Part shown: piece by piece, positions 1 through 64,000 of the stretch
How positions within the stretch are numbered: position 1 is the stretch's first letter
How the letters are laid out: every line of letters begins with the position of its first letter
NCBI GenBank assembly: GCA_964360585.1
Contig: CAYHXC010000001.1
Coordinates: 21,907-85,906 of the forward strand
Length of the DNA: 64,000 nucleotides
Direction of reading: 5' to 3'
Source of the DNA: an uncultured Candidatus Saccharibacteria bacterium
GTDB taxonomy: Bacteria; Patescibacteriota; Minisyncoccia; UBA6257; 2-01-FULL-56-20
Made by a program: the position numbers and the translations under genes
Notes under the pieces: model-generated
Database searches by the model: none
What the model saw: only the letters and a program-made list of their open reading frames with translations
What the model was told of the DNA's origin: nothing

Positions 1-467
1 CTACTTCCGCCACTTCCTTCGTCGCCATCACTTTCGCCATAGCGCAGACCCAATGTTTTTATGTTCCCTAAAACCGATTGGATCAGAACATCATCCTTGA
101 TCTTAAAATTTACGAAAGGACCGATGGCTTCAGCTGGTTGCCTCGAAGAACTCGTGTCTTTATTTAAAATATCGACAACTCGATTAACCAACGTCTTCAG
201 ATTTTTTTCACCGACGACGTTCCCAAGTTTAAAAACAGAAAAAGCGAGATCAAATGAAACATGTCCCGGCGGCAATTCGAGTTGAATCGCACTTTCCACT
301 TCATTCTTATTTCCAAATTCACCGAGAAGCGTCTCGACAATTTCTTTTTTAATGCGATAGAGAGTATATCCTTCGAGCGTCGCGCGAGTACTCGCTGGCT
401 CCATTAGTTTTTCCTCCACAGCCCGAAGTTCAATCTCGTTATTCTTTTTATACTCTTCAAAGTCCAT
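1..467 (-). CDS. argS: Arginyl-tRNA synthetase, N-terminal fragment (gene continues beyond the window edge)
   Basis: Hand-translated minus strand from 467 gives MDFEEYKK...ELPPGHVSFDLAFSVFKLG...AIGPFVNFKIKDDVL. This resembles the ArgRS N-terminal domain (PxxGDxA...AGPGFINF pattern). The catalytic core is not in the window. Confidence 0.4.
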   Translation of the reverse strand, partial: MDFEEYKKNNEIELRAVEEKLMEPASTRATLEGYTLYRIKKEIVETLLGEFGNKNEVESAIQLELPPGHVSFDLAFSVFKLGNVVGEKNLKTLVNRVVDILNKDTSSSRQPAEAIGPFVNFKIKDDVLIQSVLGNIKTLGLRYGESDGDEGSGGS

Positions 468-1259
468 TTACGGTGTTGCAACAATCGCCCGAATAACTTT
501 TTTAGTTTCCTCGGGACCAGACACCTGGATGTACTCCACCCCGGCCTCTACCGCCGCGTAATCATTCCCGCCAGGATAGATAGCGTCGCCGATAAAAAGC
601 ATTTCCGGAATCTGTATTTTCAACTCCTCTCCGATCTTCTTAATGCCGTAGGCCTTATCAATGCCTTTTCTCGTCACATCAATCGTCGTAATCCCTCCCA
701 GCCGCACCTCAAAGTCAGGTAGATATTTTGCTACACGATTACACATATCAATTCGAAGTGGATTGTGGGCCGCCTTCCACTTCTCTTTTTCCGGCGGCGG
801 TGCTTTTTGTCCAAGCGGCGAAAAGGAAACTTGGGTAAGCCGATCTTCAAGGTCGATACCATACATGGTTTCTGGACGTTGATAGTTAATATCCGCGAAA
901 ACCTTCTTAAACGCCTCTATGATTTTCTTTCTCTCCTCTTCACTCAATGCTTCCTCATAAACCTTCATCCACAAACCATCTTGCGAACGATAAAAAACAG
1001 TGGAGCATGTTGGAAATAAATAGAGATGCTCAATCGTTTTCGCCGGATAACGGGCAATTGCGAGAAACTGGGTTTCGAACTGACCAAAGTGACCGCCGGA
1101 GATAATCGCGACCATTTTTGTCTCCAGCAGTTTTCCAAGAAGATCCATCATCTCCTGATCCATTGGCGACTTACTGACCGTCAACGTCCCGTCCAAATCA
1201 AAAATAATAAGCTTTTTATCGGCGTAGCGCGCCCCAAGATCAGCCATAGAAGTATTCAT
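468..1259 (-). CDS. HAD-superfamily hydrolase, subfamily IIB (phosphomannomutase/Cof-like)
   Basis: 263-aa ORF. Motif I LIIFDLDGTLT near the N-terminus and a C-terminal FIGDAIYPGGNDYAA motif, typical of eukaryotic-type PMM / HAD-IIB. Confidence 0.6.
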   Translation of the reverse strand: MNTSMADLGARYADKKLIIFDLDGTLTVSKSPMDQEMMDLLGKLLETKMVAIISGGHFGQFETQFLAIARYPAKTIEHLYLFPTCSTVFYRSQDGLWMKVYEEALSEEERKKIIEAFKKVFADINYQRPETMYGIDLEDRLTQVSFSPLGQKAPPPEKEKWKAAHNPLRIDMCNRVAKYLPDFEVRLGGITTIDVTRKGIDKAYGIKKIGEELKIQIPEMLFIGDAIYPGGNDYAAVEAGVEYIQVSGPEETKKVIRAIVATP

Positions 1260-1284
1260 GAATCATACCAGCCGGAACCCCACT

Positions 1285-1360
1285 AATCAATCTTTCGACT
1301 ACGCTCAAGATAAATCCCTTCGACAGGTTCGACAAGCTCACCGCAAACAAGCTCAGGGTA
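1285..1360. repeat. Two tandem copies of a ~25-nt dispersed motif (minus-strand form GUUUAYCCUGAGC..GUCGAAGG)
   Basis: Plus strand reads ttcgactacgctcaagataaatccc and ttcgacaagctcaccgcaaacaagctcagggtaaac. These match three copies inside the rnpB locus (17418-17455, 17708-17745, 17851-17880). Confidence 0.4.
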
Positions 1361-1554
1361 AACAAAAAACCCCGCTCAACGAGGTTTTCTGGCATCCCGA
1401 GAAGACAACCCAGCCCATAGCTAGGTGGGTGGGCTCAACCTCTTGTACCCCGGACGAACCAGCGGTAGCGAAGCACTTTGCCCTCCCTAAATGTAAAAGA
1501 TCTGGATCTTCTACGGGATAACCTCATTATACCAAATCAACTTATGAAGAAAAG

Positions 1555-2139
1555 ATGATTGCGCTGATTGAGACGTGTACGCTGTGGTATTATGGAGAAA
1601 TGACCAAGTTATCCATCCTATCCTTAGTTATTCTTATTGCCGCCCTTATGGTTGGCTACTCCTTTATAACCCAGGTATCCTCACCACCTAAGCCGATTGC
1701 CTGCACCGAAGAAGCAATGCTCTGTCCGGATGGTTCGTCTGTTGGTCGAACTGGTCCACGGTGCGAGTTCGCCGAATGCCCCGCCGTTTCCTCTTCGACG
1801 ACACCAACTTCCACTTCCACCGGACAAAGCGGCATTCGCGGTATGGTCCTCCTCGGACCAATCTGTCCGGTCGAACGTATCCCGCCGGATCCAAAATGCG
1901 CCGCTAAGCCCTACGGAACAACCCTCGTCCTCACCTCTCCCGATCAGGCCCGCGTGATTAAAACGTTCAGCTCTGATCAGAACGGAAAGTTCGTGATTCA
2001 AATCGCGCCAGGCGACTACGCCATCCGATCGGCCGCGGCGGCCAATATTCTGCCCTACTGCGCCAGCAACGACACAATTCACGTCAGCCCCGGCATCCTC
2101 ACTGAAGTAAACGTAAGCTGCGATACGGGAATTAGATAA
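1555..2139 (+). CDS. Hypothetical secreted/membrane-anchored protein with N-terminal hydrophobic segment and cysteine pairs
   Basis: 194-aa ORF with an N-terminal TM/signal segment. No family recognised. Confidence 0.4.
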   Translation: MIALIETCTLWYYGEMTKLSILSLVILIAALMVGYSFITQVSSPPKPIACTEEAMLCPDGSSVGRTGPRCEFAECPAVSSSTTPTSTSTGQSGIRGMVLLGPICPVERIPPDPKCAAKPYGTTLVLTSPDQARVIKTFSSDQNGKFVIQIAPGDYAIRSAAAANILPYCASNDTIHVSPGILTEVNVSCDTGIR

Positions 2140-2165
2140 CCCCCTTCCCCTCCACAGTGGGCAAA

Positions 2166-2192
2166 GCTAATAAAAATGACCCGGAGAGGGTC
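2166..2192. terminator. Rho-independent terminator hairpin (tgacccggagagggtca + T-run)
   Basis: Perfect 6-bp stem followed by ttttatttct, immediately after the 1555..2139 ORF. Confidence 0.5.
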
Positions 2193-2352
2193 ATTTTTAT
2201 TTCTAACGCTTGGCCCACTGTGGAGTCGCTACGCTCCTTAGAAACCCTCGGTTTCTAAACGTCCTCGCTTTTTGCTCGGACTATTTCCTACACGGGGAGA
2301 GGCTCATTTCCCGCCCCTCCCCGGCCCCCTCCCTCTCCGCAATAGGCCAAAT

Positions 2353-2380
2353 CAAAAACCGCCCAGAGGCGGTTTTTGAT
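2353..2380. terminator. Bidirectional terminator hairpin (aaaaccgcc cagag gcggtttt)
   Basis: 9-bp stem with A/T runs on both sides, directly downstream of rpsI on the minus strand. Confidence 0.55.
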
Positions 2381-2384
2381 TACT

Positions 2385-2810
2385 CTATCGCTTGGCCCAT
2401 TGCGGAGCACGGCGGGCTTTCTTCAAGCCATACTTCTTGCGCTCTACCATACGAGGATCGCGCGTAGTGAATCCTAGGGCTCGCAAACGAGGCTTCAGGG
2501 CCTCATCGGAAACAATCAAAGCGCGAGCGACGCCATGACGAACCGCCTCCGCCTGAGCGGCAATACCTCCGCCGGAAACATGCGCATCAACGCCATACTT
2601 TCCCAAAAGCTGAAGATCGTTCAACGAAGATTCGGCCACAGTCTGCAATTTCTTGAGCGGGAAATAGTCGGCTACTTTTTTGTCATTAATAGAAAACTTC
2701 GTCCCCTCTTTGGTAATGCGAACCCGAGCGACGGCAGTTTTTCTCCGGCCAATGCCTTCAAAATACTTGTGGCTGACTTTGGCTGATTTTTTTGTTTCTT
2801 GTTTAACCAT
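2385..2810 (-). CDS. rpsI: 30S ribosomal protein S9
   Basis: 141 aa, ends ...KKARRAPQWAKR, the classic S9 C-terminus. Confidence 0.9.
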   Translation of the reverse strand: MVKQETKKSAKVSHKYFEGIGRRKTAVARVRITKEGTKFSINDKKVADYFPLKKLQTVAESSLNDLQLLGKYGVDAHVSGGGIAAQAEAVRHGVARALIVSDEALKPRLRALGFTTRDPRMVERKKYGLKKARRAPQWAKR

Positions 2811-2811
2811 A

Positions 2812-3201
2812 TTACTTTGCAGATTTTATTTCCTCACGGTCGACAAAAACCAGATTCTTGAGCCGTGGCTGATTGATAAAATTCTTCGGCAGCATGTGAC
2901 GGACGGTTTCTCGGATAACTTTCTTCGGATCGCGCGTGAAAGCTTCCTCAAACGTCAGACTCTTCAGGTGTCCCATATAGCCAGTGTGACGGTAATAGAC
3001 CTTATCTTTGAATTTCTTGCCGCCGATGGTGACTTTGTCCCAGTTTTTTAAAATAACCCGATCAACGCTCACTTTATGCGGTGCATAGTCCGCGCTTTTT
3101 TTACCCTGAAGAATCACGGCGATCTCCGAGGCCAGGCGTCCAAATCTTTTGTTTTCCGCATCAATATGGTGATCTGCCATTTTTCTCTTAATTTTTAGCA
3201 A
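2812..3201 (-). CDS. rplM: 50S ribosomal protein L13
   Basis: 129 aa, L13-like sequence directly upstream of rpsI. The rplM-rpsI pairing is conserved. Confidence 0.9.
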   Translation of the reverse strand: MLKIKRKMADHHIDAENKRFGRLASEIAVILQGKKSADYAPHKVSVDRVILKNWDKVTIGGKKFKDKVYYRHTGYMGHLKSLTFEEAFTRDPKKVIRETVRHMLPKNFINQPRLKNLVFVDREEIKSAK

Positions 3202-3391
3202 AAAAATTAGCTAGAAAACTGAGCATCCCGCTCCAGTTCTCGGGAACATTTTGGGTAGTAAAAGGGTTGGCGCGGAATGCCGGCTTCGCCTTTGATTGTG
3301 TGGGTATGAGATTCGTCATAGGAACTGGGGCGGGATAAAGGTTTGGTGATGCAAAATAGTACACTATTCGTTTATATTTTTCAACCAAGCC

Positions 3392-3745
3392 CTATACAAA
3401 CTCTATCGTCACCAGCACGGAGGCATCGCGGCGACGAACTTTGGCTGACTTTTTAATCCGCAGATACCCGCCTTTCCGGTCGGCATACCGAGGAGACAGA
3501 ACCTCAAACACCTTGTGGGCCATCCGTTCGTTGTGCAGGCGCTGAATTAAGAGCCGTCGAGCGGCGAGCGTTTGCTTCTTCCCCATGGTAACCAACTTCT
3601 CAACCTGCGGACGAATTTCCTTAGCGCGGGCTTCGGTCGTCTCGATGCTCTCATGACGCACCAAATTATTCACCAGGTTTCTCAAAAATGGCGCTCGCTT
3701 CGAGGCAATGCGATGAAATTTTCTGCCGCGCTTTCGGTGCTGCAT
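3392..3745 (-). CDS. rplQ: 50S ribosomal protein L17
   Basis: 117 aa, MQHRKRGRKF...GYLRIKK, L17 family. Follows rpoA as in the alpha operon. Confidence 0.9.
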   Translation of the reverse strand: MQHRKRGRKFHRIASKRAPFLRNLVNNLVRHESIETTEARAKEIRPQVEKLVTMGKKQTLAARRLLIQRLHNERMAHKVFEVLSPRYADRKGGYLRIKKSAKVRRRDASVLVTIEFV

Positions 3746-3748
3746 GTT

Positions 3749-4510
3749 TTAAGCTGATTTCTTTTTAGTAGTTTTCTTTTTAGCCTCCTTCACCACTGCG
3801 GTGATCTCAAATGACTGCTCCGGAACCTGGGCTACCTTCTCGAAGTGATCCCGCAAAACATTCGAAGCTTTGTGGAGCGCTGAAGAAGGGCTCAAAGTGC
3901 CGTCAGTTTCCACTTCTAAATGGAGTTTGTTGTAATCAGTCCGTTCGCCAACACGCATGTCCTGAATGACATAGTTCACTTTCGTGACTGGCGAGAAGAA
4001 AGCATCCAGGGCGATCACCCCAATACCCAACTTTTCTCGCTTTCGTGATTCAACAGCGGAGTAACCCAAACCGCGCTCAACAGTCACTTCAAGTTCGAGA
4101 ACGCTCGATTTTCCGGTCAAAGTGGCAATCGGCGCATCCGGATTAATGATCTCCACTTCGGCGTTGGTTTCAAAGTCGCGGGCGGTAATCGCCGTCTCTC
4201 CTTTGGCGCTCAAGAGCAATACTTGCGGCTCGTCCGTGTGGACGCGGAACCGGAGTTGTTTCAAATTCAGACTCATTTCAATCACATCCTCCTTCACGCC
4301 CGGCAGGGTTGAAAACTCATGGGACACGCCTTTCACCTTAAACTGCGTCACGGCGGCGCCTGGCAAAGAAGAAAGCAAAGCCCGACGGAGAGCGTTTCCG
4401 ACCGTTAAGCCATAACCCGAATACAATCCTTCGACTTCAAAGACACCTTGGCGCGCGTCCTCGGAGATAACCTTGATTGAAACTGCTTCGCTTAAATGAG
4501 TAATTTTCAT
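3749..4510 (-). CDS. rpoA: DNA-directed RNA polymerase alpha subunit, N-terminal domain only (no recognisable alpha-CTD)
   Basis: 253 aa. The alpha-NTD dimerisation/assembly region is recognisable. The C-terminus is a Lys-rich tail (KEAKKKTTKKKSA) in place of the ~80-aa CTD. Confidence 0.8.
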   Translation of the reverse strand: MKITHLSEAVSIKVISEDARQGVFEVEGLYSGYGLTVGNALRRALLSSLPGAAVTQFKVKGVSHEFSTLPGVKEDVIEMSLNLKQLRFRVHTDEPQVLLLSAKGETAITARDFETNAEVEIINPDAPIATLTGKSSVLELEVTVERGLGYSAVESRKREKLGIGVIALDAFFSPVTKVNYVIQDMRVGERTDYNKLHLEVETDGTLSPSSALHKASNVLRDHFEKVAQVPEQSFEITAVVKEAKKKTTKKKSA

Positions 4511-4526
4511 AGGTATAAATTCGACG

Positions 4527-5150
4527 CTATTTTGTAAATGACTGCACGAGCAAACTCACATCAAAACGCTGTTCCAAATCGGCCGGCGCGTTTAACACTT
4601 CGCCAGTAATTTTATTGGTATTGAACGACAACCAGGTCGGTCGGTCTTTTTTCTCGAGCGCCTCTTTGCCGTCCTTAATTAATCTGGCCATCGCTTTCGA
4701 TCCTTGGCGGAAACCAATCACATCGCCCTTCTCGACCAGAACACTCGGTGTTCTTGTATTCTTGCCGTTAATCGTAATATGTCCCTGGCTGACCATCTGT
4801 CGGGCGGCGGCGCGCGACGGCGCAAAACCGAGACGGAAAATAGTGTTGTCCAAACGACGTTCCAAAAGCTCCAAAAGCTTGTGGGCGGTTGGGGCTTTGT
4901 CCTGGTGAGCAATCTCAAAAAGACGGCGAAGGGCTTTGTCGGTTAAACCATAACTCACTTTAAATTTCTGTTTCTCGCGAATCTGGCGGCCAAAGTCAGA
5001 CACTTTTCGCGGGCGTGAAGGATTCGGACCGTGCGCTCCCGGCGGATAGGGTTTTCGCAAAGCCGCGCATTTCGGCGACAAACACCGATCCCCTTTCAAG
5101 TGGAGACTTTCGCCCAAAAACCGTTCTCTTTTTTCTTTAGCTTTAATCAT
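4527..5150 (-). CDS. rpsD: 30S ribosomal protein S4
   Basis: 207 aa, S4 N-terminal Cys motif (CLSPKCAALRKP) and S4 RNA-binding domain. Confidence 0.9.
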   Translation of the reverse strand: MIKAKEKRERFLGESLHLKGDRCLSPKCAALRKPYPPGAHGPNPSRPRKVSDFGRQIREKQKFKVSYGLTDKALRRLFEIAHQDKAPTAHKLLELLERRLDNTIFRLGFAPSRAAARQMVSQGHITINGKNTRTPSVLVEKGDVIGFRQGSKAMARLIKDGKEALEKKDRPTWLSFNTNKITGEVLNAPADLEQRFDVSLLVQSFTK

Positions 5151-5263
5151 GAGAGTAATCGCTAATAATGCGAATGGATGTAAATAATGCTAATTCTTGG
5201 TGCTTAGTTCTTGGCATTTTATTCGCGTTATTTGTAGAAATTGGCATTATTCGTGATACCTTG

Positions 5264-5707
5264 TTAAACGCGGCGCACTTTTCGCGGACGCGGACCGTTG
5301 TGGGCAACCGGCGTGGCATCGCGAATGGAAACAATATTGAAACCGTGGTTCGGAAGCGATCGAACAGCCGAATCGCGTCCACTGCCGATGCCTTTCACGA
5401 TAACCTGGACATCAACCGGACCGGTGTTCTTCAGACGCTCGGCTAAGGCGGCGATAATCTTCGAAGAGGCAAATGGCGTGGCTTTCTTCGGGCCGGAAAA
5501 ACCAAGCGCGCCGGATGAGGCCCAGGCTAAGACCTCACCCTTCGAGTCGGTCACGGTAATCATGGTGTTGTTGTAGGATGCGTTGATATAAACGCGGCCC
5601 TCCTGGACTTTACGGGCTTTCCCCTTGCCCGAAGCGCCGCTTCGAACAGCCGCATCTTTCACGGCTGGATCGTCTCCTGATTTTGAAATGACTTTTTTCT
5701 TTCCCAT
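5264..5707 (-). CDS. rpsK: 30S ribosomal protein S11
   Basis: 147 aa, ...GRVYINASYNNTMITVTD...GSGRDSAVRSL..., S11 signature. Confidence 0.9.
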   Translation of the reverse strand: MGKKKVISKSGDDPAVKDAAVRSGASGKGKARKVQEGRVYINASYNNTMITVTDSKGEVLAWASSGALGFSGPKKATPFASSKIIAALAERLKNTGPVDVQVIVKGIGSGRDSAVRSLPNHGFNIVSIRDATPVAHNGPRPRKVRRV

Positions 5708-5947
5708 GTGCCAAATTTATATAAATTTACGAGCTGGTACAGCGAAGTCAAATGTATTGCTAAATTTGAGCATCCCCCCACCAACCTTTATGACGACTAA
5801 GTGTATCAGAAATCGGAGGCGTAAGCCGACACTGTGTGTCAGTCTATGGGTATACCAAAGACTAGTCACGAGGTTGGTAGGGGGATAACGGTTTTCTAGA
5901 TAAATTTTATTCATAATTATAAGGTAGGAAAATGTATAGAAAACTCG

Positions 5948-6331
5948 TTATTTCAGATCAACTTTTCTCTTACCACTGCCGGCGGTCTTACGGACGTTAC
6001 CGCGAACCGTTCGGGAATTGGTTTTGGTGCGCTGGCCATGGACCGGCAAACGACGGGCGTGTCGAGAACCGCGATAACTGCCAATTTCTTTCAAAATCTG
6101 GATGTTGCGGCGAACCTGCTGGCGAAGATTACCTTCGACCGGAACATGCTTTTCGATATAGCTGATAATTTTGTTGGTTTCCTCGGCGGTCAGTTCTTTG
6201 GCTTTCTTGGTTGGCTTAATGCCGGAGTTCTTCAAAATATTTCCGCTCACAACCGGGCCGACGCCATAAATATACGTTAGGGCAACGTTTACAGATTTAT
6301 TGTCGGGGATGGTGACTCCAAGAATTCGCAT
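5948..6331 (-). CDS. rpsM: 30S ribosomal protein S13
   Basis: 127 aa, MRILGVTIP...GVGP...RGxRH pattern of S13. Confidence 0.9.
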   Translation of the reverse strand: MRILGVTIPDNKSVNVALTYIYGVGPVVSGNILKNSGIKPTKKAKELTAEETNKIISYIEKHVPVEGNLRQQVRRNIQILKEIGSYRGSRHARRLPVHGQRTKTNSRTVRGNVRKTAGSGKRKVDLK

Positions 6332-6430
6332 AATTTAAAATTAAAAATGTAAAGTTAAAAATTGAATGTATCCTGGCAAAATACCAGAGAAATCAGAATT
6401 TTTCATTTTGACTTTTGCCTTTTGCATTTT

Positions 6431-6544
6431 TTAGCCTTGTCGTTGTTTATGTTTCGGATTTTTGCAAACAACATACAACCGTCCGCCGCGACGGACAATT
6501 TTGCAATTTAAACACCGCTTCTTGATGGAAGAATGAACCTGCAT
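6431..6544 (-). CDS. rpmJ: 50S ribosomal protein L36
   Basis: Not in the ORF track because it is under 60 aa. Hand translation of the minus strand gives [37 protein letters not shown], a canonical L36 with its zinc-ribbon CxxC...C...H. Confidence 0.8.
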
Positions 6545-6557
6545 GTCGTTGGTCAGC

Positions 6558-6779
6558 TTATAAACGTCTCACGATTCTCCCCCGATGACCATCAGGAGAT
6601 AATTCCAAGAGAACCTCATCGCCGGGTAAAACTTTGATGTGGTGGAGTTTCAGCTTACCGGCAAGATAAGCCAAGACTTCTCGGTCGTGATCAATAAGCT
6701 TAACTCGGAAAGAGAGTCCCGGAAGGGACTCTTCTACCTTGCCACGCTCACGACCAGCCTCTCTAGAGTTAGAAACCAT
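6558..6779 (-). CDS. infA: Translation initiation factor IF-1
   Basis: 73 aa, S1-like OB fold ending ...GRIVRRL. Sits between the upstream block and rpmJ as in the conserved infA-rpmJ-rpsM order. Confidence 0.75.
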
Positions 6780-6964
6780 CTATAAACAGTTCAAGGATTA
6801 TAACCGCAACTTTATATGTTTGTCAATCAGGTCGTGAAAGTTCGAACTATGCGAATAAGAACTGGTCACTTTGAAAGCAATGTATTCTAGTAATTTGTCT
6901 TATATTGCCCAGGAAAACGGATTCCCTCCTTCGAACTTCTACTTCCTGACAATCGGATTGGAGG

Positions 6965-8605
6965 CTAGTTCACAATGAGGGTAATATGGGCCGAATTTCC
7001 CGGAACCCGCCAGAGCCACGGCGGCCAGATGCCAATTTTAGCTTGCTCGAGGCCGGGAAGATTCGAGAGGATAGCCTGGGCTTCACTTAATGATTTTCCG
7101 GCCAACTGACCCCCCAAGGTCTTCTCATCCAACGGACTGACGAGGACTGCTTCGCTCTTCACACCCACACTCATCTTTCCGTTTACAAAATCCGGCTGGG
7201 CGTTGGAATAGGTTAAGGTAACGGTCTTAAAAACCTGATCGGCATTTGTTTCCTTCATCATACTCTCGAAAACTCGCTTCACATCTTCTTCTTTAAAGGC
7301 GATCACGGATAACTGGCCATCGCCCTGCACATTGAAATTCCCCTGCTCGTCAACGGCTTTATCTACGGCCAGCTTGGAAATCTGGACGGTTGAGGCCTCT
7401 TTTAAAATTTTCAACTCCTCTGGCACGCGGCGTCGGATATCAATGTCGAGCGAGGACTGAAGAATGCTTTTTGTTTTTTCTTCCGCTTTCGCGATGTCCT
7501 CGTCGGTCGGGTACGGCGCTTCGCCGATCACACCGCCTTTGGCTTTTTCTTTCATAACCGCATAAAAACCGTCGTAGCGCGGCGTTCCTTTGAACCCAAC
7601 GACGGTCATTTTGTCGAACGGACCAACATTATAATCGCTTCCTGCCTGATCGGCCGTAACCGTGGTATCGATGCCGACCGGCGTGATCTTTCCATTATCA
7701 AGCTTGGCTCCGGGAATGGTGATCTTGTTGTCAAGACGAAATATTTTGCCGTCAGGCGTGGCCAATCGCGTGGTGGCAACGAGGGTCTGCGGCGACGAGT
7801 CATAGGCATTATAGAGCGTCACTTTGGCCGTGGCCTTTTGGGTGGTTTGCTTCTTACCGGATGCTTTAAAGAACTGGACGGTGTTTTTCTTTTCCGTGAA
7901 AAGCGAGGCGGGCACAATCACACCCCCCGCGCGAGCGGCTGCCGGCGATTTATCGGCCACAATAACCACACTCGACTGCCACGGTGTTTTTTTCTGGGTA
8001 ATTGAAATATCGGCTCGTCCCAAAGCGCGGCTGCCGCCCCAAAGACCGACACCGAAAACGATCAGTCCGAGAACAATAATCCAGGTATATCGCCGGCGTT
8101 TTGGTTCCGGTTCAAACGAAATTGATTCTTCGCTCTCTTCCACTTCCTCATCCTCTCCTTCACCTATCGCGATCTCTTCTTTTTTCTTGGAGTGAAACCG
8201 GGCGCGCAACTTCATGAATCGCCGCCGCGGTTTTTCGGCAACTTTTTCCTCTCGTTCTTCCTCCACCTCTCCCTCAACTTCCTCCTCGGCTTCTTCCGCC
8301 TTTTTTACGTGGTGGCGCGGACGAATATCAGAAAGCATCTCACGCTTTTTCGCTCCCTCAAAAAGCGGATGGATCCGCTCCAGTCCCTGTTTTTCAGCCA
8401 GTCCCAAAATATGCTCATCAATTGATTCGATGATGAGTGTTTTTCCGGCCTCTTCGGCGTGCTTTTTTAAAAGATGAAGATGATTCCCCTCGCCCAACTT
8501 CGAGCCGCGAGGCACGACGAGCGTGATGACATCATAGGGTGCGTCCGCTACTTTTTCCGCGAGAATGGTGACGGTTTCTTTCTTATCAACAAATATTTTG
8601 AACAT
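6965..8605 (-). CDS. Hypothetical single-pass membrane protein with acidic Glu-rich linker and large extracytoplasmic domain
   Basis: 546 aa. N-terminal cytoplasmic domain, EEEVEGEVEEE low-complexity stretch, TM segment (WIIVLGLIVFGVGLWGG), then ~350 aa outside. No family recognised. Confidence 0.4.
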   Translation of the reverse strand: MFKIFVDKKETVTILAEKVADAPYDVITLVVPRGSKLGEGNHLHLLKKHAEEAGKTLIIESIDEHILGLAEKQGLERIHPLFEGAKKREMLSDIRPRHHVKKAEEAEEEVEGEVEEEREEKVAEKPRRRFMKLRARFHSKKKEEIAIGEGEDEEVEESEESISFEPEPKRRRYTWIIVLGLIVFGVGLWGGSRALGRADISITQKKTPWQSSVVIVADKSPAAARAGGVIVPASLFTEKKNTVQFFKASGKKQTTQKATAKVTLYNAYDSSPQTLVATTRLATPDGKIFRLDNKITIPGAKLDNGKITPVGIDTTVTADQAGSDYNVGPFDKMTVVGFKGTPRYDGFYAVMKEKAKGGVIGEAPYPTDEDIAKAEEKTKSILQSSLDIDIRRRVPEELKILKEASTVQISKLAVDKAVDEQGNFNVQGDGQLSVIAFKEEDVKRVFESMMKETNADQVFKTVTLTYSNAQPDFVNGKMSVGVKSEAVLVSPLDEKTLGGQLAGKSLSEAQAILSNLPGLEQAKIGIWPPWLWRVPGNSAHITLIVN

Positions 8606-8607
8606 GC

Positions 8608-8730
8608 CAGGTAGTGAAAATTCGACTAGGAATTGCGAGACTCTTTATCATGAAAATAGATACTGGTTTGGATCACAGCTTTGAATTATAAACTAAAAAA
8701 GGCATGCCCGTCGAATTTCTACTCCCTGGT
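8608..8730. mobile_element. MITE-like element, family C (TIR CCAGGTAGTGAAAATTCGAC / GTCGAATTTCTACTCCCTGG)
   Basis: ~20-bp imperfect terminal inverted repeats flank ~80 bp of AT-rich sequence. The same TIRs occur at 27694-27828 and 42378-42475. One TIR abuts the ATG of the 6965..8605 gene. Confidence 0.5.
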
Positions 8731-9857
8731 TAATTATAGTTCATTGAACCCAACCAGTGAAGTCGCCGGCGCAACCAGCGATTAATCTCTGGACTGCCCT
8801 GGTCGGAAAAGAAATCGAGAAGCGGCGCGCAATAGGAAAATTGTTCATACGAAGGCATTGGCCAGGCCTCGCCGGGTACAGAAAACCCCATCTTTTCAAG
8901 CAGTGTCTGGATAGAAATAGGCTCGAAGGAAAAACGCCGCGAAGCAAGGTGGACATCTTCCTGGCTGGTTATCAAAATCTTGGTCGGGGCGCCGATTTTT
9001 TTCAAAGATTCTTCGAGATGTTCGGAAACATCTTTAAACTTTTTCTGCAGCTGCTCTTCAATTGCCGTAGGTAGCTGCTTTTTTTGATACAGTCCGTAGA
9101 GATCGCGGGCGATCTCCTCATTCACTCCCCAGGTCTCGATAAATACCTCAAGATACTCCTTGGCCGACCAGGGAATATCCCGCCGCTCGTCCATTCGTCC
9201 CGTCTCCGAATCAGCCGCTCGAAAAACCGATGACTGCGGCGACTCAAAAACCGCCAGCGCGAAGGGCGGTTTATACGCTTTCCGCAAAGCGGTCAGTTTC
9301 GCTTCGGCTAAACTAGTGAAGAAAAAATTTGGTCGGCGGATAAGATTGCGGAGAGATTCGTAGAGCTTCCGCTGGACAAATGTAATCTCAATCGCCGTTT
9401 GCAACTCTTGGGGTGTAAAACCGATTGGATTGTGAACACGATGACCGTCAATTCTAAAATCAATCACCCGACTGTCGGCTAAGACAACATCAAGATCGGG
9501 TACGCCGAGCGCCTGACTGGCGATTTTTCGGTATTTAATAAACTCCTGATTCACACCGCGATTCAAAAGATTTTCCAGTTCGGGAAAAGACAGTTCGGTT
9601 TTTTCCTCGCGATGAACCCGAAAAGAGACATCGGCGGTGTAGGCCAAACTTGGCGAAGCGGCAACAATGACTGTCCAGTAGGGCATAATCTTCGGCCACC
9701 ACCGTCCCGGCCGCGCAATATGAAACTCCGGCCAGAACTTTTCGCAGGTGATGGAACGATCGCGCGTTACCGCAAATAAAACCGCGCTCACCTTTTCGGG
9801 CGCGATTAAAAGTACGAAAAATTTTTCTCTTCGATCAAACGGATTAAACCAAATCAC
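8730..9857 (-). CDS. Hypothetical protein
   Basis: 375-aa ORF with uniform coding character. No family recognised; a weak actin-like/FtsA-like N-terminal pattern only. Confidence 0.35.
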   Translation of the reverse strand: MIWFNPFDRREKFFVLLIAPEKVSAVLFAVTRDRSITCEKFWPEFHIARPGRWWPKIMPYWTVIVAASPSLAYTADVSFRVHREEKTELSFPELENLLNRGVNQEFIKYRKIASQALGVPDLDVVLADSRVIDFRIDGHRVHNPIGFTPQELQTAIEITFVQRKLYESLRNLIRRPNFFFTSLAEAKLTALRKAYKPPFALAVFESPQSSVFRAADSETGRMDERRDIPWSAKEYLEVFIETWGVNEEIARDLYGLYQKKQLPTAIEEQLQKKFKDVSEHLEESLKKIGAPTKILITSQEDVHLASRRFSFEPISIQTLLEKMGFSVPGEAWPMPSYEQFSYCAPLLDFFSDQGSPEINRWLRRRLHWLGSMNYN

Positions 9858-9886
9858 CGAATTCTATTGTACCATAGGCCCTACTG

Positions 9887-10948
9887 CTATAAATTCAAGG
9901 TTTTGGCGATCTGGCTAATGAGACCAAGTGCCACTGCCGAAGGCATTAAGCTATATGAATCAACGCCATTATCATCCTTGACCACCCAAGGCTTTTCAAT
10001 GGCGTCAACTTTTTTAGTCTCATTGTTATACACGTACTCATACATCGGCGTGAGCTCGTAATCATCCACTATATCTTTTTGATCTATGGGCACTGAGTTT
10101 CGGAGATAGAGTTTTGGGATTCCAGAAAGTTCCAAGAGTTGTTTCGAAATCTGATCATCAACTTCCAAGCGGGAGCGAATCGGTTCGATTCCTAGCTCAT
10201 CACCTTCTTTGGGCACCATCCGCTCGTGACAGTCGTCGCAAATAAGATAGAAAGATTTCTGAGTCTCGTCATAACCGACTTCTTTTGTTAAGGCAAGCTT
10301 CAAACTCCGCGGCGTATTACATTTGGGACATATCACGCGCGACTTGATGCGCTCATCAATAACCCGCTCCGGCACATCGATAAAAACCATGAAGTCAGGA
10401 TCATCTCGATATCCGATCAGCTCTTTCAAGAAAAGTGAATACCCTATTTGATCCATAGCTCGAGGGAAACCGTCGATGAAAATTGCCTTTTTGGGCCGGC
10501 GACTGATTTCGTACTTGATTAAAGCCACAATGAGCTCCGAAGACATGAGCGAACTTGTCCCTCGTCCCAGAATTAAGTCTTCCAATTCTTCAACAGAATG
10601 GAATCCGCGGAAATTCTTCTCCATAAACTCCAAAAGAGTTTTTTTATCATCTTCGGAAGATAAACTTTTATGAATGTCTCGAACGATGTCGCCAATAGAG
10701 ACATGGCCAACATGCTCCTTCCCCACTGCCTCCATGAACAGTTTTGAGTAGGTTCCTTTGCCAGAGTTCTTCTTCCCCATCAAGAAACCGACGAATGTTT
10801 TCGTTTCTAAATATTTTTTTAACTTCTCAATATCCGTCCCAGCCTTTGCCGCAAAATACTTCTTCCGATCTTCCGGATCGTTTAAATTAAACTTCTGAGT
10901 GACTCCTTCGGTTTTTGTTTTGAACACAGGGAAATTAACACCTTTCAT
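9887..10948 (-). CDS. adk: Adenylate kinase family protein with N- and C-terminal extensions (353 aa)
   Basis: P-loop GKKNSGKGT, IDGFPR NMP-binding motif, and a Cys4 zinc LID (CPKC...CDDC). It occupies the position where adk normally sits upstream of infA in the conserved cluster. Confidence 0.65.
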   Translation of the reverse strand: MKGVNFPVFKTKTEGVTQKFNLNDPEDRKKYFAAKAGTDIEKLKKYLETKTFVGFLMGKKNSGKGTYSKLFMEAVGKEHVGHVSIGDIVRDIHKSLSSEDDKKTLLEFMEKNFRGFHSVEELEDLILGRGTSSLMSSELIVALIKYEISRRPKKAIFIDGFPRAMDQIGYSLFLKELIGYRDDPDFMVFIDVPERVIDERIKSRVICPKCNTPRSLKLALTKEVGYDETQKSFYLICDDCHERMVPKEGDELGIEPIRSRLEVDDQISKQLLELSGIPKLYLRNSVPIDQKDIVDDYELTPMYEYVYNNETKKVDAIEKPWVVKDDNGVDSYSLMPSAVALGLISQIAKTLNL

Positions 10949-11076
10949 GTTGTACTCTTTATTTTTTATTATTAATTTCCAATCCTAATCGATTAGTGTA
11001 TTTATGGCAACTGCGAATTAGATAGTTGACCGTTCTTTTTGATTCACTTACTATCCCAAGTAGCAAGGAGTGTCTC

Positions 11077-11463
11077 ATGTCAAAAGCACGACTCGAGGTA
11101 TGTACTCTCTGCGGAAAACATGGGCGCATCATTCTGGCCGATGGATTTATCGGCCCAGAGTTCTGTTTCCAGCATAACGGATTCCAGATTGTCGAAGAAG
11201 GTCTCAGGTTCGAGCGATTTTCTACTACGGAAGCATCTTCTTTTATGACAGAGATAGCGCAATCTACCATTCCACCGAGTCACAGAGAAGTATCGCTGGA
11301 CTTTATATGGAGGGTGGAGAGGTGCAATCAAGTACGCCATGAAACCGGAAACTATCGAGTTTTCGATGCCTCGCAAATCCACGCTTTCCTCCAGAGACCG
11401 CCTGACGTGCCAATGCCCTCTGATCTTCTCTCAGTTCTCGATATGAATTTTTCTACTCACTAA
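11077..11463 (+). CDS. Hypothetical protein with N-terminal CxxC pair
   Basis: 128 aa from the ATG at 11077. It is preceded by aaggag 8 nt upstream, one of the few clear SD sites here. No family recognised. Confidence 0.3.
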   Translation: MSKARLEVCTLCGKHGRIILADGFIGPEFCFQHNGFQIVEEGLRFERFSTTEASSFMTEIAQSTIPPSHREVSLDFIWRVERCNQVRHETGNYRVFDASQIHAFLQRPPDVPMPSDLLSVLDMNFSTH

Positions 11464-11492
11464 GTGCCAAACGGCACTTTTTTTAAATCAAT

Positions 11493-11930
11493 TTAATCCG
11501 AAACAAGAATGACCTTGCCTTCAGGCCGTGTCCAATCAGTAAAACGCCACCATGTGGGTTCGAAAACAAACGAAATAAATTTCGGATCGGCTGCTTTTTC
11601 TTTTTTATTTGGGAACTTGCCTAAATAGACTTTTTCAAACAGTATTTTTTCTTCTGCTGTAATCAATCTAGCATCTCCATCAAGTTGCAAGGTTTTCAAA
11701 TCGTTCTCATTTACGCCAACTACGAAGGAGGCTCTGGTAGCATTTCTTTTCGTAATCGGTTCAGCCTTTCGATATTCGCTACGCGTTTCAAAGAAAAACT
11801 GATTCGAATTCTCGTCATATGCAAAATGCACAGTGGCGGCATGCGGTGAGCCATCGAGCATCTCGACCGCCAAAACACCAATTCGCTGAGTCTTCAAATA
11901 GTCAACAATACTGGGATCAAAAGCTTTCAT
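11493..11930 (-). CDS. Pyridoxamine 5'-phosphate oxidase-like FMN-binding split-barrel protein
   Basis: 145 aa, ...IGVLAV...GSPHAATVHFAYD... pattern of the PNPOx-like / general stress protein 26 family. Confidence 0.55.
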   Translation of the reverse strand: MKAFDPSIVDYLKTQRIGVLAVEMLDGSPHAATVHFAYDENSNQFFFETRSEYRKAEPITKRNATRASFVVGVNENDLKTLQLDGDARLITAEEKILFEKVYLGKFPNKKEKAADPKFISFVFEPTWWRFTDWTRPEGKVILVSD

Positions 11931-12077
11931 AATATTTTTCTCGGTTATAACAAATAATACGATGCTGAAGATTTGTGCTCATTTCAAGGCGTAGCTGAGG
12001 AGCGAAGTAAAGCGTACTCAAATGTACGTTGTCGAGCACCGCAAGCTACAACACAGAAATGAGCCAAATATTCTGCA

Positions 12078-13430
12078 TCACGGCTCCAGTCTTTTGACGC
12101 CACGGTAAAGGAACATCGCCTCTCGCACATTATCAATGCCTAAAAGTTTCATCATCACCCGATTCGGCCCCATGCCAAATCCTCCGTGGGGCGGACAACC
12201 ATACTTAAAAAAGTTTAAGTAGAACTGAATACTCTCCACATTCATTCCCTTTTCTTTGGCTTGGGAAACAAGTACGTCATACCGATGTTCGCGCTGGGCG
12301 CCAGTCGTCACTTCCAAACCGCCCCATAAAAGATCGAAGCTCTTCGTGAGCGTCGGATCATTCTCATGACGCATATGATAAAAGGGACGAACGCTGGCTG
12401 GATAGTCGGTGATAAATACAAACTCATGTCCTTTTTCTTTCAAGACATACTCGGAAATTTTCCGTTCCTCTTCGGGCGAAAGATCCCCTTCTTTCTCACT
12501 GGCTACGCCCATGCCTTTCAATATCTCTTTCGCTTCTTTCATAGAAACTCTTGGGAACGGGACTGTGGGAACAGTTACCTCTCGATCAAATTCTTTTTTT
12601 ATCGCCTCGCCATGCTTTTCCTTTACTGCGCGAATCGCTTCAGCGATCGCTTCTTCTTCAGCTTTCATCACATCTTCGTGTGAATCAATGTACGAGAGTT
12701 CGGCATCATAACCGGTAAACTCCGTAGCGTGGCGAGAGGTGAATGATGGCTCGGCTCGAAAAACTGGGCCAACTTCAAACACCTTCTCAAATCCCGCCGC
12801 CATGGCCATCTGCTTATAAAACTGGGGAGACTGCGCTAGGTACGCCGTCTTTTCAAAATACTTTACTTCAAATACTTCTGCCCCTGACTCGCTCGGCGCT
12901 CCAATCAGCTTCGGGGTATGAATTTCCACATATCCATTCTTCAGCCAGTAGTTGCGGAAAGCAGCTTCGAGCGTTGTCCAAACTTGAAAAGTGAGGAGGC
13001 TGTGGGGTTTTCGCAAATCCAACCAGCGCCAGTCGAGGCGAATGGATTGATCGGCTTCTTCCTGGCTTCCTTTTTCCAAAATCGGAATCGGTAATTCCGG
13101 ATTGGCTAAGGACAAAATCTCCAGTTCTTTGGCCAACACTTCGAAGCCGCCCGGCGCCTGATCCTCTTTTTTGGCCAAACCCTTAACCGCGATGACCGAC
13201 TCCATGGTGACCGTCTGGGCTTTCTGCATCGTCTCCAAAAATTCTTTGGTAAACACAACCTGAACCAGACCGGTGGCATCCCGAACCAAAATGAAAACGA
13301 TCTTCCCTTGATCGCGAATTGTTTGCGCGAAACCTTTTATCTCAACTTCCTGGCCATCTTTTTTGGCAATCTCCGAGATCAGTGTTCTCATTTGTGTTAC
13401 ACTATACTGGAACTCCTTTGAAAAATCCAC
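12078..13430 (-). CDS. aspS: Class II aminoacyl-tRNA synthetase, archaeal/eukaryotic-type AspRS/AsnRS (probably aspartate--tRNA ligase)
   Basis: 450 aa. N-terminal OB anticodon-binding domain, FRAEPSFTSRHATEFTGYDAE, and GGFGMGPNRVMM...RLEP C-terminus typical of type-2 AspRS/AsnRS. Confidence 0.7.
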   Translation of the reverse strand: MDFSKEFQYSVTQMRTLISEIAKKDGQEVEIKGFAQTIRDQGKIVFILVRDATGLVQVVFTKEFLETMQKAQTVTMESVIAVKGLAKKEDQAPGGFEVLAKELEILSLANPELPIPILEKGSQEEADQSIRLDWRWLDLRKPHSLLTFQVWTTLEAAFRNYWLKNGYVEIHTPKLIGAPSESGAEVFEVKYFEKTAYLAQSPQFYKQMAMAAGFEKVFEVGPVFRAEPSFTSRHATEFTGYDAELSYIDSHEDVMKAEEEAIAEAIRAVKEKHGEAIKKEFDREVTVPTVPFPRVSMKEAKEILKGMGVASEKEGDLSPEEERKISEYVLKEKGHEFVFITDYPASVRPFYHMRHENDPTLTKSFDLLWGGLEVTTGAQREHRYDVLVSQAKEKGMNVESIQFYLNFFKYGCPPHGGFGMGPNRVMMKLLGIDNVREAMFLYRGVKRLEP

Positions 13431-13573
13431 TTCTACTGCAACAACTGCTTTTCAGCTACGAAACATTCATTCCTCCTCGACATAGCGCAAACTATGCCTT
13501 GTCGGACTTCGTGCTTCTCGCAAGAAAATCATTTGTTTCGTAACGAAGGCGATTTCTCAAAGCAATTCCAACA

Positions 13574-14044
13574 ATGATGGATTTTTCTCAAATTATGGGT
13601 CGGCTCGTCGTGGCTATGGTTTGCGGCGCGCTCATGGGCCTTGAACGCGAACTTGCCGGCAAAGAGGCGGGCGTCCGGACAGAGATGCTCGTCTCGGGCG
13701 GCGCTTCCCTCTTTACATTAATCGCCTTGAATCTTCCTTACATCTTGAGCGACACTCCGGAGACATCCTCGGCAATTTTTATCCATAATGCCGGTGTTCT
13801 TTCAATCATTGCCAATATCGTGGTTGGCATCGGATTTCTTGGCGCCGGCATTATTATCAAGAATCAGTCACATGTGTTTGGACTCACCACCGCCGCCCTT
13901 GTCTGGACAACGGGAGCCATCGGCGTCCTCGTTGGCCTCGGCATGTTTGAAATCGCGATCGCCTCAAGCATACTCTTTTCCGGCGTTCTCTACCTCTTAC
14001 GCCGCATGAATATCGCCGAAGTTGTGGAAGCTGTTCGGGATTGA
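13574..14044 (+). CDS. mgtC: MgtC/SapB family membrane protein
   Basis: 156 aa, GLERELAGKEAGVRTEMLVSGGASLF... is the MgtC signature. Multiple TM helices. Confidence 0.7.
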   Translation: MMDFSQIMGRLVVAMVCGALMGLERELAGKEAGVRTEMLVSGGASLFTLIALNLPYILSDTPETSSAIFIHNAGVLSIIANIVVGIGFLGAGIIIKNQSHVFGLTTAALVWTTGAIGVLVGLGMFEIAIASSILFSGVLYLLRRMNIAEVVEAVRD

Positions 14045-14077
14045 ATAACTCACTCTGAAAATAATGCGTAGAAAACA

Positions 14078-14108
14078 ACCTCGTGAAGAGGTTGTTTTCT
14101 ATATTCTA
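14078..14108 (+). terminator. Rho-independent terminator (aaaacaacctc gtgaa gaggttgtttt)
   Basis: 11-bp perfect stem plus T-run immediately after mgtC. Confidence 0.6.
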
Positions 14109-14236
14109 TCCGTCTCCTCTCTTATCTCTGCCCTGCCGCCAGTCTCTGTACCGGAAGGTGGAGTGGCCGCAGGGAGTTATGCCTGGAGAGATTTGAGCAG
14201 TGGTTCAAACTCAGCTCGGGCTATTATGGTGCTTTT

Positions 14237-15472
14237 TTAAAACTCTCTTCTTACAAGTACAGCTTCGGCTGGAGAAAGAACTCGGCGGTAGATGCGAAAT
14301 TCGTCTAAGGCTCCACCTAGAGCTAAATTCAACCCTGAATTATTTCCAAGAAATACTGAAAAGGGATTATCATCAAGTCGAGTACCACTTCCATCAACAC
14401 TCACCACATAGCTCCCCTCTACGCCATTGTGATATAAACGCACATTATCGGCATTAGAAGATCCGTCCCACGTTATGAGTCCATGATTCCACGCACCACT
14501 AACCCACGGCACATTAGCAAGTCTGACTAAATTACTCGTTGAGTAACCAACATTAAAGATAAGCTGCGAACCGACGGGAGGTAACATAACTGTCCCGCCC
14601 CATCCTCCCCCTTTTGCAAAGGAAGATGTGAGGCCAGACCCATCAGGTCTTAACCAGTAACTTAGTGTAAAAGCTGGCATGTTATCGAAAGAAGTACCGC
14701 TTCCGACATTAATGACTCTATTATTAGATCCTCCACTGAACTGTACTGCTCGAGCGAATTTCCCAGATGTCCACACTGGGCTATTTATAAGTGTTCCAGT
14801 ATTGGTATAACCAGATACATCATTGGCAACAATTCCCCCTCCCTCATTTAGATTCCAGTATCCAATCATGCCATTTGCAAAAGGACTGATAGAGAGATCA
14901 GTGCCAAACTCGTACATAGTTGGATCAAAGCCGCTATCCTTTATCATCAGATCTCCGTACTTAGATGACTCAAGAGTAGCCGTTAACTCCCACTTTCCAC
15001 TCCTTGTCGCGTAGGTGTAGTATCTTCGTCCCGTAGAAGTAGCGTTCAAAGCATCAATTGGTAACGTTGGAAGTACTGGTTCGGTGCCAAGCAACTTGAA
15101 GTCAATGGGCATCCAGCCCTGACCATGCGGATCACGCATGGTTGAAGACGCCGCGCAGTGATAACTCCAGCCTGTAGGTAACGGTATCAGCCCTAGGGTG
15201 CCACAGTCAGTTCCGGCTGTCGTAGTAGCATTCGCATCAATAAGTGATAGATAGAGGACATTACTCTGACCAAGGTTGATGCTGTTTGCCTGACCAAGAG
15301 TAAAAGCCTTATTGATATTATTGAGATCGGACAATCTTCTCGAGTCGCGAGCAGCTCTCAACAGTTCTGCTGGTTGAAGAACTAAAACTACGATTACGCT
15401 GAGTGTCGCGATAATCGCGATAACGACTAAGAGCTCAATCAAGGTGAACCCTTTCCCCCAATCTCTGTGCAT
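14237..15472 (-). CDS. Prepilin-type N-terminal cleavage/methylation domain protein fused to a LamG/concanavalin-like jelly-roll domain
   Basis: N-terminus KGFTLIELLVVIAIIATL is the type IV pilin motif. The C-terminus LGGALDEFRIYRRVLSPAEAV matches the LamG-domain signature. Confidence 0.6.
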   Translation of the reverse strand: MHRDWGKGFTLIELLVVIAIIATLSVIVVLVLQPAELLRAARDSRRLSDLNNINKAFTLGQANSINLGQSNVLYLSLIDANATTTAGTDCGTLGLIPLPTGWSYHCAASSTMRDPHGQGWMPIDFKLLGTEPVLPTLPIDALNATSTGRRYYTYATRSGKWELTATLESSKYGDLMIKDSGFDPTMYEFGTDLSISPFANGMIGYWNLNEGGGIVANDVSGYTNTGTLINSPVWTSGKFARAVQFSGGSNNRVINVGSGTSFDNMPAFTLSYWLRPDGSGLTSSFAKGGGWGGTVMLPPVGSQLIFNVGYSTSNLVRLANVPWVSGAWNHGLITWDGSSNADNVRLYHNGVEGSYVVSVDGSGTRLDDNPFSVFLGNNSGLNLALGGALDEFRIYRRVLSPAEAVLVRREF

Positions 15473-15533
15473 TACCGACTAGTATACCACCTTCACTGTA
15501 GCAATGATCCTCCCAAGCTGAATATAAGGATAC

Positions 15534-16061
15534 CTAGGACGACTTCATGACAAATCGCCATTTTCTTTTTATCCAGTAGGGTCCGGCATAGATAATACCA
15601 ACTCGTCCGGTCTTTTTTATTTTATTTTTGGGAATCTTGATTCCCCTGTCTTCAATCCATAGTCCGCTCTTTTTTGAAGCTGGTGCGCCATTTAAATTCT
15701 TATCAATTTGCAATTCTTTTGTAAGACGGGCGGGACCGTTTAGACCCTCAACGCCACGAATCAAAACTGCCGCCGGATACTCCTTCTCGCGCGTCACAAT
15801 GTTCAACATCCAGTGCATGCCGTAGGTGAAATAGACATACCAAAATCCAGCGTGACCAAACATGATCGTATTGCGATTCGTTTTTCCCCGTGACGCATGC
15901 GAGGCTTTATCATGAAAACCATCATAGGCCTCCGTTTCCAAAATCATCCGTGCCATAATTTCCCCGCTCGGCAATCGCCGCATCAAAAACTTCCCTAAAA
16001 GTTCTTCGGCCACTTGCGGCGTTGGTCGATTAAAAAAATCTACACTTAAAACTTTTTTCAC
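15534..16061 (-). CDS. mpg: DNA-3-methyladenine glycosylase (Mpg/AAG family)
   Basis: 175 aa, ETEAYDGFHDKASHASRGKTNRNTIMFGHAGFWYVYFTYGMHWMLNIV is the MPG family core. Confidence 0.75.
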   Translation of the reverse strand: MKKVLSVDFFNRPTPQVAEELLGKFLMRRLPSGEIMARMILETEAYDGFHDKASHASRGKTNRNTIMFGHAGFWYVYFTYGMHWMLNIVTREKEYPAAVLIRGVEGLNGPARLTKELQIDKNLNGAPASKKSGLWIEDRGIKIPKNKIKKTGRVGIIYAGPYWIKRKWRFVMKSS

Positions 16062-16161
16062 TTTATTTTTGTACCACGTATCAACCGGCCTGCCAAAATT
16101 TGCAAATACTAATTTATTTCACTATAGTTCTTCCAGCAAAAAAAATCGAAAGGAATTCACC

Positions 16162-17184
16162 ATGCGTTTACCAGCAGAATGGGAATCTCACGAATGTACG
16201 TGGATGGGCTGGCCTCACCAGAAGAAGGGTTGGCCAGGACGATTTCAGGAAATGAAGTACGTCTTCGGACTCATGGCCTTTATTCTCACGAGACAGTGCG
16301 GAGAAAAAATTAGAATTCTGGTTCTCGATTCGGACCATAAAACAGAAGCTGAACGGATACTGAAAAGCATGGATGCTGATCTTGACATGATCTCCTTCCA
16401 TGCGATCGAAACCGATCGTTCCTGGCTGCGAGATACAGCACCAATCTTCGTCGAAGATCAGGAAAGGAAACTCGTTGGTCTTGACTTCCTCTTCAACGGT
16501 TGGAATAGGTATTCCAATTTCCAACTGGATAATGCCGCCAAAATCCAGATAGCGAAGATTGCCCAAGCGATCCACCGCGAACCACGACTTGGAAGCCAGC
16601 GGGTTATCCTCGAAGGCGGCGCGATTGATGTCAATGAAAGAAGCGCCCTCCTCACCACCGAAGAATGCCTCTTGGCGGGAAAAACGGCGCGACATCCCGA
16701 CTGGACGAAAGATCAGTGGGAAGTAGTCTTCGAAACCTACTTTGGCACAACGGAAACCATCTGGCTGAAGTTCGGCATTCGAGGCGACGATACTGGAGGA
16801 CACATTGATGATCTGGCGCGTTTTACCAGCGCTGATCAGATCGTTACACTCGATCCGAAGTCAGCTAAACATGAGCAGGATTTCCACGCTCTCACAGCTA
16901 ATCTGGAAGTCCTATCCAATACCGTGTACAACATCGTGAAGCTTCCAATGCCTGATCCGGTGATCTACCAAGGACAACAACTGCCTGCGAGCTACTGCAA
17001 TTTCTACATCGGTAATGAGGCGGTGATTGTTCCGGTCTTCAACGACCCGAATGATTACATTGCTCTGGGAATCCTGACGGAAATCTTCGATGAGCGCCGG
17101 GTAATTCCGTTCGATTGTCGAGCGCTCGTATGGGGCTACGGCGCAGTCCACTGCGCCTTGATGCAGCAACCGAAAATTATCTGA
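16162..17184 (+). CDS. aguA: Agmatine deiminase / Porphyromonas-type peptidyl-arginine deiminase family
   Basis: Start taken at MRLPAEWESHECTWMGWPH, preceded by aaagga. C-terminal GAVHCALMQQ is the catalytic Cys motif of AguA. Confidence 0.7.
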   Translation: MRLPAEWESHECTWMGWPHQKKGWPGRFQEMKYVFGLMAFILTRQCGEKIRILVLDSDHKTEAERILKSMDADLDMISFHAIETDRSWLRDTAPIFVEDQERKLVGLDFLFNGWNRYSNFQLDNAAKIQIAKIAQAIHREPRLGSQRVILEGGAIDVNERSALLTTEECLLAGKTARHPDWTKDQWEVVFETYFGTTETIWLKFGIRGDDTGGHIDDLARFTSADQIVTLDPKSAKHEQDFHALTANLEVLSNTVYNIVKLPMPDPVIYQGQQLPASYCNFYIGNEAVIVPVFNDPNDYIALGILTEIFDERRVIPFDCRALVWGYGAVHCALMQQPKII

Positions 17185-17191
17185 CGTTCCA

Positions 17192-17222
17192 AGCGACTTT
17201 AATACGGTCGCTTTTTTATTTT
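17192..17222 (+). terminator. Terminator hairpin (agcgac tttaatacg gtcgct + T-run)
   Basis: Directly after the aguA stop. Confidence 0.5.
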
Positions 17223-17242
17223 CTCTATATTACCAAAACAAA

Positions 17243-17268
17243 ACACCGGCTTTCGCCGGTGTTTTGCA
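17243..17268. terminator. Bidirectional terminator (aaaacaccggc tttc gccggtgtttt)
   Basis: 11-bp perfect stem. It lies just 3' of the rnpB P1 3' strand on the minus strand. Confidence 0.6.
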
Positions 17269-17292
17269 GTCATTCTATAAGCGGGATTCTGT

Positions 17293-17389
17293 CCCCCTGT
17301 CCTTAATCGTGAATCAGAGATTTCCTTCCTATGACCAATCAACTTAATTTTATTGACTGGCTCTCCATTCAAGACTAAGGACAGGGGGG
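17293..17389. mobile_element. Internally deleted derivative of the GIY-YIG element (14-bp TIR CCCCCTGTCCTTAA / TTAAGGACAGGGGG), inserted between the P2 and P4 3' strands of rnpB
   Basis: Same TIR as the pair flanking the GIY-YIG ORF at 17998-18282. The ends are similar (CCUUAGUC... / ...CGAUUAAGG). Only a ~9-codon ORF remains. Confidence 0.45.
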
Positions 17390-17530
17390 ACGATCATTTA
17401 TCTGGGCCGGCGATTACTCGCCGGCTCAAGTCCTTCGACTTCGCTCAGGATAAACCCAACTGAAATCGATGAGACTATGCGGCACAAACCAATGCTCCGC
17501 ATTGGAAATACAAAAGAAATCATAAACTCG

Positions 17531-17638
17531 AAGCACGAAACTCGAAACAATACTGAATGTCCAAAGTTCAAAGGTTTGAAACATTGGGAATTTGTTCGCC
17601 AGTTGGCGAATTGTTTCGGATTTCGATATTCGGATTTC
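17531..17638. repeat. IVS-like stem-loop inside rnpB, homologous to the stem flanking the four-helix-bundle cassette at 19720-20175
   Basis: Arms cgaagcacgaaactcgaaaca and tgtttcggatttcgatattcgg pair with each other. Both arms match the flanks at 19720-19750 and 20145-20172. Confidence 0.4.
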
Positions 17639-17997
17639 AAATTTCATCTTGTGCTTCCCAGTGCGAAGCACTGGAGTACGACCTTGCACTCAAGTAAGGA
17701 TTTAGCCGTTTCACCCTTCGACTTCGCTCAGGGTAAACCCTTCGATTTTACTCGAAAGCCCCAAGTTTATATGAAGGATCACCCCACTTCGCATAAAGCT
17801 CCGCGGGGCGGTTATATCCTTGCGGATATAACCGTCTCTGCTCGCACCTCTATCCTTCCCTTCAACTACGTTCAGGACTAGTAATCCTGAGTTACATCGA
17901 AGGATTGCGGACGGTGGCCGTTAACCACTACCGACTACGAAACTCTTTTAAGGATTAATCAGTCTTAAAAGAATCCCGTGAGTGTCCCGACTTTCCT

Positions 17998-18282
17998 CCC
18001 CCTGCCCTTAATCTTCGTTACTCGCCACAATACGTTTCTTTAATTCGCCGTAAGCTGTACTGAATTTTTTGAGCTGTCTTTCTCGTTTCTGAGCATCAGA
18101 CTTTTCGAGATAAGCTTCGTAATAAATCAGTACCCAGGGTTCTCGATATCTTGTTGCCGGAGATAAACCATTCTGATGCTCAGTAAATCTCCTTCGCAAA
18201 TTATCCGTACAACCAATGTACAGCTTACGATCTTTTTTACTTTTCAAAACGTACGTGTAGAACATCGACTAAGGGCGGGGGG
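17998..18282. mobile_element. GIY-YIG endonuclease element bounded by 14-bp inverted repeats, occupying the P3 position of rnpB
   Basis: TIR tccccctgcccttaa (17998-18011) and ctaagggcgggggg (18269-18282). The ORF start lies 3 nt inside one repeat and the stop codon lies within the other. Confidence 0.5.
18008..18265 (-). CDS. GIY-YIG nuclease family protein (small standalone, YhbQ/UPF0213-like)
   Basis: 85 aa, MFYTYVLKSKKDRKLYIGCTDNLRRRFTEHQNG...KSDAQKRERQLKK. Contains the GIY...YIG motif, the conserved Arg, and the Glu of the catalytic core. Confidence 0.75.
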   Translation of the reverse strand: MFYTYVLKSKKDRKLYIGCTDNLRRRFTEHQNGLSPATRYREPWVLIYYEAYLEKSDAQKRERQLKKFSTAYGELKKRIVASNED

Positions 18283-18344
18283 CGATCGTCCGAATGACCA
18301 TTTAATAGTCTAACATTTTCACACTTTTGTCAATCCAAGAGAAA

Positions 18345-18370
18345 TAAAAAAGCCAGGAGATGTCTCCTGG
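18345..18370 (-). terminator. Terminator hairpin (agccaggagacatctcctggct) downstream of the 18377..19057 gene
   Basis: 10-bp perfect stem flanked by A/T runs. Confidence 0.55.
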
Positions 18371-18376
18371 CTTGAG

Positions 18377-19057
18377 CTACTGAAAAGTCTTCTGAATTGC
18401 GAGGTTGCCCCCATATCCCATGGGGAAGCTGATATAGGCTTCCGGGAGTAGTGAAAATCCTTTGCCAAGTGGAACTTGCAAACCACCGCTCACTTTCCCT
18501 CCGGGTAAGGCTTGATGGAAATCTTTACTCATTGGCTGACTCGTACCAGCGGCTCCGCCTTCACCCACCGAGACATCGCCACTGAAACCACCTTCAACAT
18601 CAAATCCACCTACACCGATCCGAAAAACGAAGGCTAACTGTCGCCACAGTCTCAAGGTCACTTCAGGACCAATAGTCCCTCCGATCATCCGAGCTTTTGT
18701 TCTTCCTTCGGCTTTTCCGTCGGGAAAAGGAGAGTACTTGGCCGCTGTTTCCCTATCCTTCCACGCCCCATCCCCCGAGACACTGCCGTAGGAAGCTTCA
18801 ACAACTCCGGCTAGGGCCCACCAGTTTCCCTGGAGCACGTAGGCTTTCACTCGAACCGAAGCCGAGTACCCCGACATCGTCGGATACTCATCAATCTTTG
18901 CGATGTCGAAGAACCAGTTAGGGATTTGATTCCACGAGGCATCGATCCCAACACTGAATCTCCCTCCGGCAATCCGTTCCACAACTTGGTTACTGTCCGC
19001 GTGAGCTTGCGAGGAGAGCAAGGCAACCATCAGCCCAACCACCAACCATTGCTTCAT
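18377..19057 (-). CDS. Hypothetical secreted Gly-rich protein with signal peptide (possible beta-barrel/porin-like), GC-rich
   Basis: 226 aa. Signal peptide MKQWLVVGLMVALLSSQAHA, alternating Gly/aromatic pattern, C-terminal aromatic residue. GC content is clearly above the window average. Confidence 0.4.
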   Translation of the reverse strand: MKQWLVVGLMVALLSSQAHADSNQVVERIAGGRFSVGIDASWNQIPNWFFDIAKIDEYPTMSGYSASVRVKAYVLQGNWWALAGVVEASYGSVSGDGAWKDRETAAKYSPFPDGKAEGRTKARMIGGTIGPEVTLRLWRQLAFVFRIGVGGFDVEGGFSGDVSVGEGGAAGTSQPMSKDFHQALPGGKVSGGLQVPLGKGFSLLPEAYISFPMGYGGNLAIQKTFQ

Positions 19058-19132
19058 AGAAGCCTCCCTATCTACTCAATTTAGACAACGTTCTGAGAAA
19101 GGAGTCTATAGAAGCCCCGGGGAAAAGTAAAC

Positions 19133-19258
19133 CCCTACACCTAATGAGAAAAATAAAGCAACGTAGCTTTGAGTACAGGAACTATTTACCAATGAGAAAG
19201 TCGCCAATTCTACCAAGTTTTGTCGTTTTAGAACGACTATTTCTTATTAGGTGTGGGG
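19133..19258. mobile_element. MITE-like element, family A (TIR CCCCTACACCTAATGAGAAA / TTCTTATTAGGTGTGGGG)
   Basis: ~19-bp inverted repeats flank ~90 bp with an internal hairpin. A second copy with a perfect TIR lies at 46184-46316. Confidence 0.5.
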
Positions 19259-19278
19259 TAAAGTCGAAAATGAAGCAC

Positions 19279-19707
19279 CTAACGCTGCGCATCCAATGCC
19301 TGGTTCACCATCTTATCGGCTACTTTATTAAGCTCGCGCGGAATGTGTTTGAACGTTACCTTCTTAAAATCCAAACGTAAATTCCAGATCTCCATAAAAT
19401 ACAGTTGGAGTTTTTCGTCTTCGATCTTATAGATCGCATTCATCTGTTTCACGATCAACTCCGAGTCCATGCGCACCTCGACTTCCGTCTGCTTCGCTTT
19501 CGTTTTCCCGAGAAGTTGTTTGGCTTTTTTAAGCGCAAAAACTAAAGCCAAGTATTCTGCTTGATTATTAGTCATCACCCCCAAATACTCGCCGTATTCT
19601 TTTCCGCCTACCACCGCGCCCAAAGCCGCCGGCCCGGGATTACCTCTACTGCCACCGTCTGTGTAAATTATGAGCTTCGATTCAGTATTAAATAGTTGAG
19701 AGTTCAT
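19279..19707 (-). CDS. rnhA: Ribonuclease HI
   Basis: 142 aa, IYTDGGSRGNPGPAALGAV...NNQAEYLALVFAL...; RNase H type 1 catalytic DEDD residues present. Confidence 0.85.
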   Translation of the reverse strand: MNSQLFNTESKLIIYTDGGSRGNPGPAALGAVVGGKEYGEYLGVMTNNQAEYLALVFALKKAKQLLGKTKAKQTEVEVRMDSELIVKQMNAIYKIEDEKLQLYFMEIWNLRLDFKKVTFKHIPRELNKVADKMVNQALDAQR

Positions 19708-19719
19708 AATTTATAAATT

Positions 19720-20175
19720 CGAAATACTAATATCGAAATCCGAAACAATGTTTAAATTCATAAATTCAAATATCATTTTGATTTCTGCAAGATAGCTCCA
19801 AAAATCATCATTAATTCAGTTGATTCTTGGACTAAATCATTCCACTCTTTGACAAGAATAGTATCTATCTGAGTTTCTAACAAATTCAGCCAATATCTGC
19901 TTTCTTTTGCTTCTTTTCGAGAAATTTTAATACGCATCAAAAAATCTTTCTTGCTTAAAGCCTCATTCGCCTCTATATAGTTTGCACCAACAGATCCCGA
20001 AGAACGAACTAATTGCTTAATATCATCAATACTGGCAATACCTTTCGGCAGCTTCTTAACAAAACTTCTTACTTGTTTTGCAAAATCAAATGTTCTTTTC
20101 TCAAGATCATATTGTTTTGTATTTCGTACTTCGCTCATTTGAATTTGTTTCGATTTTCGTGCTTCGAATTTCGTA
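19720..20175. mobile_element. IVS-like stem-loop cassette carrying a four-helix-bundle gene
   Basis: Flanks cgaaatactaatatcgaaatccgaaacaatg (19720-19750) and tgtttcgattttcgtgcttcgaatttcg (20145-20172) are mutually complementary. Both are homologous to the stem inside rnpB (17531-17638). Confidence 0.4.
19773..20138 (-). CDS. Four-helix-bundle protein (23S rRNA intervening-sequence protein family, TIGR02436-like)
   Basis: 121 aa, ...GSVGANYIEANEALSKKDFLMRIKISRKEAKESRYWL... is the family signature. Confidence 0.75.
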   Translation of the reverse strand: MSEVRNTKQYDLEKRTFDFAKQVRSFVKKLPKGIASIDDIKQLVRSSGSVGANYIEANEALSKKDFLMRIKISRKEAKESRYWLNLLETQIDTILVKEWNDLVQESTELMMIFGAILQKSK

Positions 20176-20176
20176 T

Positions 20177-20788
20177 TTATCTTCCTAAAAGCTTTAGGAA
20201 GATCTGGTAGGTTGTTCTCGCATCATCAATCGCTCGATGCGCTCGTCCGCGATCAACTCCGAAATAATCAGCCATCTCCCGCAAAGAATAACGAGTGATT
20301 GCTGGTTCGTCCCTCAACATAAACCATCCCAAGGTAAATGTATCCAGTGGTTTATAAAAATAGTTGCTCTTCAAACCGTGCTCAAAAAGTGCTTTTTCGA
20401 GATGCAAGATATCTTTAGAAACATTCTGCCCGACCAAAATGACATCCTTGGTATAGCGCAAAAATTCCTGAAGCCCAGCTTTCATTTCCACTCCTTCCTT
20501 GGCCCACTCCTCGGGATCGTAGCCGCTAATCTCCAACCCATGCGGGTCGGCATTTTCAATGTGCTCCGGCTTCAGCTTAATATCTCGCTCGTGCAAAACA
20601 TCAAATGTTCCGGCTTTAACCTTCATCAAGCCTATCTCGGTTAATTCATGATCAAATCGGAGACCGGTAAACTCGCAATCAAAAAAAACGAGATCCCTCT
20701 CTTGCATTAATGGCTCTATTTCTGGAGTTGTGTTGTTTTCACTTAAATCAATATCGGACATGTGCTCATTCTCCCTCTTTTCCTTCAT
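20177..20788 (-). CDS. DEDDh 3'-5' exonuclease (DnaQ/epsilon-like)
   Basis: 203 aa, Exo I FFDCEFTGL and Exo III HRAIDDARTT motifs. Confidence 0.7.
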   Translation of the reverse strand: MKEKRENEHMSDIDLSENNTTPEIEPLMQERDLVFFDCEFTGLRFDHELTEIGLMKVKAGTFDVLHERDIKLKPEHIENADPHGLEISGYDPEEWAKEGVEMKAGLQEFLRYTKDVILVGQNVSKDILHLEKALFEHGLKSNYFYKPLDTFTLGWFMLRDEPAITRYSLREMADYFGVDRGRAHRAIDDARTTYQIFLKLLGR

Positions 20789-20853
20789 TTAGACAACTTC
20801 TGCGTTATAACACTGTTCGCCCTTCGATATACTCAGGACTTCGGCCTGTTTTT

Positions 20854-22620
20854 TTAGATAACTTCAGCATTGTAACAGGCCTCGCAATACACAATTTCTG
20901 GACGATCTGGGGCGTAAGAGGTTTCAAATGTGTTCGGACAAGAATCGGTTCCGTGAAAATGCGCCGCGGTATTTTTGTACACTTCATTTTTGGAAGTTGG
21001 CCCACCGCAAAGACATTCGCGCGACCAAAGCTGAAACGGATTGCGTAGTAGTGTTCGAGATTTATGACGGCAGAAGAAGCAGCGACGTGGCAAAGGAATC
21101 TGCATCCGTTTATAAAATTGCAGTTCCTGCGGCACAATCCGATAGTTCCGACCACAATCCTTACATGCCAAGATTTCTTTGAGAATATCTTCGTTCACAT
21201 CTCGAATAGCATCCGGAAGATCTTCCGACTGAATCGTTTCCTTTCCAGTCGTGACCGATACTTCCTTTCTCCAGTTAAAGTTTTTCTTCTGGGCCTCATC
21301 CTGAGTCAAGGGGAAATGATCGGTTGCCACGCTTTCGTTATACCCAAAATAAGACAGCTCCGATGGGAAAAATTCTCCGAACTTGTAACTCACGCCATTC
21401 TTGTCAACATACGGCATCTCATCCATGTGCGCTTTAATCTTCGGGAGAAGAGTCTCGTACTCTTCCTTGGAATACTCTTTATTCAAAATACAGTACTTCG
21501 CTTTTTTCAAACCGACACAGCCAAAAACGTTTTCTGACGAATGACAACCGTCCACATAATAGTAATCGCGATTTTTCCAGGAAAAGATCGCAAAGCGGCC
21601 AAGGTAGGTGTTATCTGGAGTGATCCCCTCGTAAGCAAGTTCTAGCTCCCCTCCGACATACAGGTCATAGCAATTCCTGGGAGTATCCGAACTCTCTACA
21701 TATCGAGAGTCTTCGGCTCGCTGAGCCAGGAAACAGTCTTTAGTATTTTTAGCATTTGATAAGTAATCGCCCGTTGAGTTCACCGTGTTTCGAAAGATGG
21801 CAAACTTTCTTGGCATTGTCTGTAGCATTGGAGCAAATTCTTCCTTGGCCCGCTCCATGCCCGAGTATGTATCAAGTGCATATTCCTTTAGAATCTTTTC
21901 GTACTCCTCTTTCGAGTACTGCTTATTTTTGAAACAGTATCGCTTATGCCGCAACCCAACACACATAAAACTGTCCGAACAGTCACGACAGTCGTACATG
22001 AAAGCAGAATCTGAAACTGCTACCGAATAATACACATACTTCGACTGATAGCAGTTCTCAATGAAAATTCCTTCGTACACAAAACTATTTGCATCAACGA
22101 CGTTTAGACAGTCAACTAAATTTTCTCCGCTCACCAGATAGTAACTATACATACAGTCCTCCAACTTCCAGGCGATAAATACCATGTAGCAGTTCTTGGA
22201 TCGGGCAAAATCCTGGTTGTACTCACAGTTCACACTTCCACCTAGTAAGCCGTTATCATTCGCGAGCGCAATGATCGGTACTTGTTGTTGCAACTCTCGG
22301 AACTGGGTAAAAAAAGGTTTCGAGAAATCGTACTCCCGAGCGTAGTCCTTAGGGTCCCATTTATCCGACCACCAACATTTTACACAGTAAACAGTAAGCC
22401 CCGATTCGGGAGAGTAGATGGAAACAGTGCTTTTCTTGCACAAATCACACGGCCGAGAATACAGATTCATATCGTTCCGCCAGGTTAGGCGGCGTTGCTT
22501 ACGACATGCCGGACAAAATGTCGGTGAAGGAACCGCCATCTTTTTGTAGAAATCGAAGTCTTGAGCCTCGATTACAAAAGGGTTCTGACAGTTCTGACAT
22601 TGTTTAGTTTCTAGGGTCAT
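20854..22620 (-). CDS. Large cysteine-rich protein, paralog A (tandem zinc-ribbon-like CxxC pairs at both termini, Cys-containing repeat core); family not recognised
   Basis: 588 aa, about 31 Cys. N-terminus CQNC..(x17)..CPAC..(x15)..CDLC..(x14)..CVKC. C-terminus CKDC...CFFC...CLC...CEAC. The internal YSKEEYE linker occurs twice. About 45% identical to the 23407..25188 product. Confidence 0.6.
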   Translation of the reverse strand: MTLETKQCQNCQNPFVIEAQDFDFYKKMAVPSPTFCPACRKQRRLTWRNDMNLYSRPCDLCKKSTVSIYSPESGLTVYCVKCWWSDKWDPKDYAREYDFSKPFFTQFRELQQQVPIIALANDNGLLGGSVNCEYNQDFARSKNCYMVFIAWKLEDCMYSYYLVSGENLVDCLNVVDANSFVYEGIFIENCYQSKYVYYSVAVSDSAFMYDCRDCSDSFMCVGLRHKRYCFKNKQYSKEEYEKILKEYALDTYSGMERAKEEFAPMLQTMPRKFAIFRNTVNSTGDYLSNAKNTKDCFLAQRAEDSRYVESSDTPRNCYDLYVGGELELAYEGITPDNTYLGRFAIFSWKNRDYYYVDGCHSSENVFGCVGLKKAKYCILNKEYSKEEYETLLPKIKAHMDEMPYVDKNGVSYKFGEFFPSELSYFGYNESVATDHFPLTQDEAQKKNFNWRKEVSVTTGKETIQSEDLPDAIRDVNEDILKEILACKDCGRNYRIVPQELQFYKRMQIPLPRRCFFCRHKSRTLLRNPFQLWSRECLCGGPTSKNEVYKNTAAHFHGTDSCPNTFETSYAPDRPEIVYCEACYNAEVI

Positions 22621-22827
22621 GGTTTTTGTCCCGACGTTATATTTATAAAAAGAGTGTCGAAGTCGGGATCCTCTATTGTATCTCCTGCGAAACAGGATCT
22701 ATACAATCGGGACAATTCTGGCACTGACGAGCTTGCCCTGAGCTTGCTCGCAGTGAGGAGTTCGGCTGAGGCTCACTCGAAGTCCTTGTCAAACCTGTCG
22801 AATGGGTTTCTGAGTTCATGTTCTCTT

Positions 22828-22849
22828 ATTCGCGCGAATTAGAGTATAG
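22828..22849. promoter_or_regulatory. Near-perfect ~22-bp palindrome CTCTTATTCGCGCGAATTAGAG (ArsR-operator-like), just 3' of arsR-A and 5' of Cys-rich gene A
   Basis: Core TTCGCGCGAA is a perfect palindrome; the arms are ctcttat/attagag. Related sites at 23124-23145, 25191-25212 and 26041-26062. Confidence 0.5.
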
Positions 22850-23099
22850 AGATAATTTGTTTTCCTACTGGGTGGGCGGATCCACTAAGCTGGTAAAACA
22901 CCTGCAAACTTTTCTGTTCTCGTTCGACCAGATCACAGGCGGCCAAAATCGTAAGATGTTTGGAGGTCGCTTTGAAAGAAAGATTGATTTCTCCAGCGAT
23001 CTCTCCGACCGTGCCTTGCTTATTATTTTTCAGATATTTCAGCATAGCTAATCGCCGACGGTTGGCTAAAGCTTTTAAAACCTTCTCTAAGTCTTTCAT
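22839..23099 (-). CDS. arsR: ArsR/SmtB-family winged-helix transcriptional regulator
   Basis: 86 aa, LKALANRRRLAMLKYL...GTVGEIAGEINLSFKATSKHLTILAACDLV is the ArsR HTH core. Confidence 0.7.
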   Translation of the reverse strand: MKDLEKVLKALANRRRLAMLKYLKNNKQGTVGEIAGEINLSFKATSKHLTILAACDLVEREQKSLQVFYQLSGSAHPVGKQIISIL

Positions 23100-23123
23100 G
23101 GTTTGCCCCAGTATACCATATTC

Positions 23124-23145
23124 TTTAATTCGCTCGAATTAGAGA
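23124..23145. promoter_or_regulatory. Palindromic site CTTTAATTCGCTCGAATTAGAG ~25 bp upstream of arsR-A start
   Basis: Imperfect copy of the TTCGCGCGAA-centred palindrome. Confidence 0.45.
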
Positions 23146-23405
23146 ATATGAAAGTCTTTAAAGTGTTGCAACTCACCTCTTTCTTCAATGACATTTTCCA
23201 CGCGAGCATGCCACGGTCCCCGCCTGGCCCACTTAATTAGTTTTTGAATGGCTTCTTCTTCCCCTTCCGCTTCGATTTTTACCGATCCATCGTTAAGATT
23301 CATCGCGTAACCATGCAAGCCTAGCTCTCTCGCAACTCTCCTCGTCGACTGTCGGAAAGACACACCCTGCACTTTCCCTGAAACAATTAATGTAACGTGC
23401 TCCAT
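23139..23405 (-). CDS. acyP: Acylphosphatase
   Basis: 88 aa, VSGKVQGVSFRQSTRRVARELGLHGYAMNLNDGSV is the acylphosphatase signature. Confidence 0.8.
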   Translation of the reverse strand: MEHVTLIVSGKVQGVSFRQSTRRVARELGLHGYAMNLNDGSVKIEAEGEEEAIQKLIKWARRGPWHARVENVIEERGELQHFKDFHIL

Positions 23406-23406
23406 A

Positions 23407-25188
23407 CTAGACTACTTCAGCGTTGTAACACTGCTCGCAGTAGATAATCTCCGGTCGATCAGGCGCATGGGAAGTTTCGAACTGATTAGGGCAGGAGTCG
23501 TTTCCATGAAAGTGTTGGACGGTATTGGTATATTTTTTCGAACCTACCCCTTCACACATGCACTTTCTTGACCAGGTTCGGAATGGATTCCTCATCAACA
23601 ACCTCTCATCGAAACGGCAGTTCGGACACAATCTGGGAAGCGGAATGCGAAGTCTGCGATAAAATTCTAATTCAGTCGCTGTAATTCGATAAGCTCCGGG
23701 ACACTGTCCTTGGCACTTTCCTTCATGAGCGCAACCTAATACTTCTTCCGTGACAGAATCAGGAACTTCTTCGATAGTATCCGGTAGATCGTTAAACGTT
23801 TTCGTAATTTGATACTCATACTTCTCTGGCTCTTTATAGAGATAGCCCTTCTTTTCCACTTCTGAGACATTGAGTGGAAATGACTCCTGAGCAGTCGTTA
23901 CGTTATAGCCAAACGGGGAAAGTTCTATCGGGAAAAATTCGCCAAATCGATATGAAGCACCGTTTTTATCGATATAAGGCACACTGTTCATTTGCTCAAT
24001 AATTTCTTGGCGAAGTTTTTTATACTCTTCTTCCGAATACTGTTTATTGAGAATGCAAAACTTTCGCTTCTTAAGACTCACGGTTCCAAAACAATCTTGA
24101 TCTCCGATCGCAAAGATACTGTAATCAACGTTATGAGAATTTGTTAGCGCAAACCAGCTGAAGCGAATACGGGAAGATTGGTTTCCACACTGGAGAGTTT
24201 CATACATGAGGTCGGCAGCAATTCCATAATGAGTAAAATCATAAACGTTTGTCGTTTTCCCAGGAGTGACTAAGGAACAATAGCGGCTATCCTCCATATC
24301 GTTAGCTACGAAACTATTTTTTGTATTTTTACAGTTGTAGATATAGTCCCCTGAAACATTGGATCCATGACGTTCGTGAATAAACTTTTGAGGGAATTTC
24401 TGCCAAGCCTCATGCACTTGGTTTTTTATCTTACTAACGTTGTCGTGCGCATTAAGTCCAAATTCCCTTATTTTGTTTTCATACTCTTCTTTGGAATATG
24501 GTTGGTTAAAAATATGGTAATTCTGATTTCTCAAATTGACACATCCAAAACAATTACTGCAACCAACACAATTCTTAGAAAACCAGACGTCGGTGCATCC
24601 CTCACAATCGAGAGAAAAGTTCGTTCTGTAACATTTTTGACAATTAACATTTTCATAACATAACTCACAGTTATTAATCATGAGATTATCAACGCAATCT
24701 TTACTGCCAGAGTTCATACTGCCATAGAGGCAATTTTCACTTTCATCACTGTGGAAAAGCATATAGCAATTTTTCAGATACGAGGCCATATTCACATAAT
24801 CAGAATTCTCGAGGGTGTGATAGACGCCAAAAAGAGACATCACTGGTGTCTTTTCTAGCAGTTGGCGAAGCTGAATAAAAAATGGTTTTGATGGATCGAA
24901 ATCCGTCCCATAATCAAGACCGTCCCAATCGTCACTCCACCAGCAAGGCCGACAATACACGGTGAGTTTCGAATCCGCGGCAAAAACAGAAATCATAGAT
25001 TTCCCACACTTGTCACACTTCCTTTTATAAAGACCGCGTTCATTTCTCCAAGCAAGACGCCGTTGTAAACGGCACTCCGGACACCAGGTCGGCGGTGGAA
25101 CTTCTATTTTTTTATAAAAATCAAAATCTTCCGGTTCGATCGTGAACTGTTGTTTACAGTTTTGGCAGTTTTTTGTTTCCTGAGTCAT
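23407..25188 (-). CDS. Large cysteine-rich protein, paralog B (same architecture as 20854..22620)
   Basis: 593 aa, about 36 Cys. N-terminus CQNC...CPEC...CDKC...CRPC. Dense NC..C/GC repeats in the middle. C-terminus ...CPNC...CMC...CEQCYNAEVV, co-linear with paralog A. Confidence 0.6.
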   Translation of the reverse strand: MTQETKNCQNCKQQFTIEPEDFDFYKKIEVPPPTWCPECRLQRRLAWRNERGLYKRKCDKCGKSMISVFAADSKLTVYCRPCWWSDDWDGLDYGTDFDPSKPFFIQLRQLLEKTPVMSLFGVYHTLENSDYVNMASYLKNCYMLFHSDESENCLYGSMNSGSKDCVDNLMINNCELCYENVNCQKCYRTNFSLDCEGCTDVWFSKNCVGCSNCFGCVNLRNQNYHIFNQPYSKEEYENKIREFGLNAHDNVSKIKNQVHEAWQKFPQKFIHERHGSNVSGDYIYNCKNTKNSFVANDMEDSRYCSLVTPGKTTNVYDFTHYGIAADLMYETLQCGNQSSRIRFSWFALTNSHNVDYSIFAIGDQDCFGTVSLKKRKFCILNKQYSEEEYKKLRQEIIEQMNSVPYIDKNGASYRFGEFFPIELSPFGYNVTTAQESFPLNVSEVEKKGYLYKEPEKYEYQITKTFNDLPDTIEEVPDSVTEEVLGCAHEGKCQGQCPGAYRITATELEFYRRLRIPLPRLCPNCRFDERLLMRNPFRTWSRKCMCEGVGSKKYTNTVQHFHGNDSCPNQFETSHAPDRPEIIYCEQCYNAEVV

Positions 25189-25190
25189 AT

Positions 25191-25212
25191 TCGTTTATTC
25201 GCACGAATTAGA
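25191..25212. promoter_or_regulatory. Palindromic site GTTTATTCGCACGAATTAGAGA between disrupted arsR-B and Cys-rich gene B
   Basis: Imperfect copy of the same palindrome. Confidence 0.45.
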
Positions 25213-25405
25213 GAAAAGTAAGGATCTGTTTTGCGGCAGGATGGAAATGAGAGCCTAATCGATAAAACACTTGAAGACTTTTTTGTTCTCGCTCCAAAAT
25301 ATCACAAACGGAAAGGATTCCCAAGTGTTTAGACGTGGCTTTGAAAGAAAGTCCGATCTCCCCCGCAATCTCTCCCACAGTTCCTTGTTTATTCTCGCTA
25401 ATACC

Positions 25406-25941
25406 TCGGCGGCTTGCCGCGAGGTTACCATATAAAAACTTATGATAGAATGGCCGCATGGGCGTAACCCGGAGTCATCACTGTGTCTACGACACGCACT
25501 ATCATGTCGTCTTTCCCGTTAAGTATCGCAAAGCTTTGCTATCAGGACCTCTCACTCAAGCGATTCTGGAAATCGCCCAGGACATAGAAGAACGGTATGA
25601 AGTCACGTTTGAGAAGATTGGCACCGATGGCAACCACATTCATATCCTGTGGGCTTTCCACCCCAAGTACAGCGCCACCGACATGGTGCGTCGGTTCAAG
25701 AGCATCACCGCTCGCGAACTCTTCCGGCGATTTCCGGAATTGCGTCGTGACTTGTGGGGAGGCGAGTTCTGGACTGATGGCTACTCCATCGCTACAGTCG
25801 GTACCGGCGGCGATTGGAAAACCGTCGAACGATATGTGGCCAACCAGGGAAAGACGACAGGGCATAACCTCCAGCTCAGACTCTGGCAGTGAGCCCAGGT
25901 GGCCATTCCGCTTCATACCCCGTCGGCTTGCCGCGGGGTGG
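25406..25941 (+). mobile_element. IS200/IS605-family insertion sequence (TnpA only) with subterminal imperfect palindromes
   Basis: Subterminal hairpins cctcggcggcttgccgcgagg (25407-25427) and cccgtcggcttgccgcggggtgg (25919-25941) bracket a single Y1-HUH transposase gene. The element interrupts arsR-B without an obvious target duplication, as expected for IS200/IS605. Confidence 0.7.
25458..25892 (+). CDS. tnpA: IS200/IS605 family transposase TnpA (Y1 HUH)
   Basis: 144 aa, HYHVVFPVKYRK...GNHIHILWAFHPKYS...ITARELFRRFPELRRDLWGGEFWTDGYSIATVG. The HUH motif (HIH) and catalytic Tyr region are present. Confidence 0.8.
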   Translation: MGVTRSHHCVYDTHYHVVFPVKYRKALLSGPLTQAILEIAQDIEERYEVTFEKIGTDGNHIHILWAFHPKYSATDMVRRFKSITARELFRRFPELRRDLWGGEFWTDGYSIATVGTGGDWKTVERYVANQGKTTGHNLQLRLWQ

Positions 25942-26040
25942 TTGATTGCCTTTCAGATATTTCAAAATGTCCAGGCGCCGGCGATTGGCTAAGGCCTTCA
26001 ACACTTTTTCCAGATCTCTCATTTTTTCAGCATACCATGT

Positions 26041-26062
26041 TCTCTAATTCGCGCGAATATGC
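26041..26062. promoter_or_regulatory. Half-palindromic site TCTCTAATTCGCGCGAATATGC ~30 bp upstream of arsR-B start
   Basis: Contains perfect TTCGCGCGAA, with a degenerate right arm. Confidence 0.4.
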
Positions 26063-26112
26063 CCTATAAGAACCTCGGTGACAAACGCGAATGTCTGATT
26101 CAGAACTTAGAT

Positions 26113-27246
26113 TTATTTTCGTTTCAGGGCTTCGATGCCGGGCAGTTTTTTGCCGCTCAAAAACTCGAGCATGGCGCCACCACCGGTTGAGATGAAGCTA
26201 AATGCTTTTTCCATTTTGTGTTTTTTGATAAACATGACCGTCTCTCCTCCGCCTATTAAGCGAAATGCCTTTTTATTCCGTCCAATTGATTTGGTGAGCG
26301 CGAGCGATCCATGAGAAAACTTTTTTTCTTCAATCAAGCCCAGCGGACCATTCCAGATAATCGTCCGAGCTTTTTTTATTTCACGCGCAAAGAGCTCTTC
26401 AGTTTTTACGCCAATGTCCAGTATCCTCCGGTTACTCATCTTGAAATCTATAGGGAGAAGTAAGTTGCGATATCCGGCAATCGTATGCACAAGCGGTCCG
26501 GGATTTTCATCAACTTTGGAACTATCAATATCCACCCCCCGCTCTTTTAAAAGAGTGTTCGCTACCGAGCCACCCAGGATAAACATATCCGCTTTCTTCC
26601 GAAAATAGCGAATAACGGGAATTTTTTCATGCGCTTTGCCGCCGCCGAAAATGACTACCAGTGGTTTTTTCGGTTTTCCCATAACGTGCGCCAGATGTTT
26701 CATCTCTGACTCCAGTTCCAACCCAGCATAACTCGGCAAGAATTTCGTTATTGCTTCGGTCGAAGTGTTGGCACGATGAGAAACCGGAAAAGCATCATTC
26801 ACATAATAATCCGCGAGTGAAGCCAAACTCTTGGCCAATTTCGTATCGTTCTTCTCCTCACCCGGCAAGAAACGGAGGTTTTCAAGAAGAAAAATACTTC
26901 CTTTTGGCGCCGCTTCAACCGTCTTCTGTATCTCCCTAAACCGGAAGTGTGGAATGAAGACAACCTTCCGCTTTAAAAACTTCCCCAAATTTTCACCATC
27001 TTTCTTTAAACTGAGTTTTGATACGTCTTTTCCTATGGGCTTGCCCGCCGTAGTTTTAACCGAGGTGGGACGACCGCGATGACTGACGATCACGATTTTT
27101 TCACACTGCTTCAGCAAAAATCGTATGGTTGGCAAGGTCGCTTCCATCCGCCACTCATCTTCGGTATTAAAATCTAAACGAAGCAGAACGGTGCCTTTGA
27201 GTTTGTTTTTTGCGGTTTTACTTAAGTAGTTGATCATCGTGGACAT
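26113..27246 (-). CDS. pgk: Phosphoglycerate kinase
   Basis: PGK N- and C-domains (LLRLDFN..., GGGKAHEKIP..., GGGAMLEFL). The ORF extends to 27312, but the start is placed at internal MSTMINYL by alignment with typical PGK N-termini. The start is uncertain. Confidence 0.8.
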   Translation of the reverse strand: MSTMINYLSKTAKNKLKGTVLLRLDFNTEDEWRMEATLPTIRFLLKQCEKIVIVSHRGRPTSVKTTAGKPIGKDVSKLSLKKDGENLGKFLKRKVVFIPHFRFREIQKTVEAAPKGSIFLLENLRFLPGEEKNDTKLAKSLASLADYYVNDAFPVSHRANTSTEAITKFLPSYAGLELESEMKHLAHVMGKPKKPLVVIFGGGKAHEKIPVIRYFRKKADMFILGGSVANTLLKERGVDIDSSKVDENPGPLVHTIAGYRNLLLPIDFKMSNRRILDIGVKTEELFAREIKKARTIIWNGPLGLIEEKKFSHGSLALTKSIGRNKKAFRLIGGGETVMFIKKHKMEKAFSFISTGGGAMLEFLSGKKLPGIEALKRK

Positions 27247-27638
27247 CCCATGTATGTGTAAACCCCACCTCGAAAGTGTCCGCAGGACTGTATCAATTGA
27301 GAAATCGAACATCTACCTGAGCTATCAGAAATCGACACTCCTGACTCTAAGTGTCTCGGAAGATTATCTGGAACGCAAAAACCGTTACACTGATTATCGT
27401 CATTACACTGCTTTCCAGCATCACTCAGGGGAAAATAACATTGCGGGTTTGAGATTCTCCATCCTACTGCTTCAATCCCCCAAACACCTCCCCAAACACG
27501 ACACCATATTTCACTCACACGTTGAGGCTGAGTGGTGCTATGTACGACGATAGAAAAACCGGAAGGATTAAAAAGATAAAGAAAAACGAGTATAAGGATA
27601 CTTCCCAAAACCACTCCTCCAGCCACTCGCTTTATCAT
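27234..27638 (-). CDS. Hypothetical small secreted cysteine-rich protein
   Basis: 134 aa, N-terminal TM/signal segment, 8 Cys in the mature part. Confidence 0.35.
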   Translation of the reverse strand: MIKRVAGGVVLGSILILVFLYLFNPSGFSIVVHSTTQPQRVSEIWCRVWGGVWGIEAVGWRISNPQCYFPLSDAGKQCNDDNQCNGFCVPDNLPRHLESGVSISDSSGRCSISQLIQSCGHFRGGVYTYMGCPR

Positions 27639-27693
27639 TGTATTTCATTATACTCGAGTATTTCTATATAATGAAAAGACCTGGGCTAGCTTA

Positions 27694-27828
27694 TGCCAGG
27701 TGGTAGAAATTCGATAGGCACGCTTTCTACTCTTTGTTTTAGAAAATCTAGACGAACTTCTTACATGCTCAGTGATTTCCATCTTAATTCACTTCCTAAA
27801 TAATAATCGAATTTTCACTACCTGGTAT
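27694..27828. mobile_element. MITE-like element, family C copy (TIR CCAGGTGGTAGAAATTCGATA / ATCGAATTTTCACTACCTGG)
   Basis: Inverted repeats flank ~90 bp. The right TIR ends 1 nt before the ndh ATG. Confidence 0.5.
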
Positions 27829-29104
27829 GGATAAAAAGAAAATACTGATTCTCGGCGCGGGCTTCGGCGGTCTCAAAACCGCTTTCCGACTGGCCGATGG
27901 ACTGAAACACAACAATCTCCTCGAAAAATATGAGGTTATTCTTATCGATCGGTATGAGCACCACACCTTTACTCCTCTCCTCTACGAGACCGCGACAACC
28001 TCTAAAGAAACGATTGACCTTGTCCGCCTCCATAGTCTCGTCACGCATAATGTGCGGAACCTGATCAATGGCTATCCGATTACATGTATCGAGGATATGA
28101 TTCGTGAGATTCGTCCGGGATCGGGCGAAGTCGTATTAGAAAAATCAGGCGCCGTCAAAGCAGAATATATCGTTCTCGCGCTCGGTTCGGAAGCCAACTA
28201 TTTTGACATGCCCGGCCTTAAGGAACACTCACTCACCCTCAAAACATTTACTGACGCTATTCGCATTCGGGATACAGTTCTTGATCTTACTGAAAATAAA
28301 GAATCGGGTATTCGCATTGTCGTCGGCGGCGCTGGACCAACGGGCGTCGAACTCGCCGCAGAACTCTCAAACTGGCGGCGTCGCGAGTCGGAAAAGTTAA
28401 GCTCGAAACTGAAAGTCACACTCGTTGAAGCCCAGCCCACCGTCCTTTTTGGCTTTCTGCCCTCCATCATTGCGGCAGCCGAGAAACGCCTTGCCGCTCT
28501 CGGTGTCGAAATGAAAACAAACACAAAGATTTCCGAACTGACAAAAGATACGGTCAAGTTCGAAAATGGCGAAGAGATGCCGGTTGATCTTTTTATCTGG
28601 ACTGGTGGGATTAAAACCCCGGAACTCCTCCAGCATTTGCCGCTCAAAAAAGAGGAGCGCGGCAAGATTGAAACCACTTCTTCGATGGACTGCTTACCCG
28701 AAACATCGGACTTATCGTTTGGCGCAAAAGTATACGGCCTTGGCGACAGTGTCTGTTTTCATGATCCGATTACGAAAAAACCAGTGCCGGCTGTTGCCCC
28801 GGCGGCGCTCGCCCAAGCTTCGGTTGTGGCCTACAACATCTTGGAAGATATCCGCGGCAAGGAGGGAATGGGTCCGATCGGCCACCGAATATACATACCA
28901 GTGAACTATCCTTACGTCATTCCCGTTGGTGGCAAATTTGCGATCGCAAGAATCGGTCCGCTTGTTCTCGGAGGATTCTTAGGTTGGCTCGTAAAAGGTG
29001 TGGTCGAACTCCACTACCTTTTCTCGATCATGCCTACATGGCAAGCGCTCCGCGTTTGGGCCCGAGGCCTGCGTGTCTTCTCAACCAACGACCAGCTGGG
29101 GTAA
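27827..29104 (+). CDS. ndh: Type II NADH dehydrogenase / FAD-dependent pyridine nucleotide-disulfide oxidoreductase
   Basis: 425 aa, two Rossmann dinucleotide motifs (ILILGAGFGG and VVGGAGPTGVELAAEL). Confidence 0.7.
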   Translation: MDKKKILILGAGFGGLKTAFRLADGLKHNNLLEKYEVILIDRYEHHTFTPLLYETATTSKETIDLVRLHSLVTHNVRNLINGYPITCIEDMIREIRPGSGEVVLEKSGAVKAEYIVLALGSEANYFDMPGLKEHSLTLKTFTDAIRIRDTVLDLTENKESGIRIVVGGAGPTGVELAAELSNWRRRESEKLSSKLKVTLVEAQPTVLFGFLPSIIAAAEKRLAALGVEMKTNTKISELTKDTVKFENGEEMPVDLFIWTGGIKTPELLQHLPLKKEERGKIETTSSMDCLPETSDLSFGAKVYGLGDSVCFHDPITKKPVPAVAPAALAQASVVAYNILEDIRGKEGMGPIGHRIYIPVNYPYVIPVGGKFAIARIGPLVLGGFLGWLVKGVVELHYLFSIMPTWQALRVWARGLRVFSTNDQLG

Positions 29105-29212
29105 TAAATTTAAAATTCAAAAATCAAAATTAAAAATGACAGTGCGAAACTCAAAATGAGCATCAACGAGAATTAAAAAAAGTCTCGAGCGAATTTCGCC
29201 GAGACTGTTTCC

Positions 29213-29677
29213 TTATGCTGCTTTTGCCTTCTTTCCGACAAGCGGTAAAGGCTTCCCAGAATACGACTTCCTGTCGATCTGTACAGAGGGAATGATCGCC
29301 GACAACTCTCCCCCGATAACCAAAGCCTTAATCGAGGCGGGAGCCATCGGACCCCATCGTGGATCTCTGACTCGCTCGAGCCTGCATTCAACATGATCGG
29401 GGTCCAACATCATGGCGAAGTACAGGCCATCACTTCCTTCTGCCTCCGCGCCATATACTGGCGTAACGACCATGCTCCCACTTTGATGACTGAAGTGTCG
29501 GAAGCCTGTCACGCGGCGAGCTCCAAACACACTCACACTTTCGTGTCTGGGATCAACTCGCATGATGATGTCTCGCCCTATGCTCAAGGGAACCCTTAAG
29601 ACTACCTCGTCTGCCATATGCCCTCCTAACGATTTTGTGGCTTCCCCAAGAATAACGAGGAAAATAAAAGACTGCAA
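29213..29677 (-). CDS. Hypothetical protein (GC-rich)
   Basis: 154-aa ORF. The true start is probably the internal MADEVV. No family recognised. Confidence 0.3.
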   Translation of the reverse strand: MQSFIFLVILGEATKSLGGHMADEVVLRVPLSIGRDIIMRVDPRHESVSVFGARRVTGFRHFSHQSGSMVVTPVYGAEAEGSDGLYFAMMLDPDHVECRLERVRDPRWGPMAPASIKALVIGGELSAIIPSVQIDRKSYSGKPLPLVGKKAKAA

Positions 29678-29679
29678 AT

Positions 29680-32052
29680 TTATGTTCGCAAGCGCTGGTG
29701 GATGTCGGCCTCAACAACTTCGCGGTTTTGGCCGTACTTGGTGCGCGAGTACTCTTTCATTTTTTCTCCAAGCGCTTGATCGCCGCCCGTCCATGATGCG
29801 GTGGAAATGCGCATATTAAACGGTTTGGCTGTCTGGCCATTCACCAGCAATTTTACATAGGCATTCAGATTATCAATATTGATCAAATCTTTTTCGCTAA
29901 AGATGGGCGCGAACTGCTTTACGAGAAACTCGGCATCCTGGACACCAACGCGCATGACCACCTGCGAACCAACGTTACCAAAAATCGAATCCCTAATCTT
30001 TTCTTCAAGCTGAGCAATAAACTGATGCGCCACCACAAGATTCAAGCGGTACTTTCTGGCTTCCGAAAATATGGTAGAAATTGAATCGGTCGTGAAGTTT
30101 TGGAATTCATCGATATAGAGATAAAAATCGCGACGTTTGTTTACGTCCGAGATGTCTCCTCGGGAAAGCGCGGCCATGAGAAGTTTTCCAGTAAAGAGCA
30201 TTCCGAGGAGTCCGGCATTGATATCGCCAATCCTGCCCTTAGAAAGGTTGATGATTAATATTTTTCCGGAATCCATAACTTCGCGGAAGTTAAAGGCGGA
30301 CTTCGGCTGACCAATAATCGGCCGCATGTAGTCGTTGGCGATGAAGTTGTTGAACTTCGATGTAATGTACGGCGTCATATTGGCGAGCGATGCCTCCCCG
30401 CCAGCTTTAGCCGCTTCCTTCTCCCAGAAATCGATCACCACCGGATTCTTGATTCGCTGGAGTTTGCGTTTGCGAAATTCCGTGTCGGTAAAGATGCGCG
30501 GCACTTCGATTAACGTCGCCGGTTCGTTCGGCATATCTTCCATTAAAAGTAATAAAGCGTTTCGCATGTACTGCTCGAACATCGGCCCCATGGTCTCGGC
30601 CACGAAGAGCTTGTTAAAAATGCTTTGCATCTCGTTGACGATAAATGTTTTTTCTTCCGGCCGATCGAAGTTGTAGTCAATCATGTTCAAACCCATCGGG
30701 CGCATAATGTCTCCCGGGTTGAAATAGATAAGATCATCCAGTCGCTCTTTTGGAATGTGATTCAGAACGCTTTCCGCCACATCGCCATGAGGATCAACGA
30801 TGGCCACCCCTCGGCCATTTTTGATATCTTCAATCAACATACTCGAAAGGAGTGTGGTTTTACCGGTACCCGTCTGGCCAACGACATACATGTGTCGCCG
30901 GCGGTCCTCTTCGTCAATAAAAACTGGCTGTTCTCCCCCGCGGAAAAGGGCGGTGCCAATTCGTAAGCCGGCTTTGGGCAGATCGACTGGCGGCGGCGCT
31001 TCTTTTGACTTCAACCACTTCACGCGCGGCGTTTCCGTGGTCGAGGTTGGAAGATGGTAGACACTCGCCAACTCTTCAGCATTCAGAATCATGGCCTTCG
31101 AGGCATCAAATTTCCGGAAAATATAGAGATGGAGAAGATTTTGCACGTTGCGCGGCTTTACGATCCGGAACTCATTTCGTTGTGGGCTGGTAAACTGGCC
31201 GAACGGCGTCGCAATACCATCAATAATCTCATCGGCCACGCGCGGATTTGGTCCGGAAGCAACGATTCGAATATTGACTGCGAAAAGCGGCTTAGATGCT
31301 TTTCGTTCTAAAAGTTTCATCCCTTCGTTATCAACTACTCGCTCCGCCTTGCGCTTTTCTTCTCCTTTAATATCCAAGGCATGTTTTACCTCTTTCACAT
31401 TCCAGGGCATCTTGTGCATAAACACCTGCTCCAAAGACTCACCGCGCCGCATATCGGCCATAGACGATTCCATCTTCTTTCGGTAATCGCGCGAAGCCGG
31501 CGTGGCCACAATCTGCAAAGCTGCTCCTTCGCCAAGCTCACTGATCTTCGCAAAACCGTTCAAGATACCGTTAAACGCGTCAGCGCCAATTTCTTCGTAG
31601 GTTCGGATTGGTAGAGCAAAGTTTTCTTTTTGTTCAAAAAAAGCGGCAGTCGTTGTTCCCTGGGCGTTAAAAACAGTGTAGTCGTCCGGCAGTGGCACCA
31701 CACTCGCGTCCGGCCAAATGCCCTGCACCTGTTTTACCGCCGCGTTACTCAACTCGCGCGGCACCGCCATGTGGAAATGAATCTCCTCGCCGATATGCGG
31801 CACCGCTACTTCAAACACGAACGGCGCGTGGAACGAGGCAAGCGAAGCAAAAAGTTGCTCGCTCTGATTAATCTCCTTCTTAAACTCATCCCCAGAACCA
31901 TTTTCTTTTTTGTGAACCTGGGGAATGCGGATCAAAAATACCTCGAGCGATAAAGCAGAAAGCAACGCCTGTTTTTTTACATGCCAAAAAATAAAGTAAG
32001 CTCCGCCGGTTATTAAAATGCCGATACAAACAATAAGGATGAGCTCGATCAT
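29680..32052 (-). CDS. Membrane-anchored P-loop ATPase of the VirD4/TraD/TraG type IV secretion coupling-protein type
   Basis: 790 aa, N-terminal TM helix. Walker A is MYVVGQTGTGKTTLL; Walker B is FYLYIDEFQNF. The overall size and order match T4SS coupling / DNA-binding-domain ATPases. Confidence 0.5.
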   Translation of the reverse strand: MIELILIVCIGILITGGAYFIFWHVKKQALLSALSLEVFLIRIPQVHKKENGSGDEFKKEINQSEQLFASLASFHAPFVFEVAVPHIGEEIHFHMAVPRELSNAAVKQVQGIWPDASVVPLPDDYTVFNAQGTTTAAFFEQKENFALPIRTYEEIGADAFNGILNGFAKISELGEGAALQIVATPASRDYRKKMESSMADMRRGESLEQVFMHKMPWNVKEVKHALDIKGEEKRKAERVVDNEGMKLLERKASKPLFAVNIRIVASGPNPRVADEIIDGIATPFGQFTSPQRNEFRIVKPRNVQNLLHLYIFRKFDASKAMILNAEELASVYHLPTSTTETPRVKWLKSKEAPPPVDLPKAGLRIGTALFRGGEQPVFIDEEDRRRHMYVVGQTGTGKTTLLSSMLIEDIKNGRGVAIVDPHGDVAESVLNHIPKERLDDLIYFNPGDIMRPMGLNMIDYNFDRPEEKTFIVNEMQSIFNKLFVAETMGPMFEQYMRNALLLLMEDMPNEPATLIEVPRIFTDTEFRKRKLQRIKNPVVIDFWEKEAAKAGGEASLANMTPYITSKFNNFIANDYMRPIIGQPKSAFNFREVMDSGKILIINLSKGRIGDINAGLLGMLFTGKLLMAALSRGDISDVNKRRDFYLYIDEFQNFTTDSISTIFSEARKYRLNLVVAHQFIAQLEEKIRDSIFGNVGSQVVMRVGVQDAEFLVKQFAPIFSEKDLINIDNLNAYVKLLVNGQTAKPFNMRISTASWTGGDQALGEKMKEYSRTKYGQNREVVEADIHQRLRT

Positions 32053-32058
32053 TACAGG

Positions 32059-32457
32059 TTAAGAGACAAGGCCCTTTTCTTTCATGGTGGGGTAGAGTTT
32101 TTTAACCAAAGCATCGTGAAAAGCGTCGAGAACAAACGGTGTCGTCTTTCGCGCCTCCCGATCAGCCGAGAGAATCCCTTTGTGGAAAGCAATATCCAAG
32201 AGATACTCGACTTCGAGCTTCATTTCGGGTGGCGCGTTTTCCACATACTGCGGTAACGGGTTCTGAAGGTTGGTTGGCGGGTCAATCGGACCGTTCCCGG
32301 CCGTCGCAAATGACTGGATCGAGCGCTTTAAAAGGGCTTCGCCGCCTAAATGTCTTGTCTCCAGTGCCTCTCGATGTTTCCCCACCTCCTCGGCCAGCCG
32401 CTTCATGTCGTTCTCGAGAGCCTGGTGTTCAAATTCTGGTAGCAATTGTTCAGTCAT
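32059..32457 (-). CDS. Hypothetical coiled-coil protein
   Basis: 132 aa, directly upstream of the ATPase gene on the same strand. Confidence 0.35.
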   Translation of the reverse strand: MTEQLLPEFEHQALENDMKRLAEEVGKHREALETRHLGGEALLKRSIQSFATAGNGPIDPPTNLQNPLPQYVENAPPEMKLEVEYLLDIAFHKGILSADREARKTTPFVLDAFHDALVKKLYPTMKEKGLVS

Positions 32458-32460
32458 AAA

Positions 32461-32500
32461 GGGTAGGGGGTAGGGTTGAGGGTATAGGGGTTAGGGTCGG
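32461..32500. repeat. G-rich telomere-like heptamer repeats (GGGTAGGGGGTAGGGTTGAGGGTATAGGGTTAGGGTCGGG) abutting the start codon of the 32059..32457 gene
   Basis: TAGGG(G/T) units. On the coding (minus) strand they form a C-rich CCCUA-repeat leader that ends at the AUG. Confidence 0.5.
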
Positions 32501-32676
32501 GATAGGAAGGAATCTAGAATTTAGGAGTTAGAATCTAGTTATGAAGTAGTAGTGGCAGGATTAGTCCAGAAGCCGCCCCTCTAACTCCTAGATTCTAAAT
32601 TCTAATTCCCTCGAGTGCTGGTCCTCTCTCCTATCCCCTAGTCACTCATCACTAGTTCCTGTTACTATAGTATACA

Positions 32677-34302
32677 ATGGCTCGATACATATTTGTAACC
32701 GGCGGAGTGATGTCAGGAATTGGAAAGGGAGTATCGACCGCTTCAATCGCCCGCATCCTTCAAGAAAAAGGCTTCCGCGTGACTGCCGTAAAAATTGATC
32801 CGTATGTGAATGTCGACGCCGGAACTATGAACCCTCTCGAACACGGAGAGGTTTTTGTGACCGAAGACGGCTTGGAGTGCGACCAGGATATTGGAAACTA
32901 CGAACGTTTCCTCGGCACAAACATCTATCGCGACAACTATATGACAACCGGCCTCGTCTATCAGACCGTAATCAGCCGCGAACGCAGCCTGGGCTATGAT
33001 GGCCGTTGTGTTCAAGTTGTCCCGGCCATTCCCGACGAAGTTATCCGCCGCCTGAAAATCGTCGGCCAGAAAACGAAGGCTGATTTTATTTTAATTGAGA
33101 TCGGTGGCACCGTTGGCGAGTACGAAAATCTTCTCTTCCTTGAAGCGGCGCGCATGCTGAAACTGCAAAGTCCCGAGTCAGTCATGTTTGTGCTCGTGAG
33201 CTACCTGCCGATTCCCTCGAAGATTGGGGAGATGAAAACCAAGCCGACCCAGCACGCCGTCCGCAACTTAAATGGCGCCGGTATCCAGCCGGATATCATT
33301 CTCGCCCGCTCGCCAGAACCACTCGATGGCCCACGGAAACAAAAAATCGCTATTTTCTGTAACGTCACACCGGAAGACATCATCTCCGCGCCGGACGTTG
33401 ATTACATCTACGAAATTCCGATCAACTTTGAAAAAGAAGGGATTAGTAATCGTATTTTGAAAAAGTTTGGTTTGAAGCCAAAAAAGAGTGATGGACGTGA
33501 GTGGCGCTCACTGGTTCGCTCAATTCACACCGCTAAAAAACCAGTCAGGATTGCGATCGCCGGAAAATATTTCACGACCGGTAACTTCACCCTCGGCGAT
33601 TCATATCTTTCCGTAATTGAAGCGATCAAACACGCCTCGTGGAAGTTGGGGCGGAAACCGGTGATCGACTGGATCGATACTAGCGCTTATGAGAAATCAA
33701 AAACGAACCTGAAAAGCCTTTCGAAATACGACGGCTTGATCGTGCCGGGCGGTTTCGGCTCACGCGGCATTGAAGGGAAGATTTTGGCCATCCAGTATGC
33801 TCGCGAGAAAAAAATCCCCTTCTTGGGATTGTGCTATGGCCTTCAGCTGGCAGTAATCGAGTATGCCCGCAACATGGCTGGATTAAAGCAGGCGCATACA
33901 ACCGAGGTAAATCCTAAAACCCCTGACCCCGTCATCCATATTCTCCCCGAGCAGTTGGAGAATCTCCACAAAGGGAATCTCGGCGGTTCAATGCGTCTCG
34001 GCGCTTATCCTTGCGAACTGAAACCAGGAACTAAAGCGGCAAAGGCCTATAGCCAAAAGATGATTACCGAACGCCATCGCCATCGCTACGAGGTAAACAA
34101 CCAGTATCGAGACCTCTTAGAGAAGAAAGGTTTAACCGTTTCCGGCGTAAACCCAGAAAAAAATCTGGTCGAGGTCATCGAACTCAAGAACCATCCGTTC
34201 TTTGTGGCCAGCCAGTTCCATCCGGAGCTGAAGTCACGACCACTTTCGCCCCATCCCCTGTTTTTGGAGTTCGTGAAAGCCGCCAGCAAGAACAGGGGCT
34301 AG
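32677..34302 (+). CDS. pyrG: CTP synthase
   Basis: 541 aa, MARYIFVTGGVMSGIGKG N-terminus and glutamine amidotransferase C-domain (GLCYGLQ). Confidence 0.9.
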   Translation: MARYIFVTGGVMSGIGKGVSTASIARILQEKGFRVTAVKIDPYVNVDAGTMNPLEHGEVFVTEDGLECDQDIGNYERFLGTNIYRDNYMTTGLVYQTVISRERSLGYDGRCVQVVPAIPDEVIRRLKIVGQKTKADFILIEIGGTVGEYENLLFLEAARMLKLQSPESVMFVLVSYLPIPSKIGEMKTKPTQHAVRNLNGAGIQPDIILARSPEPLDGPRKQKIAIFCNVTPEDIISAPDVDYIYEIPINFEKEGISNRILKKFGLKPKKSDGREWRSLVRSIHTAKKPVRIAIAGKYFTTGNFTLGDSYLSVIEAIKHASWKLGRKPVIDWIDTSAYEKSKTNLKSLSKYDGLIVPGGFGSRGIEGKILAIQYAREKKIPFLGLCYGLQLAVIEYARNMAGLKQAHTTEVNPKTPDPVIHILPEQLENLHKGNLGGSMRLGAYPCELKPGTKAAKAYSQKMITERHRHRYEVNNQYRDLLEKKGLTVSGVNPEKNLVEVIELKNHPFFVASQFHPELKSRPLSPHPLFLEFVKAASKNRG

Positions 34303-34351
34303 TGATTAGTGGATAGTGATTGGTGATTACACTACCGAACTCAGCGAATAA

Positions 34352-34585
34352 ATGATCAAAAACATAAGAAAGTTATCCGGGATTCAATTTGGAATATTGG
34401 CCGTTCTCCTAATTGTTTTTTCTGCCTATGTCGGCGCGACACAGGTTTATGTTGCATGGAGATGTGGCTATCAACCATTTCTAGAAGGAGAGGCTCCAAA
34501 TCCATTCATAATATATAGATTTCTGATTAAAAACAACGCAAGCATTCATCCGTTATGCGAATCCTTGTTGTTTAATAAGAATTAA
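34352..34585 (+). CDS. Hypothetical small membrane protein
   Basis: 77-aa ORF with one TM segment; weak support. Confidence 0.2.
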   Translation: MIKNIRKLSGIQFGILAVLLIVFSAYVGATQVYVAWRCGYQPFLEGEAPNPFIIYRFLIKNNASIHPLCESLLFNKN

Positions 34586-34656
34586 ATTACTGTCATTGCG
34601 AGCAAAACGAAGCAATCTCTTATCTAAAAAGATTGCCACGTCACTCTGTTCCTCGC
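34582..34656. repeat. Compound hairpin (12-bp stem tgtcattgcgag/ctcgcaatgaca enclosing a second gcaatct/agattgc stem)
   Basis: Nested inverted repeats. Shares the GATTGCCACG core with the structured element at 47105-47240. Confidence 0.35.
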
Positions 34657-34679
34657 AATGACAATCACCCTTGCGCTAC

Positions 34680-34710
34680 TAAAACTCCCGAGGTTAACTC
34701 GGGAGTTTTG
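34680..34710. terminator. Bidirectional terminator (aaaactcccgag gttaa ctcgggagtttt)
   Basis: 12-bp perfect stem between the convergent + region and rplU. Confidence 0.6.
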
Positions 34711-35011
34711 TGATTTCTACTTCAGTGAATGGCTGGCGGTGGCCTTTGCGGCGACGCAAGCGAGTTTTGGAATGGTACTTGAAGATTAACTTCTTTTCGC
34801 CTCGTCCTTGCATGAGAACCTTGGCGGCAACTTTCTCCGAGGCTACATAAGGCTGACCAACTTTAACAGTGTCACCATTAACGTTCAGAAGCACACGATC
34901 AAAAGAAATATCGCTTCCGGAAGCGGCTTCTAATTTTTCGATTTTCAGTTTGTCGCCAGCGGAAACCTTGTACTGCTTCCCGCCGGTTTCGATGATTGCG
35001 AAATTTGGCAT
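34694..35011 (-). CDS. rplU: 50S ribosomal protein L21
   Basis: 105 aa, MPNFAIIETGGKQYKV...GHRQPFTEVEI, L21 family. Confidence 0.85.
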   Translation of the reverse strand: MPNFAIIETGGKQYKVSAGDKLKIEKLEAASGSDISFDRVLLNVNGDTVKVGQPYVASEKVAAKVLMQGRGEKKLIFKYHSKTRLRRRKGHRQPFTEVEITKLPS

Positions 35012-35045
35012 AGGGGTTAGGGGTTAGGGGTTAGGGGTTAGGGTT
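35012..35045. repeat. Four tandem GGGGTTA heptamers (telomere-like) immediately upstream of the rplU start codon
   Basis: aggggttaggggttaggggttaggggttagggttg, followed at 35060-35087 by the C-rich complement-like acccttgaccctacaccctaatccc. Confidence 0.55.
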
Positions 35046-35088
35046 GAATTTTCACTATACCCTTGACCCTACACCCTAATCCCTGTAG

Positions 35089-35454
35089 TTAGTTGACCGT
35101 GATAATAGCTTGAAACACGGTAAAAAGCAAGATAGATAAGCCGAGTGTGACAGCGGCAACAAACTTTCCCCAAAACCAATCCCGATATTCGAGCTCAAGC
35201 GCAATGGCATAGTTTATACCGACGACTACCCAACCAATAACGCCATAGCCAAGAACCTGGGCCAAAGTACCAAACTGATCTATGCCATCACGGGTGTAGT
35301 GAATAACAAGCGGTCCACTATGATCACGGAAAGTAGAAAAAAGAAGCGCCTGCCCGATAAGAATAATCAGAAACGCCAGGCCCGATACAATACTCACGAG
35401 TTGGCGCGCCTTAGCTCGGTCCCATATTTTTTTAAGTTGGATGCGCGCGTTCAT
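35089..35454 (-). CDS. Hypothetical membrane protein (3-4 TM helices)
   Basis: 121 aa, hydrophobic. Confidence 0.35.
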   Translation of the reverse strand: MNARIQLKKIWDRAKARQLVSIVSGLAFLIILIGQALLFSTFRDHSGPLVIHYTRDGIDQFGTLAQVLGYGVIGWVVVGINYAIALELEYRDWFWGKFVAAVTLGLSILLFTVFQAIITVN

Positions 35455-36443
35455 TTTGGACGGAGAAACGAAGCCACATAATCAGGGTCGATGGTATTGA
35501 TATCTACCCCAGTCGAAAGTTCAAATCCGGCCAAGATGGTGATCTTGGGAATGATTTCAATGTGCCAATGATAGTAGGGATAGCGATCTTGATGTTTCAG
35601 GGGGGCGGTATGAATGAAAAAGTTCAGATCCGGATCTCCTAAGCGTTTTGTAATTAATCCCAAGGTTTTCTGAAGCAGATGACTCACTTCACGCATCACC
35701 CCGCCCGGTGTTTTTTCAAAAAACGGCAGATGCTTCTTCGGGAAAAGACGGAGCTCGTAGGAAGTACGTGAAACATAAGGCGCGATAATAATCACATCCC
35801 GGGTTTCTAAAACGACCCGTTTTTTCACCTTCCGCTCGTAGGCCAGCATATCGCAGTGCACACATTTTTTATTTTTTCGATAGTACCGCTCCGAACCGTT
35901 CAAGGAGTGCTGAACATCCGGGGGCACAATCGGCAGGGCCAGGATCTGGTAGTGGGGATGATAGAGCGAGGCTCCGGCCTTGGCTCCCCAGTTATAAAAA
36001 GTGGAAGCGTAGGTAATGCAAGGATCGGCGGCCAGTTCTTCGTATCGTTTTTTCATGACGGCCAAAACCTCGGTGGCATGCTCGGGAGAAAGTTCAGCGA
36101 AGTTTTTGAAGTGATCGCGGGTAATGACGAGATCGTGATGGCCAACACCGGTGCGCGAAAGGTATGGACCGCTGGCGATCGCTTCCGAACACCGCTCGAT
36201 ATGGGTTAGGGCGGGAAAACGATTCGGCACGATAACCACCCGCCAGTTTTCCTGACTCGGATAGCTCAAAAGCGGCGGCCAGTTTGGCGCGGCGATTAAG
36301 AGTTTTGGCTCAAAGGGACAGTTCGTTTTGGGAACACGTTTCCGCTTCTCTATCGCTTTTTTAAAACTTGATGGCCGAGATGATCGCTCCGGCGCCATCA
36401 CAATCCAGTCGCCAGAAACGGGATCTTGTCGAAATTCAGACAT
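35451..36443 (-). CDS. galT: Galactose-1-phosphate uridylyltransferase-like HIT-superfamily nucleotidyltransferase
   Basis: 330 aa, CPFEP, HPHYQILALP (HxHxQ HIT-like motif), and CVHCDM zinc motif resemble GalT / ADP-glucose phosphorylase. Confidence 0.6.
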   Translation of the reverse strand: MSEFRQDPVSGDWIVMAPERSSRPSSFKKAIEKRKRVPKTNCPFEPKLLIAAPNWPPLLSYPSQENWRVVIVPNRFPALTHIERCSEAIASGPYLSRTGVGHHDLVITRDHFKNFAELSPEHATEVLAVMKKRYEELAADPCITYASTFYNWGAKAGASLYHPHYQILALPIVPPDVQHSLNGSERYYRKNKKCVHCDMLAYERKVKKRVVLETRDVIIIAPYVSRTSYELRLFPKKHLPFFEKTPGGVMREVSHLLQKTLGLITKRLGDPDLNFFIHTAPLKHQDRYPYYHWHIEIIPKITILAGFELSTGVDINTIDPDYVASFLRPK

Positions 36444-36445
36444 AC

Positions 36446-36478
36446 AAATAGTGTATAGGGTTTAGGGCTTAGGGGCTA
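36446..36478. repeat. G-rich TAGGG(T/C/G) repeats abutting the galT-like start codon
   Basis: tagggtttagggcttaggggctagggc begins 3 nt from the ATG at 36443. Confidence 0.5.
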
Positions 36479-36520
36479 GGGCAGTAGCTAGTAGTTAGGA
36501 TCTAGGAGCTATATAATCAA

Positions 36521-36802
36521 GTGGTGGCTCTAAAAATTATTATTAAGGATATCGGAATAGCCATACTTATTTTCGTTATTGTCGGTGGTATTGTTTTGCG
36601 GAAGCTCGATCTTCTGCATTATTCTTCGAATTGGTGCGACTATGAACATCCTGTCGAACGTGAGGTTCCGTGCGGACAAGCCATCTTTATTGGCAGTCTT
36701 CTAGTAGAGAAACCGATCGTTTTTATTCCCACTTATGCGAAACCAGAATATATTGATGAGATGGGGCCTCCCCCAGTAATTTGCTCCGATGATAGCTGCT
36801 GA
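36521..36802 (+). CDS. Hypothetical small membrane/secreted protein
   Basis: 93 aa, one TM helix, 4 Cys. Confidence 0.3.
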   Translation: MVALKIIIKDIGIAILIFVIVGGIVLRKLDLLHYSSNWCDYEHPVEREVPCGQAIFIGSLLVEKPIVFIPTYAKPEYIDEMGPPPVICSDDSC

Positions 36803-36870
36803 CCGTCAACGAATGTGCGGCCCTTATTTTTTTTCGTTGAGCTCGCCGTGTCCTTGCCTTCATCCTCCTA

Positions 36871-37032
36871 GAACCCATCTCAAAAATAGAATCACGCAGT
36901 CTTCCGGCTAGATTCGGCTATAAACCCACCCGACCCTCCTTGAAATACCATAGGGTATTCCTGTCTCGGGTCGGATGGTTCTCGCTCGAATCTATCACGG
37001 AATACCCCTGTGCCTATTTTTGAGATGGGTTC
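36871..37032. mobile_element. MITE-like element, family B (162 bp; TIR GAACCCATCTCAAAAATA / TATTTTTGAGATGGGTTC)
   Basis: 18-bp perfect terminal inverted repeats. A second, inverted copy at 58429-58589 is about 95% identical over its full length. Confidence 0.55.
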
Positions 37033-38921
37033 TAACTTTTTTTAGAAAGTTGGGAAGATAAACGGTGCAAGTAGTACCACTCGAAAATATCTTTAGCGAT
37101 CGGGACGGCGTTCAAGCTCCCCTGTTTGGCGTTTTCAACTAAAACCAAAATTGCTAATTCAGGCTTGTCCGTTGGCGCATAGCCAACGAAGAAAGCATTT
37201 TCCACAGTGTTATTTTGCGTCTGGGCCGTTCCCGTCTTGGCCGCAATCGTCATCGGTAAACCGGAAAGCAGATGGCTTGTTCCCAAAGTAGATTGTACAC
37301 CCAACTCCATCCCTTTTTGTGCATACCGAATCTCCGGGGCTAGATGGGTGAGATCACGAGTTACTTCTGGTTTTTGGAGGTCAGCAGCAAGATAGGGCTG
37401 ATAGAGCGTCCCGCCATTCGCGATAACCGAAATATAGTTCAAAATCTGAAGTGGTGTCACCTGCAAGTCTCCTTGACCGATACTCACGTTGTACGTATCT
37501 CCCAAGAGCCACGGCCGCTTTCTTCGTTTCTCGGCTTCTTCAAGATTTGGAAGGCGTCCTGTCCCCTCGCCGGCAATATCAATCCCGCTCTCCCGACCCA
37601 TCCCGAACATGTCCCACCAGGCGAGAAGACGGGTAATGCCAAGTCCTTGAATGTCGCCGAAGCCGCCGCCGACTTCGTAAAAATAAACGTTACTCGACTG
37701 GGCAATGGCGGACATGACATTCACGTAGCCCTGCGGCCGCCAGTCTAAAAACCGGGTTGGTTTTGATGGGTCGAATCGGTTCGGCACATCGAGATAGCCG
37801 GGAGAGTAGATGGAACGGTCGGGCGTGATTACTTTTTCTTTCAAGGCAGCCACCGCGACCAAAGGTTTGATCGTCGAACCGGGACTATAAAAACCGGAAA
37901 CAATGCGGTTAAAAAACGGATGGAGCGGCGCGGTTAAAATTTTTTGTTTCTCCTCATTTTTCCCCGGCGAAGAAAGAATAGTGTTGTCGTAGCTGGGAAG
38001 ACTGATCATGGCCAGTATTTCGCCGGTCTGTGGATTCATGGCCAAACCAGCGCCCGACTCTCTCCCTAAGGAAGCGAGGCCTTGCGTCAGGCGGTTATAA
38101 AAATACTTCTGCAGTCCGCTATCAATCGTGAGGCGGAGCGCATTCCCGGAAACTGGTTCGACAGACTCGGCCTGGTTCAAGGCCACACCCTTGGCGTTCC
38201 GACGCTCGGCCGTGTAACCATTTATTCCGCGAAGCGCGTCATCATAGTAGGCCTCGATACCCGCCTTTCCGACAATAAGCTCGTTTTTGAGCTTCGGATT
38301 TCTCGCGAGACTGGCCGCATCAATTCGTCCGGTGTATCCAAGGACGGTGGCGAACTGGGGACCGTCTTTATAGTCACGCGTAAATCCTGGTCGAACAGTC
38401 ACTGGGAGATCGGTCTGCGATTGGAAGGCCACAATTTGCGCCTCATCCAGTCCTTCGCTGATCAAAATCTCATCTTTTTCTCGCGCCACACCTTCCAGAA
38501 TTTCTTCTTCTAAAGTATCCGGGGTAACTTTCAAAATATCAGAAACTCGCCTCATGATCGTTATGCGGTTGGTTGATGAAGCGATAAATTCCTTGAGGCG
38601 CAGGAAGGCCAGGAAACTTGGTTGATTGTCGGCCAAGACCACGCCGTTCCGATCAGTAATCACACCGCGCGGCGCCGGATCAATCTTTCGCGCTTCAAGG
38701 TTGGCAATGGCTCTCGTTCTATATTCAGCATACGAAAATGGCCCTAAAATCAGCATCCGCACGAAGATAATAGAGACCAAGAGGCTGGCCGAAAGACCGA
38801 CAATCTGGAAAACGTGGCTCTTGATCGGCATTTCGGCAATCTCCAAACTGTTCACCAATTCGTCCGCGGATAATCCTTCAAAGGAAAAATCGAATTCTTT
38901 TTCCTGGGAATGATTCTTCAT
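37032..38921 (-). CDS. mrdA: Penicillin-binding protein 2 / peptidoglycan D,D-transpeptidase
   Basis: 629 aa, N-terminal TM, dimerisation domain, transpeptidase motifs STIKP and KTGTA. Lies immediately downstream of mreBCD. Confidence 0.8.
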   Translation of the reverse strand: MKNHSQEKEFDFSFEGLSADELVNSLEIAEMPIKSHVFQIVGLSASLLVSIIFVRMLILGPFSYAEYRTRAIANLEARKIDPAPRGVITDRNGVVLADNQPSFLAFLRLKEFIASSTNRITIMRRVSDILKVTPDTLEEEILEGVAREKDEILISEGLDEAQIVAFQSQTDLPVTVRPGFTRDYKDGPQFATVLGYTGRIDAASLARNPKLKNELIVGKAGIEAYYDDALRGINGYTAERRNAKGVALNQAESVEPVSGNALRLTIDSGLQKYFYNRLTQGLASLGRESGAGLAMNPQTGEILAMISLPSYDNTILSSPGKNEEKQKILTAPLHPFFNRIVSGFYSPGSTIKPLVAVAALKEKVITPDRSIYSPGYLDVPNRFDPSKPTRFLDWRPQGYVNVMSAIAQSSNVYFYEVGGGFGDIQGLGITRLLAWWDMFGMGRESGIDIAGEGTGRLPNLEEAEKRRKRPWLLGDTYNVSIGQGDLQVTPLQILNYISVIANGGTLYQPYLAADLQKPEVTRDLTHLAPEIRYAQKGMELGVQSTLGTSHLLSGLPMTIAAKTGTAQTQNNTVENAFFVGYAPTDKPELAILVLVENAKQGSLNAVPIAKDIFEWYYLHRLSSQLSKKS

Positions 38922-39367
38922 AGGCGGGATGATTCAAGATACGACAAAATAAGTGTTGGCAAAAAGCTGATGAGACAGCTCATGAGAATAATCTCAAATA
39001 AAAACAGGGGTTGGAAAAGAAAAATCGAACCAACGGTTTCAAGATAGAAAATGATGATTCCCAAAGCACTAAAAACCGGCGCCAAAACTGGCGAAGGACC
39101 GAAAACGAATAATCGCAAGAAATGGGCAAAAACGATGATAACCAAAGCGACCAATAACTCTTGGGACGCGACCGGTCCTGCCAGAAATAAAAACCCAAGC
39201 AAGGTATAGAAAATGAGCTCTAGTCCCGGGATGACTGCTCCCAAACCGATCAATCCGGGAATAAGGAGGTTGGGCGTGTTTCCTGACCAAAGTCGAGTCT
39301 TGGACTCGAGAACGGCCAGAAGAATTATAAAAAGCGAGAGGGTGATCTCTTTCCGTATCGTGAGCAT
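38918..39367 (-). CDS. mreD: Rod shape-determining protein MreD-like membrane protein
   Basis: 149-aa polytopic membrane protein in the mreB-mreC-(mreD)-pbp2 position. Confidence 0.5.
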   Translation of the reverse strand: MLTIRKEITLSLFIILLAVLESKTRLWSGNTPNLLIPGLIGLGAVIPGLELIFYTLLGFLFLAGPVASQELLVALVIIVFAHFLRLFVFGPSPVLAPVFSALGIIIFYLETVGSIFLFQPLFLFEIILMSCLISFLPTLILSYLESSRL

Positions 39368-39385
39368 GCGAATAGTCGAATTATT

Positions 39386-40069
39386 CTAGTTGACTTCCAC
39401 GGCCACTGCAACCAGCCTGCTTACGTCGTAGGGCAACTCCAGTCCCGCTTCTTTAAAAAGTTTATCCGAAGACGGCCGGATATCCTTCACGCGGCCAAGC
39501 ATGATGCCATAGGGAAAATCCGAAGCGGTACCCAAAACGACATCGCCCGGCGAGAGTTTTGCGTCTTTAGGAATGAGCGTGATTGTAGGGTTCAACCCGC
39601 CAACAATAAGACCGGAGATCTTTCCGCTGCCCATCTGAACGGCGCTTTTGAAACGATAGTCAAACAGTGTGTGGACGGAACTTTTCGTGAGGAAGGTGCT
39701 TGAAACACTGCCGACAAAAAATAATTTTTGCCCGCCGTCTTCGCCGCGAATGGGGACAACAACAACACTGCCTTCCCGCACGTGGTCGCGGATGCCTTTG
39801 TCGATGATCAGCTCGTGTTTGAAGTTAATGGGATAGCGAGAATAGACATTCGCGAGAACAGTGTTGAAGGGAGTCGCGGGAAGCGAAAAGATCGCGCTCT
39901 TTTTAACCAGTTCGGCGCGGAGATAGCTATTTTCGGCGCGAAGCAACTCGAGATCACTTGGCTCAGCAGTGCTTTGTCGAGACAAACGCCACAAAAAATC
40001 AGGCGACCAAAGAATACTAACAATGAAGATTAGAAGTAGCGTCGGGAGCACCCAGCCGGACCGCCTCAT
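39386..40069 (-). CDS. mreC: Rod shape-determining protein MreC
   Basis: 227 aa, N-terminal TM, coiled coil (LELLRAENSYLRAEL), beta-rich C-domain. Confidence 0.7.
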   Translation of the reverse strand: MRRSGWVLPTLLLIFIVSILWSPDFLWRLSRQSTAEPSDLELLRAENSYLRAELVKKSAIFSLPATPFNTVLANVYSRYPINFKHELIIDKGIRDHVREGSVVVVPIRGEDGGQKLFFVGSVSSTFLTKSSVHTLFDYRFKSAVQMGSGKISGLIVGGLNPTITLIPKDAKLSPGDVVLGTASDFPYGIMLGRVKDIRPSSDKLFKEAGLELPYDVSRLVAVAVEVN

Positions 40070-41130
40070 GAGATGCGAATTTCTAAGGCTTTTAAGGGGT
40101 TGTCGAAGAAGGGACGATTGCGATCAATGTCTTCAATCAGCTGGCCAAGACCGCGGGCAACGCAGAGAAGCGGATCCTCGACGACCGTGGTTTTGACAGA
40201 TGTTTCTTTTTCGATCAACTGATCGAGACCCCAGAGGAGAGCGCCGCCGCCGCAGAGATGGATCCCCCGTTCTAGAAGATCGCCCGCTAGTTCCGGCGGG
40301 GTGGACTCAACGACATCCTGCGTCGCATCAACAATTATTTTTAAAGAACGCTGGAGAGCAGTTCTGATCTGCGAACTTTTAATTATCACCTCTTTCGGGA
40401 GACCGCTTGCCGCATCCCGACCCTTGATGGCGATCTCGCCCGGTCCGCCGGGACGGTGTTCGCCGGGAATGGCCGAGCCGACCATAATCTTGGCCAGTTC
40501 CGCCGTTGGTTCGCCGATAATCAGTTTAAATTCCTCTCGAACATACCGGATAATATCCTCATTGAATTTATCGCCAGCGGTTTTGAGCGTTCGTGAAATA
40601 ACCGGACTCCCCATCGAAATAACGGCAATATCGGTCGTTCCTCCGCCAATATCGATAATCAAGCTGGCTGCTGGCGAGTGGATCGGCAGGTTGGCGCCAA
40701 GCGCGGCCGCAACCGGCGATTCAACGAGATAGACACGGGAACAACCGGCATTTAAGGCCGCATCCTCAACAGATTTTCGCTCAACTTCCGTTAAACCGTC
40801 GGGAATAGCGAGAACGGCGCGACGAAAACCGAATAGCGAGCTGGAACCAAGATGTTTGAAAAAATGGCGAAGCAGTTCCTGGGTCATCTCAAAGTCGGCG
40901 ATCACGCCGCTCACGAGCGGCCGAATGACTTCGATATGCGCCGGCGTTCGCGCCAGCATTTTTTTTGCTTCGTCTCCCACCGCCATCATGCGATTTGTTT
41001 TTCGGTTGATTGCCGTGACTGACGGTTCGTTCACCACCACTCCCTTTTGCTTGCCGTAAATAACAACATTGGCTGTGCCAAGATCAATGCCAATATCCGT
41101 AAAAAAGTAATTAAGAAAATTCCAAGGCAT
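40066..41130 (-). CDS. mreB: Rod shape-determining protein MreB (actin homolog)
   Basis: 354 aa, GIDLGTANVVIY phosphate-1 motif and the rest of the actin fold. Confidence 0.9.
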   Translation of the reverse strand: MPWNFLNYFFTDIGIDLGTANVVIYGKQKGVVVNEPSVTAINRKTNRMMAVGDEAKKMLARTPAHIEVIRPLVSGVIADFEMTQELLRHFFKHLGSSSLFGFRRAVLAIPDGLTEVERKSVEDAALNAGCSRVYLVESPVAAALGANLPIHSPAASLIIDIGGGTTDIAVISMGSPVISRTLKTAGDKFNEDIIRYVREEFKLIIGEPTAELAKIMVGSAIPGEHRPGGPGEIAIKGRDAASGLPKEVIIKSSQIRTALQRSLKIIVDATQDVVESTPPELAGDLLERGIHLCGGGALLWGLDQLIEKETSVKTTVVEDPLLCVARGLGQLIEDIDRNRPFFDNPLKALEIRIS

Positions 41131-41154
41131 AAAAATAGAAATGGGAGAAACCGC

Positions 41155-42378
41155 TTACTCGGCTATCATATTCCGAGCATCTTCCAAAGACAAAACGTGA
41201 ACCTCTTCTTCTCCGCGCCGCTTCAGCTCAACCTGCGATCCCAATTTTGGGCTGACCACCATTCGCCAGGGAATACCGATCAGATCCGCATCGGCAAATT
41301 TTTCTCCGGCGCCAACCGCTCTGTCGTCATAGAGTACTCGAATGCCGGCCGCTTGTAAATTCTCATAGATCTCGTCCCCCGAGGCCTCGCCCAGAGAAAG
41401 CAGATGCACCTGGAATGGCGCTACGGCCTTCGGCCAGGTCAGGCCCTTTTCATCATGAAATACCTCGGCCAGGACGCCCATAAGGCGGGAGATGCCAATG
41501 CCATAACAGCCCATGATCACCTCCCGCTCCGTGCCATCCTTATCTTTATACAATAGCTCAAATGGCGACGAGTACTTGGTTTTGAGCTTGAAGATGTTTC
41601 CCACCTCGGCGCCAACTGACTCTTTAAGATCGCTCGAACCACAGTTTGGACAGGTTGACTGTTCCTCAATAATTTCCTTATTAATGGCGACCCGGCAGTT
41701 GTTACATATATAGATCGTGTCCTCACCGGACTCGGTCAGTGTCTGAAATTCGTGCGAGTATTTGGCAAAGGTACCGCCGGAAGCAAAAGTAAAATATGTT
41801 TTCTCGCCAATTCCTAAACGATCATAAATGCGAACATAGGCCTCGCGAACGGTTTCGTAATAACGATCGAGATCCGCCTCGTCAGCGTGAAAGGAGTAGA
41901 GATCCTTCATTAAAAATTCCCGACCGCGCAACAAACCGGACTTGGCTCGTTTTTCATCACGGAATTTTGTCTGAATTTGAAAAACGCATTTCGGCAGATC
42001 CTGGTACGAAAGAATACTCCGCTTCGCGAGCGGCGAGACAATCTCTTCGTGCGTTGGACCAAGGGCGTACTCATTTTGGGAGTAGTGGCTCATAAAACGG
42101 AAAAGCGTGTCGTATGTTTTCCAACGATCAGTTGTTTCCCAGTTCTCTTTCGGCTGAAGAGCTGGCATCAGAATTTCTTCTCCGCCAATTTTCTGCATCT
42201 CTTCGCGAACTATGTTTTCGATATTTTTCAGCACGCGCAAACCGAGCGGTAAATAGGAATAGACACCGGCCATTAGCTTATCTACAAAACCAGCGCGGAT
42301 TAAAAGCTGAGCATTAACTGCCGCTTCATCCTTCGGAGCATTGCGTAATGTTTTTGAAAAAAGTTCAGATTGCCGCAT
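41155..42378 (-). CDS. proS: Prolyl-tRNA synthetase, short form lacking the editing insertion
   Basis: 407 aa, class II motifs (FRDE..R..GLLRGREFLMKD.YSF), a CxxC...CxxC zinc insertion, no INS domain. Confidence 0.75.
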   Translation of the reverse strand: MRQSELFSKTLRNAPKDEAAVNAQLLIRAGFVDKLMAGVYSYLPLGLRVLKNIENIVREEMQKIGGEEILMPALQPKENWETTDRWKTYDTLFRFMSHYSQNEYALGPTHEEIVSPLAKRSILSYQDLPKCVFQIQTKFRDEKRAKSGLLRGREFLMKDLYSFHADEADLDRYYETVREAYVRIYDRLGIGEKTYFTFASGGTFAKYSHEFQTLTESGEDTIYICNNCRVAINKEIIEEQSTCPNCGSSDLKESVGAEVGNIFKLKTKYSSPFELLYKDKDGTEREVIMGCYGIGISRLMGVLAEVFHDEKGLTWPKAVAPFQVHLLSLGEASGDEIYENLQAAGIRVLYDDRAVGAGEKFADADLIGIPWRMVVSPKLGSQVELKRRGEEEVHVLSLEDARNMIAE

Positions 42379-42475
42379 ACCGGGTAGTCGAAATTCGAAT
42401 AATTAATAAAATAGTTTTCACGCCATTCCAGGCAGGTTCTGGGATGAAAACCCTTTCGAATTTTCACTACCCGGC
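42378..42475. mobile_element. MITE-like element, family C copy (TIR CCGGGTAGTCGAAATTCGAA / TTCGAATTTTCACTACCCGG)
   Basis: 20-bp inverted repeats flank ~55 bp. One TIR abuts the proS start codon. Confidence 0.45.
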
Positions 42476-42605
42476 ATGCCTGTATTGGTACAAGCGTATC
42501 ACGCGTCCCATCGCTTGGCAAAATAGAAATATCCTCCTTCGCTCATAAGCTACGAAAGGATTATTTTTCTCGAAAAGAAGGGATAAAAAAAGTCGTCTAG
42601 TAAAA

Positions 42606-43403
42606 CTAGGCGACTCGAGAAGCGTATCCCCTGTAACCGGGGTGATCTTCTAAATACCTGAAATGTTCGAGCTGCTGACGGAGACTGTCTGTGACTCGTC
42701 CGCCGTTCACCCGCCGCTCCTTCCGCACTTTCTGACGAATGAATCGCCAGGTCAGATTTTTCAAGGTTTCTTGGGAATCGACGTCAACGATATCAACGTA
42801 CGGTTTCCCTACCGGATCATTCGGTCGGGCCACCTGAATGATCCCACTCAAGGCCCCTTCTGTCTGGACACTTCTCTTGTCACCACCAGCCTCAAGCCCG
42901 ACCCCAAGAAATGTGAGTATTCTCTCGGGGAATGGAAAATCTGACGTGGAAAGAAAGATTGCCCGAGCCGCTTCGAAAACGGCTGGACGGAGAAGATTTC
43001 CCTGCATTGCGTAATGAACGTTTCCATCCACTCCGGAGAGATCATTCTTCTCCCCAAAGCAACGGCTCCCGGTAAAGGTTTTTTTCAAGACCTCCCCGGA
43101 ACGCATCCGCTTTACGAAACCGAACTGACACACTTCGTGTCCTTTCGTGATACTCAAAAAGCGCTGATAGTTCACGGTTCGGAGAACTTCGATCATGGTT
43201 GCGGGAGTGAGTAGCTCTCCCATCATTTTCTGAGCTTGATCGAAAAGCCGGAGATCGAGCAACGCACTTGCTTGGACCGCCCCGGCACCAATCCCGGGAA
43301 CAACGAAGCAGGTTTTTCTGAGGTCAAACCCACCCACACAACTAACCAATCCCACACCCGCCTCTTTCGTCACTTCATCAAATACGCAAACAGATAACGT
43401 CAT
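42606..43403 (-). CDS. DUF1028-family (Ntn-hydrolase-fold) protein
   Basis: 265 aa. The N-terminus MTLSVCVFDEVTKEAGVGLVS resembles the MTFSIVARD...G.GVAV start of DUF1028 proteins. Confidence 0.45.
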   Translation of the reverse strand: MTLSVCVFDEVTKEAGVGLVSCVGGFDLRKTCFVVPGIGAGAVQASALLDLRLFDQAQKMMGELLTPATMIEVLRTVNYQRFLSITKGHEVCQFGFVKRMRSGEVLKKTFTGSRCFGEKNDLSGVDGNVHYAMQGNLLRPAVFEAARAIFLSTSDFPFPERILTFLGVGLEAGGDKRSVQTEGALSGIIQVARPNDPVGKPYVDIVDVDSQETLKNLTWRFIRQKVRKERRVNGGRVTDSLRQQLEHFRYLEDHPGYRGYASRVA

Positions 43404-43493
43404 TGAAATTCCTCCATATTCGGGATGTGAAACCTAGCGCTAGGCTATTTATAACGAAAAATCGTTACTACGTCAAACTGTAAAATTCACAAT

Positions 43494-44588
43494 CTAAAGA
43501 AGCAAAAACTTGTCCAAAAAGAAGATAACCAGGCCAAGCCCGCAAGCCAACGCCGAAATGATCCAAAACCGCATGGTGATCTGGGACTCCGGCCAGTCTA
43601 ATGCTTCAAAATGATGGTGGAGCGGCGCGGACTTGAATATCTTTCGGCCAAAAACCTTTTTACTCGTCATTTGCGCGAGTACCGAGAGCGATTCAAGAAC
43701 CGGAATAAACATAAAGAGCGGCAGGAGAAGCGTGGTGTCGGTCAACAGAGCAATAACGCCAAGCGTAATGCCGAGAGCCATGGAGCCGGTGTCGCCCATA
43801 AAAAATTTCGCCGGAAAAATATTGTGCCAGAGAAACGCCAAGAGACTGCCCATCATCACGCCGCCAAAAGCGGCCAAATGATACCGCCCAAGGACAAAAG
43901 CCACTGTGGTTAAAGCGCCGAAAGCAAAGAGTGAAACACCGCCGAGCAGTCCATCCAAACCGTCGGTTTCATTCGCGGAAAAAGCGGAAGCAATGATCAC
44001 AAAAATAAAGAGCGGAATGTACCACGGCCCGATCTCAAAACTGCCCATGAGCGGCACGGTAATCTGACTAATCTCTAAACGAACGTAAAACCACCAGGCG
44101 CCGATCAAAGCGATAAACATATACAGAACTAACTTATACCTGATCTTCACTCCCCCGCCGTTCGTACCGATATGAAGAACGCCTAAAATATCATCAACGA
44201 GACCCAAGAGGGCAGCGATGAGGAGCGTGGCCAAAGGCAAGTATGTTTCTCCACGATCGATAAAGTTAATGAATCCAAACTGGCGCGAGATGCCGCCGAA
44301 GAGAGCATCGAGAAGGGCGAAGAGAAGGGCGAGACCGATCACCGTGCCCCAGATAATCACACCACCCGCGGTCGGCGTACCGGTTTTTTTCTCATGGAAC
44401 TTGTGGAAAACAGGCGCGTTTTCCGCCGGACGGATCTGTTTTCCGATGTGATATTTCTGAAGTACCTGATACCAGAGTGGCGTAATAAAAAGCGTGACCA
44501 AAAAGGCGGTGGCCATAAGACCAATAATTCGAATTGACTGAAGAGGAATCAGGAGAGGCGAGATGCCGTTGAAGTTGATGGGATCCAT
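43494..44588 (-). CDS. mraY: Phospho-N-acetylmuramoyl-pentapeptide transferase
   Basis: 364 aa, polytopic, DDxxD-like and GDTGSMALG motifs of MraY. Confidence 0.85.
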   Translation of the reverse strand: MDPINFNGISPLLIPLQSIRIIGLMATAFLVTLFITPLWYQVLQKYHIGKQIRPAENAPVFHKFHEKKTGTPTAGGVIIWGTVIGLALLFALLDALFGGISRQFGFINFIDRGETYLPLATLLIAALLGLVDDILGVLHIGTNGGGVKIRYKLVLYMFIALIGAWWFYVRLEISQITVPLMGSFEIGPWYIPLFIFVIIASAFSANETDGLDGLLGGVSLFAFGALTTVAFVLGRYHLAAFGGVMMGSLLAFLWHNIFPAKFFMGDTGSMALGITLGVIALLTDTTLLLPLFMFIPVLESLSVLAQMTSKKVFGRKIFKSAPLHHHFEALDWPESQITMRFWIISALACGLGLVIFFLDKFLLL

Positions 44589-44599
44589 GGATCTAATGT

Positions 44600-45640
44600 T
44601 TACTCATAATTATCTTTAAACCAAGCGAGGAGTGTTGTGGTGTCGTCAAACCGAGCCGAACTATTCAAGACAACGATCAAAATCGGCCGTCCCTTCACCC
44701 GGAAGATTGAAAATAAATTTCCGCCGGCTTCGTCGATGAATCCAGTCTTACCGCCCAAAAAATCGCTCCGCCCGGCATACATATTTATTGGCAAAACACG
44801 ATACTGCCTTTTCGCAGACAGTTCCGTAACCGTAACTCCCGCCTCACGACTCAACGACAAAACGTCCCCCTTCCGATTGAAGATCCGGAAAGCCAGCTTC
44901 TCGAGATCAGCTCCGGAAGATTGATTGACGGGCGAAAGGCCGCTTGGATCATAATAGTATGTTTGACTCATTCCCCATTGTTTGGCCTGTTCATTCATTT
45001 TTTTCATAAAATTCTCCCGACCGTAGGCATATGCCAGAGCCTCGGCCGCCACATTATCAGAAGCAGTGAGCATGATGCGGATGAGATCTAAGGCGCGATA
45101 CGATTCATCCACTTTTACGTATAGGGAGCCAGCTCCAGGATCTTTTAAAAAACTTTCTTTCGTGACCGATATTGCTGTGCTTGAAGCAAAGACTTCGCTG
45201 GCTATCGTCGCCGTCATAAGTTTGGTAATCGAAGCAATTGGCCAGTGACGATTTACCCCTCGCTCAAGGTAGTGCGTGCCGCTCTCTAAATCGGCGACCA
45301 GCATAATACTCGCTCCGATCTGCGGCGCGAAAACATTGGCCCGCTTAATAAACGGCGCTTCGAAAGAAGTGAGTGGGGCGATGAAGGCGCCGTCTTCTGT
45401 CAGCGCATGGGTATTTCCGAGGGCGGTCTCCGGTCCGATTTTCACTTCCGTTTCCAGGGATTCACTTTTCGGATGAAGCGCCGCCTGACTTTCCAAAGAG
45501 ACAAGCGCCAGTGTTTCGCGTCCAGACTGAATACTGTCCTTCGCGGTAATCACCCGGCCGTTTCGCGGCACGATATTGACGCCAAAGGCAATAATGACGA
45601 TGAGGACTAAGAAGATACTATTTTTCTGATAACTTGGCAT
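44600..45640 (-). CDS. dacA: Serine-type D-Ala-D-Ala carboxypeptidase (S11, PBP5/6-like)
   Basis: 346 aa. SxxK is ASITKLMTA, SxN is SDNVAA, KTG-like is GKTG. Confidence 0.7.
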   Translation of the reverse strand: MPSYQKNSIFLVLIVIIAFGVNIVPRNGRVITAKDSIQSGRETLALVSLESQAALHPKSESLETEVKIGPETALGNTHALTEDGAFIAPLTSFEAPFIKRANVFAPQIGASIMLVADLESGTHYLERGVNRHWPIASITKLMTATIASEVFASSTAISVTKESFLKDPGAGSLYVKVDESYRALDLIRIMLTASDNVAAEALAYAYGRENFMKKMNEQAKQWGMSQTYYYDPSGLSPVNQSSGADLEKLAFRIFNRKGDVLSLSREAGVTVTELSAKRQYRVLPINMYAGRSDFLGGKTGFIDEAGGNLFSIFRVKGRPILIVVLNSSARFDDTTTLLAWFKDNYE

Positions 45641-45646
45641 GGGAAA

Positions 45647-46189
45647 TTATCGCGTAAAGGATTCGAGGATAGTGCGGAACTTTTCATACTGGGGAAGCTG
45701 ATCCTGTTTTTGCAATCCCAAATGTTTCAGGGTTTCAAAACTGACTTTATACAAGAATGAATTGGTGCGCTCGGGATCCGGCGATCGCTCAACAAGACCG
45801 CGAATGAGGAGCGAACGCAACGTAAACAGCGAATTCACCCCGCGCAGATATTCGATGCGACTGCGGGAGATGGGACCAAGATACAAGATAACCGACAGCA
45901 CCTCAAGACTGGCCGGCGTGAGATCTTCACTCAACTCTTTTTTCATGAAACTTTCGAGCAGGGCATGAAACTGCGGCTTCGTGACCAACTGCACCTTGTC
46001 CTCGTGCCGGACCAGCCGTAATCCCCGCTCGCCCCGTTCCAGCTCCTTCTCCAGGACATCGAGCAGTGCTTCGCACTCCGTTTTATCCAACTTCAAAACC
46101 TCCCCCATTTTTTTGAGCGTCAAAGGCTCTCCGTGAAGAAAGAGGAGGGCTTCGCACTCGGCTAGTTGGTGATTTTTGTTCATCCCCAC
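45647..46189 (-). CDS. scpB: Segregation and condensation protein B
   Basis: 180 aa, winged-helix pair typical of ScpB, immediately downstream of scpA. Confidence 0.7.
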   Translation of the reverse strand: MGMNKNHQLAECEALLFLHGEPLTLKKMGEVLKLDKTECEALLDVLEKELERGERGLRLVRHEDKVQLVTKPQFHALLESFMKKELSEDLTPASLEVLSVILYLGPISRSRIEYLRGVNSLFTLRSLLIRGLVERSPDPERTNSFLYKVSFETLKHLGLQKQDQLPQYEKFRTILESFTR

Positions 46190-46316
46190 ACCTAATGAGA
46201 AACTGTGCTCTTAAGCAGCACAATCTCAATATAATAAACGACTCTTTTATGCATTTTATAATTGCTCATATGCGACATAGTATTTGGAAAATCAATATTT
46301 CTCATTAGGTGTGGGG
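46184..46316. mobile_element. MITE-like element, family A copy (perfect 19-bp TIR CCCCACACCTAATGAGAAA)
   Basis: Fills the scpA-scpB spacer. The left TIR overlaps the scpB start codon. Confidence 0.55.
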
Positions 46317-46318
46317 AT

Positions 46319-47065
46319 TCATGCAGTAGATTCGTTCGGTTTAATAATTATATCAGAGAAATGCTCGGCCTGTTCGATGATGATGGTTTGTTCGCGAGCG
46401 AGATGGAGAATCGCCAAAAAAGCGACGATAACGTCCGATCGGTCTCCTGATTTTGATAATTTGGAAAAGGTTGTCTCCTCAATGCGGTGCAACCGCTCAA
46501 GAATATGCTGCATTTTTTCCTCAAGCGTCACGATCACACTCCGCATAACCTCTTCCTCCAGAATGATCTTCTGAAGCGATTGGGTCAGTCGTTCCATGTG
46601 AGGAATGAGATTTTCAAGTGCGAGCGTCTCCCCGGGATAAAAAGTATTGTGCGATACATCCTGCGGCAGGTTTCTCGAGATAGAAAGAAAATAAGGACGA
46701 CTGGATTCCTTTTCCTCCGAACGCCAGAGTTGGGCGACCAACCTTCCCGCCTCCTTGAACTCCCGATAGGCCTTCAACCGCTCTTCAAGTTCAACCAGAT
46801 TTTCTTCGTCTTCCATTGTCATCGGAAGATCGGGCAAAAGAGATTTCGATTTTAAAAGGATCAGCTGGCTCGCGATCACAATAAAATCAGCCAGCAAGGC
46901 CGGCGGCGCTTCGCCAAGCGTTTCCACGTGTTTCAAAAAGTCATCGGTCACTTTGGCCATGCTCAAACGGCTCACATCCATCTTCTCCGATTCGATGAGT
47001 TCAAGAAGTTTGTCTAACGGCCCGGAGAACTCTCCGAGACGCAGTTCATAAGAGACAATGATCAT
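46319..47065 (-). CDS. scpA: Segregation and condensation protein A (kleisin)
   Basis: 248 aa, ScpA family. Confidence 0.7.
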   Translation of the reverse strand: MIIVSYELRLGEFSGPLDKLLELIESEKMDVSRLSMAKVTDDFLKHVETLGEAPPALLADFIVIASQLILLKSKSLLPDLPMTMEDEENLVELEERLKAYREFKEAGRLVAQLWRSEEKESSRPYFLSISRNLPQDVSHNTFYPGETLALENLIPHMERLTQSLQKIILEEEVMRSVIVTLEEKMQHILERLHRIEETTFSKLSKSGDRSDVIVAFLAILHLAREQTIIIEQAEHFSDIIIKPNESTA

Positions 47066-47066
47066 A

Positions 47067-47100
47067 GGGTGTAGGGGTTAGGGTATAGGGTATAGGGTAG
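47067..47100. repeat. G-rich TAGGG(T/G) repeats abutting the scpA start codon
   Basis: gggtgtaggggttagggtatagggtatagggtag begins 1 nt from the ATG at 47065. Confidence 0.5.
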
Positions 47101-47104
47101 CGAA

Positions 47105-47240
47105 CAGTGGATTGTCATTACGCCTTGTCCGGCCAGGGAGGAGCGGAGCGACTCGCCTCGCTGACAGCCTCGCCGAGTCTAGGCAGGGAACTTTGGCGAA
47201 GCGGGCGTGGCAATCTCGTGAAAGTGGATAGCGAATAGAG
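47105..47240. other. GC-rich structured non-coding element (possible small ncRNA; identity unresolved)
   Basis: ~135 nt at ~60% GC in a ~45% GC background. Outer inverted repeat ggattgtcattacgcc / ggcgtggcaatc and internal GC helices. Shares GATTGCCACG and TGTCATT motifs with 34582-34656. Confidence 0.25.
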
Positions 47241-47292
47241 AATTGTATGTATGACCATTAGTTATCAGTTATTAGTTGTTGGTCAGCGTCAG

Positions 47293-48672
47293 CTAGTAGT
47301 TGCTTTTGACCCAGGCCAATAAACTTTTCGCCTCTTCTTCGTAGTTCGGAGAGTTTAAAAGAATAATCACGAACGGCCGTTTTGCTCCATTCAAAGTCAG
47401 ATCGAAAACAGAAAGAATCGTGCCGCCGGCCGCGGTAGAAAGTCCCACTTTACCGCCAACAAATCCGGTCGTTCCGGTAAAGACATTATAGTTCTCAAGA
47501 TTAGTGAAGGCCGATGGACCATAAGCCCGATTATCCACCACGCCGCGCGAGAGCGAAAGAATAAACTGGCGGTTGTTATAAAGGTAGCGAGCCAGCACAA
47601 ACAAATCGCGGGGACTGCTGACATTTTCGGCGGCAACGCCAGCTGTATCGGCAAAAACCGTATCCCGCATACCAATCGCTTTTGCTTTTTGATTCATCTG
47701 CACAATGAATTGTTTCTCTCCTCCGTAGTATCCTTTGGCGAGCGCCGTCGCCGCTTCATTGGATGATTCCGTAAGAAGCAAACTTAAGAGATCGAGGACT
47801 CGCACCTGGCTTCCAACTGTAAGACGAGGACGCGACGTAGCAATAATCATATCGGTCCGAATGGTAATTTCTTTTTCGATGTTAATGTACTCGGTAGCGA
47901 TTAAAGCCGTCATGAGTTTGGTTAAAGAAGCGATTGGCAAAACAACATCTTTCTCTTTTTCTGTCAGCACAAAATCGCTCTTCAAATCGGCGGCCAGATA
48001 GCTTTTTGATTTTAAAAGCGGAGCGCGAATTTCATAGGCGAACGAATCGGCTTGAAAATCCTTTTTGAAAACTAAGACCGGCGTACCCACTTTCACCTGA
48101 TCATAGATCCATTTGGCATCTTCCGTCGAAAGACGGATACAGCCGCCAGAGTATCCCGGCGGAACAACGCGGCCATCGGGATAGGTTGGCCAACCGTGAA
48201 TGAAAAAATTTCCCTGGAACGGCAAACTCCAGGGCATCGAGACATGACCGAGCGATGAAAAATGCGTTGGCTCCTTAGCTTCAATTCTATATAACCCCGC
48301 CGGCGTTTCCCACCATGATCCTTCCTTTCCTTTTGATAAAACAGGAATTTCCTTAACTACCCGACCAGCTTTATAGAGACGAATGAGGTCGCTTGAAAGA
48401 TCGGCTTCGATAAAATCAGCGCCTTGGGTAATAAAATCAGACTTCACTTTTCCGAAAAACTGGACATCTTGAAGCGCCGGCCAGCTACCATACGTCAGTT
48501 CAACCGCATTGGTTCCGGTGGGCAGGAAAAAAGTGTACTTCAACGTTTTCCGATAAATGAAAAAAACAATGGTGACGATAATGATAGTGGCGCCAAAAAT
48601 GGAAGCCACGATCCAGTTCGGAACATGACGATGCAGAATATGAATATCTAAAACGTTATTCTCCTCTTCCAT
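47293..48672 (-). CDS. Fusion protein: L,D-transpeptidase (YkuD) domain + serine D-Ala-D-Ala carboxypeptidase (S11) domain
   Basis: 459 aa, N-terminal TM. YkuD catalytic motif is HGWPTYPDGRVVPPGYSGGCIRL. Then SLTKLMTA (SxxK), SSNEAA (SxN), GGKVG. Confidence 0.6.
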   Translation of the reverse strand: MEEENNVLDIHILHRHVPNWIVASIFGATIIIVTIVFFIYRKTLKYTFFLPTGTNAVELTYGSWPALQDVQFFGKVKSDFITQGADFIEADLSSDLIRLYKAGRVVKEIPVLSKGKEGSWWETPAGLYRIEAKEPTHFSSLGHVSMPWSLPFQGNFFIHGWPTYPDGRVVPPGYSGGCIRLSTEDAKWIYDQVKVGTPVLVFKKDFQADSFAYEIRAPLLKSKSYLAADLKSDFVLTEKEKDVVLPIASLTKLMTALIATEYINIEKEITIRTDMIIATSRPRLTVGSQVRVLDLLSLLLTESSNEAATALAKGYYGGEKQFIVQMNQKAKAIGMRDTVFADTAGVAAENVSSPRDLFVLARYLYNNRQFILSLSRGVVDNRAYGPSAFTNLENYNVFTGTTGFVGGKVGLSTAAGGTILSVFDLTLNGAKRPFVIILLNSPNYEEEAKSLLAWVKSNY

Positions 48673-48675
48673 AAA

Positions 48676-49920
48676 TTATTGTTCTTTAAGATACGCGCCG
48701 ACACGATAGTTATTTGAGGGACTCCAGATCATCCAACCATCAACGAGAGAAGGTGTGCCGGACGCCACGTCATTCAAAGCATTGATCTGTTTGCGAATCA
48801 TAGTCGAGTCGTAGGTGGCACCAAGATCAAAATCCTGGAACCAGGGACGAAGTTTACCAAGTGGTCGATCAAGAACAACCGTGCTCGAAGGTTCCATACT
48901 CGCCGCTTTTAATGCCTTCAGCTTACCAACGGCTTTCTCTACGGAATAGTAGACGACTTCATAGGGATACTCCGCGGGATTTTTGAAGCCGAGAAAACCT
49001 TGAGCGTAGTGCGAAGGATAGACCATCGGCGAGACATAATCAAAATAGCGGTAGGCGTCTTCAATTATTTGGCCGATTCCCAGATCGTCGTTATTGACGG
49101 TGGCCAATCCGAAAAGATCGGCGGACAATCGAGCCTGCGGCATCTGGCTCCGAACGTACCGGAAAAATTCTTTGATAACCGTATGTCGGGCAGTTTTCTG
49201 ATCCCAGTAAGGATACCCGATCAGCTTCAGATTTCCGTCCGAAGGAAAACGAACGTAGTCAAAATTGATCTCATCAAAGCCGCGCGCCAAAGCATCCTTG
49301 GCAATGGCAACATTGTAATCCCACACTGGTTTGGCTGATGCGTCCATCCAAGTCAGTCCTTTCCGATCTTTCCAGGTGGCCGTCGTTGATCCCTGTTTCA
49401 GAGCCCACTCGGGATGCGCTTTCGCCAACACCACATCCTGAAAAACAGAGACTCGTCCGATGACATAGATTCCAGCGTCATGCAGTTCTTTAATCGTCCG
49501 GTTGGGATATTTTATTTTTGGACTAACCCCGGCTTTACTATCCACCACTTCAGGGATCTCTGCAGTATACGACAACTCCCCTGAGTAGTCTTTGATATCA
49601 ATTACCACGGCACTGATCTCAGTCTCAGACGCGATTTTCTTCACATACTCAATTTTTTTACTAAGGCCGGCCGACCATCCTGTAAGATAGATAGCTTTGA
49701 TGGAAGCGGGTGGATTGGCGAGCGGCGAAGTATTCGGAATATCACCGTTTGAAAGAGTTGAAGTTTGACTCGTTGTTCCCTGGCCGGTCGTTATCGTTGA
49801 ACTTCCTTTCTCTTGCAACCCCACAATGGGCTTTCCCACTGCCACTTCACGCGGTCCAGCGAAAGAGAAAAGGCCAGCTCCAATAACTAACGCCCCCATG
49901 ATGCCAGCCGCGAATTTCAT
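48676..49920 (-). CDS. Putative TIM-barrel glycoside-hydrolase-like protein (COG1306/DUF4015-like), secreted, with Thr/Ser-rich linker
   Basis: 414 aa. Signal/TM, TTGQGTTSQTSTLSNG linker, then ...IKAIYLTGWSAG...VVIDIKDY... core. Confidence 0.4.
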   Translation of the reverse strand: MKFAAGIMGALVIGAGLFSFAGPREVAVGKPIVGLQEKGSSTITTGQGTTSQTSTLSNGDIPNTSPLANPPASIKAIYLTGWSAGLSKKIEYVKKIASETEISAVVIDIKDYSGELSYTAEIPEVVDSKAGVSPKIKYPNRTIKELHDAGIYVIGRVSVFQDVVLAKAHPEWALKQGSTTATWKDRKGLTWMDASAKPVWDYNVAIAKDALARGFDEINFDYVRFPSDGNLKLIGYPYWDQKTARHTVIKEFFRYVRSQMPQARLSADLFGLATVNNDDLGIGQIIEDAYRYFDYVSPMVYPSHYAQGFLGFKNPAEYPYEVVYYSVEKAVGKLKALKAASMEPSSTVVLDRPLGKLRPWFQDFDLGATYDSTMIRKQINALNDVASGTPSLVDGWMIWSPSNNYRVGAYLKEQ

Positions 49921-50050
49921 CCCTCACCCAACGAGGAACAACTCGCCATTGGGGCGAGGTCCTCACATGTTCCCGACTTTGTTAGATTGCTAGTTAAATT
50001 TTTCATTAGAGAAGCACCTACCTGCCCATTTCCTCGTTGGGTGAGGGATG
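49920..50050. mobile_element. MITE-like element, family D (18-bp perfect TIR TCCCTCACCCAACGAGGAA / TTCCTCGTTGGGTGAGGGA)
   Basis: Inverted repeats flank ~95 bp. The TIR abuts or overlaps the start codon of the 48676..49920 gene. Confidence 0.45.
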
Positions 50051-50158
50051 AATCCCTTTCATTGTATTCAAAAATGCCGCTTAAATCAAAGAAATTTTTA
50101 ATAGAAAAACGGCGACCGCTGTTATGCGAATCGCCGTATTGTTAAGCTTCTGCAGATA

Positions 50159-51469
50159 TTAGACAACTGCAAGTTCCTCTGCCATAACGCGCTTCACTTC
50201 TGCCACGGGATCTTTGGCTCCGAGAATCTGACGGCCCATGACGAGATAGTCGGCGCCGTTATCCTTGGCTCCACGAGGCGTGGCGATCCGTGCTTGATCG
50301 TCTTTTGGAGTGGCTTCGGAACGGATGCCTGGCGTGACGATTGTCTTGTCCGGATAGAGAGCCTTCAGTTTTCTAGCTTCTTCTGGCGAACAAACAAAGC
50401 CATGCGCCCCTCCTCCGGCTCCAATCTGGGCGAGAACTTTCACTTGTTCCAGCGGTCTACGTTGGTAAACTTCTTTACTGGTTGCGGGATTGATTGAGGT
50501 CAGTACCGTGATGGCAAGTACTTTGGTTGGCGTTCCAGCAAGCGCTTCGACAGCCGCCTTGACCATCTCGCCGCTTCCCGATGCGTGAACGGTAACTGCC
50601 CACGGCGGATTCTTGCGGAGCCGTTCGCAGGTGTTCTTCACCGTGTTTGGAATGTCGTGGCACTTGAGATCTGCCATGACGCGGCCGTACACATGAAGAT
50701 CGGGAATGAGGTCCGCGATCCCTCGATCAAAGAGAAGATCATTCACCTTGAGAATACACCCGGAGGGTCGCAGCGGATCGATGATTGCGAGTGTCTCTTC
50801 CCAGCTCTTACCATCGAGCGCCACGATGATGCAGTTCTTCTCTTCGGTTTCGGAGTTGCATCGTTGCATTACTCCGAAATCAGACACGAGAAGCTTGCGC
50901 ACATCGTGCAGTGTCGTACCCGGCCAGACTGAAAGATCGACTCCCTGCTCGACGAACTTTCTCTTCCACCCCTGTTGCCGATCGACGAGAACAACGAGAT
51001 CCTGCACCTGAAGACCCATCGCCCTCGCCTCGAAGAACGGAATGATCTTTGACTCGCCGTCGGTTACCACATCATCGAAAATTACCGCTGTGCTCCCGAA
51101 TGGAGCCGAGCCGATGGAAGTTGCCTTGGCGACGCGTCCTTCTTTTGGTCGCTCACGGATCGTGATGTACGGAATACCCGTAGCGAGCGACAATGGCCCT
51201 GCGAAACAACTCACGGCATCCGGCACCTCGATAAACCGACTGGGATTGAGGCGACGAATAGGATTCTCGAATGCTCGAGCAATCGTTCTGATCGCGTCGG
51301 GACTATTGCGAGCATCCCGTAGATTGATGTAGACATCGGTCTTACCACCGCTCTTTAGGGGCAGATCTCTCCCGTTCGAGAACCTGATGAGCTGGTGTTC
51401 GAGTAGACGGGCGACCAGATTCCTTTGTTCGGACGGATCAAGCCAAGAAAGTTGCATCCTAACCTCCAC
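50159..51469 (-). CDS. pyrEF: Bifunctional orotate phosphoribosyltransferase / orotidine-5'-phosphate decarboxylase (PyrE-PyrF fusion)
   Basis: 436 aa. N-terminal half has the PRTase motif (VIFDDVVTDGES). C-terminal half has OMPdecase motifs (IIVALDG, KVNDLLF, ADLKCHDIPNTV). GC content is higher than neighbouring genes. Confidence 0.75.
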   Translation of the reverse strand: MEVRMQLSWLDPSEQRNLVARLLEHQLIRFSNGRDLPLKSGGKTDVYINLRDARNSPDAIRTIARAFENPIRRLNPSRFIEVPDAVSCFAGPLSLATGIPYITIRERPKEGRVAKATSIGSAPFGSTAVIFDDVVTDGESKIIPFFEARAMGLQVQDLVVLVDRQQGWKRKFVEQGVDLSVWPGTTLHDVRKLLVSDFGVMQRCNSETEEKNCIIVALDGKSWEETLAIIDPLRPSGCILKVNDLLFDRGIADLIPDLHVYGRVMADLKCHDIPNTVKNTCERLRKNPPWAVTVHASGSGEMVKAAVEALAGTPTKVLAITVLTSINPATSKEVYQRRPLEQVKVLAQIGAGGGAHGFVCSPEEARKLKALYPDKTIVTPGIRSEATPKDDQARIATPRGAKDNGADYLVMGRQILGAKDPVAEVKRVMAEELAVV

Positions 51470-51596
51470 TTCTGGGCATCACCTTGTGATGCACGTTGAT
51501 TTTTCTGCTACTAGACTTATACCGTTAGAAAGCTGAAAGATCAAGAAGAATGTTAACCTATGCATTTTTCGAGATTCACCCTATAATCCTTCCCAT

Positions 51597-52733
51597 ATGG
51601 CTTTAGCTTTTCACCGCAAGTACCGCCCCAAAAAACTCGACGAGTTAGTTGGCCAGGAGGAGAATATCGACATCCTCCGAAATGCCGCGGCCACCAACCG
51701 TCTCGGCCAGGCCTATCTTTTCTACGGATCGCGAGGCACGGGCAAAACCACGACCGCTCGACTCGTCGCCAAACTTTTGAACTGCGAAAAACGCGCCGAA
51801 GATCCGGCATTTATGAAACTCGGTGAACCCTGCGGCGAGTGTCGGTCATGTAAAGAAATCGATACGGCAAGCGCCATTGATCTCATTGAAATCGACGCCG
51901 CCTCAAACCGCGGCATTGATGAGATGCGAAACTTAAAAGAGAACATTCGCGTTGCCCCGACATCCAGCAAGTACAAGGTTTATATTATAGATGAAGCGCA
52001 CATGCTCACCCGCGAGGCGGCGAACGCGCTTTTAAAAACTCTCGAGGAACCGCCCCAGCACACGACAATTATTCTGGCTACCACCGAGTATGAGAAACTG
52101 CCGCCGACGATTACCTCACGAACCCAACGTTTTCTTTTTAAAAGACTCCCGAAGCCGCGCATTATTGAAAAACTGAACCGGATCGTCGCAGAAGAAAAAA
52201 TCTCCATCGAACCCGAAGCGTTGGAGTTGATTGCCGCCCTTGGCGAAGGCAGTCTCCGCGATGCCGAATCCCTGCTTGATCAGATGAGCTCATTTTCTTC
52301 CGTGCTTGAAAACAAAAAGAAAACTGGCATCACCCTCCAGCTTGTCGAAGAAACAACGGGCCGCGTGGGCATGAAAAAGATACACCAACTGTGCACTCTT
52401 ATTTTGGAAAACGATCGCGAAGGCATGACCAAGTACCTAGAGCAAATTAACGAGGAGGGCCATGACCTTGTCCGCTTCACGAAAGATCTTATTCACTACT
52501 TGCGCAAAATTGTCGCCCTGAAGGCCAGTCCCGACCTAGAGAAGGATTTCCAATCGGAGATGACCGACGAGGAGATTAAAAAATTAAAAGCCCTCGCCGC
52601 AAAAGCGAATCTCGAAAAACATATTCCCCTAATCCGAAACTTGATTCGAGCGTACGCCGATATGCGCTATTCTCCCTTTGCGTTAATTCCATTGGAAATA
52701 ACGCTTCTCGAATTTCTAGGTAGTAGAGAGTAA
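51597..52733 (+). CDS. dnaX: DNA polymerase III subunit gamma/tau (short form)
   Basis: 378 aa, Walker A GSRGTGKTT, zinc module CGECRSC, SRC motif. Confidence 0.8.
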   Translation: MALAFHRKYRPKKLDELVGQEENIDILRNAAATNRLGQAYLFYGSRGTGKTTTARLVAKLLNCEKRAEDPAFMKLGEPCGECRSCKEIDTASAIDLIEIDAASNRGIDEMRNLKENIRVAPTSSKYKVYIIDEAHMLTREAANALLKTLEEPPQHTTIILATTEYEKLPPTITSRTQRFLFKRLPKPRIIEKLNRIVAEEKISIEPEALELIAALGEGSLRDAESLLDQMSSFSSVLENKKKTGITLQLVEETTGRVGMKKIHQLCTLILENDREGMTKYLEQINEEGHDLVRFTKDLIHYLRKIVALKASPDLEKDFQSEMTDEEIKKLKALAAKANLEKHIPLIRNLIRAYADMRYSPFALIPLEITLLEFLGSRE

Positions 52734-52799
52734 TTGGCAATGAGTAGTCGGGAGATAATCCTCGCTCCTCGCTAATTACTGCCTACTATTTACTAACTA

Positions 52800-53255
52800 C
52801 TATCTGGTAACCGAGATAGTCTGGCCCAACTGGGCAGACGGAGCGGACAAGGTGATCACCCCCGTGGAACTGGTTTTCAAAATATAGTACCCAGAATCGT
52901 AATCCGTAACCGACGTGTAGTACGCGCCCGACGCCGAAGGATCATAGGGCATCGCTGGTAAATACGGCACTATGCATGGAGCGATGTCATACGTACTCGT
53001 CCCGCTCGAGGCCATTTTTTTCGATGAGGTTGGGATGTCCCCCGCCGCGCACGGAAAAACACCGGTTCTATTTTCGGCAGTCAATTCACGTACCCATAGG
53101 CCAATTGCGTTCAAATCAGATGTTCGCTGATTATTTCGCGCCTTGGCCAACTGCCCCGCCGGATTTATAGAGCGAATGACGAGCGCGCCAACGATAACCA
53201 TTAATCCAACTGAAAGAATTATTTCCACTAACGTAAAAGCGTTTCGTGTTTTCAT
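52800..53255 (-). CDS. Type IV pilin-like protein
   Basis: 151 aa. N-terminal AFTLVEIILSVG is the prepilin cleavage/methylation motif. Confidence 0.6.
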   Translation of the reverse strand: MKTRNAFTLVEIILSVGLMVIVGALVIRSINPAGQLAKARNNQRTSDLNAIGLWVRELTAENRTGVFPCAAGDIPTSSKKMASSGTSTYDIAPCIVPYLPAMPYDPSASGAYYTSVTDYDSGYYILKTSSTGVITLSAPSAQLGQTISVTR

Positions 53256-53275
53256 AATTTCATTTTAGCACATAC

Positions 53276-54709
53276 CTATTTAACCTCATCCCAGGAAAGA
53301 ATCGCATACTGATCGGTCGTCAAAGGAAAATCAGGAGGCGGACCGTAGAGAAGATTGGTGTCATAGATATAGTCACGATTCTGATAGCCATTTGTTCCAC
53401 TATAATAGACACCCGATCTTTGCGCCGAAGCAATCATGCCATAGGTTGTCAGTTGTGTTCTTGATCGAGAGGAACCGCAGCCTGATGAGCTGTAGGAATA
53501 GCGGCCAAACCGTCCATTCTGAGCAATCAACGCTCCGTCAATTCTCAAATCGTCCTCACTTGATAATCCAATATTGATATTATTCTGGGCAATTAAACCG
53601 ATCGCGTCCGAGCCATCATAATTAGTGTAGCGAAGATCATTATTGATAGTCGCATTGGCGCGCGTCGCTTGATTGTCAGGGAAACGACCGGCGCCAATGG
53701 TCACTCGACGATTACTAATCTGCCCTCGAACCCAGATATTATCCTCAAAGAAGATTGAACCGCTGGTTGGAATTGTCCTCGTCGCCACTAATGTTTCTGA
53801 CTGAATACTCCAGGTTCCCCATCCAGCCGTCGAAGCGCTACAGCCAGACCCAGGAGTAGTGGTCGCTGTAACACGATAGACACTCATGATGCCGCTGGTT
53901 GCGAAAACGACATCGTACCCTCGAGCCGTTGAGCTGGGAAAATAGTACCCAGTCGAAGAAGCAATATCTTTAATAGCCGCTAGATCTTGGGTAATTTGAG
54001 CAAAGTCTAATGTAGGCACACCTGTTTCCCGACCGACCATAAAAACATCTGAGCGACTGGGAAGAGCTGTCGGGGGCAAGGGATCGGTTGAACTTCGATG
54101 CGTGTGGACTGCCCATTCATCACTCCCGGTGTGATCAGGATCGTTATACGAAGTAAGGGCTGAAGAAACAAGATTATATGCTATACCATCAAAATGAATA
54201 CCGGCATTCGAGTGTATTGCTCCGAAAACTTCTGCCGCGCTTCCAAAGGTGACATCACTATCCAAAGCCCAGGCATATTTTGCAAAAGAAGGAATCCCTA
54301 ACCGCACCTCGATAATCTTTTCAATACTGGCATCCGCCGCCACCTTCCCCGTACTCCGAACAGTCACAATCGTCGAGCCATTAGGGGGAGGCGTGATCTC
54401 CAGAATAAATGTGCCAATGAGGTCGCCGTTTTTACTATAGTAGTTATGTATATACGGTCCTGGCTGACCGGTACCATCCTCATAGTCTGTTGAGGCGTGA
54501 GCTAGATGCCAACGATAGTACTCGATCCCCGCCTCGGCCATGGAAAAAGCCAGATTTTTATTAAAATCCCGAACCGAGAGATTCAAGAATGACCCTGCCC
54601 AGAGAACGAAACCGCCCATAAGAATAACAGTAACGGCTGAAAAGATCAGGAGCTCCAGAGACAACTGACCATTTACCCGCTTAACTTTTTCTAAAAATAA
54701 TCGAATCAT
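53276..54709 (-). CDS. Putative pilus-associated protein (PilX-like), N-terminally anchored
   Basis: 477 aa, single N-terminal TM helix, Ser/Thr-rich. Located inside the pilin cluster. Confidence 0.4.
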   Translation of the reverse strand: MIRLFLEKVKRVNGQLSLELLIFSAVTVILMGGFVLWAGSFLNLSVRDFNKNLAFSMAEAGIEYYRWHLAHASTDYEDGTGQPGPYIHNYYSKNGDLIGTFILEITPPPNGSTIVTVRSTGKVAADASIEKIIEVRLGIPSFAKYAWALDSDVTFGSAAEVFGAIHSNAGIHFDGIAYNLVSSALTSYNDPDHTGSDEWAVHTHRSSTDPLPPTALPSRSDVFMVGRETGVPTLDFAQITQDLAAIKDIASSTGYYFPSSTARGYDVVFATSGIMSVYRVTATTTPGSGCSASTAGWGTWSIQSETLVATRTIPTSGSIFFEDNIWVRGQISNRRVTIGAGRFPDNQATRANATINNDLRYTNYDGSDAIGLIAQNNINIGLSSEDDLRIDGALIAQNGRFGRYSYSSSGCGSSRSRTQLTTYGMIASAQRSGVYYSGTNGYQNRDYIYDTNLLYGPPPDFPLTTDQYAILSWDEVK

Positions 54710-54726
54710 TATAAAAGTTAGGCGGG

Positions 54727-55350
54727 TTAATTTGAACGTAAGTTACGAATGGTGACTGTATTCGTGAAAGTTATGGGTTTGGGAGCAGAGCTCGTACTAA
54801 CATCGGCCGTCACTGATATTCTCATAAATCGAACTGCTTCAATTTCGATGGGAGAGGCAAGCGGTGTGAATGTGGAAGTGGCGGTGTCTCCAAAATACTC
54901 GAAACTACTACTACTAATTTTTACATTAGGGACTACAATTTTCACTCCTTCGGTGCTGGTCACATAGGTTGGCGGCGTACTCGTGGTCGGCTCAGTTACT
55001 CCTTTTTGGAGTGTGCTCGTGCCAAAGAAATACCGAACTCGTTCCATTGTGCCGTCGCGATCGACATCGCTATAAAAAACAAACGAGCTACTGGCAGCGC
55101 TTTCTATGGCATAGCTCCCATAGGCCGAAGGACCAGCTGAACGAATATCGGTTACCATGATCTGTAACCCTTGCTCTAAATCTCCTTGCACCTGTAAACG
55201 CTGATTAATGACCGTGCCGATGCTCGTCACTGTGCCGGAAAATTTACTAAGCACGAGCACAATAATGGCTGTAACGCCCATTGAAAGAATAATCTCGAGA
55301 AAGCTAATCCCTGCCCGTTTTTCTGATTGAAAAAAATTTCGAATAATCAT
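54727..55350 (-). CDS. Prepilin-type N-terminal domain protein (minor pilin/pseudopilin)
   Basis: 207 aa. N-terminal GISFLEIILSMG motif. Confidence 0.55.
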   Translation of the reverse strand: MIIRNFFQSEKRAGISFLEIILSMGVTAIIVLVLSKFSGTVTSIGTVINQRLQVQGDLEQGLQIMVTDIRSAGPSAYGSYAIESAASSSFVFYSDVDRDGTMERVRYFFGTSTLQKGVTEPTTSTPPTYVTSTEGVKIVVPNVKISSSSFEYFGDTATSTFTPLASPIEIEAVRFMRISVTADVSTSSAPKPITFTNTVTIRNLRSN

Positions 55351-57125
55351 GGCATGAGTAAAACTGTTATGTCATTTGAGCCACTGCCCACAGAAACGGA
55401 GGTAGACGTCGCAGAGTACCCAGGAGCAGAAACATCGAGTGTATAACTTCCGGTGCCAAGATCCTGGAAAAGGGCCTGCGCCGAAGGGACACAGATACCA
55501 TAAAATTCTAGGGAAACATCACTCAAAACTGGCGTTACTGTTTCATCGGTGGTCGACATAAATACTTTATACCTCAGATAGCGATGCCCGCTGTGCAAAG
55601 GAGAAATCGTTTCCCCGGAGTTTGTGTAGAATGTATTCACCGTGCCATCTGGGCCAGTAAAATCCCAAGTCGCGTTGTCATTATTTGAAGCAATCTGAAA
55701 ACCCAAGCTTGCACCAGAAGATTGTGACTCCGGATTCCAGTTCACGGTATAGAAATTTCCCGTACTCGATCCAATGTCCAACGACTGAGAAATAAGCCAA
55801 CTGGTCGTCGTAGTCGAATATCCCGTTCCTCCATTTACCAAACGCACAGTTCCCGGAACACTCGTCGCATCGATACCGCCATCCTGAGAATCAAACGTAC
55901 CGCTCGACCAATCAGTTTCCGTTATAAACGAGCGGGCTGTTTTCTTTGTTTCAGAAAATCCTGATTGCGAAAGAATAATGGTCGAACTCGCTATTCCCTG
56001 ACCGCTCTGGCCATCACGCACCTCCACCAAAAGCGAGTTTGGATCAGTGCTCGTGAGAATGAATGAAATATTTTCTGCCTCATCAGGATCAAGCGTAAAC
56101 TGAGAAGCGGGCATAATTCCGGCAATATCATATCCTGAACCAGTCAACGTGGCCGTATAGATATCCCACTCCAAATTTCCCCAGATTTTTTCTCCATTGA
56201 GGTCGGTACCAGAACTTGAAGAAAATTTAATAGTATCCGTGCCAATCGTCTTACTCCCTGCCAAAGTAAAAGCCTGGCTGGCCACGGGACGACAGACCGT
56301 ATCCATCGTTTTGAACGTGGCGCTACTTAAACGATCAATAGAAAATGTTTTCGAAGACAAGGTTTGAGCCGCCACACTGGCATGGGTGTACTGTGAAAGC
56401 GGAGTAGGATTTTCGGGATCGCCAATCGCGTACGTCTGTTCAGAAGAATATCCTTCTTTACTCACTCTAATTTCGTATCCTTGCGTACTCGTCGGTGCAC
56501 CAATCAACTGCAGTACGCCACTGCCATTCGTAATATCAGTTAAATTGATTGAAGGAACCACGCTCGCATTTATAATCTGAACAGTGGCCGTGGCCACAGG
56601 AAGACCGCTCGCGTCAATGACCGTCACGAAAAGAGAACCATCACTAGCCGCGCTTTCCAAATTTTTCGGAGCGACCGTCGTGGTCATAATAAGCGGCACA
56701 CTGCGCGCGCAACTCGTACAACGGATAGAAAGCTCAACCAACTTATAATCGCTGGGCGAGGTATCATTCGGCGTCCCGCCAAGGGTGCTGTCGAAGGAGT
56801 CGTCGATGTTCCGAACATACGTTTCAAGGGCAAAAGCCAGACCATTGGTAGAGGCGACCGCTTTCGTTGGCAACAAAACACCGCTCGGAATACCTCCTAC
56901 TATTCCTACTTGATCGTATGGTAAGTTGCGAATGATTTCGATTTCATTTGCGGCAATGGTTGCTGCTTCAGTTCGAACACCCGAATTAGTCACCACATCA
57001 ATAATAGAAACATAGGAAGCGTAAATAGCCCCGAACAGTAAGCTGATAAGACCGATCGCAATGATGACTTCGATCAGACTCAATCCTCTTCTCTTTTTTT
57101 GATACGTAAATATAATCTCTGCCAT
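55347..57125 (-). CDS. Large pilin-like protein (prepilin N-terminus + extended Ser/Thr-rich beta domains)
   Basis: Start placed at MAEIIFTYQKKRRGLSLIEVIIAIG (prepilin motif), 39 codons inside the longer ORF. Confidence 0.5.
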   Translation of the reverse strand: MAEIIFTYQKKRRGLSLIEVIIAIGLISLLFGAIYASYVSIIDVVTNSGVRTEAATIAANEIEIIRNLPYDQVGIVGGIPSGVLLPTKAVASTNGLAFALETYVRNIDDSFDSTLGGTPNDTSPSDYKLVELSIRCTSCARSVPLIMTTTVAPKNLESAASDGSLFVTVIDASGLPVATATVQIINASVVPSINLTDITNGSGVLQLIGAPTSTQGYEIRVSKEGYSSEQTYAIGDPENPTPLSQYTHASVAAQTLSSKTFSIDRLSSATFKTMDTVCRPVASQAFTLAGSKTIGTDTIKFSSSSGTDLNGEKIWGNLEWDIYTATLTGSGYDIAGIMPASQFTLDPDEAENISFILTSTDPNSLLVEVRDGQSGQGIASSTIILSQSGFSETKKTARSFITETDWSSGTFDSQDGGIDATSVPGTVRLVNGGTGYSTTTTSWLISQSLDIGSSTGNFYTVNWNPESQSSGASLGFQIASNNDNATWDFTGPDGTVNTFYTNSGETISPLHSGHRYLRYKVFMSTTDETVTPVLSDVSLEFYGICVPSAQALFQDLGTGSYTLDVSAPGYSATSTSVSVGSGSNDITVLLMP

Positions 57126-57126
57126 T

Positions 57127-58224
57127 TTACTGTGAAAGGCCTTGGCTAATGGTGTATATCGGCGTGATGATCGAAAGCGCCACGAAACCAACCACGATAC
57201 CCATGACAAGCAGAATAAGCGGCTCAAGCAACACGGTGACATTTTTTAATGATGTCTCGACTTCTTCCGAATAGTAATTAGCTAAATAGGACAAGTTCTC
57301 TTCGAGATTTCCGGTATTCTCCCCTACCTCAACCATAGCCGAGAGAATGGGTGGAAATATTTTTTTCTTCTTCATGAGATACTCGGAGAAAGCGCTGCCT
57401 TTTTTAATTTCTTCAGCCGCTTCTTTCAAGGCCACCTCATATACTTTATTTTCAAAGGTGTTGCTGACAATAAGAATCGATTCGACAATTTTGATGCCGC
57501 TCCGTAAAAGGATGGCGAGAATGCGACTCATATTCGTAACGTTCACATAAATGGCGAGCGAAGAAATAACCGGAAGCATCAGTATAAAATGATCGAAGAC
57601 CAACTTGACGGGCGGAAGGCGAAGAAGTGCTCGCCAAGCAACTACGATCATAATGACGAGTCCGATGACCAACCACCAGTAGCTACTAATGAATCCGAGA
57701 ACGGCGATCAGTATGCGGGTAGCAAGCGGTAACTCAACATCAAAGTTAGTAAATGTAGGCAGGAGTTTTGGAAAAACAAAGAAGGCCAAGAAACCGCTCA
57801 CGCCCATCGTCATCACGAAAAGAATGGCGGGATAGACCATGGCCGAGCGGACCTTGTTTCGCAGATCCTTGGACTTCTTCAGTTCTTCGGCGAGATAGAG
57901 CAGATTCGGCCCCAATGTTCCGCTCCGCTCACCAACCTCAACGACGCTGATAAAAAAGTCGCCGAAGATTCTGTGAAAACGGCGCAAACTGCCGGCCATC
58001 GTCTGGCCGTTATTCACATCTAAAATCAGCTGATCAATAATGATCTGAAATTTCTTGGTGGTCGTCTGACGACGCAAAATTTTCAAACTTTCAAAGAGCG
58101 GCAAACCGGCTTTAACCATAATCGCCAGATGTCGCGCGAAGTTGATCTTTTCCTGAATTGGAACACGCCCCCGAACGATCGGCGTGTGTCCGAGTTTCAC
58201 CGGATCTTTTTTAAAAAGAATCAT
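57127..58224 (-). CDS. pilC: Type IV pilus assembly platform protein PilC (GspF family)
   Basis: 365 aa, two GspF repeats, 3 TM helices. Confidence 0.8.
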   Translation of the reverse strand: MILFKKDPVKLGHTPIVRGRVPIQEKINFARHLAIMVKAGLPLFESLKILRRQTTTKKFQIIIDQLILDVNNGQTMAGSLRRFHRIFGDFFISVVEVGERSGTLGPNLLYLAEELKKSKDLRNKVRSAMVYPAILFVMTMGVSGFLAFFVFPKLLPTFTNFDVELPLATRILIAVLGFISSYWWLVIGLVIMIVVAWRALLRLPPVKLVFDHFILMLPVISSLAIYVNVTNMSRILAILLRSGIKIVESILIVSNTFENKVYEVALKEAAEEIKKGSAFSEYLMKKKKIFPPILSAMVEVGENTGNLEENLSYLANYYSEEVETSLKNVTVLLEPLILLVMGIVVGFVALSIITPIYTISQGLSQ

Positions 58225-58450
58225 TTATCCTCCAAACTTTTTGTAATTTTTTAATACACGTAGCAAATAATTTTTCCCCCCAACCAGATTTCAAAAATTT
58301 CTCTCTTAAAGCGGCGTCGTGCTTATTTAAATACGACTCAATATAAATCAATTTAAAAGGACGTCTAGACTGGGTGGAAAAAACTTTTCCAGAATTATGC
58401 ATAATAAGTCGTCGCTTTAAATTATTAGAACCCATCTTAAAAATAGGCAC
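58211..58450 (-). pseudogene. GIY-YIG nuclease remnant (N-terminal motif region replaced by MITE-B sequence)
   Basis: Residues ...NNLKRRLIMHNSGK...RRPFKLIYIESYLNKHDAALREKFLKSGW align with the middle and C-terminal parts of YhbQ-like GIY-YIG proteins. The first 8 codons are encoded by the MITE TIR. Confidence 0.4.
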
Positions 58451-58589
58451 AGGGGTATTCCGTGATAGATTCGAGCGAGAACCATCCGACCCGAGACAGG
58501 AATACCCTATGGTATTTCAAGGAGGGTCGGGTGGGTTTATAGCCGAATCTAGCCGGAAGACTGCGTGATTCTATTTTTGAGATGGGTTC
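58429..58589. mobile_element. MITE-like element, family B copy (inverted orientation relative to 36871-37032)
   Basis: Reverse complement of copy 1 with the same 18-bp TIRs. Sits between pilB and pilC and overlaps the GIY-YIG remnant. Confidence 0.55.
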
Positions 58590-58680
58590 TAGTAATACCG
58601 ACATATTTGTCTCTATCAATTGTACTTTCTCATACATAAACGTGCCACCACATATCTTTACAAAAAGTGAGGAGGACAAG

Positions 58681-59916
58681 CTACTCCTGCATGATATGGA
58701 GGAGTTCCTCGATGCTGATCATTCCCTCGTCCACCTTCTGGAGGCCATGATGAAACATCGTGAGCATGCCGTTTTTGATCGCCGCCTCCTTTATTTCGGT
58801 GGCAGTGGCCCGCTTAATGATGAGCGCCCGGATGGTTTCGTCAACTTCTAAAACTTCACGAATGGCGGTTCGACCGACATAGCCGGTTCCCTGGCAGGCC
58901 TCACAACCTTTCCCTTTGAAAAACTGACTCGGCACGATCGCATCTGGCGGCAAAATTTCTTTAACGCTTTTAATTTCGTCTTCGGTCATTTCCCGCGGAA
59001 TACGGCACTTCTGACAAATCATCCGAACTAGACGTTGGCCGATTGCTACATTGATGGTCGAACCAATTAAAAATGGCGGAATCCCCATATCCATCAAACG
59101 CGGAAAGGTTGTCGCTGAATCGTTGGTATGAAGCGTGGAAAAAAGTAAGTGTCCGGTTAACGCGGCATTCACGGCAATGCGCGCTGTTTCTTCATCTCGA
59201 ATTTCGCCGACCATAACAATATTCGGATCCTGACGTAAAACAGCGCGAAGACCATTCGCAAAAGTGAGTCCAACCTGGTTATTCACCTGAATCTGGCTGG
59301 CGCCCTCAAACGAATACTCGATCGGATCCTCAATCGTCACAATCGAAACCTCCGGCCGATTCACTTCGCGAAGCATGGTGTAAAGAGTCGAAGTTTTTCC
59401 CGATCCGGTCGGACCATTGGCCAGGATCATGCCGTAGGGTTTATTGATTGCCTTTTTTACTTTCACCAGATCTTCTTTTGCAAAACCAAGATTATCAAGA
59501 TTAAAAGCATGCGTTGGAACCAAAACGCGCATAACCACATTTTCACCATGATAAGTCGGCACGATTGAAACACGCACATCGACACTTCCCACATCTTCAA
59601 TACTTGATTTAAATCGTCCATCCTGTGCTTGGCTATGCTCATCAGTTCGTAATCCCGATAAGACTCGGACGCGAGTAATCAACTCTGATTGTAATTCTTT
59701 AGAAACCGCAATGTTTTCAAAGATATCCTGGAGCTGACCATCGATTCGAAAACGCACCCGCACCTTCGTTGTCCCTGGTTCGATGTGAATATCCGAGGCA
59801 TGCGAGGTGTACGCGTACTCCACAAAGTAGTCGATCAGCTTGATAATCGAAATTTCCTCGAGCGGTTTCAATAACTGCTCTTCGACTGCTTTTTTAAGAT
59901 CAGGAAGCTTCCTCAT
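58681..59916 (-). CDS. pilB: Type IV pilus assembly ATPase PilB (GspE family, short form)
   Basis: 411 aa, Walker A GPTGSGKT, Asp box, His box, and tetracysteine motif CQKC...CEAC. Confidence 0.85.
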   Translation of the reverse strand: MRKLPDLKKAVEEQLLKPLEEISIIKLIDYFVEYAYTSHASDIHIEPGTTKVRVRFRIDGQLQDIFENIAVSKELQSELITRVRVLSGLRTDEHSQAQDGRFKSSIEDVGSVDVRVSIVPTYHGENVVMRVLVPTHAFNLDNLGFAKEDLVKVKKAINKPYGMILANGPTGSGKTSTLYTMLREVNRPEVSIVTIEDPIEYSFEGASQIQVNNQVGLTFANGLRAVLRQDPNIVMVGEIRDEETARIAVNAALTGHLLFSTLHTNDSATTFPRLMDMGIPPFLIGSTINVAIGQRLVRMICQKCRIPREMTEDEIKSVKEILPPDAIVPSQFFKGKGCEACQGTGYVGRTAIREVLEVDETIRALIIKRATATEIKEAAIKNGMLTMFHHGLQKVDEGMISIEELLHIMQE

Positions 59917-60025
59917 TTGAAAATATTTGAATTTATTATACCACAGGAAGAGTTAACACTTATATAATGGTAATCCACTTTCTCTCAATCTAATGGTAGG
60001 AAAATATTTATTTTTCTGGTAAAAT

Positions 60026-60706
60026 ATGGATATGGAAATATCTTCAGATCGAGCCCTAAAGATTTCTCTTACTATGAAACAAAAAAAGTTGGATAACTTC
60101 TTGGTTTGGAGAGAGAAAATGAAATCTGAAGGAAAAATTAAGAGCAATTACCCCCCGTTCCCTCATACCTCTGATCTAGCAGAGCTCATCGGTGTCGTTT
60201 TGGGAGATGGCCATATCGAAAAATTCCCTCGCACAGAACGCCTTATCATTGCCGCTAACTCAAATAACGAAGGTTTTGTAAAGAGATATGTTGAAATCAT
60301 CGAAAAATTATTCCATAAAAAACCCTTGTGTACGAAAGTAAAAAAAGCTAATTGTATTCGAATAAGCATCTATGAAAAATTCATCAGCAAACGGCTAGGT
60401 ATACCTACCGGCAATAGGAAAAACTTTCAATTTAAATCGCCCATCTGGATTTTGAAAAATAGAATTTTTCTTATCTCATTTCTGCGAGGTCTGTATGAAG
60501 CTGAAGGAAGTTTCTGTATTCACAAACCCACATCTACCTATAAACTTTTATTCAAGAATACAAACTCTTATCTCTTAGATAGCGCTTTTGAAGGACTTGA
60601 AATGCTTGGATTCCATCCACACCGAAGCACAAATCAAATACAACTATCTCGTAAAAAGGAGGTTTACGACTGCAAAGATTTGATTGAGTTCAGAAAATAT
60701 GGTTAA
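60026..60706 (+). CDS. LAGLIDADG-family homing endonuclease (two-motif, monomeric type)
   Basis: 226 aa. Two LAGLIDADG motifs: AELIGVVLGDGH and FLRGLYEAEGSF. Very AT-rich coding sequence. Confidence 0.7.
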   Translation: MDMEISSDRALKISLTMKQKKLDNFLVWREKMKSEGKIKSNYPPFPHTSDLAELIGVVLGDGHIEKFPRTERLIIAANSNNEGFVKRYVEIIEKLFHKKPLCTKVKKANCIRISIYEKFISKRLGIPTGNRKNFQFKSPIWILKNRIFLISFLRGLYEAEGSFCIHKPTSTYKLLFKNTNSYLLDSAFEGLEMLGFHPHRSTNQIQLSRKKEVYDCKDLIEFRKYG

Positions 60707-60717
60707 AATGTAGTAAT

Positions 60718-60788
60718 TGCCGGATCGTCTAATGGTAGGACACAGCTCTCTGAAAGCTGTTATCTTGGTTCGAATCCAAGTCCGGCAG
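60718..60788 (+). tRNA. tRNA-Gln (anticodon CUG)
   Basis: Hand-folded cloverleaf. Acceptor stem TGCCGGA/TCCGGCA has U1-A72, typical of tRNA-Gln. D-arm GTCT-AATGGTA-GGAC. Anticodon stem CAGCT/AGCTG with loop CTCTGAA. T-arm CTTGG-TTCGAAT-CCAAG. Discriminator G. Confidence 0.8.
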
Positions 60789-60811
60789 CATCAGTCAGCG
60801 CAGTATCGTGG

Positions 60812-61201
60812 ATGACCGCGACGCATAAGTTTTATCGAAGTATGGAACCATTTAAGAAAGTAACGACGGAGGTCAGAAAACATAATATAAGTTTATTGTG
60901 GTCTATTTCAGATCGCTGGTTTAGAATTTTGGAATTTTCACTCATTATGGGGATATTGAATTACTTTAAAGATCAAACGAGCAGTATTGTTATAGAGATC
61001 ATCTACTGGATATCTTGGACCTTCATGTTTTGGCTGATTTTAGAAGTAATCGAATTTATTGCACAAACATTTTCTAAAAACAAAACCTTAAAAATACGGT
61101 GGTTGATATGGGCTGTTTCATTTAGTGCATTTTTCATGTTGTTTCTTACAATTACTTCCGCAGCAAATTTCATAACCGAAGGACAGTTTGGTATAAAGTA
61201 A
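60812..61201 (+). CDS. Hypothetical membrane protein (AT-rich)
   Basis: 129 aa, 3-4 TM helices. Confidence 0.3.
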   Translation: MTATHKFYRSMEPFKKVTTEVRKHNISLLWSISDRWFRILEFSLIMGILNYFKDQTSSIVIEIIYWISWTFMFWLILEVIEFIAQTFSKNKTLKIRWLIWAVSFSAFFMLFLTITSAANFITEGQFGIK

Positions 61202-61324
61202 AGCTCCGATCAAGACGGACCAATAATTCCAGCCTCGTCGCACAATTATATGTTGGGCGGCGGACTCGCAAACAAAAAGCACCCTCTCGAATAACGAAAG
61301 GGTGCTGTTATTCCACGGTCAATC

Positions 61325-62941
61325 CTAGAGAACTGTCTGAGGCTGATATTCTCCGAAAACTCTTCGGAACACATCGCTGATCTCGCCTAATGTCACATAC
61401 GCGCGTACCGCATAGATGGTGGGTAGCATGAGGTTATTTCCTTCTCTCGCTGCCCTTTCAACCTCTGCGATCAATCTAATCGCTTCGGCTTGATTTCTTT
61501 CGGAACGCACTCTGGCTAATCCAGCCTTTTGCTTTTCTTCTATTGTGGGATCGATTTTTAGGGTGGTAAGGGGAGTGTCTTCTCTTCCCTTAAATGCGTT
61601 GACACCAACAACAATCGTTTCTCCGGCATCCACTGCTTTTTGGTGGTAATACGATGCCTCGGCAATCTCCCGTTGCTGGTAGCCTAGTTCAATCGCCCTA
61701 ACCGCTCCGCCAAGCTGATCGATACGATCGATATATTCCTGGGCTTGGCTCTCGATAGAGTCGGTGAGCGACTCAACGAAGTACGAACCGCCAAGTGGGT
61801 CGACTGTATCAGCTACTCCGCTTTCATAAGCGATAATTTGCTGGGTGCGCAGAGCCAACTGTACCGACTCTTCGGTCGGCAAGGCTAGCGCTTCGTCCTT
61901 AGAACAGGTGTGGAGTGACTGTACTCCCCCCAGAACACACATCAAGGCTTGCAAAGTAACCCTTGCGACGTTGTTATCAGGTTGTTGAGCGGTTAAAGTA
62001 CTGCCGCCAGTATTTACCTGCATGCGCAACATCATGGATTTCGGATTCTTCGCCCCGAAACGATCTTTCATGATTCTTGCCCACAGTCGTCGAGCAGCAC
62101 GAAGTTTTGCTATCTCTTCGAAAAAGTTGCTGTGCACAGTGAAGAAGAACGATAGCTTCGGCGCAAATTGGTCGACCTCGAGGTCGGCTTTCAAGGCAGC
62201 GTCCACGTAGGCAATTCCGTGGGCTAGCGTAAATCCAAGTTCCTGGGTCGCAGTGGATCCCGCCTCACGCATGTGATAACCGGAAATCGAGATGGTGTTC
62301 CATCTTGGCACTTCCCGAGCACAGAATGAGAAGATATCGGTGATCAACCGCATTGCTCCCTGGGGCGGGTAGATGTAGGTACCACGAGCGACGTACTCTT
62401 TCAGGATGTCATTCTGGATAGTGCCCGCACAATTGGCCCATCTCACGCCTTGGCGTTCGGCAGCGACCAGATGCATGGCCAGGATGATAACGGCTGTAGC
62501 GTTGATGGTATAGGAAACTGTGACTTCGTTCAGTGGAATCCTTCGGTACAAGGTTTCCATATCGGCCACCGAACTCAGCGCTACACCAAGTCGTCCGACC
62601 TCTCCAGCAGCACGTGGGTGATCAGAGTCATAACCCATTTGCGTCGGAAGGTCCTGAGCCGAACTCAGCCCTTTTTGCCCATGATCAAGGAGAAACCTGA
62701 ATCGTTCATTAGCTTCTTCGGCAGTACCAAATCCGGCATACTCTCGAAACGTCCAGATTCTTTCTCGATACATGCTGGGATGTACTCCACGCGTGAAGGG
62801 GTACTCACCAGGCAATCCCAGCTTGCTTGAGTGGTCCCAATAATGAAGATTGTCTGGTGTGTAAACCTCTTGTACCACGCAACCAGATGATGTCCGCCTC
62901 TCTTCATTTCCCATAGCTGTTCCCTCTATTTTTTTGTTCAT
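61325..62941 (-). CDS. Methylmalonyl-CoA mutase family protein, catalytic (TIM-barrel, substrate-binding) domain only
   Basis: 538 aa, recognisable acyl-CoA mutase large-subunit barrel (...[16 protein letters not shown]...[12 protein letters not shown]...). No C-terminal B12-binding domain. GC-rich. Confidence 0.7.
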
Positions 62942-63413
62942 GTGCTACCTCCTTTGTTGTTGAGCTGGTTAGATTCTACCAGGGCAAAGTCAAAATCTGA
63001 AATATATATAATCTTATACCACAAAAAGTGACACTACCCCACCCCATTCTCGTGTCACTTTTGTCACTTTTTGGCGAACAGAGGCGCTCGAGACCCGTCG
63101 AGATGATAAGATAAAACTACTTGAAATTGCCTTACAGAGCTTGACCGCTCACGGTTCTAGCTCGAGACGGCCAGCACGAGTCAGCGCAATATCGAGGCAG
63201 ACTAGAGAGCCTCGTCGAGCTGCGGACCCGATCTCCGTCCCTTAATCGTCATACCGGCTGCTTGCCCGGCCGAAGCTTTCTTGTCCGCCATAGCTTTCTT
63301 TGACCTTCCGAAGCCTTGTGTGTAGGAGGTAGCGTCGGCGGGAGCGAAGGAGGGAGCGCCGTATTCAGAGAAGAAAAACACCAATTCGATTGGTGTTTTT
63401 CTTCGTGCGTCAT

Positions 63414-63968
63414 CTAGGCCTTGCAAATATCTGGTCGCCAACGCGGGAGATTTTTTGCCGACCATTCGGTTGCCCCGCCTTTGATACTGTAGGCAGTAAC
63501 CCCTTTTTTGCGGAACATACTTGCGATCATTCTCGTCCTTACGCCCATAGGACACAACAGAAACACTTTCTGTTTCTTCCACTTACGAACAAGCTGGGGC
63601 ATATTCTCGCTGATTTTATAAGAGTCCATCCGTTCGGATACGGGAAGGTGGAAATGGACAAACTCGCCGTAACTTCTTATATCAATGAGGATGACTTCTG
63701 GATTCTTCGATATCCTCTCCCCTTCTTGAAGTTTCTGCCACATTTCCTTTTGTGAAATCCCATAAATCAATTCATACGCCTTCTCTGGTTCTATATCAAA
63801 ACCTTCAGATTCTTTATCTGGAGTAATTGATTTCTTTACTCGCTTACCATCGGGTTTGTTGATGAGTAAGTTTTCATTCTCGATTTTCGGGAAATGAGAA
63901 GCATCCAAATACTCGAAGTACTCCTCAAGATACGGTAGTGGACTGTCGGGACAGATAAAAACCGCCAT
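63414..63968 (-). CDS. Rhodanese-domain protein
   Basis: 184 aa, ...ILIDIRSYGEFVHFHLP...VFLLCPMGVRTRMIASMF is the rhodanese active-site Cys loop. Confidence 0.6.
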   Translation of the reverse strand: MAVFICPDSPLPYLEEYFEYLDASHFPKIENENLLINKPDGKRVKKSITPDKESEGFDIEPEKAYELIYGISQKEMWQKLQEGERISKNPEVILIDIRSYGEFVHFHLPVSERMDSYKISENMPQLVRKWKKQKVFLLCPMGVRTRMIASMFRKKGVTAYSIKGGATEWSAKNLPRWRPDICKA

Positions 63969-64000
63969 AACCTCTCCTTCCTCATTGTGGAGAGACTCTA

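What the first reader, a model, noticed from the sequence alone, without database searches (positions are those of the whole stretch)
8608..8730. MITE family C delivers an almost identical 20-nt leader immediately upstream of three unrelated start codons
Elements at 8608-8730, 27694-27828 and 42378-42475 share ~20-bp terminal inverted repeats (CCAGGTAGTGAAAATTCGAC-like). In all three copies one repeat ends 0-1 nt from an ATG.

The three affected genes are the 546-aa membrane protein, ndh and proS. Each therefore has the leader ...UUCGAAUUUUCACUACCYGGY-AUG and no Shine-Dalgarno sequence. Either these elements carry an outward-facing promoter or translation signal, or genes preferentially tolerate this insertion site.

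The same positional pattern holds for family A at the scpB start (46184-46316) and family D at 49920-50050.
Basis: seen in the sequence. Interest (0 to 1): 0.6.

Follow-up and report, generated by a model that had tools for sequence, protein, structure and literature searches.

The report
Start-codon-targeting mini transposon with GIY-YIG nuclease
The short repeats next to three start codons are stripped-down copies of a roughly 320-base mobile element, widespread in ultra-small groundwater bacteria (Patescibacteria), which carries one tiny GIY-YIG nuclease gene, inserts at a gene's ATG and duplicates it, so one ATG copy serves the element and the other restores the host gene.

Summary
The window, a Patescibacteria genome from Hainich groundwater, holds four family C copies. 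Three end 1 nt from the true start codons of a 546-aa gene, ndh and proS.

That 1 nt plus the ATG is a 4-bp target-site duplication, TATG|element|TATG at ndh. Orthologous ndh loci lack the element and show a TATAAT box 7-9 nt before the ATG.

The 19-nt end occurs in at least 118 stretches from about 57 other species genomes. Of 132 complete elements, 90 abut an ATG that opens a long ORF. Of 72 with a perfect TATG duplication, 67 do so, against 13-33% expected. Orientation is biased 78:11.

A 288-350 bp version with the same ends encloses one ~90-aa Slx1/UPF0213-like GIY-YIG nuclease gene. In 29 of 38 sites its ORF starts at the duplicated host ATG and reads through the end in frame (MPGSENS...). 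No DDE partner was found.

So the shared leader is a by-product of start-codon-directed integration. No family-wide outward promoter or Shine-Dalgarno substitute was found, and the genome rarely uses SD anyway (7 of 58 genes). Six literature searches found no prior description. The mobility mechanism and the effect on host expression are inferred, not shown.

The parts
8607..8729 (-). Family C copy C1, 123 bp. Arm a' is 8607-8626 and arm b is 8710-8729 on the + strand. Read in the direction of the host gene, arm a is next to the gene, which is the minority orientation.
8603..8606 (-). CATG flank of C1. It contains the ATG (8605-8603, minus strand) of the 546-aa ORF 6965..8605. The other flank is TTAA, the stop codon of upstream ORF 8730..9857, so no duplication is visible at this copy.
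27696..27825 (+). Family C copy C2, 130 bp. Arm b' is 27696-27714 and arm a is 27807-27825. Arm a is next to ndh, the minority orientation.
27692..27695 (+). Left copy of the 4-bp target-site duplication TATG of C2.
27826..27829 (+). Right copy of the duplication TATG of C2. Its ATG (27827-27829) is the ndh start codon.
27645..27680 (+). Conserved ndh promoter region (TTCATTATACTCGAG...TTCTATATAATGAAAAG, TATAAT at 27667-27672). It is retained upstream of C2. In the empty orthologous loci the same TATAAT lies 7-9 nt before the ndh ATG.
42380..42474 (-). Family C copy C3, 95 bp. Arms are 42380-42398 and 42456-42474. Read in the direction of proS it runs arm a' to an arm-b-like end, the majority orientation.
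42376..42379 (-). TATG on the minus strand. It is the gene-side duplication copy of C3, and its ATG (42378-42376) is the proS start codon.
42475..42478 (-). CATG, the promoter-side copy of the duplication of C3. It differs from the gene-side copy at the first base and opens only a short reading frame into the element.
6827..6949 (-). Family C copy C4, a degenerate 123-bp copy with a 3-bp duplication CAA/CAA. It lies between the stop of the 546-aa ORF and the infA promoter, not at a start codon.

Best explanation
Family C is the non-autonomous (MITE) form of a very small mobile element that is widespread in Patescibacteria.

**Structure.** The autonomous form is 288-350 bp. It has two 19-20-bp inverted ends that always differ at the same two positions (arm a and arm b). 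Between them sits a single ~90-aa GIY-YIG nuclease gene of the UPF0213/Slx1 branch, which fills the whole interior.

**Integration (shown from sequence).** The element integrates with a 4-bp, sometimes 3-bp, target-site duplication that is nearly always (T)ATG, and usually the ATG is the start codon of a gene. The gene-side copy of the ATG restores the host start codon, which is why the end of the element sits 1 nt from the ATG. In most autonomous copies the promoter-side copy is the start codon of the nuclease ORF. That ORF reads through the end in frame (MPGSENS...), so the element borrows the host gene's transcription and its initiation codon.

**Mechanism (inferred).**
- The nuclease is the mobilising enzyme.
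- Integration keeps a fixed orientation relative to the asymmetric TATG. One possibility is 4-nt staggered cuts outside the ends and at the target, followed by joining of compatible overhangs. Another is an asymmetric protein-DNA complex.
- The long hairpin or cruciform formed by the ends may be what an Slx1-like, structure-specific nuclease recognises.

**Host expression (inferred).** The host gene is then transcribed from its old promoter through the element. It is translated without an SD, as most genes of these organisms appear to be. Insertions at SD-dependent starts are removed by selection.
For: **Target-site duplication**
- The two flanks covary: TATG/TATG in 64 elements, CATA/CATA in 8, plus CTTA, TTTG, CGTA, CAAG and TATA pairs.

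**Empty sites**
- ndh orthologues at 71, 59 and 57% identity have PGK and ndh 43 nt apart with ...TATAAT(7-9 nt)ATG. The window keeps the same promoter and then has TATG[130 bp]TATG.
- Further filled and empty ortholog pairs exist among the fetched loci.
- L038 and L103 carry the element at the same gene start in opposite orientations.

**Generality**
- The exact 19-mer occurs in at least 118 stretches from about 57 species assemblies, nearly all Patescibacteria.
- 90 of 132 elements abut an ATG that opens 60 or more codons.
- 67 of 72 elements with perfect TATG or CATA duplications do so, against 13-33% expected. The binomial p is at or below 1e-27, computed for 68 of 72 before the count was corrected.
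- 10 of 10 sampled host ORFs have Pfam domains starting at residues 1-12.

**Orientation**
- 78 elements have arm b next to the gene and 11 have arm a (p about 3e-13, computed on 79:12).

**Autonomous form**
- Six genome loci and 55 distinct metagenome sites have the same ends enclosing a GIY-YIG ORF.
- 67 of 80 homologue loci have recognisable ends.
- In 29 of 38 sites with a flanking ATG, the ORF from that ATG runs into the nuclease (p 7e-8).
- About 60% of database proteins begin MPGSENS.
- The host ATG lies 21-22 nt after the nuclease stop codon.

**The nuclease**
- Pfam GIY-YIG, E 2e-17.
- Y6, Y17, R27 and H31 are conserved.
- The nearest solved structures are UPF0213 proteins and Slx1.

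**No alternative enzyme**
- None of the 124 arm-a hits belonged to an element of 0.8 kb or more.

**Selection**
- SD-like motifs occur upstream of 3 of 113 targeted starts against 84 of 627 controls (Fisher p 4e-4).
Against: - No activity is known for this GIY-YIG branch. GIY-YIG enzymes hydrolyse DNA and are not known to catalyse strand transfer, and a 4-bp duplication is classically a DDE-transposase signature.
- Presence or absence differs only between species. All Hainich contigs carrying the three host genes also carry the elements, so recent mobility is not shown.
- My gene calls for the null model are crude: first ATG of ORFs of 100 or more codons. This inflates the 'intergenic' class.
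- About 10% of copies differ at the first duplicated base (CATG/TATG), and C1 shows no duplication at all. These cases are unexplained.
- A second GIY-YIG ORF in the window, which I first took for an independent TIR family, turned out to sit inside the RNase P RNA gene. It is not independent support for transposition.
- How the host gene is translated behind a 20-23-bp hairpin that pairs the A and U of its AUG is unknown.
Confidence: 0.72

Rival explanations
1. Integration is specific only for the tetranucleotide TATG. The association with start codons is produced afterwards by selection. Copies inside genes, promoters or terminators are lost. Copies at start codons of SD-independent genes survive because the duplication regenerates the ATG.
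For: - T at -1 is much more frequent at targeted starts (83-92%) than at control starts (45%), so there is a plain sequence preference.
- Targeted starts are depleted in SD motifs, 3 of 113 against 13% of controls, which is a mark of selection.
- Upstream contexts are mixed: leaderless-type -10 boxes, operon-internal junctions (37 of 113) and a few SD-led starts. No common feature other than the ATG is evident.
- Copies with other duplications (CTTA, TTTG, CGTA, TATA) lie outside starts.
Against: - Non-start TATG sites outside genes are 2-6 times more numerous than TATG start codons in the same loci. Yet only 5 of 72 perfect-TATG copies are at non-start sites.
- Insertion after terminators or between convergent genes should be the least harmful position, but it is rare.
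- Selection on the host does not obviously explain the 78:11 orientation bias of copies without an ORF.
Confidence: 0.3
2. The element is kept next to start codons because it supplies an outward-facing promoter or an SD-independent translation signal, so it acts as a portable expression cassette.
For: - Individual copies have sigma-70-like matches pointing at the host gene. C1 has TCGACG-18-TATAAT (10 of 12 positions) and C2 has TTTCCA-17-AATAAT (9 of 12).
- 13 of 101 mid-size copies have a -10-like hexamer at one fixed offset after a GC hairpin.
- The orientation bias could reflect a directional function.
Against: - The conserved ends contain no SD and no acceptable -10 box. TCTACT and TTCACT both lack the A at the second position.
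- Promoter-like matches lie in the variable interior, are absent from C3 and show no family-wide position.
- The ancestral ndh promoter is retained upstream of C2, so no new promoter is needed.
- The ends pair with each other and sequester part of the AUG.
- The autonomous form shows that the orientation is the one that expresses the element's own gene.
Confidence: 0.12
3. The elements are ordinary MITEs mobilised in trans by an unlinked DDE transposase, for example of an IS5-, IS630- or IS1380-like family. The GIY-YIG gene is only a passenger that happens to fit between the ends.
For: - A TIR plus a 4-bp duplication is the DDE signature (general knowledge of IS families).
- No GIY-YIG enzyme is known to perform transposition.
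- 13 of 80 homologue loci show no recognisable ends.
Against: - Among 124 arm-a hits in about 57 genomes, no pair of ends encloses anything longer than about 330 bp.
- The nuclease ORF fills the interior exactly, with its stop codon at the first bases of the far end and its start in the flanking duplication.
- This layout is kept intact at 55 distinct sites at 70-85% protein identity, which indicates selection on the ORF as part of the element.
Confidence: 0.13
4. The repeats are not mobile. They are a conserved cis-regulatory leader or structured RNA shared by a regulon.
For: - The same sequence lies directly 5' of many start codons.
- Predicted folding is strong, with z-scores of -7.7 and -4.9 for C3 and C2.
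Against: - The flanks are duplicated, orthologous sites are empty, the same gene is hit in opposite orientations, the interiors are variable, nested copies exist and a protein-coding version exists.
- No Rfam family matches.
- Host genes are functionally unrelated.
Confidence: 0.02

Closest known systems
Bacterial MITEs such as Correia elements (Neisseria) and ERIC/RUP elements
   Same: - Size of about 100-150 bp with terminal inverted repeats and a short target duplication.
- Many copies in intergenic DNA, co-transcribed with neighbouring genes.
- The ends form a long RNA hairpin.
   Different: - Correia elements duplicate TA, derive from or depend on DDE-type elements and are scattered in intergenic DNA (my knowledge).
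- Here the duplication is (T)ATG, the site is the start codon itself, the orientation is fixed and the partner encodes a GIY-YIG nuclease.
Free-standing and intron-encoded GIY-YIG homing endonuclease genes (T4 Seg proteins, I-TevI)
   Same: - A selfish GIY-YIG nuclease gene inserted between or next to host genes.
- Intron-encoded versions are often translated in frame with upstream host sequence.
   Different: - Homing endonucleases have added DNA-binding domains, cut a cognate empty allele and spread by homologous repair. They have no inverted ends, no target duplication and no non-autonomous derivatives (my knowledge).
- This protein is a bare ~90-aa domain, structurally nearer to UPF0213 and Slx1 than to I-TevI.
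- The element occupies many unrelated sites.
UPF0213 (BH0048, EF2693) proteins and the Slx1 structure-specific endonuclease
   Same: - Best sequence and fold matches: 1zg2 at E 1e-6, and Slx1 chains with Foldseek probability 1.0 and TM-score (query-normalised) 0.56-0.63.
- The conserved Tyr, Tyr, Arg and His are shared.
   Different: - UPF0213 proteins have no assigned function.
- Slx1 works with Slx4 on branched DNA in eukaryotic repair and is not part of a mobile element.
- Whether the protein here cuts hairpins or cruciforms is untested.
IS200/IS605 and other minimal insertion sequences
   Same: - A very small autonomous element with a single small ORF.
- DNA hairpins are important at the ends.
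- The target is a specific tetra- or pentanucleotide.
   Different: - IS200/IS605 elements are 0.7 kb or more, use a Y1 HUH transposase and have no inverted ends and no duplication (my knowledge).
- The window does contain such a transposase gene at 25458-25892, but it is unrelated to family C.
Site-directed integration at transcription start sites (yeast Ty3) and in-frame palindromic elements (Rickettsia RPEs)
   Same: Mobile DNA whose position is tied, at nucleotide precision, to a gene-expression landmark.
   Different: - Ty3 is a retrotransposon guided by Pol III factors.
- RPEs insert inside coding sequences.
- Neither duplicates a start codon nor uses it for its own ORF (my knowledge).

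Membership tests
MITE (non-autonomous TIR element) | Terminal inverted repeats | tested here: met
   The arms are 19-20 bp and 80-88% complementary in the window copies. They are near-identical across 132 elements.
MITE (non-autonomous TIR element) | Target-site duplication that varies with the site | tested here: met
   85 of 132 elements have identical 4-bp flanks. Pairs covary: TATG, CATA, CTTA, TTTG, CGTA, CAAG and TATA. C2 in the window has TATG/TATG.
MITE (non-autonomous TIR element) | Small size, no coding capacity and many copies | tested here: met
   Elements are 60-160 bp (101 of 132 are 91-200 bp), and reading frames from the flanking ATG stop inside them. One roughly 1-Mb-class MAG alone yielded at least 22 loci.
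MITE (non-autonomous TIR element) | An autonomous relative with the same ends | tested here: met
   A 288-350-bp form with the same arms encloses a GIY-YIG ORF.
MITE (non-autonomous TIR element) | Empty orthologous sites | tested here: met
   ndh loci L224, L225 and L227 lack C2. No polymorphism was found within the source population.
GIY-YIG nuclease superfamily | Match to the GIY-YIG domain, with the GIY and YIG tyrosines and the Arg and His conserved | tested here: met
   PF01541 at E 2.3e-17. Y6, Y17, R27 and H31 are invariant or at least 90% conserved in 33 sequences. The match of this spacing to I-TevI is from my knowledge.
GIY-YIG nuclease superfamily | The GIY-YIG alpha/beta fold | tested here: met
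   The AlphaFold model has pLDDT 86. Top PDB matches are UPF0213 and Slx1 nuclease domains.
GIY-YIG nuclease superfamily | Nuclease activity | not testable with these tools
   This needs a purified protein and DNA substrates.
Homing endonuclease gene | Spread by cleavage of a cognate empty allele and homologous repair, with no inverted ends and no duplication | tested here: not met
   The element has inverted ends and target duplications, sits at dozens of unrelated gene starts and has ORF-less derivatives.
DDE-transposase IS families with 4-bp duplications (IS5, IS1380, IS701; IS630 with TA) | A DDE transposase gene between the ends | tested here: not met
   No pair of family C ends encloses more than about 350 bp among the 124 arm-a hits and 55 autonomous sites. 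The genome scan was truncated, so a rare DDE copy cannot be excluded.
Correia element / Neisseria MITE | TA duplication and the Correia TIR sequence | tested here: not met
   The duplication is TATG and the ends are CCRGGTAGTGAAAATTCGAC. The Correia features themselves are from my knowledge.
Leaderless gene (as the target class) | Transcription start at the A of the ATG | tested here: inconclusive
   TANNNT starts at -12 in 16% of 113 targeted sites against 4.3% expected. The empty ndh sites have TATAAT 7-9 nt before the ATG. However, 37 of 113 sites are operon-internal and a few are SD-led. No 5'-end data are available.

The most novel reading that the evidence does not exclude
These elements are a previously unrecognised class of prokaryotic DNA transposon. 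The only protein is a ~90-aa Slx1/UPF0213-like GIY-YIG nuclease. The autonomous unit is about 320 bp, which would make it the smallest known self-encoding mobile element. Integration is directed to start codons, so the element captures the host gene's promoter and ATG for its own ORF while the duplication keeps the host gene intact. If so, part of the very large family of orphan small GIY-YIG proteins (17,572 clusters at E of 1e-3 or better) may be mobility enzymes.
Probability: 0.5. Interest if true: 0.9.

Novelty: new variant of a known kind. Interest (0 to 1): 0.8.

Why it matters
- **A new transposition route.** It would add a nuclease family, GIY-YIG of the Slx1/UPF0213 branch, to the short list of enzymes that move prokaryotic TIR elements. 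It would also set a new lower size limit for an autonomous mobile element.
- **A possible role for orphan proteins.** The small stand-alone GIY-YIG (UPF0213) proteins, solved by structural genomics in 2005, still have no assigned function.
- **A new parasitic strategy.** Integration at the start codon with duplication of the ATG expresses the parasite from the host's own signals and leaves the host ORF intact.
- **A probe of Patescibacteria gene expression.** These organisms cannot be cultured easily. Genes that tolerate a 130-bp hairpin between promoter and AUG must be translated without an SD and probably without a free 5' AUG.
- **A practical annotation issue.** Gene callers already mis-extend or mis-start genes at these sites. 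Proteins beginning MPGSENS or MKIR are in public databases.

Tried and rejected
- **Known RNA family.** The window gave no Rfam match on any element.
- **Family-wide outward promoter.** Consensus scans of the three window copies and a positional scan of 101 mid-size copies found only scattered matches.
- **In-frame N-terminal extension of host proteins by the MITE, as in Rickettsia RPEs.** (Length + 4) mod 3 is spread 29/28/22, and only 3 in-frame fusions were seen.
- **Tight stop-start coupling of the MITE's short ORF to the host ATG.** Stop positions are scattered, mostly 20-90 nt upstream.
- **A DDE or larger autonomous partner.** None was found among the arm pairs.
- **Presence/absence polymorphism in the Hainich population.** None was found for C1, C2 or C3.
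- **The source genome among the fetched GTDB loci.** There was no nucleotide match.
- **Generalising families A, B, D and E.** Too few copies occur outside the window.
- **The window's second GIY-YIG ORF (18008-18265) as an independent TIR family.** Rejected: its inverted repeat lies in the RNase P RNA gene.
- **Link to the IS200-type Y1 transposase at 25458-25892.** Rejected: that family makes no TIRs or duplications, and the ORF scores as IS200/IS605, not as a REP-associated transposase.
- **Literature.** Six full-text searches on MITE, start codon, CPR, GIY-YIG, inverted repeats, target-site duplication, UPF0213 and COG2827 found no description of such an element. The 2006 GIY-YIG survey does not mention one.
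Full report
**1. What is in the window**

The window comes from a Patescibacteria (CPR) population in Hainich groundwater. Its ndh product is encoded identically on ENA contigs Hain_H51.

The TIR consensus TTCGAATTTTCACTACCYGG matches five times at 3 or fewer mismatches, against 0.01 expected. Inverted-repeat detection pairs these matches into four elements:
- C1, 8607-8729
- C2, 27696-27825
- C3, 42380-42474

The interiors are unrelated in sequence.

The two ends of each copy are not the same. One is arm a (TCGAATTTTCACTACCYGG). The other is arm b (TCGAATTTCTACYNCCTGG), or an intermediate form in C3.

In C1, C2 and C3 one end is followed by one base and then an ATG.
- The ndh ATG is a true N-terminus. 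The protein starts MDKKKILILGAGFGG, and 120 homologues are 405-448 aa.
- The proS ATG is a true N-terminus. The protein starts MRQSELFSKTL and has the tRNA-synt_2b and HGTP_anticodon domains.
- The 546-aa ORF has no Pfam or NCBIfam match. Its start is less certain.

**2. The ATG belongs to a target-site duplication**

C2 is flanked by TATG on both sides (27692-27695 and 27826-27829). C3 has CATG and TATG. C4 has CAA and CAA. C1 has CATG and TTAA, so no duplication is visible there.

These come from about 57 assemblies, nearly all Patescibacteria of many lineages, including Parcubacteria, Portnoy-, Yanofsky-, Lipton-, Komeili-, Kaiser- and Nealsonbacteria.

In these loci plus the window I found 132 distinct elements with one a end and one b end, and never a/a.
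- 85 have identical 4-bp flanks: TATG/TATG 64, CATA/CATA 8 (the same thing in the opposite orientation), and covarying pairs such as CTTA, TTTG, CGTA, CAAG and TATA.
- This covariation shows that the 4 bp are duplicated target, not part of the element.

**3. The duplicated ATG is usually a gene's start codon**

- 90 of the 132 elements abut an ATG that opens 60 or more codons.
- Among perfect TATG or CATA duplications the figure is 67 of 72.
- Ten randomly chosen host ORFs all have Pfam domains beginning at residues 1-12. They include a Mur ligase, trigger factor, Lon, SOD, an ABC ATPase, a nucleotidyl transferase, NYN, HD and a PolX-type HhH protein.

For a null model I used crude gene calls in the same loci. 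TATG occurs 283 times at gene starts, 1853 times in 'non-coding' DNA and 3739 times in coding DNA. Allowing for the inflated non-coding class, 13-33% of tolerated TATG sites would be start codons. The observed 93% gives a binomial p at or below 1e-27 (computed on 68 of 72 before I corrected the count to 67).

Orientation is also biased. Arm b lies next to the gene in 78 elements and arm a in 11, with one ambiguous (p about 3e-13, computed on 79:12). C3 has the majority orientation; C1 and C2 have the minority one.

**4. Empty sites**

ndh orthologues at 71, 59 and 57% identity sit in the same PGK/ndh/DUF87 neighbourhood, with only 43 nt between the divergent PGK and ndh start codons. The spacer reads TTTATTATACTCGAG..TTCTATATAAT followed by 7-9 nt and the ATG.

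The window keeps this promoter block (27645-27680, TATAAT at 27667-27672). It then has ...GACCTGGGCTAGCT-TATG-[130 bp]-TATG-GATAAA. This is a clean filled-versus-empty comparison. It also shows that ndh was ancestrally leaderless or nearly so.

Other filled and empty ortholog pairs occur among the fetched loci. L038 and L103 carry the element at the same gene start in opposite orientations, which implies independent hits on one start codon.

**5. The autonomous partner**

Seven of the 132 elements are longer than 200 bp. Six of these, at 306-327 bp, consist of arm a', a complete GIY-YIG ORF and arm b, with the stop codon at the first bases of arm b. The ORF starts MFYYVYILQS..LYIGYT and matches Pfam PF01541 at E 2e-17.

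A protein search returned 1264 homologues. The best 120 are 74-100% identical and 86-119 aa long. About 60% of them begin MPGSENS(T/I)AIM. In those cases the called ORF starts at the flanking ATG and reads through arm a' in frame.

A metagenome scan gave 80 homologue loci.
- 64 have family C ends and 3 more have a variant end, CCCCGTAGTAGAATTTCAAA.
- These reduce to 55 distinct sites of 288-350 bp.
- 26 sites have TATG/TATG.
- At 42 sites a host ATG abuts the far end, and at 37 of these it opens a long ORF.
- In 29 of the 38 sites with a flanking ATG, the ORF from that ATG spans the nuclease (p 7e-8).

In two well-sampled loci the element sits inside an operon. The upstream stop is followed by 4 nt, then ATG|arm, and the host ATG lies 21-22 nt after the nuclease stop.

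None of the 124 arm-a hits belongs to a longer element, so I found no DDE-type partner.

**6. The protein**

Y6, Y17, R27 and H31 are invariant or nearly so. The closest solved structures, by sequence and by fold, are the function-unknown UPF0213 proteins BH0048 and EF2693, followed by Slx1 nuclease domains. I-TevI and UvrC are much more distant.

A profile search of 1.84 billion cluster representatives finds 17,572 clusters at E of 1e-3 or better, 4,011 at 1e-10 and 12 at 1e-30. The family C clade is therefore compact and lies inside a very large family of small GIY-YIG proteins.

**7. What kind of start codons are hit**

I collected 113 distinct sites with an ATG on both sides and a host ORF.
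- The -10-like pattern TANNNT starts at -12 in 16% of them, against 4.3% expected (p 2e-6), which is leaderless spacing.
- 37 sites are operon-internal, with an upstream ORF stop within 20 nt.
- Only 3 have an SD-like motif. By my rough estimate chance would give about 8%, and control starts show 13% (Fisher p 4e-4).
- T at -1 is 83-92% at targeted sites against 45% in controls.

Two conclusions follow. There is a real sequence preference for TATG. There is also a sign of selection, because SD-dependent starts are avoided. No single upstream feature is shared by all targets.

In the window itself only 7 of 58 crude gene starts have an SD-like motif. 'No SD' is therefore the norm for this organism, not a property of these three genes.

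**8. Effect on the host gene (inference only)**

In a read-through transcript the two ends pair. Predicted energies are -51 kcal/mol for C3 (z -7.7) and -38.7 for C2 (z -4.9). The stem extends into the duplication, so the A and U of the host AUG pair with the upstream copy.

The ends contain no SD. The best -10-like hexamers in them, TCTACT and TTCACT, lack the A at the second position.

Promoter-like matches facing the host gene exist in the variable interiors of C1 and C2, but not in C3. Only 13 of 101 mid-size copies share a -10-like hexamer at one offset.

The short ORF that starts at the upstream ATG (MPGSENS...) ends at scattered positions, mostly 20-90 nt before the host ATG. One untested possibility is that translating it keeps the stem open.

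**9. Mechanism proposed**

Shown:
- inverted ends, target duplication, empty sites, start-codon position and orientation bias;
- a nuclease ORF that starts in the duplicated ATG.

Inferred:
- The GIY-YIG protein mobilises both forms.
- Integration preserves orientation relative to the asymmetric TATG. Copies without an ORF show the same bias, so selection for nuclease expression cannot explain it in them.
- One simple model is a set of 4-nt staggered cuts outside both ends and at the target, followed by joining of compatible overhangs. This would explain the constancy of the TATG, the fixed orientation and scarless excision.
- That model does not explain the rarer duplications of other sequence, or the roughly 10% of CATG/TATG pairs.
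- The strictly conserved a/b heterology (a two-base mismatch in the stem) and the Slx1-like fold suggest recognition of a hairpin or cruciform.

**10. Comparison with the known, and novelty**

The window copies meet every MITE criterion I could test. The partner element fails the criteria for homing endonuclease genes, because it has ends, duplications and many unrelated sites. It also fails those for DDE insertion sequences, because no DDE gene was found.

Six full-text literature searches and the 2006 GIY-YIG survey gave no description of such an element. The library does not cover most subscription journals.

I rate it a new variant of a known kind: a TIR transposon and MITE with a new enzyme class and a new target logic. 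There is about an even chance that it deserves to be called a new class of transposon.

**11. Limits**

- No experiment has been done, and no transcript data are available.
- The gene calls are crude.
- The genome scan was truncated and was seeded on arm a.
- Presence and absence differ only between species.

Noticed in passing
window 17986-18282 (minus strand); also 17293-17388; loci L237 and L245: A second small GIY-YIG ORF (18008-18265, 45% identical to the family C nuclease) is bracketed by a 13-bp inverted repeat (CCCCCYGCCCTTA). That repeat lies directly 5' of AGGAAAGTCGGG, the conserved CR-I/P4 strand of RNase P RNA. In relative L237 the ORF (601-855) is followed at once by RNaseP_bact_a at 164 bits. 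The ORF therefore appears to sit in the P3 hairpin loop of rnpB. A second hairpin with the same arms lies at the P18 position in L237 (1090-1130). In the window, the hairpin at 17293-17388 has similar arms and may be the equivalent. The arms differ in sequence between genomes but keep their pairing. Rfam at gathering threshold misses rnpB in the window.
   Followed up: partly
window 27234-27638 (minus strand): A 134-aa Cys-rich ORF with an N-terminal hydrophobic segment and no Pfam match sits between the conserved divergent promoter and the PGK start. It overlaps the PGK ATG. In three relatives PGK starts directly at that promoter. This is a separate insertion at a start codon.
   Followed up: partly
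window 6797-6826 (minus strand), next to C4: A perfect sigma-70 consensus promoter (TTGACA-18-TATAAT, 12 of 12 positions) begins at the base next to the end of C4. Its TTG is the duplicated target triplet. The infA ATG (6779) lies 17 nt after the -10 box.
   Followed up: partly
window 27681-27691: An ACCTGGGCTAGCT stretch lies between the conserved ndh promoter and the left TATG of C2. It is absent from the empty orthologous sites. Its CCTGG resembles the tip of a family C end, so it may be a footprint of an earlier insertion.
   Followed up: no
loci L151, L154, L160, L164, L173, L178, L201, L205, L217: A sub-lineage of the autonomous element has ends CCGGG...AAAACTCGA and always carries the duplication TGGA, at a conserved site (..ATGnnnTAT(T/C)(G/A)n TGGA CCGG..). 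This site seems to lie inside another repeat or a gene N-terminus. Either the duplicated sequence is inherited with the lineage or there is a second specific target.
   Followed up: no
loci L101, L112 (two copies), L119: 71-bp copies are nested inside arm a' of another copy at GTGAAAA^AAAATTCGAC with an AAAA duplication. The composite looks as if it has been amplified as a unit.
   Followed up: no
window 36869-37034 and 58421-58596: Family B consists of two nearly identical 166-176-bp elements with 21-bp perfect TIRs (TAGAACCCATCTCAAAAATAG), in opposite orientations. The end of the first supplies the stop codon (TAG) of the penicillin-binding-protein gene 37032..38921. Their GC-rich interior has no Rfam match.
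   Followed up: no
window 46184-46316 (family A), 19133-19258 (family A), 49919-50049 (family D): Family A at scpB has ATGAA repeated on both sides, with a 1-nt offset on one side, so this duplication also includes the start codon. Family D has a 23-bp perfect TIR that itself includes TTCAT/ATGAA, so the ATG of gene 48676..49920 is inside the repeat. The second family A copy is not at a start codon.
   Followed up: partly
window 35012-35040, 47066-47095, 32458-32490, and 32468-32507 on the + strand: C-rich heptamer-like repeats (ACCCCTA/CCCTAA-like, for example acccctaacccctaacccctaacccctATG) run right up to the ATG of several minus-strand genes (34694..35011, 46319..47065, 32059..32457).
   Followed up: no
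window 25458-25892: An IS200/IS605-type Y1 transposase gene (NF033573 at E 2e-35; only a weak match to REP-associated transposases) has TAGAAT 7 nt before its ATG. I found no link to family C.
   Followed up: partly
locus L232/L235 (protein P0263): Another small GIY-YIG gene is flanked by direct repeats of a tRNA-like segment interrupted by a GC hairpin (GCCAACTTAGTCCGCCCGGC...GGCGGACGGGCTCAGCTG), next to two tRNA genes. This suggests that tRNA genes are a further target for this protein family.
   Followed up: no
public protein databases (proteins P0001-P0120): Gene callers annotate the nuclease with three different N-termini: MFYY, MPGSENS.. from the flanking ATG, and MKIR.. from a GTG inside the end. 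Host genes next to the elements risk mis-called starts; for example, the ORF listing starts scpB at a GTG inside the family A repeat.
   Followed up: partly

What the first reader, a model, noticed from the sequence alone, without database searches (positions are those of the whole stretch)
17264..18303. RNase P RNA gene expanded to ~1 kb by three nested insertions, including a complete GIY-YIG endonuclease ORF in the P3 position
Reading the minus strand by eye, every conserved pairing of bacterial type-A RNase P RNA is present in order:
- P1: AUGGUCAUUC / GAAUGACU.
- P2: GGACGAUC / GAUCGUCC.
- P4: AGUCGGGA / UCCCGCU, with the single bulged U.
- Signatures: GGAGGAAAGUC, the P9-like GUGGUUAACGGCCAC, AAGGGUGAAACGG, and UUGAGCCGGCGAGUAAUCGCCGGCCCAGAUAAAUGA (P15-P18).

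A normal rnpB is 350-400 nt; this one is ~1040 nt. The extra length comes from three insertions:
(i) A 285-bp element at the P3 position, bounded by 14-bp inverted repeats that themselves form the stem, with an 85-aa GIY-YIG ORF in the loop.
(ii) A 97-bp hairpin with the same inverted repeats, inserted between the P2 and P4 3' strands.
(iii) About 270 nt of extra sequence in the specificity domain, containing an IVS-like stem and three copies of a dispersed 25-nt motif.

I do not know of a protein-coding gene nested in an RNase P RNA helix. The insertions might be excised post-transcriptionally in the way rRNA intervening sequences are, or the gene might be decaying and replaced by a protein-only RNase P.
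Basis: partly seen in the sequence, partly recalled or inferred. Interest (0 to 1): 0.85.

Follow-up and report, generated by a model that had tools for sequence, protein, structure and literature searches.

The report
RNase P RNA gene hosting a nuclease gene
This is a real RNase P ribozyme gene stretched from about 400 to about 1,040 bases by six hairpin-shaped insertions, one of which carries a complete, conserved nuclease gene at the tip of helix P3; the same arrangement recurs in other ultra-small (Patescibacteria) bacteria and I found no published description of it.

Summary
On the minus strand, 18301-17267 is a type-A RNase P RNA gene with P1, P2, P4 (bulged U), P5 and P18 and the conserved core sequences intact. 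Rfam misses it (18.8 bits). A profile built from nine Rfam-supported relatives hits it in three collinear pieces. After in-silico removal of the extra segments it gives one full-length hit (222.9 bits, E 5.6e-68).

There are six expansions (639 nt), not three. All sit at helix tips or junctions, and all fold better on the rnpB sense strand.

The P3 expansion is a 285-nt cassette: 16-nt inverted arms enclosing an 85-codon stand-alone GIY-YIG gene under purifying selection. The same cassette sits in rnpB P3 of three other Patescibacteria lineages; in one of them the rnpB scores 164 bits, above Rfam's threshold. A 64%-identical copy sits at the tip of 23S rRNA helix 63.

Carriers and non-carriers are interleaved among close rnpB relatives. 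This fits a mobile, intervening-sequence-like element of the kind already reported in CPR rRNA genes, now found in rnpB.

The pseudogene reading is not supported. Whether the coding loop stays in the mature RNA or is cut out is untested.

The parts
18307..18333 (-). Promoter-like sequence for rnpB: TTGACA (18333-18328), a 15-nt spacer, then TGnTAGACT (18315-18307). It ends 6 nt before the start of P1.
   Evidence: Read directly. The strict consensus scan did not flag it, so this is inferred. Equivalent TTGACA/TTGACC boxes precede P1 in L127 and L124. The terminator of the upstream gene lies at 18373-18350.
17267..18301 (-). RNase P RNA gene (rnpB), type A with a reduced, CPR-style specificity domain. 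About 1,035 nt, made up of roughly 400 nt of core plus 639 nt of expansions.
   Evidence: nhmmer with a profile of 9 Rfam-supported relatives gives three collinear hits (E 4.1e-32, 5.8e-16, 0.014). After removal of the six segments it gives one full-length hit of 222.9 bits, E 5.6e-68. blastn to L121, L122 and L089; these are RF00010 hits at E 6e-15 to 2e-27. Covariation test.
18292..18300 (-). P1 5' strand, UGGUCAUUC. Pairs with 17275-17267.
   Evidence: 8 of 9 pairs appear in the unconstrained MFE of the full 1,042-nt RNA, mean pair probability 0.91. P1 forms in all 10 homologues with different sequences.
18284..18291 (-). P2 5' strand, GGACGAUC. Pairs with 17395-17388.
   Evidence: In one search, the seven inner pairs (helix 2) have 98.6% of cells paired, and 6 of the 7 pairs show changes on both sides. 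The outermost pair (18291 with 17388) aligns out of register and is paired in 30% of cells. P2 is absent from the unconstrained MFE (0 of 8 pairs, mean probability 0.03).
18267..18282 (-). 5' arm of the P3 cassette, CCCCCCGCCCUUAGUC.
   Evidence: Pairs with 18013-17998 (15 of 16 positions, including one G.U). Mean pair probability 0.75. The arm stem is recovered with compensatory changes across five elements.
18008..18265 (-). 85-codon gene for a stand-alone GIY-YIG nuclease (NCBI MEK7187722.1). It fills the P3 loop exactly: the AUG is 1 nt after the 5' arm and the UAA stop lies inside the 3' arm.
   Evidence: Pfam PF01541, E 1.5e-16. Nearest solved structures are UPF0213 proteins 1ywl and 1zg2. 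pN 0.15-0.29 against pS of at least 0.74 in comparisons among the five RNA-gene copies. Homologues at 62-74% identity sit at the same place in L124, L125 and L127. Accession.
17998..18013 (-). 3' arm of the P3 cassette, GAUUAAGGGCAGGGGG. It contains the stop codon.
   Evidence: UAA here corresponds to UGA in L124 and L125, with the matching U-to-C change in the 5' arm.
17985..17993 (-). P4 5' strand, AAG[U]CGGGA (bulged U at 17990), within GGAGGAAAGUCGGGAC. Pairs with 17286-17279.
   Evidence: helix 4: 97.5% of cells paired; G-C/C-G and A-U/G-C exchanges among homologues.
17856..17904 (-). Expansion I-2: a 49-nt hairpin inserted after the GCAA loop of the GUCC/GGAU hairpin (P9 position).
   Evidence: Absent from L122, L121, L089, L124 and L125. 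MFE -20.1 kcal/mol (z -4.1) on the sense strand against -13.6 on the antisense strand.
17717..17740 (-). Expansion I-3: 24 nt, GGGUUUACCCUGAGCGAAGUCGAA, just before GGGUGAAACGG.
   Evidence: The motif GGGUUUAYCCUGAGCGA also occurs in the helix-45 insertion of the 23S rRNA in L140.
17506..17674 (-). Expansion I-4: 169 nt that lengthen the P15-P17 hairpin into a long irregular rod.
   Evidence: Relatives have 17-40 nt here. Region 17480-17681 folds at -78.2 kcal/mol (z -8.2) on the sense strand against -64.3 (z -5.1) on the antisense strand.
17430..17478 (-). Expansion I-5: a 49-nt hairpin between GUGCCGC and UUGAGCC. It belongs to the same family as I-2.
   Evidence: MFE -17.4 (z -3.3) on the sense strand against -10.5 on the antisense strand.
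17406..17425 (-). P18 hairpin, GCCGGCGA-GUAA-UCGCCGGC.
   Evidence: 8 of 8 pairs in the MFE, pair probability 0.99. Covariation (helices 8 and 9).
17388..17395 (-). P2 3' strand, GAUCGUCC.
   Evidence: Position 17388 is shared with the first C of I-6, so P2 has 7 or 8 pairs.
17293..17388 (-). Expansion I-6: a 96-nt hairpin at the P19 position (between the 3' strands of P2 and P4). Its 16-nt arms are near-copies of the P3 arms. It contains no ORF.
   Evidence: MFE -51.0 (z -8.4) on the sense strand against -35.8 on the antisense strand. The short ORFs lying across I-4 and I-6 have no Pfam match that passes threshold.
17279..17286 (-). P4 3' strand, UCCCGCUU, within ACAGAAUCCCGCUUA.
17267..17275 (-). 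P1 3' strand, GAAUGACUG.
17233..17266 (-). Terminator-like hairpin, CAAAACACCGGC-GAAA-GCCGGUGUUUUG, followed by a U-rich tail.
   Evidence: Perfect 12-nt inverted repeat (I9). The stricter terminator scan did not list it.

Best explanation
What it is. The locus is the organism's working RNase P RNA gene. Its peripheral loops and junctions have been colonised by hairpin-forming insertion sequences of the kind already known from rRNA genes of Patescibacteria (CPR).

The P3 cassette. The largest insertion is a 285-nt cassette at the tip of P3. Two 16-nt inverted arms prolong P3. Between them, with no spare sequence, lies an 85-codon gene for a minimal GIY-YIG nuclease.

Shown here:
- The RNase P core is intact and covaries with its homologues.
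- The ORF is conserved under purifying selection.
- The same cassette occupies the same site in three other lineages, and a related one occupies a 23S rRNA helix tip.
- Carriers and non-carriers are interleaved among close rnpB relatives.
- All expansions are more stable as rnpB-sense RNA than as antisense RNA.

Inferred:
- The cassette has no room for its own promoter, because the AUG is 36 nt from the P1 start. It is therefore transcribed as part of the rnpB precursor.
- The nuclease is translated from the nascent transcript, while the 5' arm is still unpaired. This genome rarely uses Shine-Dalgarno sequences.
- Once the 3' arm is made, the arms pair. This rebuilds P3, buries the start-proximal sequence and the stop codon, and pushes the coding region out as a side branch. 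The ribozyme core folds normally.
- The branch is then either tolerated in the mature RNA or removed by cleavage within the arm duplex, without ligation, as for rRNA intervening sequences.
- The patchy distribution implies gain by horizontal spread, repeated loss, or both. The nuclease is the obvious candidate to drive spread, but that is untested.
For: Identity as rnpB:
- Profile hits and the with/without-insertion test.
- Relatives L122, L089 and L121 are RF00010 hits at E 2e-27, 1e-25 and 6e-15.
- 88.6% of cells paired against 35-44% in the slid controls; 26 pairs with changes on both sides; 0 of 500 shuffles reached the observed values.
- P1 forms in all ten homologues.
- The full-length MFE recovers P1, the P3 arms, the P19 arms, P18 and each inserted hairpin.

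The ORF:
- Pfam GIY-YIG.
- pN 0.15-0.29 against pS of at least 0.74.

Recurrence:
- P0002, P0003 and P0005 (62-74% identical) all lie in rnpB P3, downstream of an RNase H gene.
- The L127 rnpB scores 164.1 bits, above the gathering threshold.
- P0005 was found on 18 contigs from several sources.

Link to rRNA insertions:
- P0004 is a 290-nt insertion at the tip of helix 63 of a 23S rRNA gene.
- PMC11270868 reports that GIY-YIG ORFs in CPR rRNA genes lie in non-intron insertions, mostly at the tops or bases of stem-loops.

Patchiness: rnpB core identity is WIN-L122 (no ORF) 75%, WIN-L124 (ORF) 74%, L122-L124 79%, WIN-L127 (ORF) 55%.

RNA-level pairing:
- Sense-versus-antisense folding energies.
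- A G.U pair is kept in the arms.
- The stop codon changes UAA to UGA together with a U-to-C change in the opposite arm.

Shine-Dalgarno motif: found upstream of only 6 of 41 long ORFs.
Against: - No expression or processing data were available. Translation from the nascent transcript, retention or excision of the loop, and nuclease-driven mobility are all inference.
- Rfam RF00010 does not recognise the window gene (18.8 bits; no hit on 17669-18013). I could not run cmscan on the edited sequence.
- The protein is a bare 85-aa catalytic domain, without the DNA-binding domain of characterised GIY-YIG homing enzymes.
- PMC11270868 judged the rRNA GIY-YIG insertions unlikely to spread by homing.
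- Only four distinct rnpB carriers were seen.
- Several close protein homologues sit in ordinary intergenic contexts.
- Only 64 kb of the genome is visible, so a second, compact rnpB cannot be excluded.
Confidence: 0.75

Rival explanations
1. Domesticated partner. The GIY-YIG protein is no longer (or never was) a selfish nuclease. Instead it works with RNase P, for example by binding the arm hairpin as an RNA chaperone or extra subunit. The ORF-less hairpins with identical arms (P19 position in the window; P15-17 in L127) would be additional binding sites.
For: - Strong purifying selection on the ORF.
- Conserved position in four lineages.
- In two lineages, a second hairpin inside the same rnpB carries lineage-specific copies of the P3 arms: a near-copy in the window and an exact copy in L127. 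No arm copies were found elsewhere in the 64-kb window.
Against: - Close homologues sit in a 23S rRNA helix, next to tRNA genes and in ordinary intergenic DNA.
- Close rnpB relatives lack the ORF.
- L124 and L125 have no second arm hairpin.
- A truncated paralogue lies elsewhere in the window, as expected for a selfish family.
Confidence: 0.1
2. Ancient passenger with a housekeeping role. The cassette entered P3 once in a common ancestor and has been lost many times. The nuclease has an ordinary cellular function (UPF0213/YhbQ-like). Its position merely exploits a strong promoter, and it has no current mobility.
For: - Nearest solved relatives are stand-alone UPF0213 proteins of unknown function.
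- The protein has no DNA-binding domain.
- PMC11270868 considered the rRNA GIY-YIG insertions to be outside homing-type spread.
- The arms differ between lineages, as expected for long vertical descent.
Against: - The L127 rnpB core is only 48-55% identical to the WIN clade, about as far from it as the ORF-less Saccharibacteria L074 (53-59%). Vertical descent therefore needs many independent losses.
- The same protein subfamily occurs in a different RNA gene (23S rRNA helix 63).
- Arm hairpins have been copied within rnpB.
Confidence: 0.12
3. Decaying pseudogene. rnpB has been disabled by insertions, and RNase P activity is supplied by a protein-only enzyme (HARP/PRORP type) or by a second rnpB outside the window.
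For: - Rfam does not recognise the gene.
- It carries six insertions.
- No rnpA was seen in the 64 kb.
Against: - Every conserved core element is intact and in order.
- All insertions lie at helix tips or junctions and fold as independent hairpins.
- Sense-strand G.U pairing is maintained.
- The same ORF-in-P3 layout occurs in L127, whose rnpB is canonical by Rfam's own threshold.
- Compact relatives from this clade also score below Rfam gathering, and the literature says the same of CPR RNase P RNAs (PMC8172020).
Confidence: 0.03

Closest known systems
Non-intron insertion sequences encoding GIY-YIG proteins in rRNA genes of CPR/Patescibacteria (Brown et al. 2015, as cited in Tsurumaki et al. 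2024; Tsurumaki et al. 2024, PMC11270868)
   Same: - Same protein family: a 64%-identical copy is such an insertion at the tip of 23S rRNA helix 63 in L140.
- No group I or group II intron signature.
- Located at the tip of a stem-loop of an essential structural RNA.
- Sporadic distribution.
   Different: - The host gene is rnpB, which that paper does not mention (0 occurrences of 'RNase P').
- The cassette sits at one fixed site (P3) in four lineages.
- ORF-less hairpins with the same arms lie elsewhere in the same gene.
Intervening sequences (IVS) of bacterial 23S rRNA genes (helices 25 and 45; Salmonella, Leptospira, Coxiella). They are excised by RNase III without ligation, and some carry an ORF (Pfam 23S_rRNA_IVP).
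   Same: - Insertion at a helix tip.
- Flanking inverted repeats form an extended stem.
- An optional small ORF in the loop.
- Patchy phylogenetic distribution.
- The host RNA stays functional.
   Different: - The host is RNase P RNA.
- The ORF is a GIY-YIG nuclease, not the four-helix IVP protein.
- Excision is untested here. If it occurs it would give a two-piece RNase P RNA, which to my knowledge has only been produced artificially (fragment reconstitution of M1 RNA; recalled from memory).
Diverged RNase P RNAs of CPR bacteria (Lui, Nielsen and Arkin 2021, PMC8172020)
   Same: - Below-threshold Rfam scores.
- Missing P13, P14, P16 and P17.
- Large helix extensions, such as an extended P15.
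- A need for manual refolding.
   Different: That work describes extended or missing helices only. It reports no protein-coding insert and nothing near 1 kb.
GIY-YIG homing endonucleases of group I introns and free-standing phage genes (I-TevI, SegA-G)
   Same: - GIY-YIG catalytic domain (weak NCBIfam match to grpIintron_endo, 23.8 bits, below cut-off).
- Association with an insertion in a conserved gene.
- Patchy distribution.
   Different: - Only 85 aa, with no linker or DNA-binding domain.
- No intron ribozyme around it: Rfam found no intron match in the region.
- Sequence-wise it is closer to UPF0213/YhbQ-like stand-alone domains.

Membership tests
Bacterial RNase P RNA, type A (Rfam RF00010) | P1-P2-P3-P4 core, with the long-range P4 pseudoknot and its single bulged U | tested here: met
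   Strands located. P2 (seven inner pairs) has 98.6% and P4 97.5% of cells paired across 10 homologues, with compensatory changes. P1 forms in all ten.
Bacterial RNase P RNA, type A (Rfam RF00010) | Universally conserved core sequences: GAGGAAAGUC (CR-I), AGAU(A/G)AAUG (CR-IV) and ACAGAAnCCnGCUUA (CR-V) | tested here: met
   These are invariant columns in alignment A1. They read directly as GGAGGAAAGUCGGGAC, CAGAUAAAUGA and ACAGAAUCCCGCUUA.
Bacterial RNase P RNA, type A (Rfam RF00010) | Covariance-model score at or above the family's gathering threshold (100 bits) | tested here: not met
   No hit at gathering. 18.8 bits, E 0.0014, for the 3' part. No hit for 17669-18013. Compact relatives also fall short (55-92 bits). 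The model cannot span 1 kb.
   cmscan cannot be given an edited sequence, and a full-length custom CM exceeds the calibration limit. Substitute test: a profile HMM of 9 Rfam-supported relatives gives 222.9 bits, E 5.6e-68, full length, on the edited window, against three separate hits on the native one.
Bacterial RNase P RNA, type A (Rfam RF00010) | Catalytic activity on pre-tRNA | not testable with these tools
   Needs in vitro transcription and a cleavage assay.
IVS-like / CPR-type non-intron insertion in a structural RNA gene | Sits at the tip of a host helix and is flanked by inverted repeats that extend that helix | tested here: met
   16-nt arms at 18282-18267 and 18013-17998 continue P3. 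The arm stem is recovered with compensatory changes in five elements.
IVS-like / CPR-type non-intron insertion in a structural RNA gene | No self-splicing intron structure | tested here: met
   No group I or II intron match in 17150-18400 even at E up to 10. As a positive control, a group I intron was detected elsewhere in L140.
IVS-like / CPR-type non-intron insertion in a structural RNA gene | Sporadic presence among close relatives | tested here: met
   ORF-carrying and ORF-less rnpB genes are interleaved by core identity.
IVS-like / CPR-type non-intron insertion in a structural RNA gene | Excised from the transcript by RNase III without ligation, leaving a fragmented mature RNA | not testable with these tools
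   Needs RNA-seq end mapping or a Northern blot.
GIY-YIG nuclease superfamily (Pfam PF01541) | GIY-YIG catalytic domain with the conserved Tyr, Tyr-Ile-Gly, Arg and Glu positions | tested here: met
   PF01541 at 60.9 bits, E 1.5e-16. The segments FYxYxL, LYIG, RR and YYEA are conserved in all 8 aligned homologues.
GIY-YIG homing endonuclease (I-TevI type) | A C-terminal DNA-binding domain joined by a linker, giving long-target specificity | tested here: not met
   The protein has 85 residues, and the GIY-YIG domain covers residues 1-68. Nearest structures are the 96-107-aa UPF0213 proteins.
GIY-YIG homing endonuclease (I-TevI type) | Cleaves the insert-less allele and promotes its own copying | not testable with these tools
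   Needs a nuclease assay on P3 DNA of an ORF-less allele such as L122.

The most novel reading that the evidence does not exclude
The coding loop is cut out of the precursor within the arm duplex and the ends are not rejoined. This clade would then run on a naturally two-piece RNase P RNA: a piece of about 30 nt carrying the 5' strands of P1, P2 and P3, held by base pairing to the large 3' piece. The released loop would serve as a near-leaderless mRNA for the nuclease. The alternative is that the loop stays in, so the mature ribozyme is also an mRNA. If the gene works at all, one of these two must be true. I found no description of either for a bacterial RNase P RNA.
Probability: 0.35. Interest if true: 0.85.

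Novelty: new variant of a known kind. Interest (0 to 1): 0.72.

Why it matters
[quoted passage not shown] Bacterial versions are 330-450 nt, and none is described as carrying a protein gene.
- Here a conserved ORF sits inside helix P3 in several lineages. The ribozyme must therefore tolerate a 250-nt coding branch, work as two non-covalent pieces, or double as an mRNA. Each of these can be tested directly with metatranscriptomes or in vitro assays.
- The finding extends the 'insertions in rRNA genes' peculiarity of CPR bacteria to a third class of essential RNA. That suggests a family of small cassettes specialised for helix tips of structural RNA genes.
- It has a practical consequence. Annotation pipelines call the nuclease as an ordinary gene and miss rnpB entirely. 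This contributes to 'missing RNase P RNA' in CPR genomes and to faulty completeness checks.

Tried and rejected
1. **Rfam on the native sequence.** No gathering-level hit. Evalue mode gave only 18.8 bits. The sub-stretch 17669-18013 gave nothing. The S-domain is too divergent and the model cannot bridge the insertions.
2. **Custom covariance model.** A full-length model of the roughly 400-nt trimmed RNA exceeds the 400-column and calibration limits, so I used nhmmer and explicit pair counting instead.
3. **The genome-contig scan.** Only L089 and a few CPR loci were useful.
4. **The metagenome scan.** The 22-mer gave only 3 loci, all ORF-less.
5. **The 97-nt hairpin as a deletion derivative of the ORF cassette.** Similarity stops after the 16-nt arms, so this is not shown.
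6. **I-4 as an insertion between duplicated hairpins.** Folding shows that the two 'copies' pair with each other as the base of one long rod. That reading is rejected.
7. **Other ORFs across the insertions** (87, 80, 134, 57 and 63 aa). No Pfam family matched above its cut-off; the best were E 0.076 and 0.2.
8. **Protein homologues P0007, P0013, P0019, P0022, P0035 and P0060.** All lie in ordinary intergenic contexts, not RNA genes. The rnpB location is therefore confined to the closest subclade.
9. **rnpA search.** A search with E. coli RnpA (sequence recalled from memory) found nothing in the window. This is uninformative.
10. **Literature.** Seven searches found no report of an ORF in bacterial rnpB. 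Hits combining rnpB with endonucleases were fungal mitochondrial genome papers.
Full report
**1. The observation**

| Element | Sequence and coordinates |
|---|---|
| P1 | UGGUCAUUC 18300-18292 with GAAUGACUG 17275-17267 |
| P2 | GGACGAUC 18291-18284 with GAUCGUCC 17395-17388 |
| P4 | AAG[U]CGGGA 17993-17985 with UCCCGCUU 17286-17279 |
| P5 | CACUCA with UGAGUG |
| UAAC-loop hairpin | 17928-17914 |
| P18 | 17425-17406 |

The core sequences GGAGGAAAGUC, CAGAUAAAUGA and ACAGAAUCCCGCUUA are all present.

The unit is bracketed as follows:
- The terminator of the upstream gene lies at 18373-18350.
- A TTGACA / TGnTAGACT promoter-like pair lies at 18333-18307. I read this directly; the strict scan did not flag it.
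- A perfect 12-bp hairpin with a U-rich tail lies at 17266-17233.

The 85-codon ORF at 18265-18008 is a GIY-YIG domain (PF01541, E 1.5e-16). The 16-nt arms occur only at their four positions in the 64 kb.

**2. Is it RNase P RNA?**

Rfam alone says no:
- Nothing at gathering threshold.
- 18.8 bits, E 0.0014, for 17262-17564.
- Nothing for the S-domain stretch 17669-18013.

Exact-pattern scans then brought in three compact relatives:

| Locus | Source | Length | RF00010 score |
|---|---|---|---|
| L089 | Saccharibacteria chromosome | 410 nt | 86.8 bits, E 1e-25 |
| L122 | groundwater metagenome | 356 nt | 91.9 bits, E 2e-27 |
| L121 | metagenome | 421 nt | 55.4 bits, E 6e-15 |

All three align to the window in collinear blocks with blastn E-values down to 4e-19.

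I built a profile HMM from nine Rfam-supported homologues, excluding the window, and searched with it:
- On the native window it finds three collinear minus-strand hits: E 4.1e-32, 5.8e-16 and 0.014.
- After in-silico removal of the extra segments it finds a single hit. That hit covers profile positions 3-379 of 383 at 222.9 bits, E 5.6e-68.

Pair counting on a 10-sequence alignment covered P2, the base of P3, P4, P5, two hairpins and P18:
- 88.6% of cells are paired, against 35-44% when the partners are slid by 1-3 columns.
- 26 pairs carry changes on both sides, against 6-12 in the slid controls.
- 0 of 500 shuffles reach any observed measure.

The structure was derived from the window sequence, which inflates 'percent paired' but does not inflate the compensatory changes. 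P1 was out of register in that alignment. Tested separately, it forms in all ten sequences with different sequences.

The unconstrained MFE of the full 1,042-nt RNA recovers the following:
- P1, with mean pair probability 0.91.
- The P3 arms (0.75), the P19 arms (0.86) and P18 (0.99).
- Each inserted hairpin as a separate branch.
- It does not recover P2 (0 of 8 pairs).

Below-threshold Rfam scores and manual refolding are the published norm for CPR RNase P RNAs (PMC8172020).

**3. Anatomy of the extra 639 nt**

Alignment to the compact relatives gives six expansions, not three.

| Name | Coordinates | Size | Position |
|---|---|---|---|
| I-1 | 18266-18014 | 253 nt | ORF, between the P3 arms |
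| I-2 | 17904-17856 | 49 nt | hairpin in the GCAA loop at the P9 position |
| I-3 | 17740-17717 | 24 nt | before GGGUGAAACGG |
| I-4 | 17674-17506 | 169 nt | turns the P15-17 hairpin into a long rod |
| I-5 | 17478-17430 | 49 nt | hairpin between P15 and P18 |
| I-6 | 17388-17293 | 96 nt | hairpin at the P19 position |

The expansions fall into families:
- I-2, I-5 and I-3 share the CCUGAGCGAAGUCGAAGG motif.
- I-6 shares its 16-nt arms with P3.

Each hairpin is clearly more stable as rnpB-sense RNA than as antisense RNA (kcal/mol):

| Expansion | Sense | Antisense |
|---|---|---|
| I-2 | -20.1 | -13.6 |
| I-5 | -17.4 | -10.5 |
| I-6 | -51.0 | -35.8 |
| I-4 region | -78.2 | -64.3 |

This points to G.U pairs maintained in the transcript. 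All six expansions lie at helix tips or junctions, and none interrupts a core strand.

**4. The P3 cassette recurs**

The window protein is NCBI MEK7187722.1, from a 'Patescibacteria group bacterium'. Its four closest homologues were looked up in their contigs.

Three of them lie exactly as in the window: downstream of an RNase H gene, with the 5' strands of P1, P2 and P3 upstream of the ORF and GGAGGAAAGUC immediately downstream.
- P0002, 72% identical, in L124.
- P0003, 74% identical, in L125.
- P0005, 63% identical, in L127-L130. It was found on 18 contigs, including GCA_002328955.1.

Rfam scores the part of these rnpB genes that lies downstream of the ORF:
- L127: 164.1 bits, above the gathering threshold.
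- L125: 43.6 bits, E 9e-11.
- L124: 33.9 bits, E 2e-7.

The arms differ between lineages but always pair:
- CCCCCUGCCCUCAGUC in L124 and L125.
- CCCCCCACCACUUUUUAUG in L127.

The stop codon lies inside the 3' arm. It is UAA in the window and UGA in L124 and L125, and the opposite arm changes U to C to match.

Among the five RNA-gene copies (the four rnpB carriers and L140), synonymous sites are saturated (pS at least 0.74) while pN is 0.15-0.29. The GIY-YIG signature residues are kept in all eight aligned homologues. This is a working protein gene, not a relic.

**5. What kind of element**

The fourth close homologue, P0004 (64% identical, in L140), is a 290-nt insertion at the tip of helix 63 of a 23S rRNA gene. 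It has its own complementary arms, GCCCCCACUUUCUA and UAGAAAGUGGGGGC.

More distant homologues (48-66% identical) lie in other contexts:
- Some are in ordinary intergenic DNA, several with inverted arms that again contain the stop codon.
- One lies upstream of a tRNA-Thr gene.

The literature already records the rRNA version of this element. In CPR rRNA genes, GIY-YIG ORFs occur in insertions that are neither group I nor group II introns, mostly at the tops or bases of stem-loops. RNase III-type IVS processing has been suggested for such insertions (PMC11270868). That paper does not mention RNase P.

No intron model matches the window region. The nearest solved structures are stand-alone UPF0213 proteins. 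The protein has no DNA-binding domain, so I do not file it as an I-TevI-type homing enzyme.

rnpB core identities interleave carriers and non-carriers:

| Pair | ORF status | Core identity |
|---|---|---|
| WIN-L122 | ORF+ / ORF- | 75% |
| WIN-L124 | ORF+ / ORF+ | 74% |
| L122-L124 | ORF- / ORF+ | 79% |
| WIN-L127 | ORF+ / ORF+ | 55% |

The cassette has therefore been gained or lost repeatedly.

**6. Mechanism**

The following steps are inference from the anatomy.
- The AUG lies 36 nt from the start of P1, which leaves no room for a separate promoter. The ORF must therefore be transcribed as part of the rnpB precursor.
- There is no Shine-Dalgarno sequence, but only 6 of 41 long ORFs in the window have one.
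- The partner strands of the 5' leader are made 270-1,030 nt later. A ribosome can therefore load on the nascent RNA.
- Once the 3' arm appears, the arms pair. P3 is rebuilt and the coding region becomes a side branch.
- Whether the branch is kept or cut out cannot be decided from sequence.

**7. Rivals**

- Pseudogene with a protein-only RNase P: very unlikely, for the reasons given in sections 2-4.
- Domestication as an RNase P partner: possible but weak. The one supporting observation is the ORF-less hairpin with lineage-specific copies of the P3 arms, at the P19 position in the window and at P15-17 in L127. This remains unexplained.
- A single ancient insertion with many losses, and a housekeeping nuclease: cannot be excluded.
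- Assembly artefact: excluded by the independent assemblies.

**8. Verdict**

This is a genuine and unusual RNase P RNA gene. The element type is known from CPR rRNA genes, but rnpB as its host, the fixed P3 site and the 1-kb size are new as far as seven literature searches could show. I rate it a new variant of a known kind, with interest 0.72.

Noticed in passing
window 19773-20138 (-): [quoted passage not shown] This family is otherwise known from ORFs inside rRNA intervening sequences, including those of CPR (PMC11270868).
   Followed up: no
window 17717-17740 and 17432-17457; L140 28-44: The 17-nt motif GGGUUUAYCCUGAGCGA in the small rnpB hairpins also occurs in an insertion in helix 45 of the L140 23S rRNA. 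Helix 45 is the classical IVS site. There it is followed by the same GUCGAAGGGUG. It is the only match among the 143 loci held at that point, which suggests a second, ORF-less hairpin module shared between structural RNA genes.
   Followed up: partly
L127 3492-3525: An ORF-less hairpin has 16-nt arms identical to the L127 P3 arms. It sits in the P15-17 region of the same rnpB. This parallels the window's P19-position hairpin but lies at a different site. It is unexplained; possible causes are element footprints, gene conversion, or a binding site.
   Followed up: partly
window 58211-58450 (-): A second, N-terminally truncated GIY-YIG paralogue (44% identity over residues 20-74, lacking the GIY and YIG motifs) lies between PilB-like and PilC-like genes (my reading of the ORF translations). 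It is probably a decaying copy of the same family.
   Followed up: partly
window 18049-18060 and 18218-18229: A perfect 12-nt inverted repeat lies inside the ORF (CGUAAGCUGUAC / GUACAGCUUACG), spanning codons for KLY and TAY. It forms a long-range helix in the full-length MFE and is largely kept in L124 and L125. It may compact the coding loop.
   Followed up: partly
L135 1481-1770; L136 1481-1760; L142 1440-1760: Intergenic copies of the GIY-YIG gene are also bounded by inverted arms that contain the stop codon. In L136 and L142 these are flanked by the same short sequence (TTGAC) on both sides, which could be a target-site duplication.
   Followed up: partly
L131 1440-1850: A GIY-YIG copy lies about 100 nt upstream of a tRNA-Thr gene. 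About 18 nt (GGCGGACGGGCTCAGCTG) is repeated on both sides of the ORF.
   Followed up: partly
L140 1050-1355: The same 23S rRNA fragment that carries the GIY-YIG insertion also has a group I intron-like match (RF00028, 39.3 bits, E 4.8e-07, below gathering).
   Followed up: no
window 19279-19707 (-); L124 2465-2893; L125 1006-1443; L127 2482-2916: An RNase H gene lies upstream of rnpB in all four ORF-carrying loci. The window has an extra 226-aa ORF of unknown family in between (18377-19057).
   Followed up: no
whole window: Shine-Dalgarno-like motifs precede only 6 of 41 long ORFs, against a 9% background. This is based on a crude first-ATG gene model.
   Followed up: no
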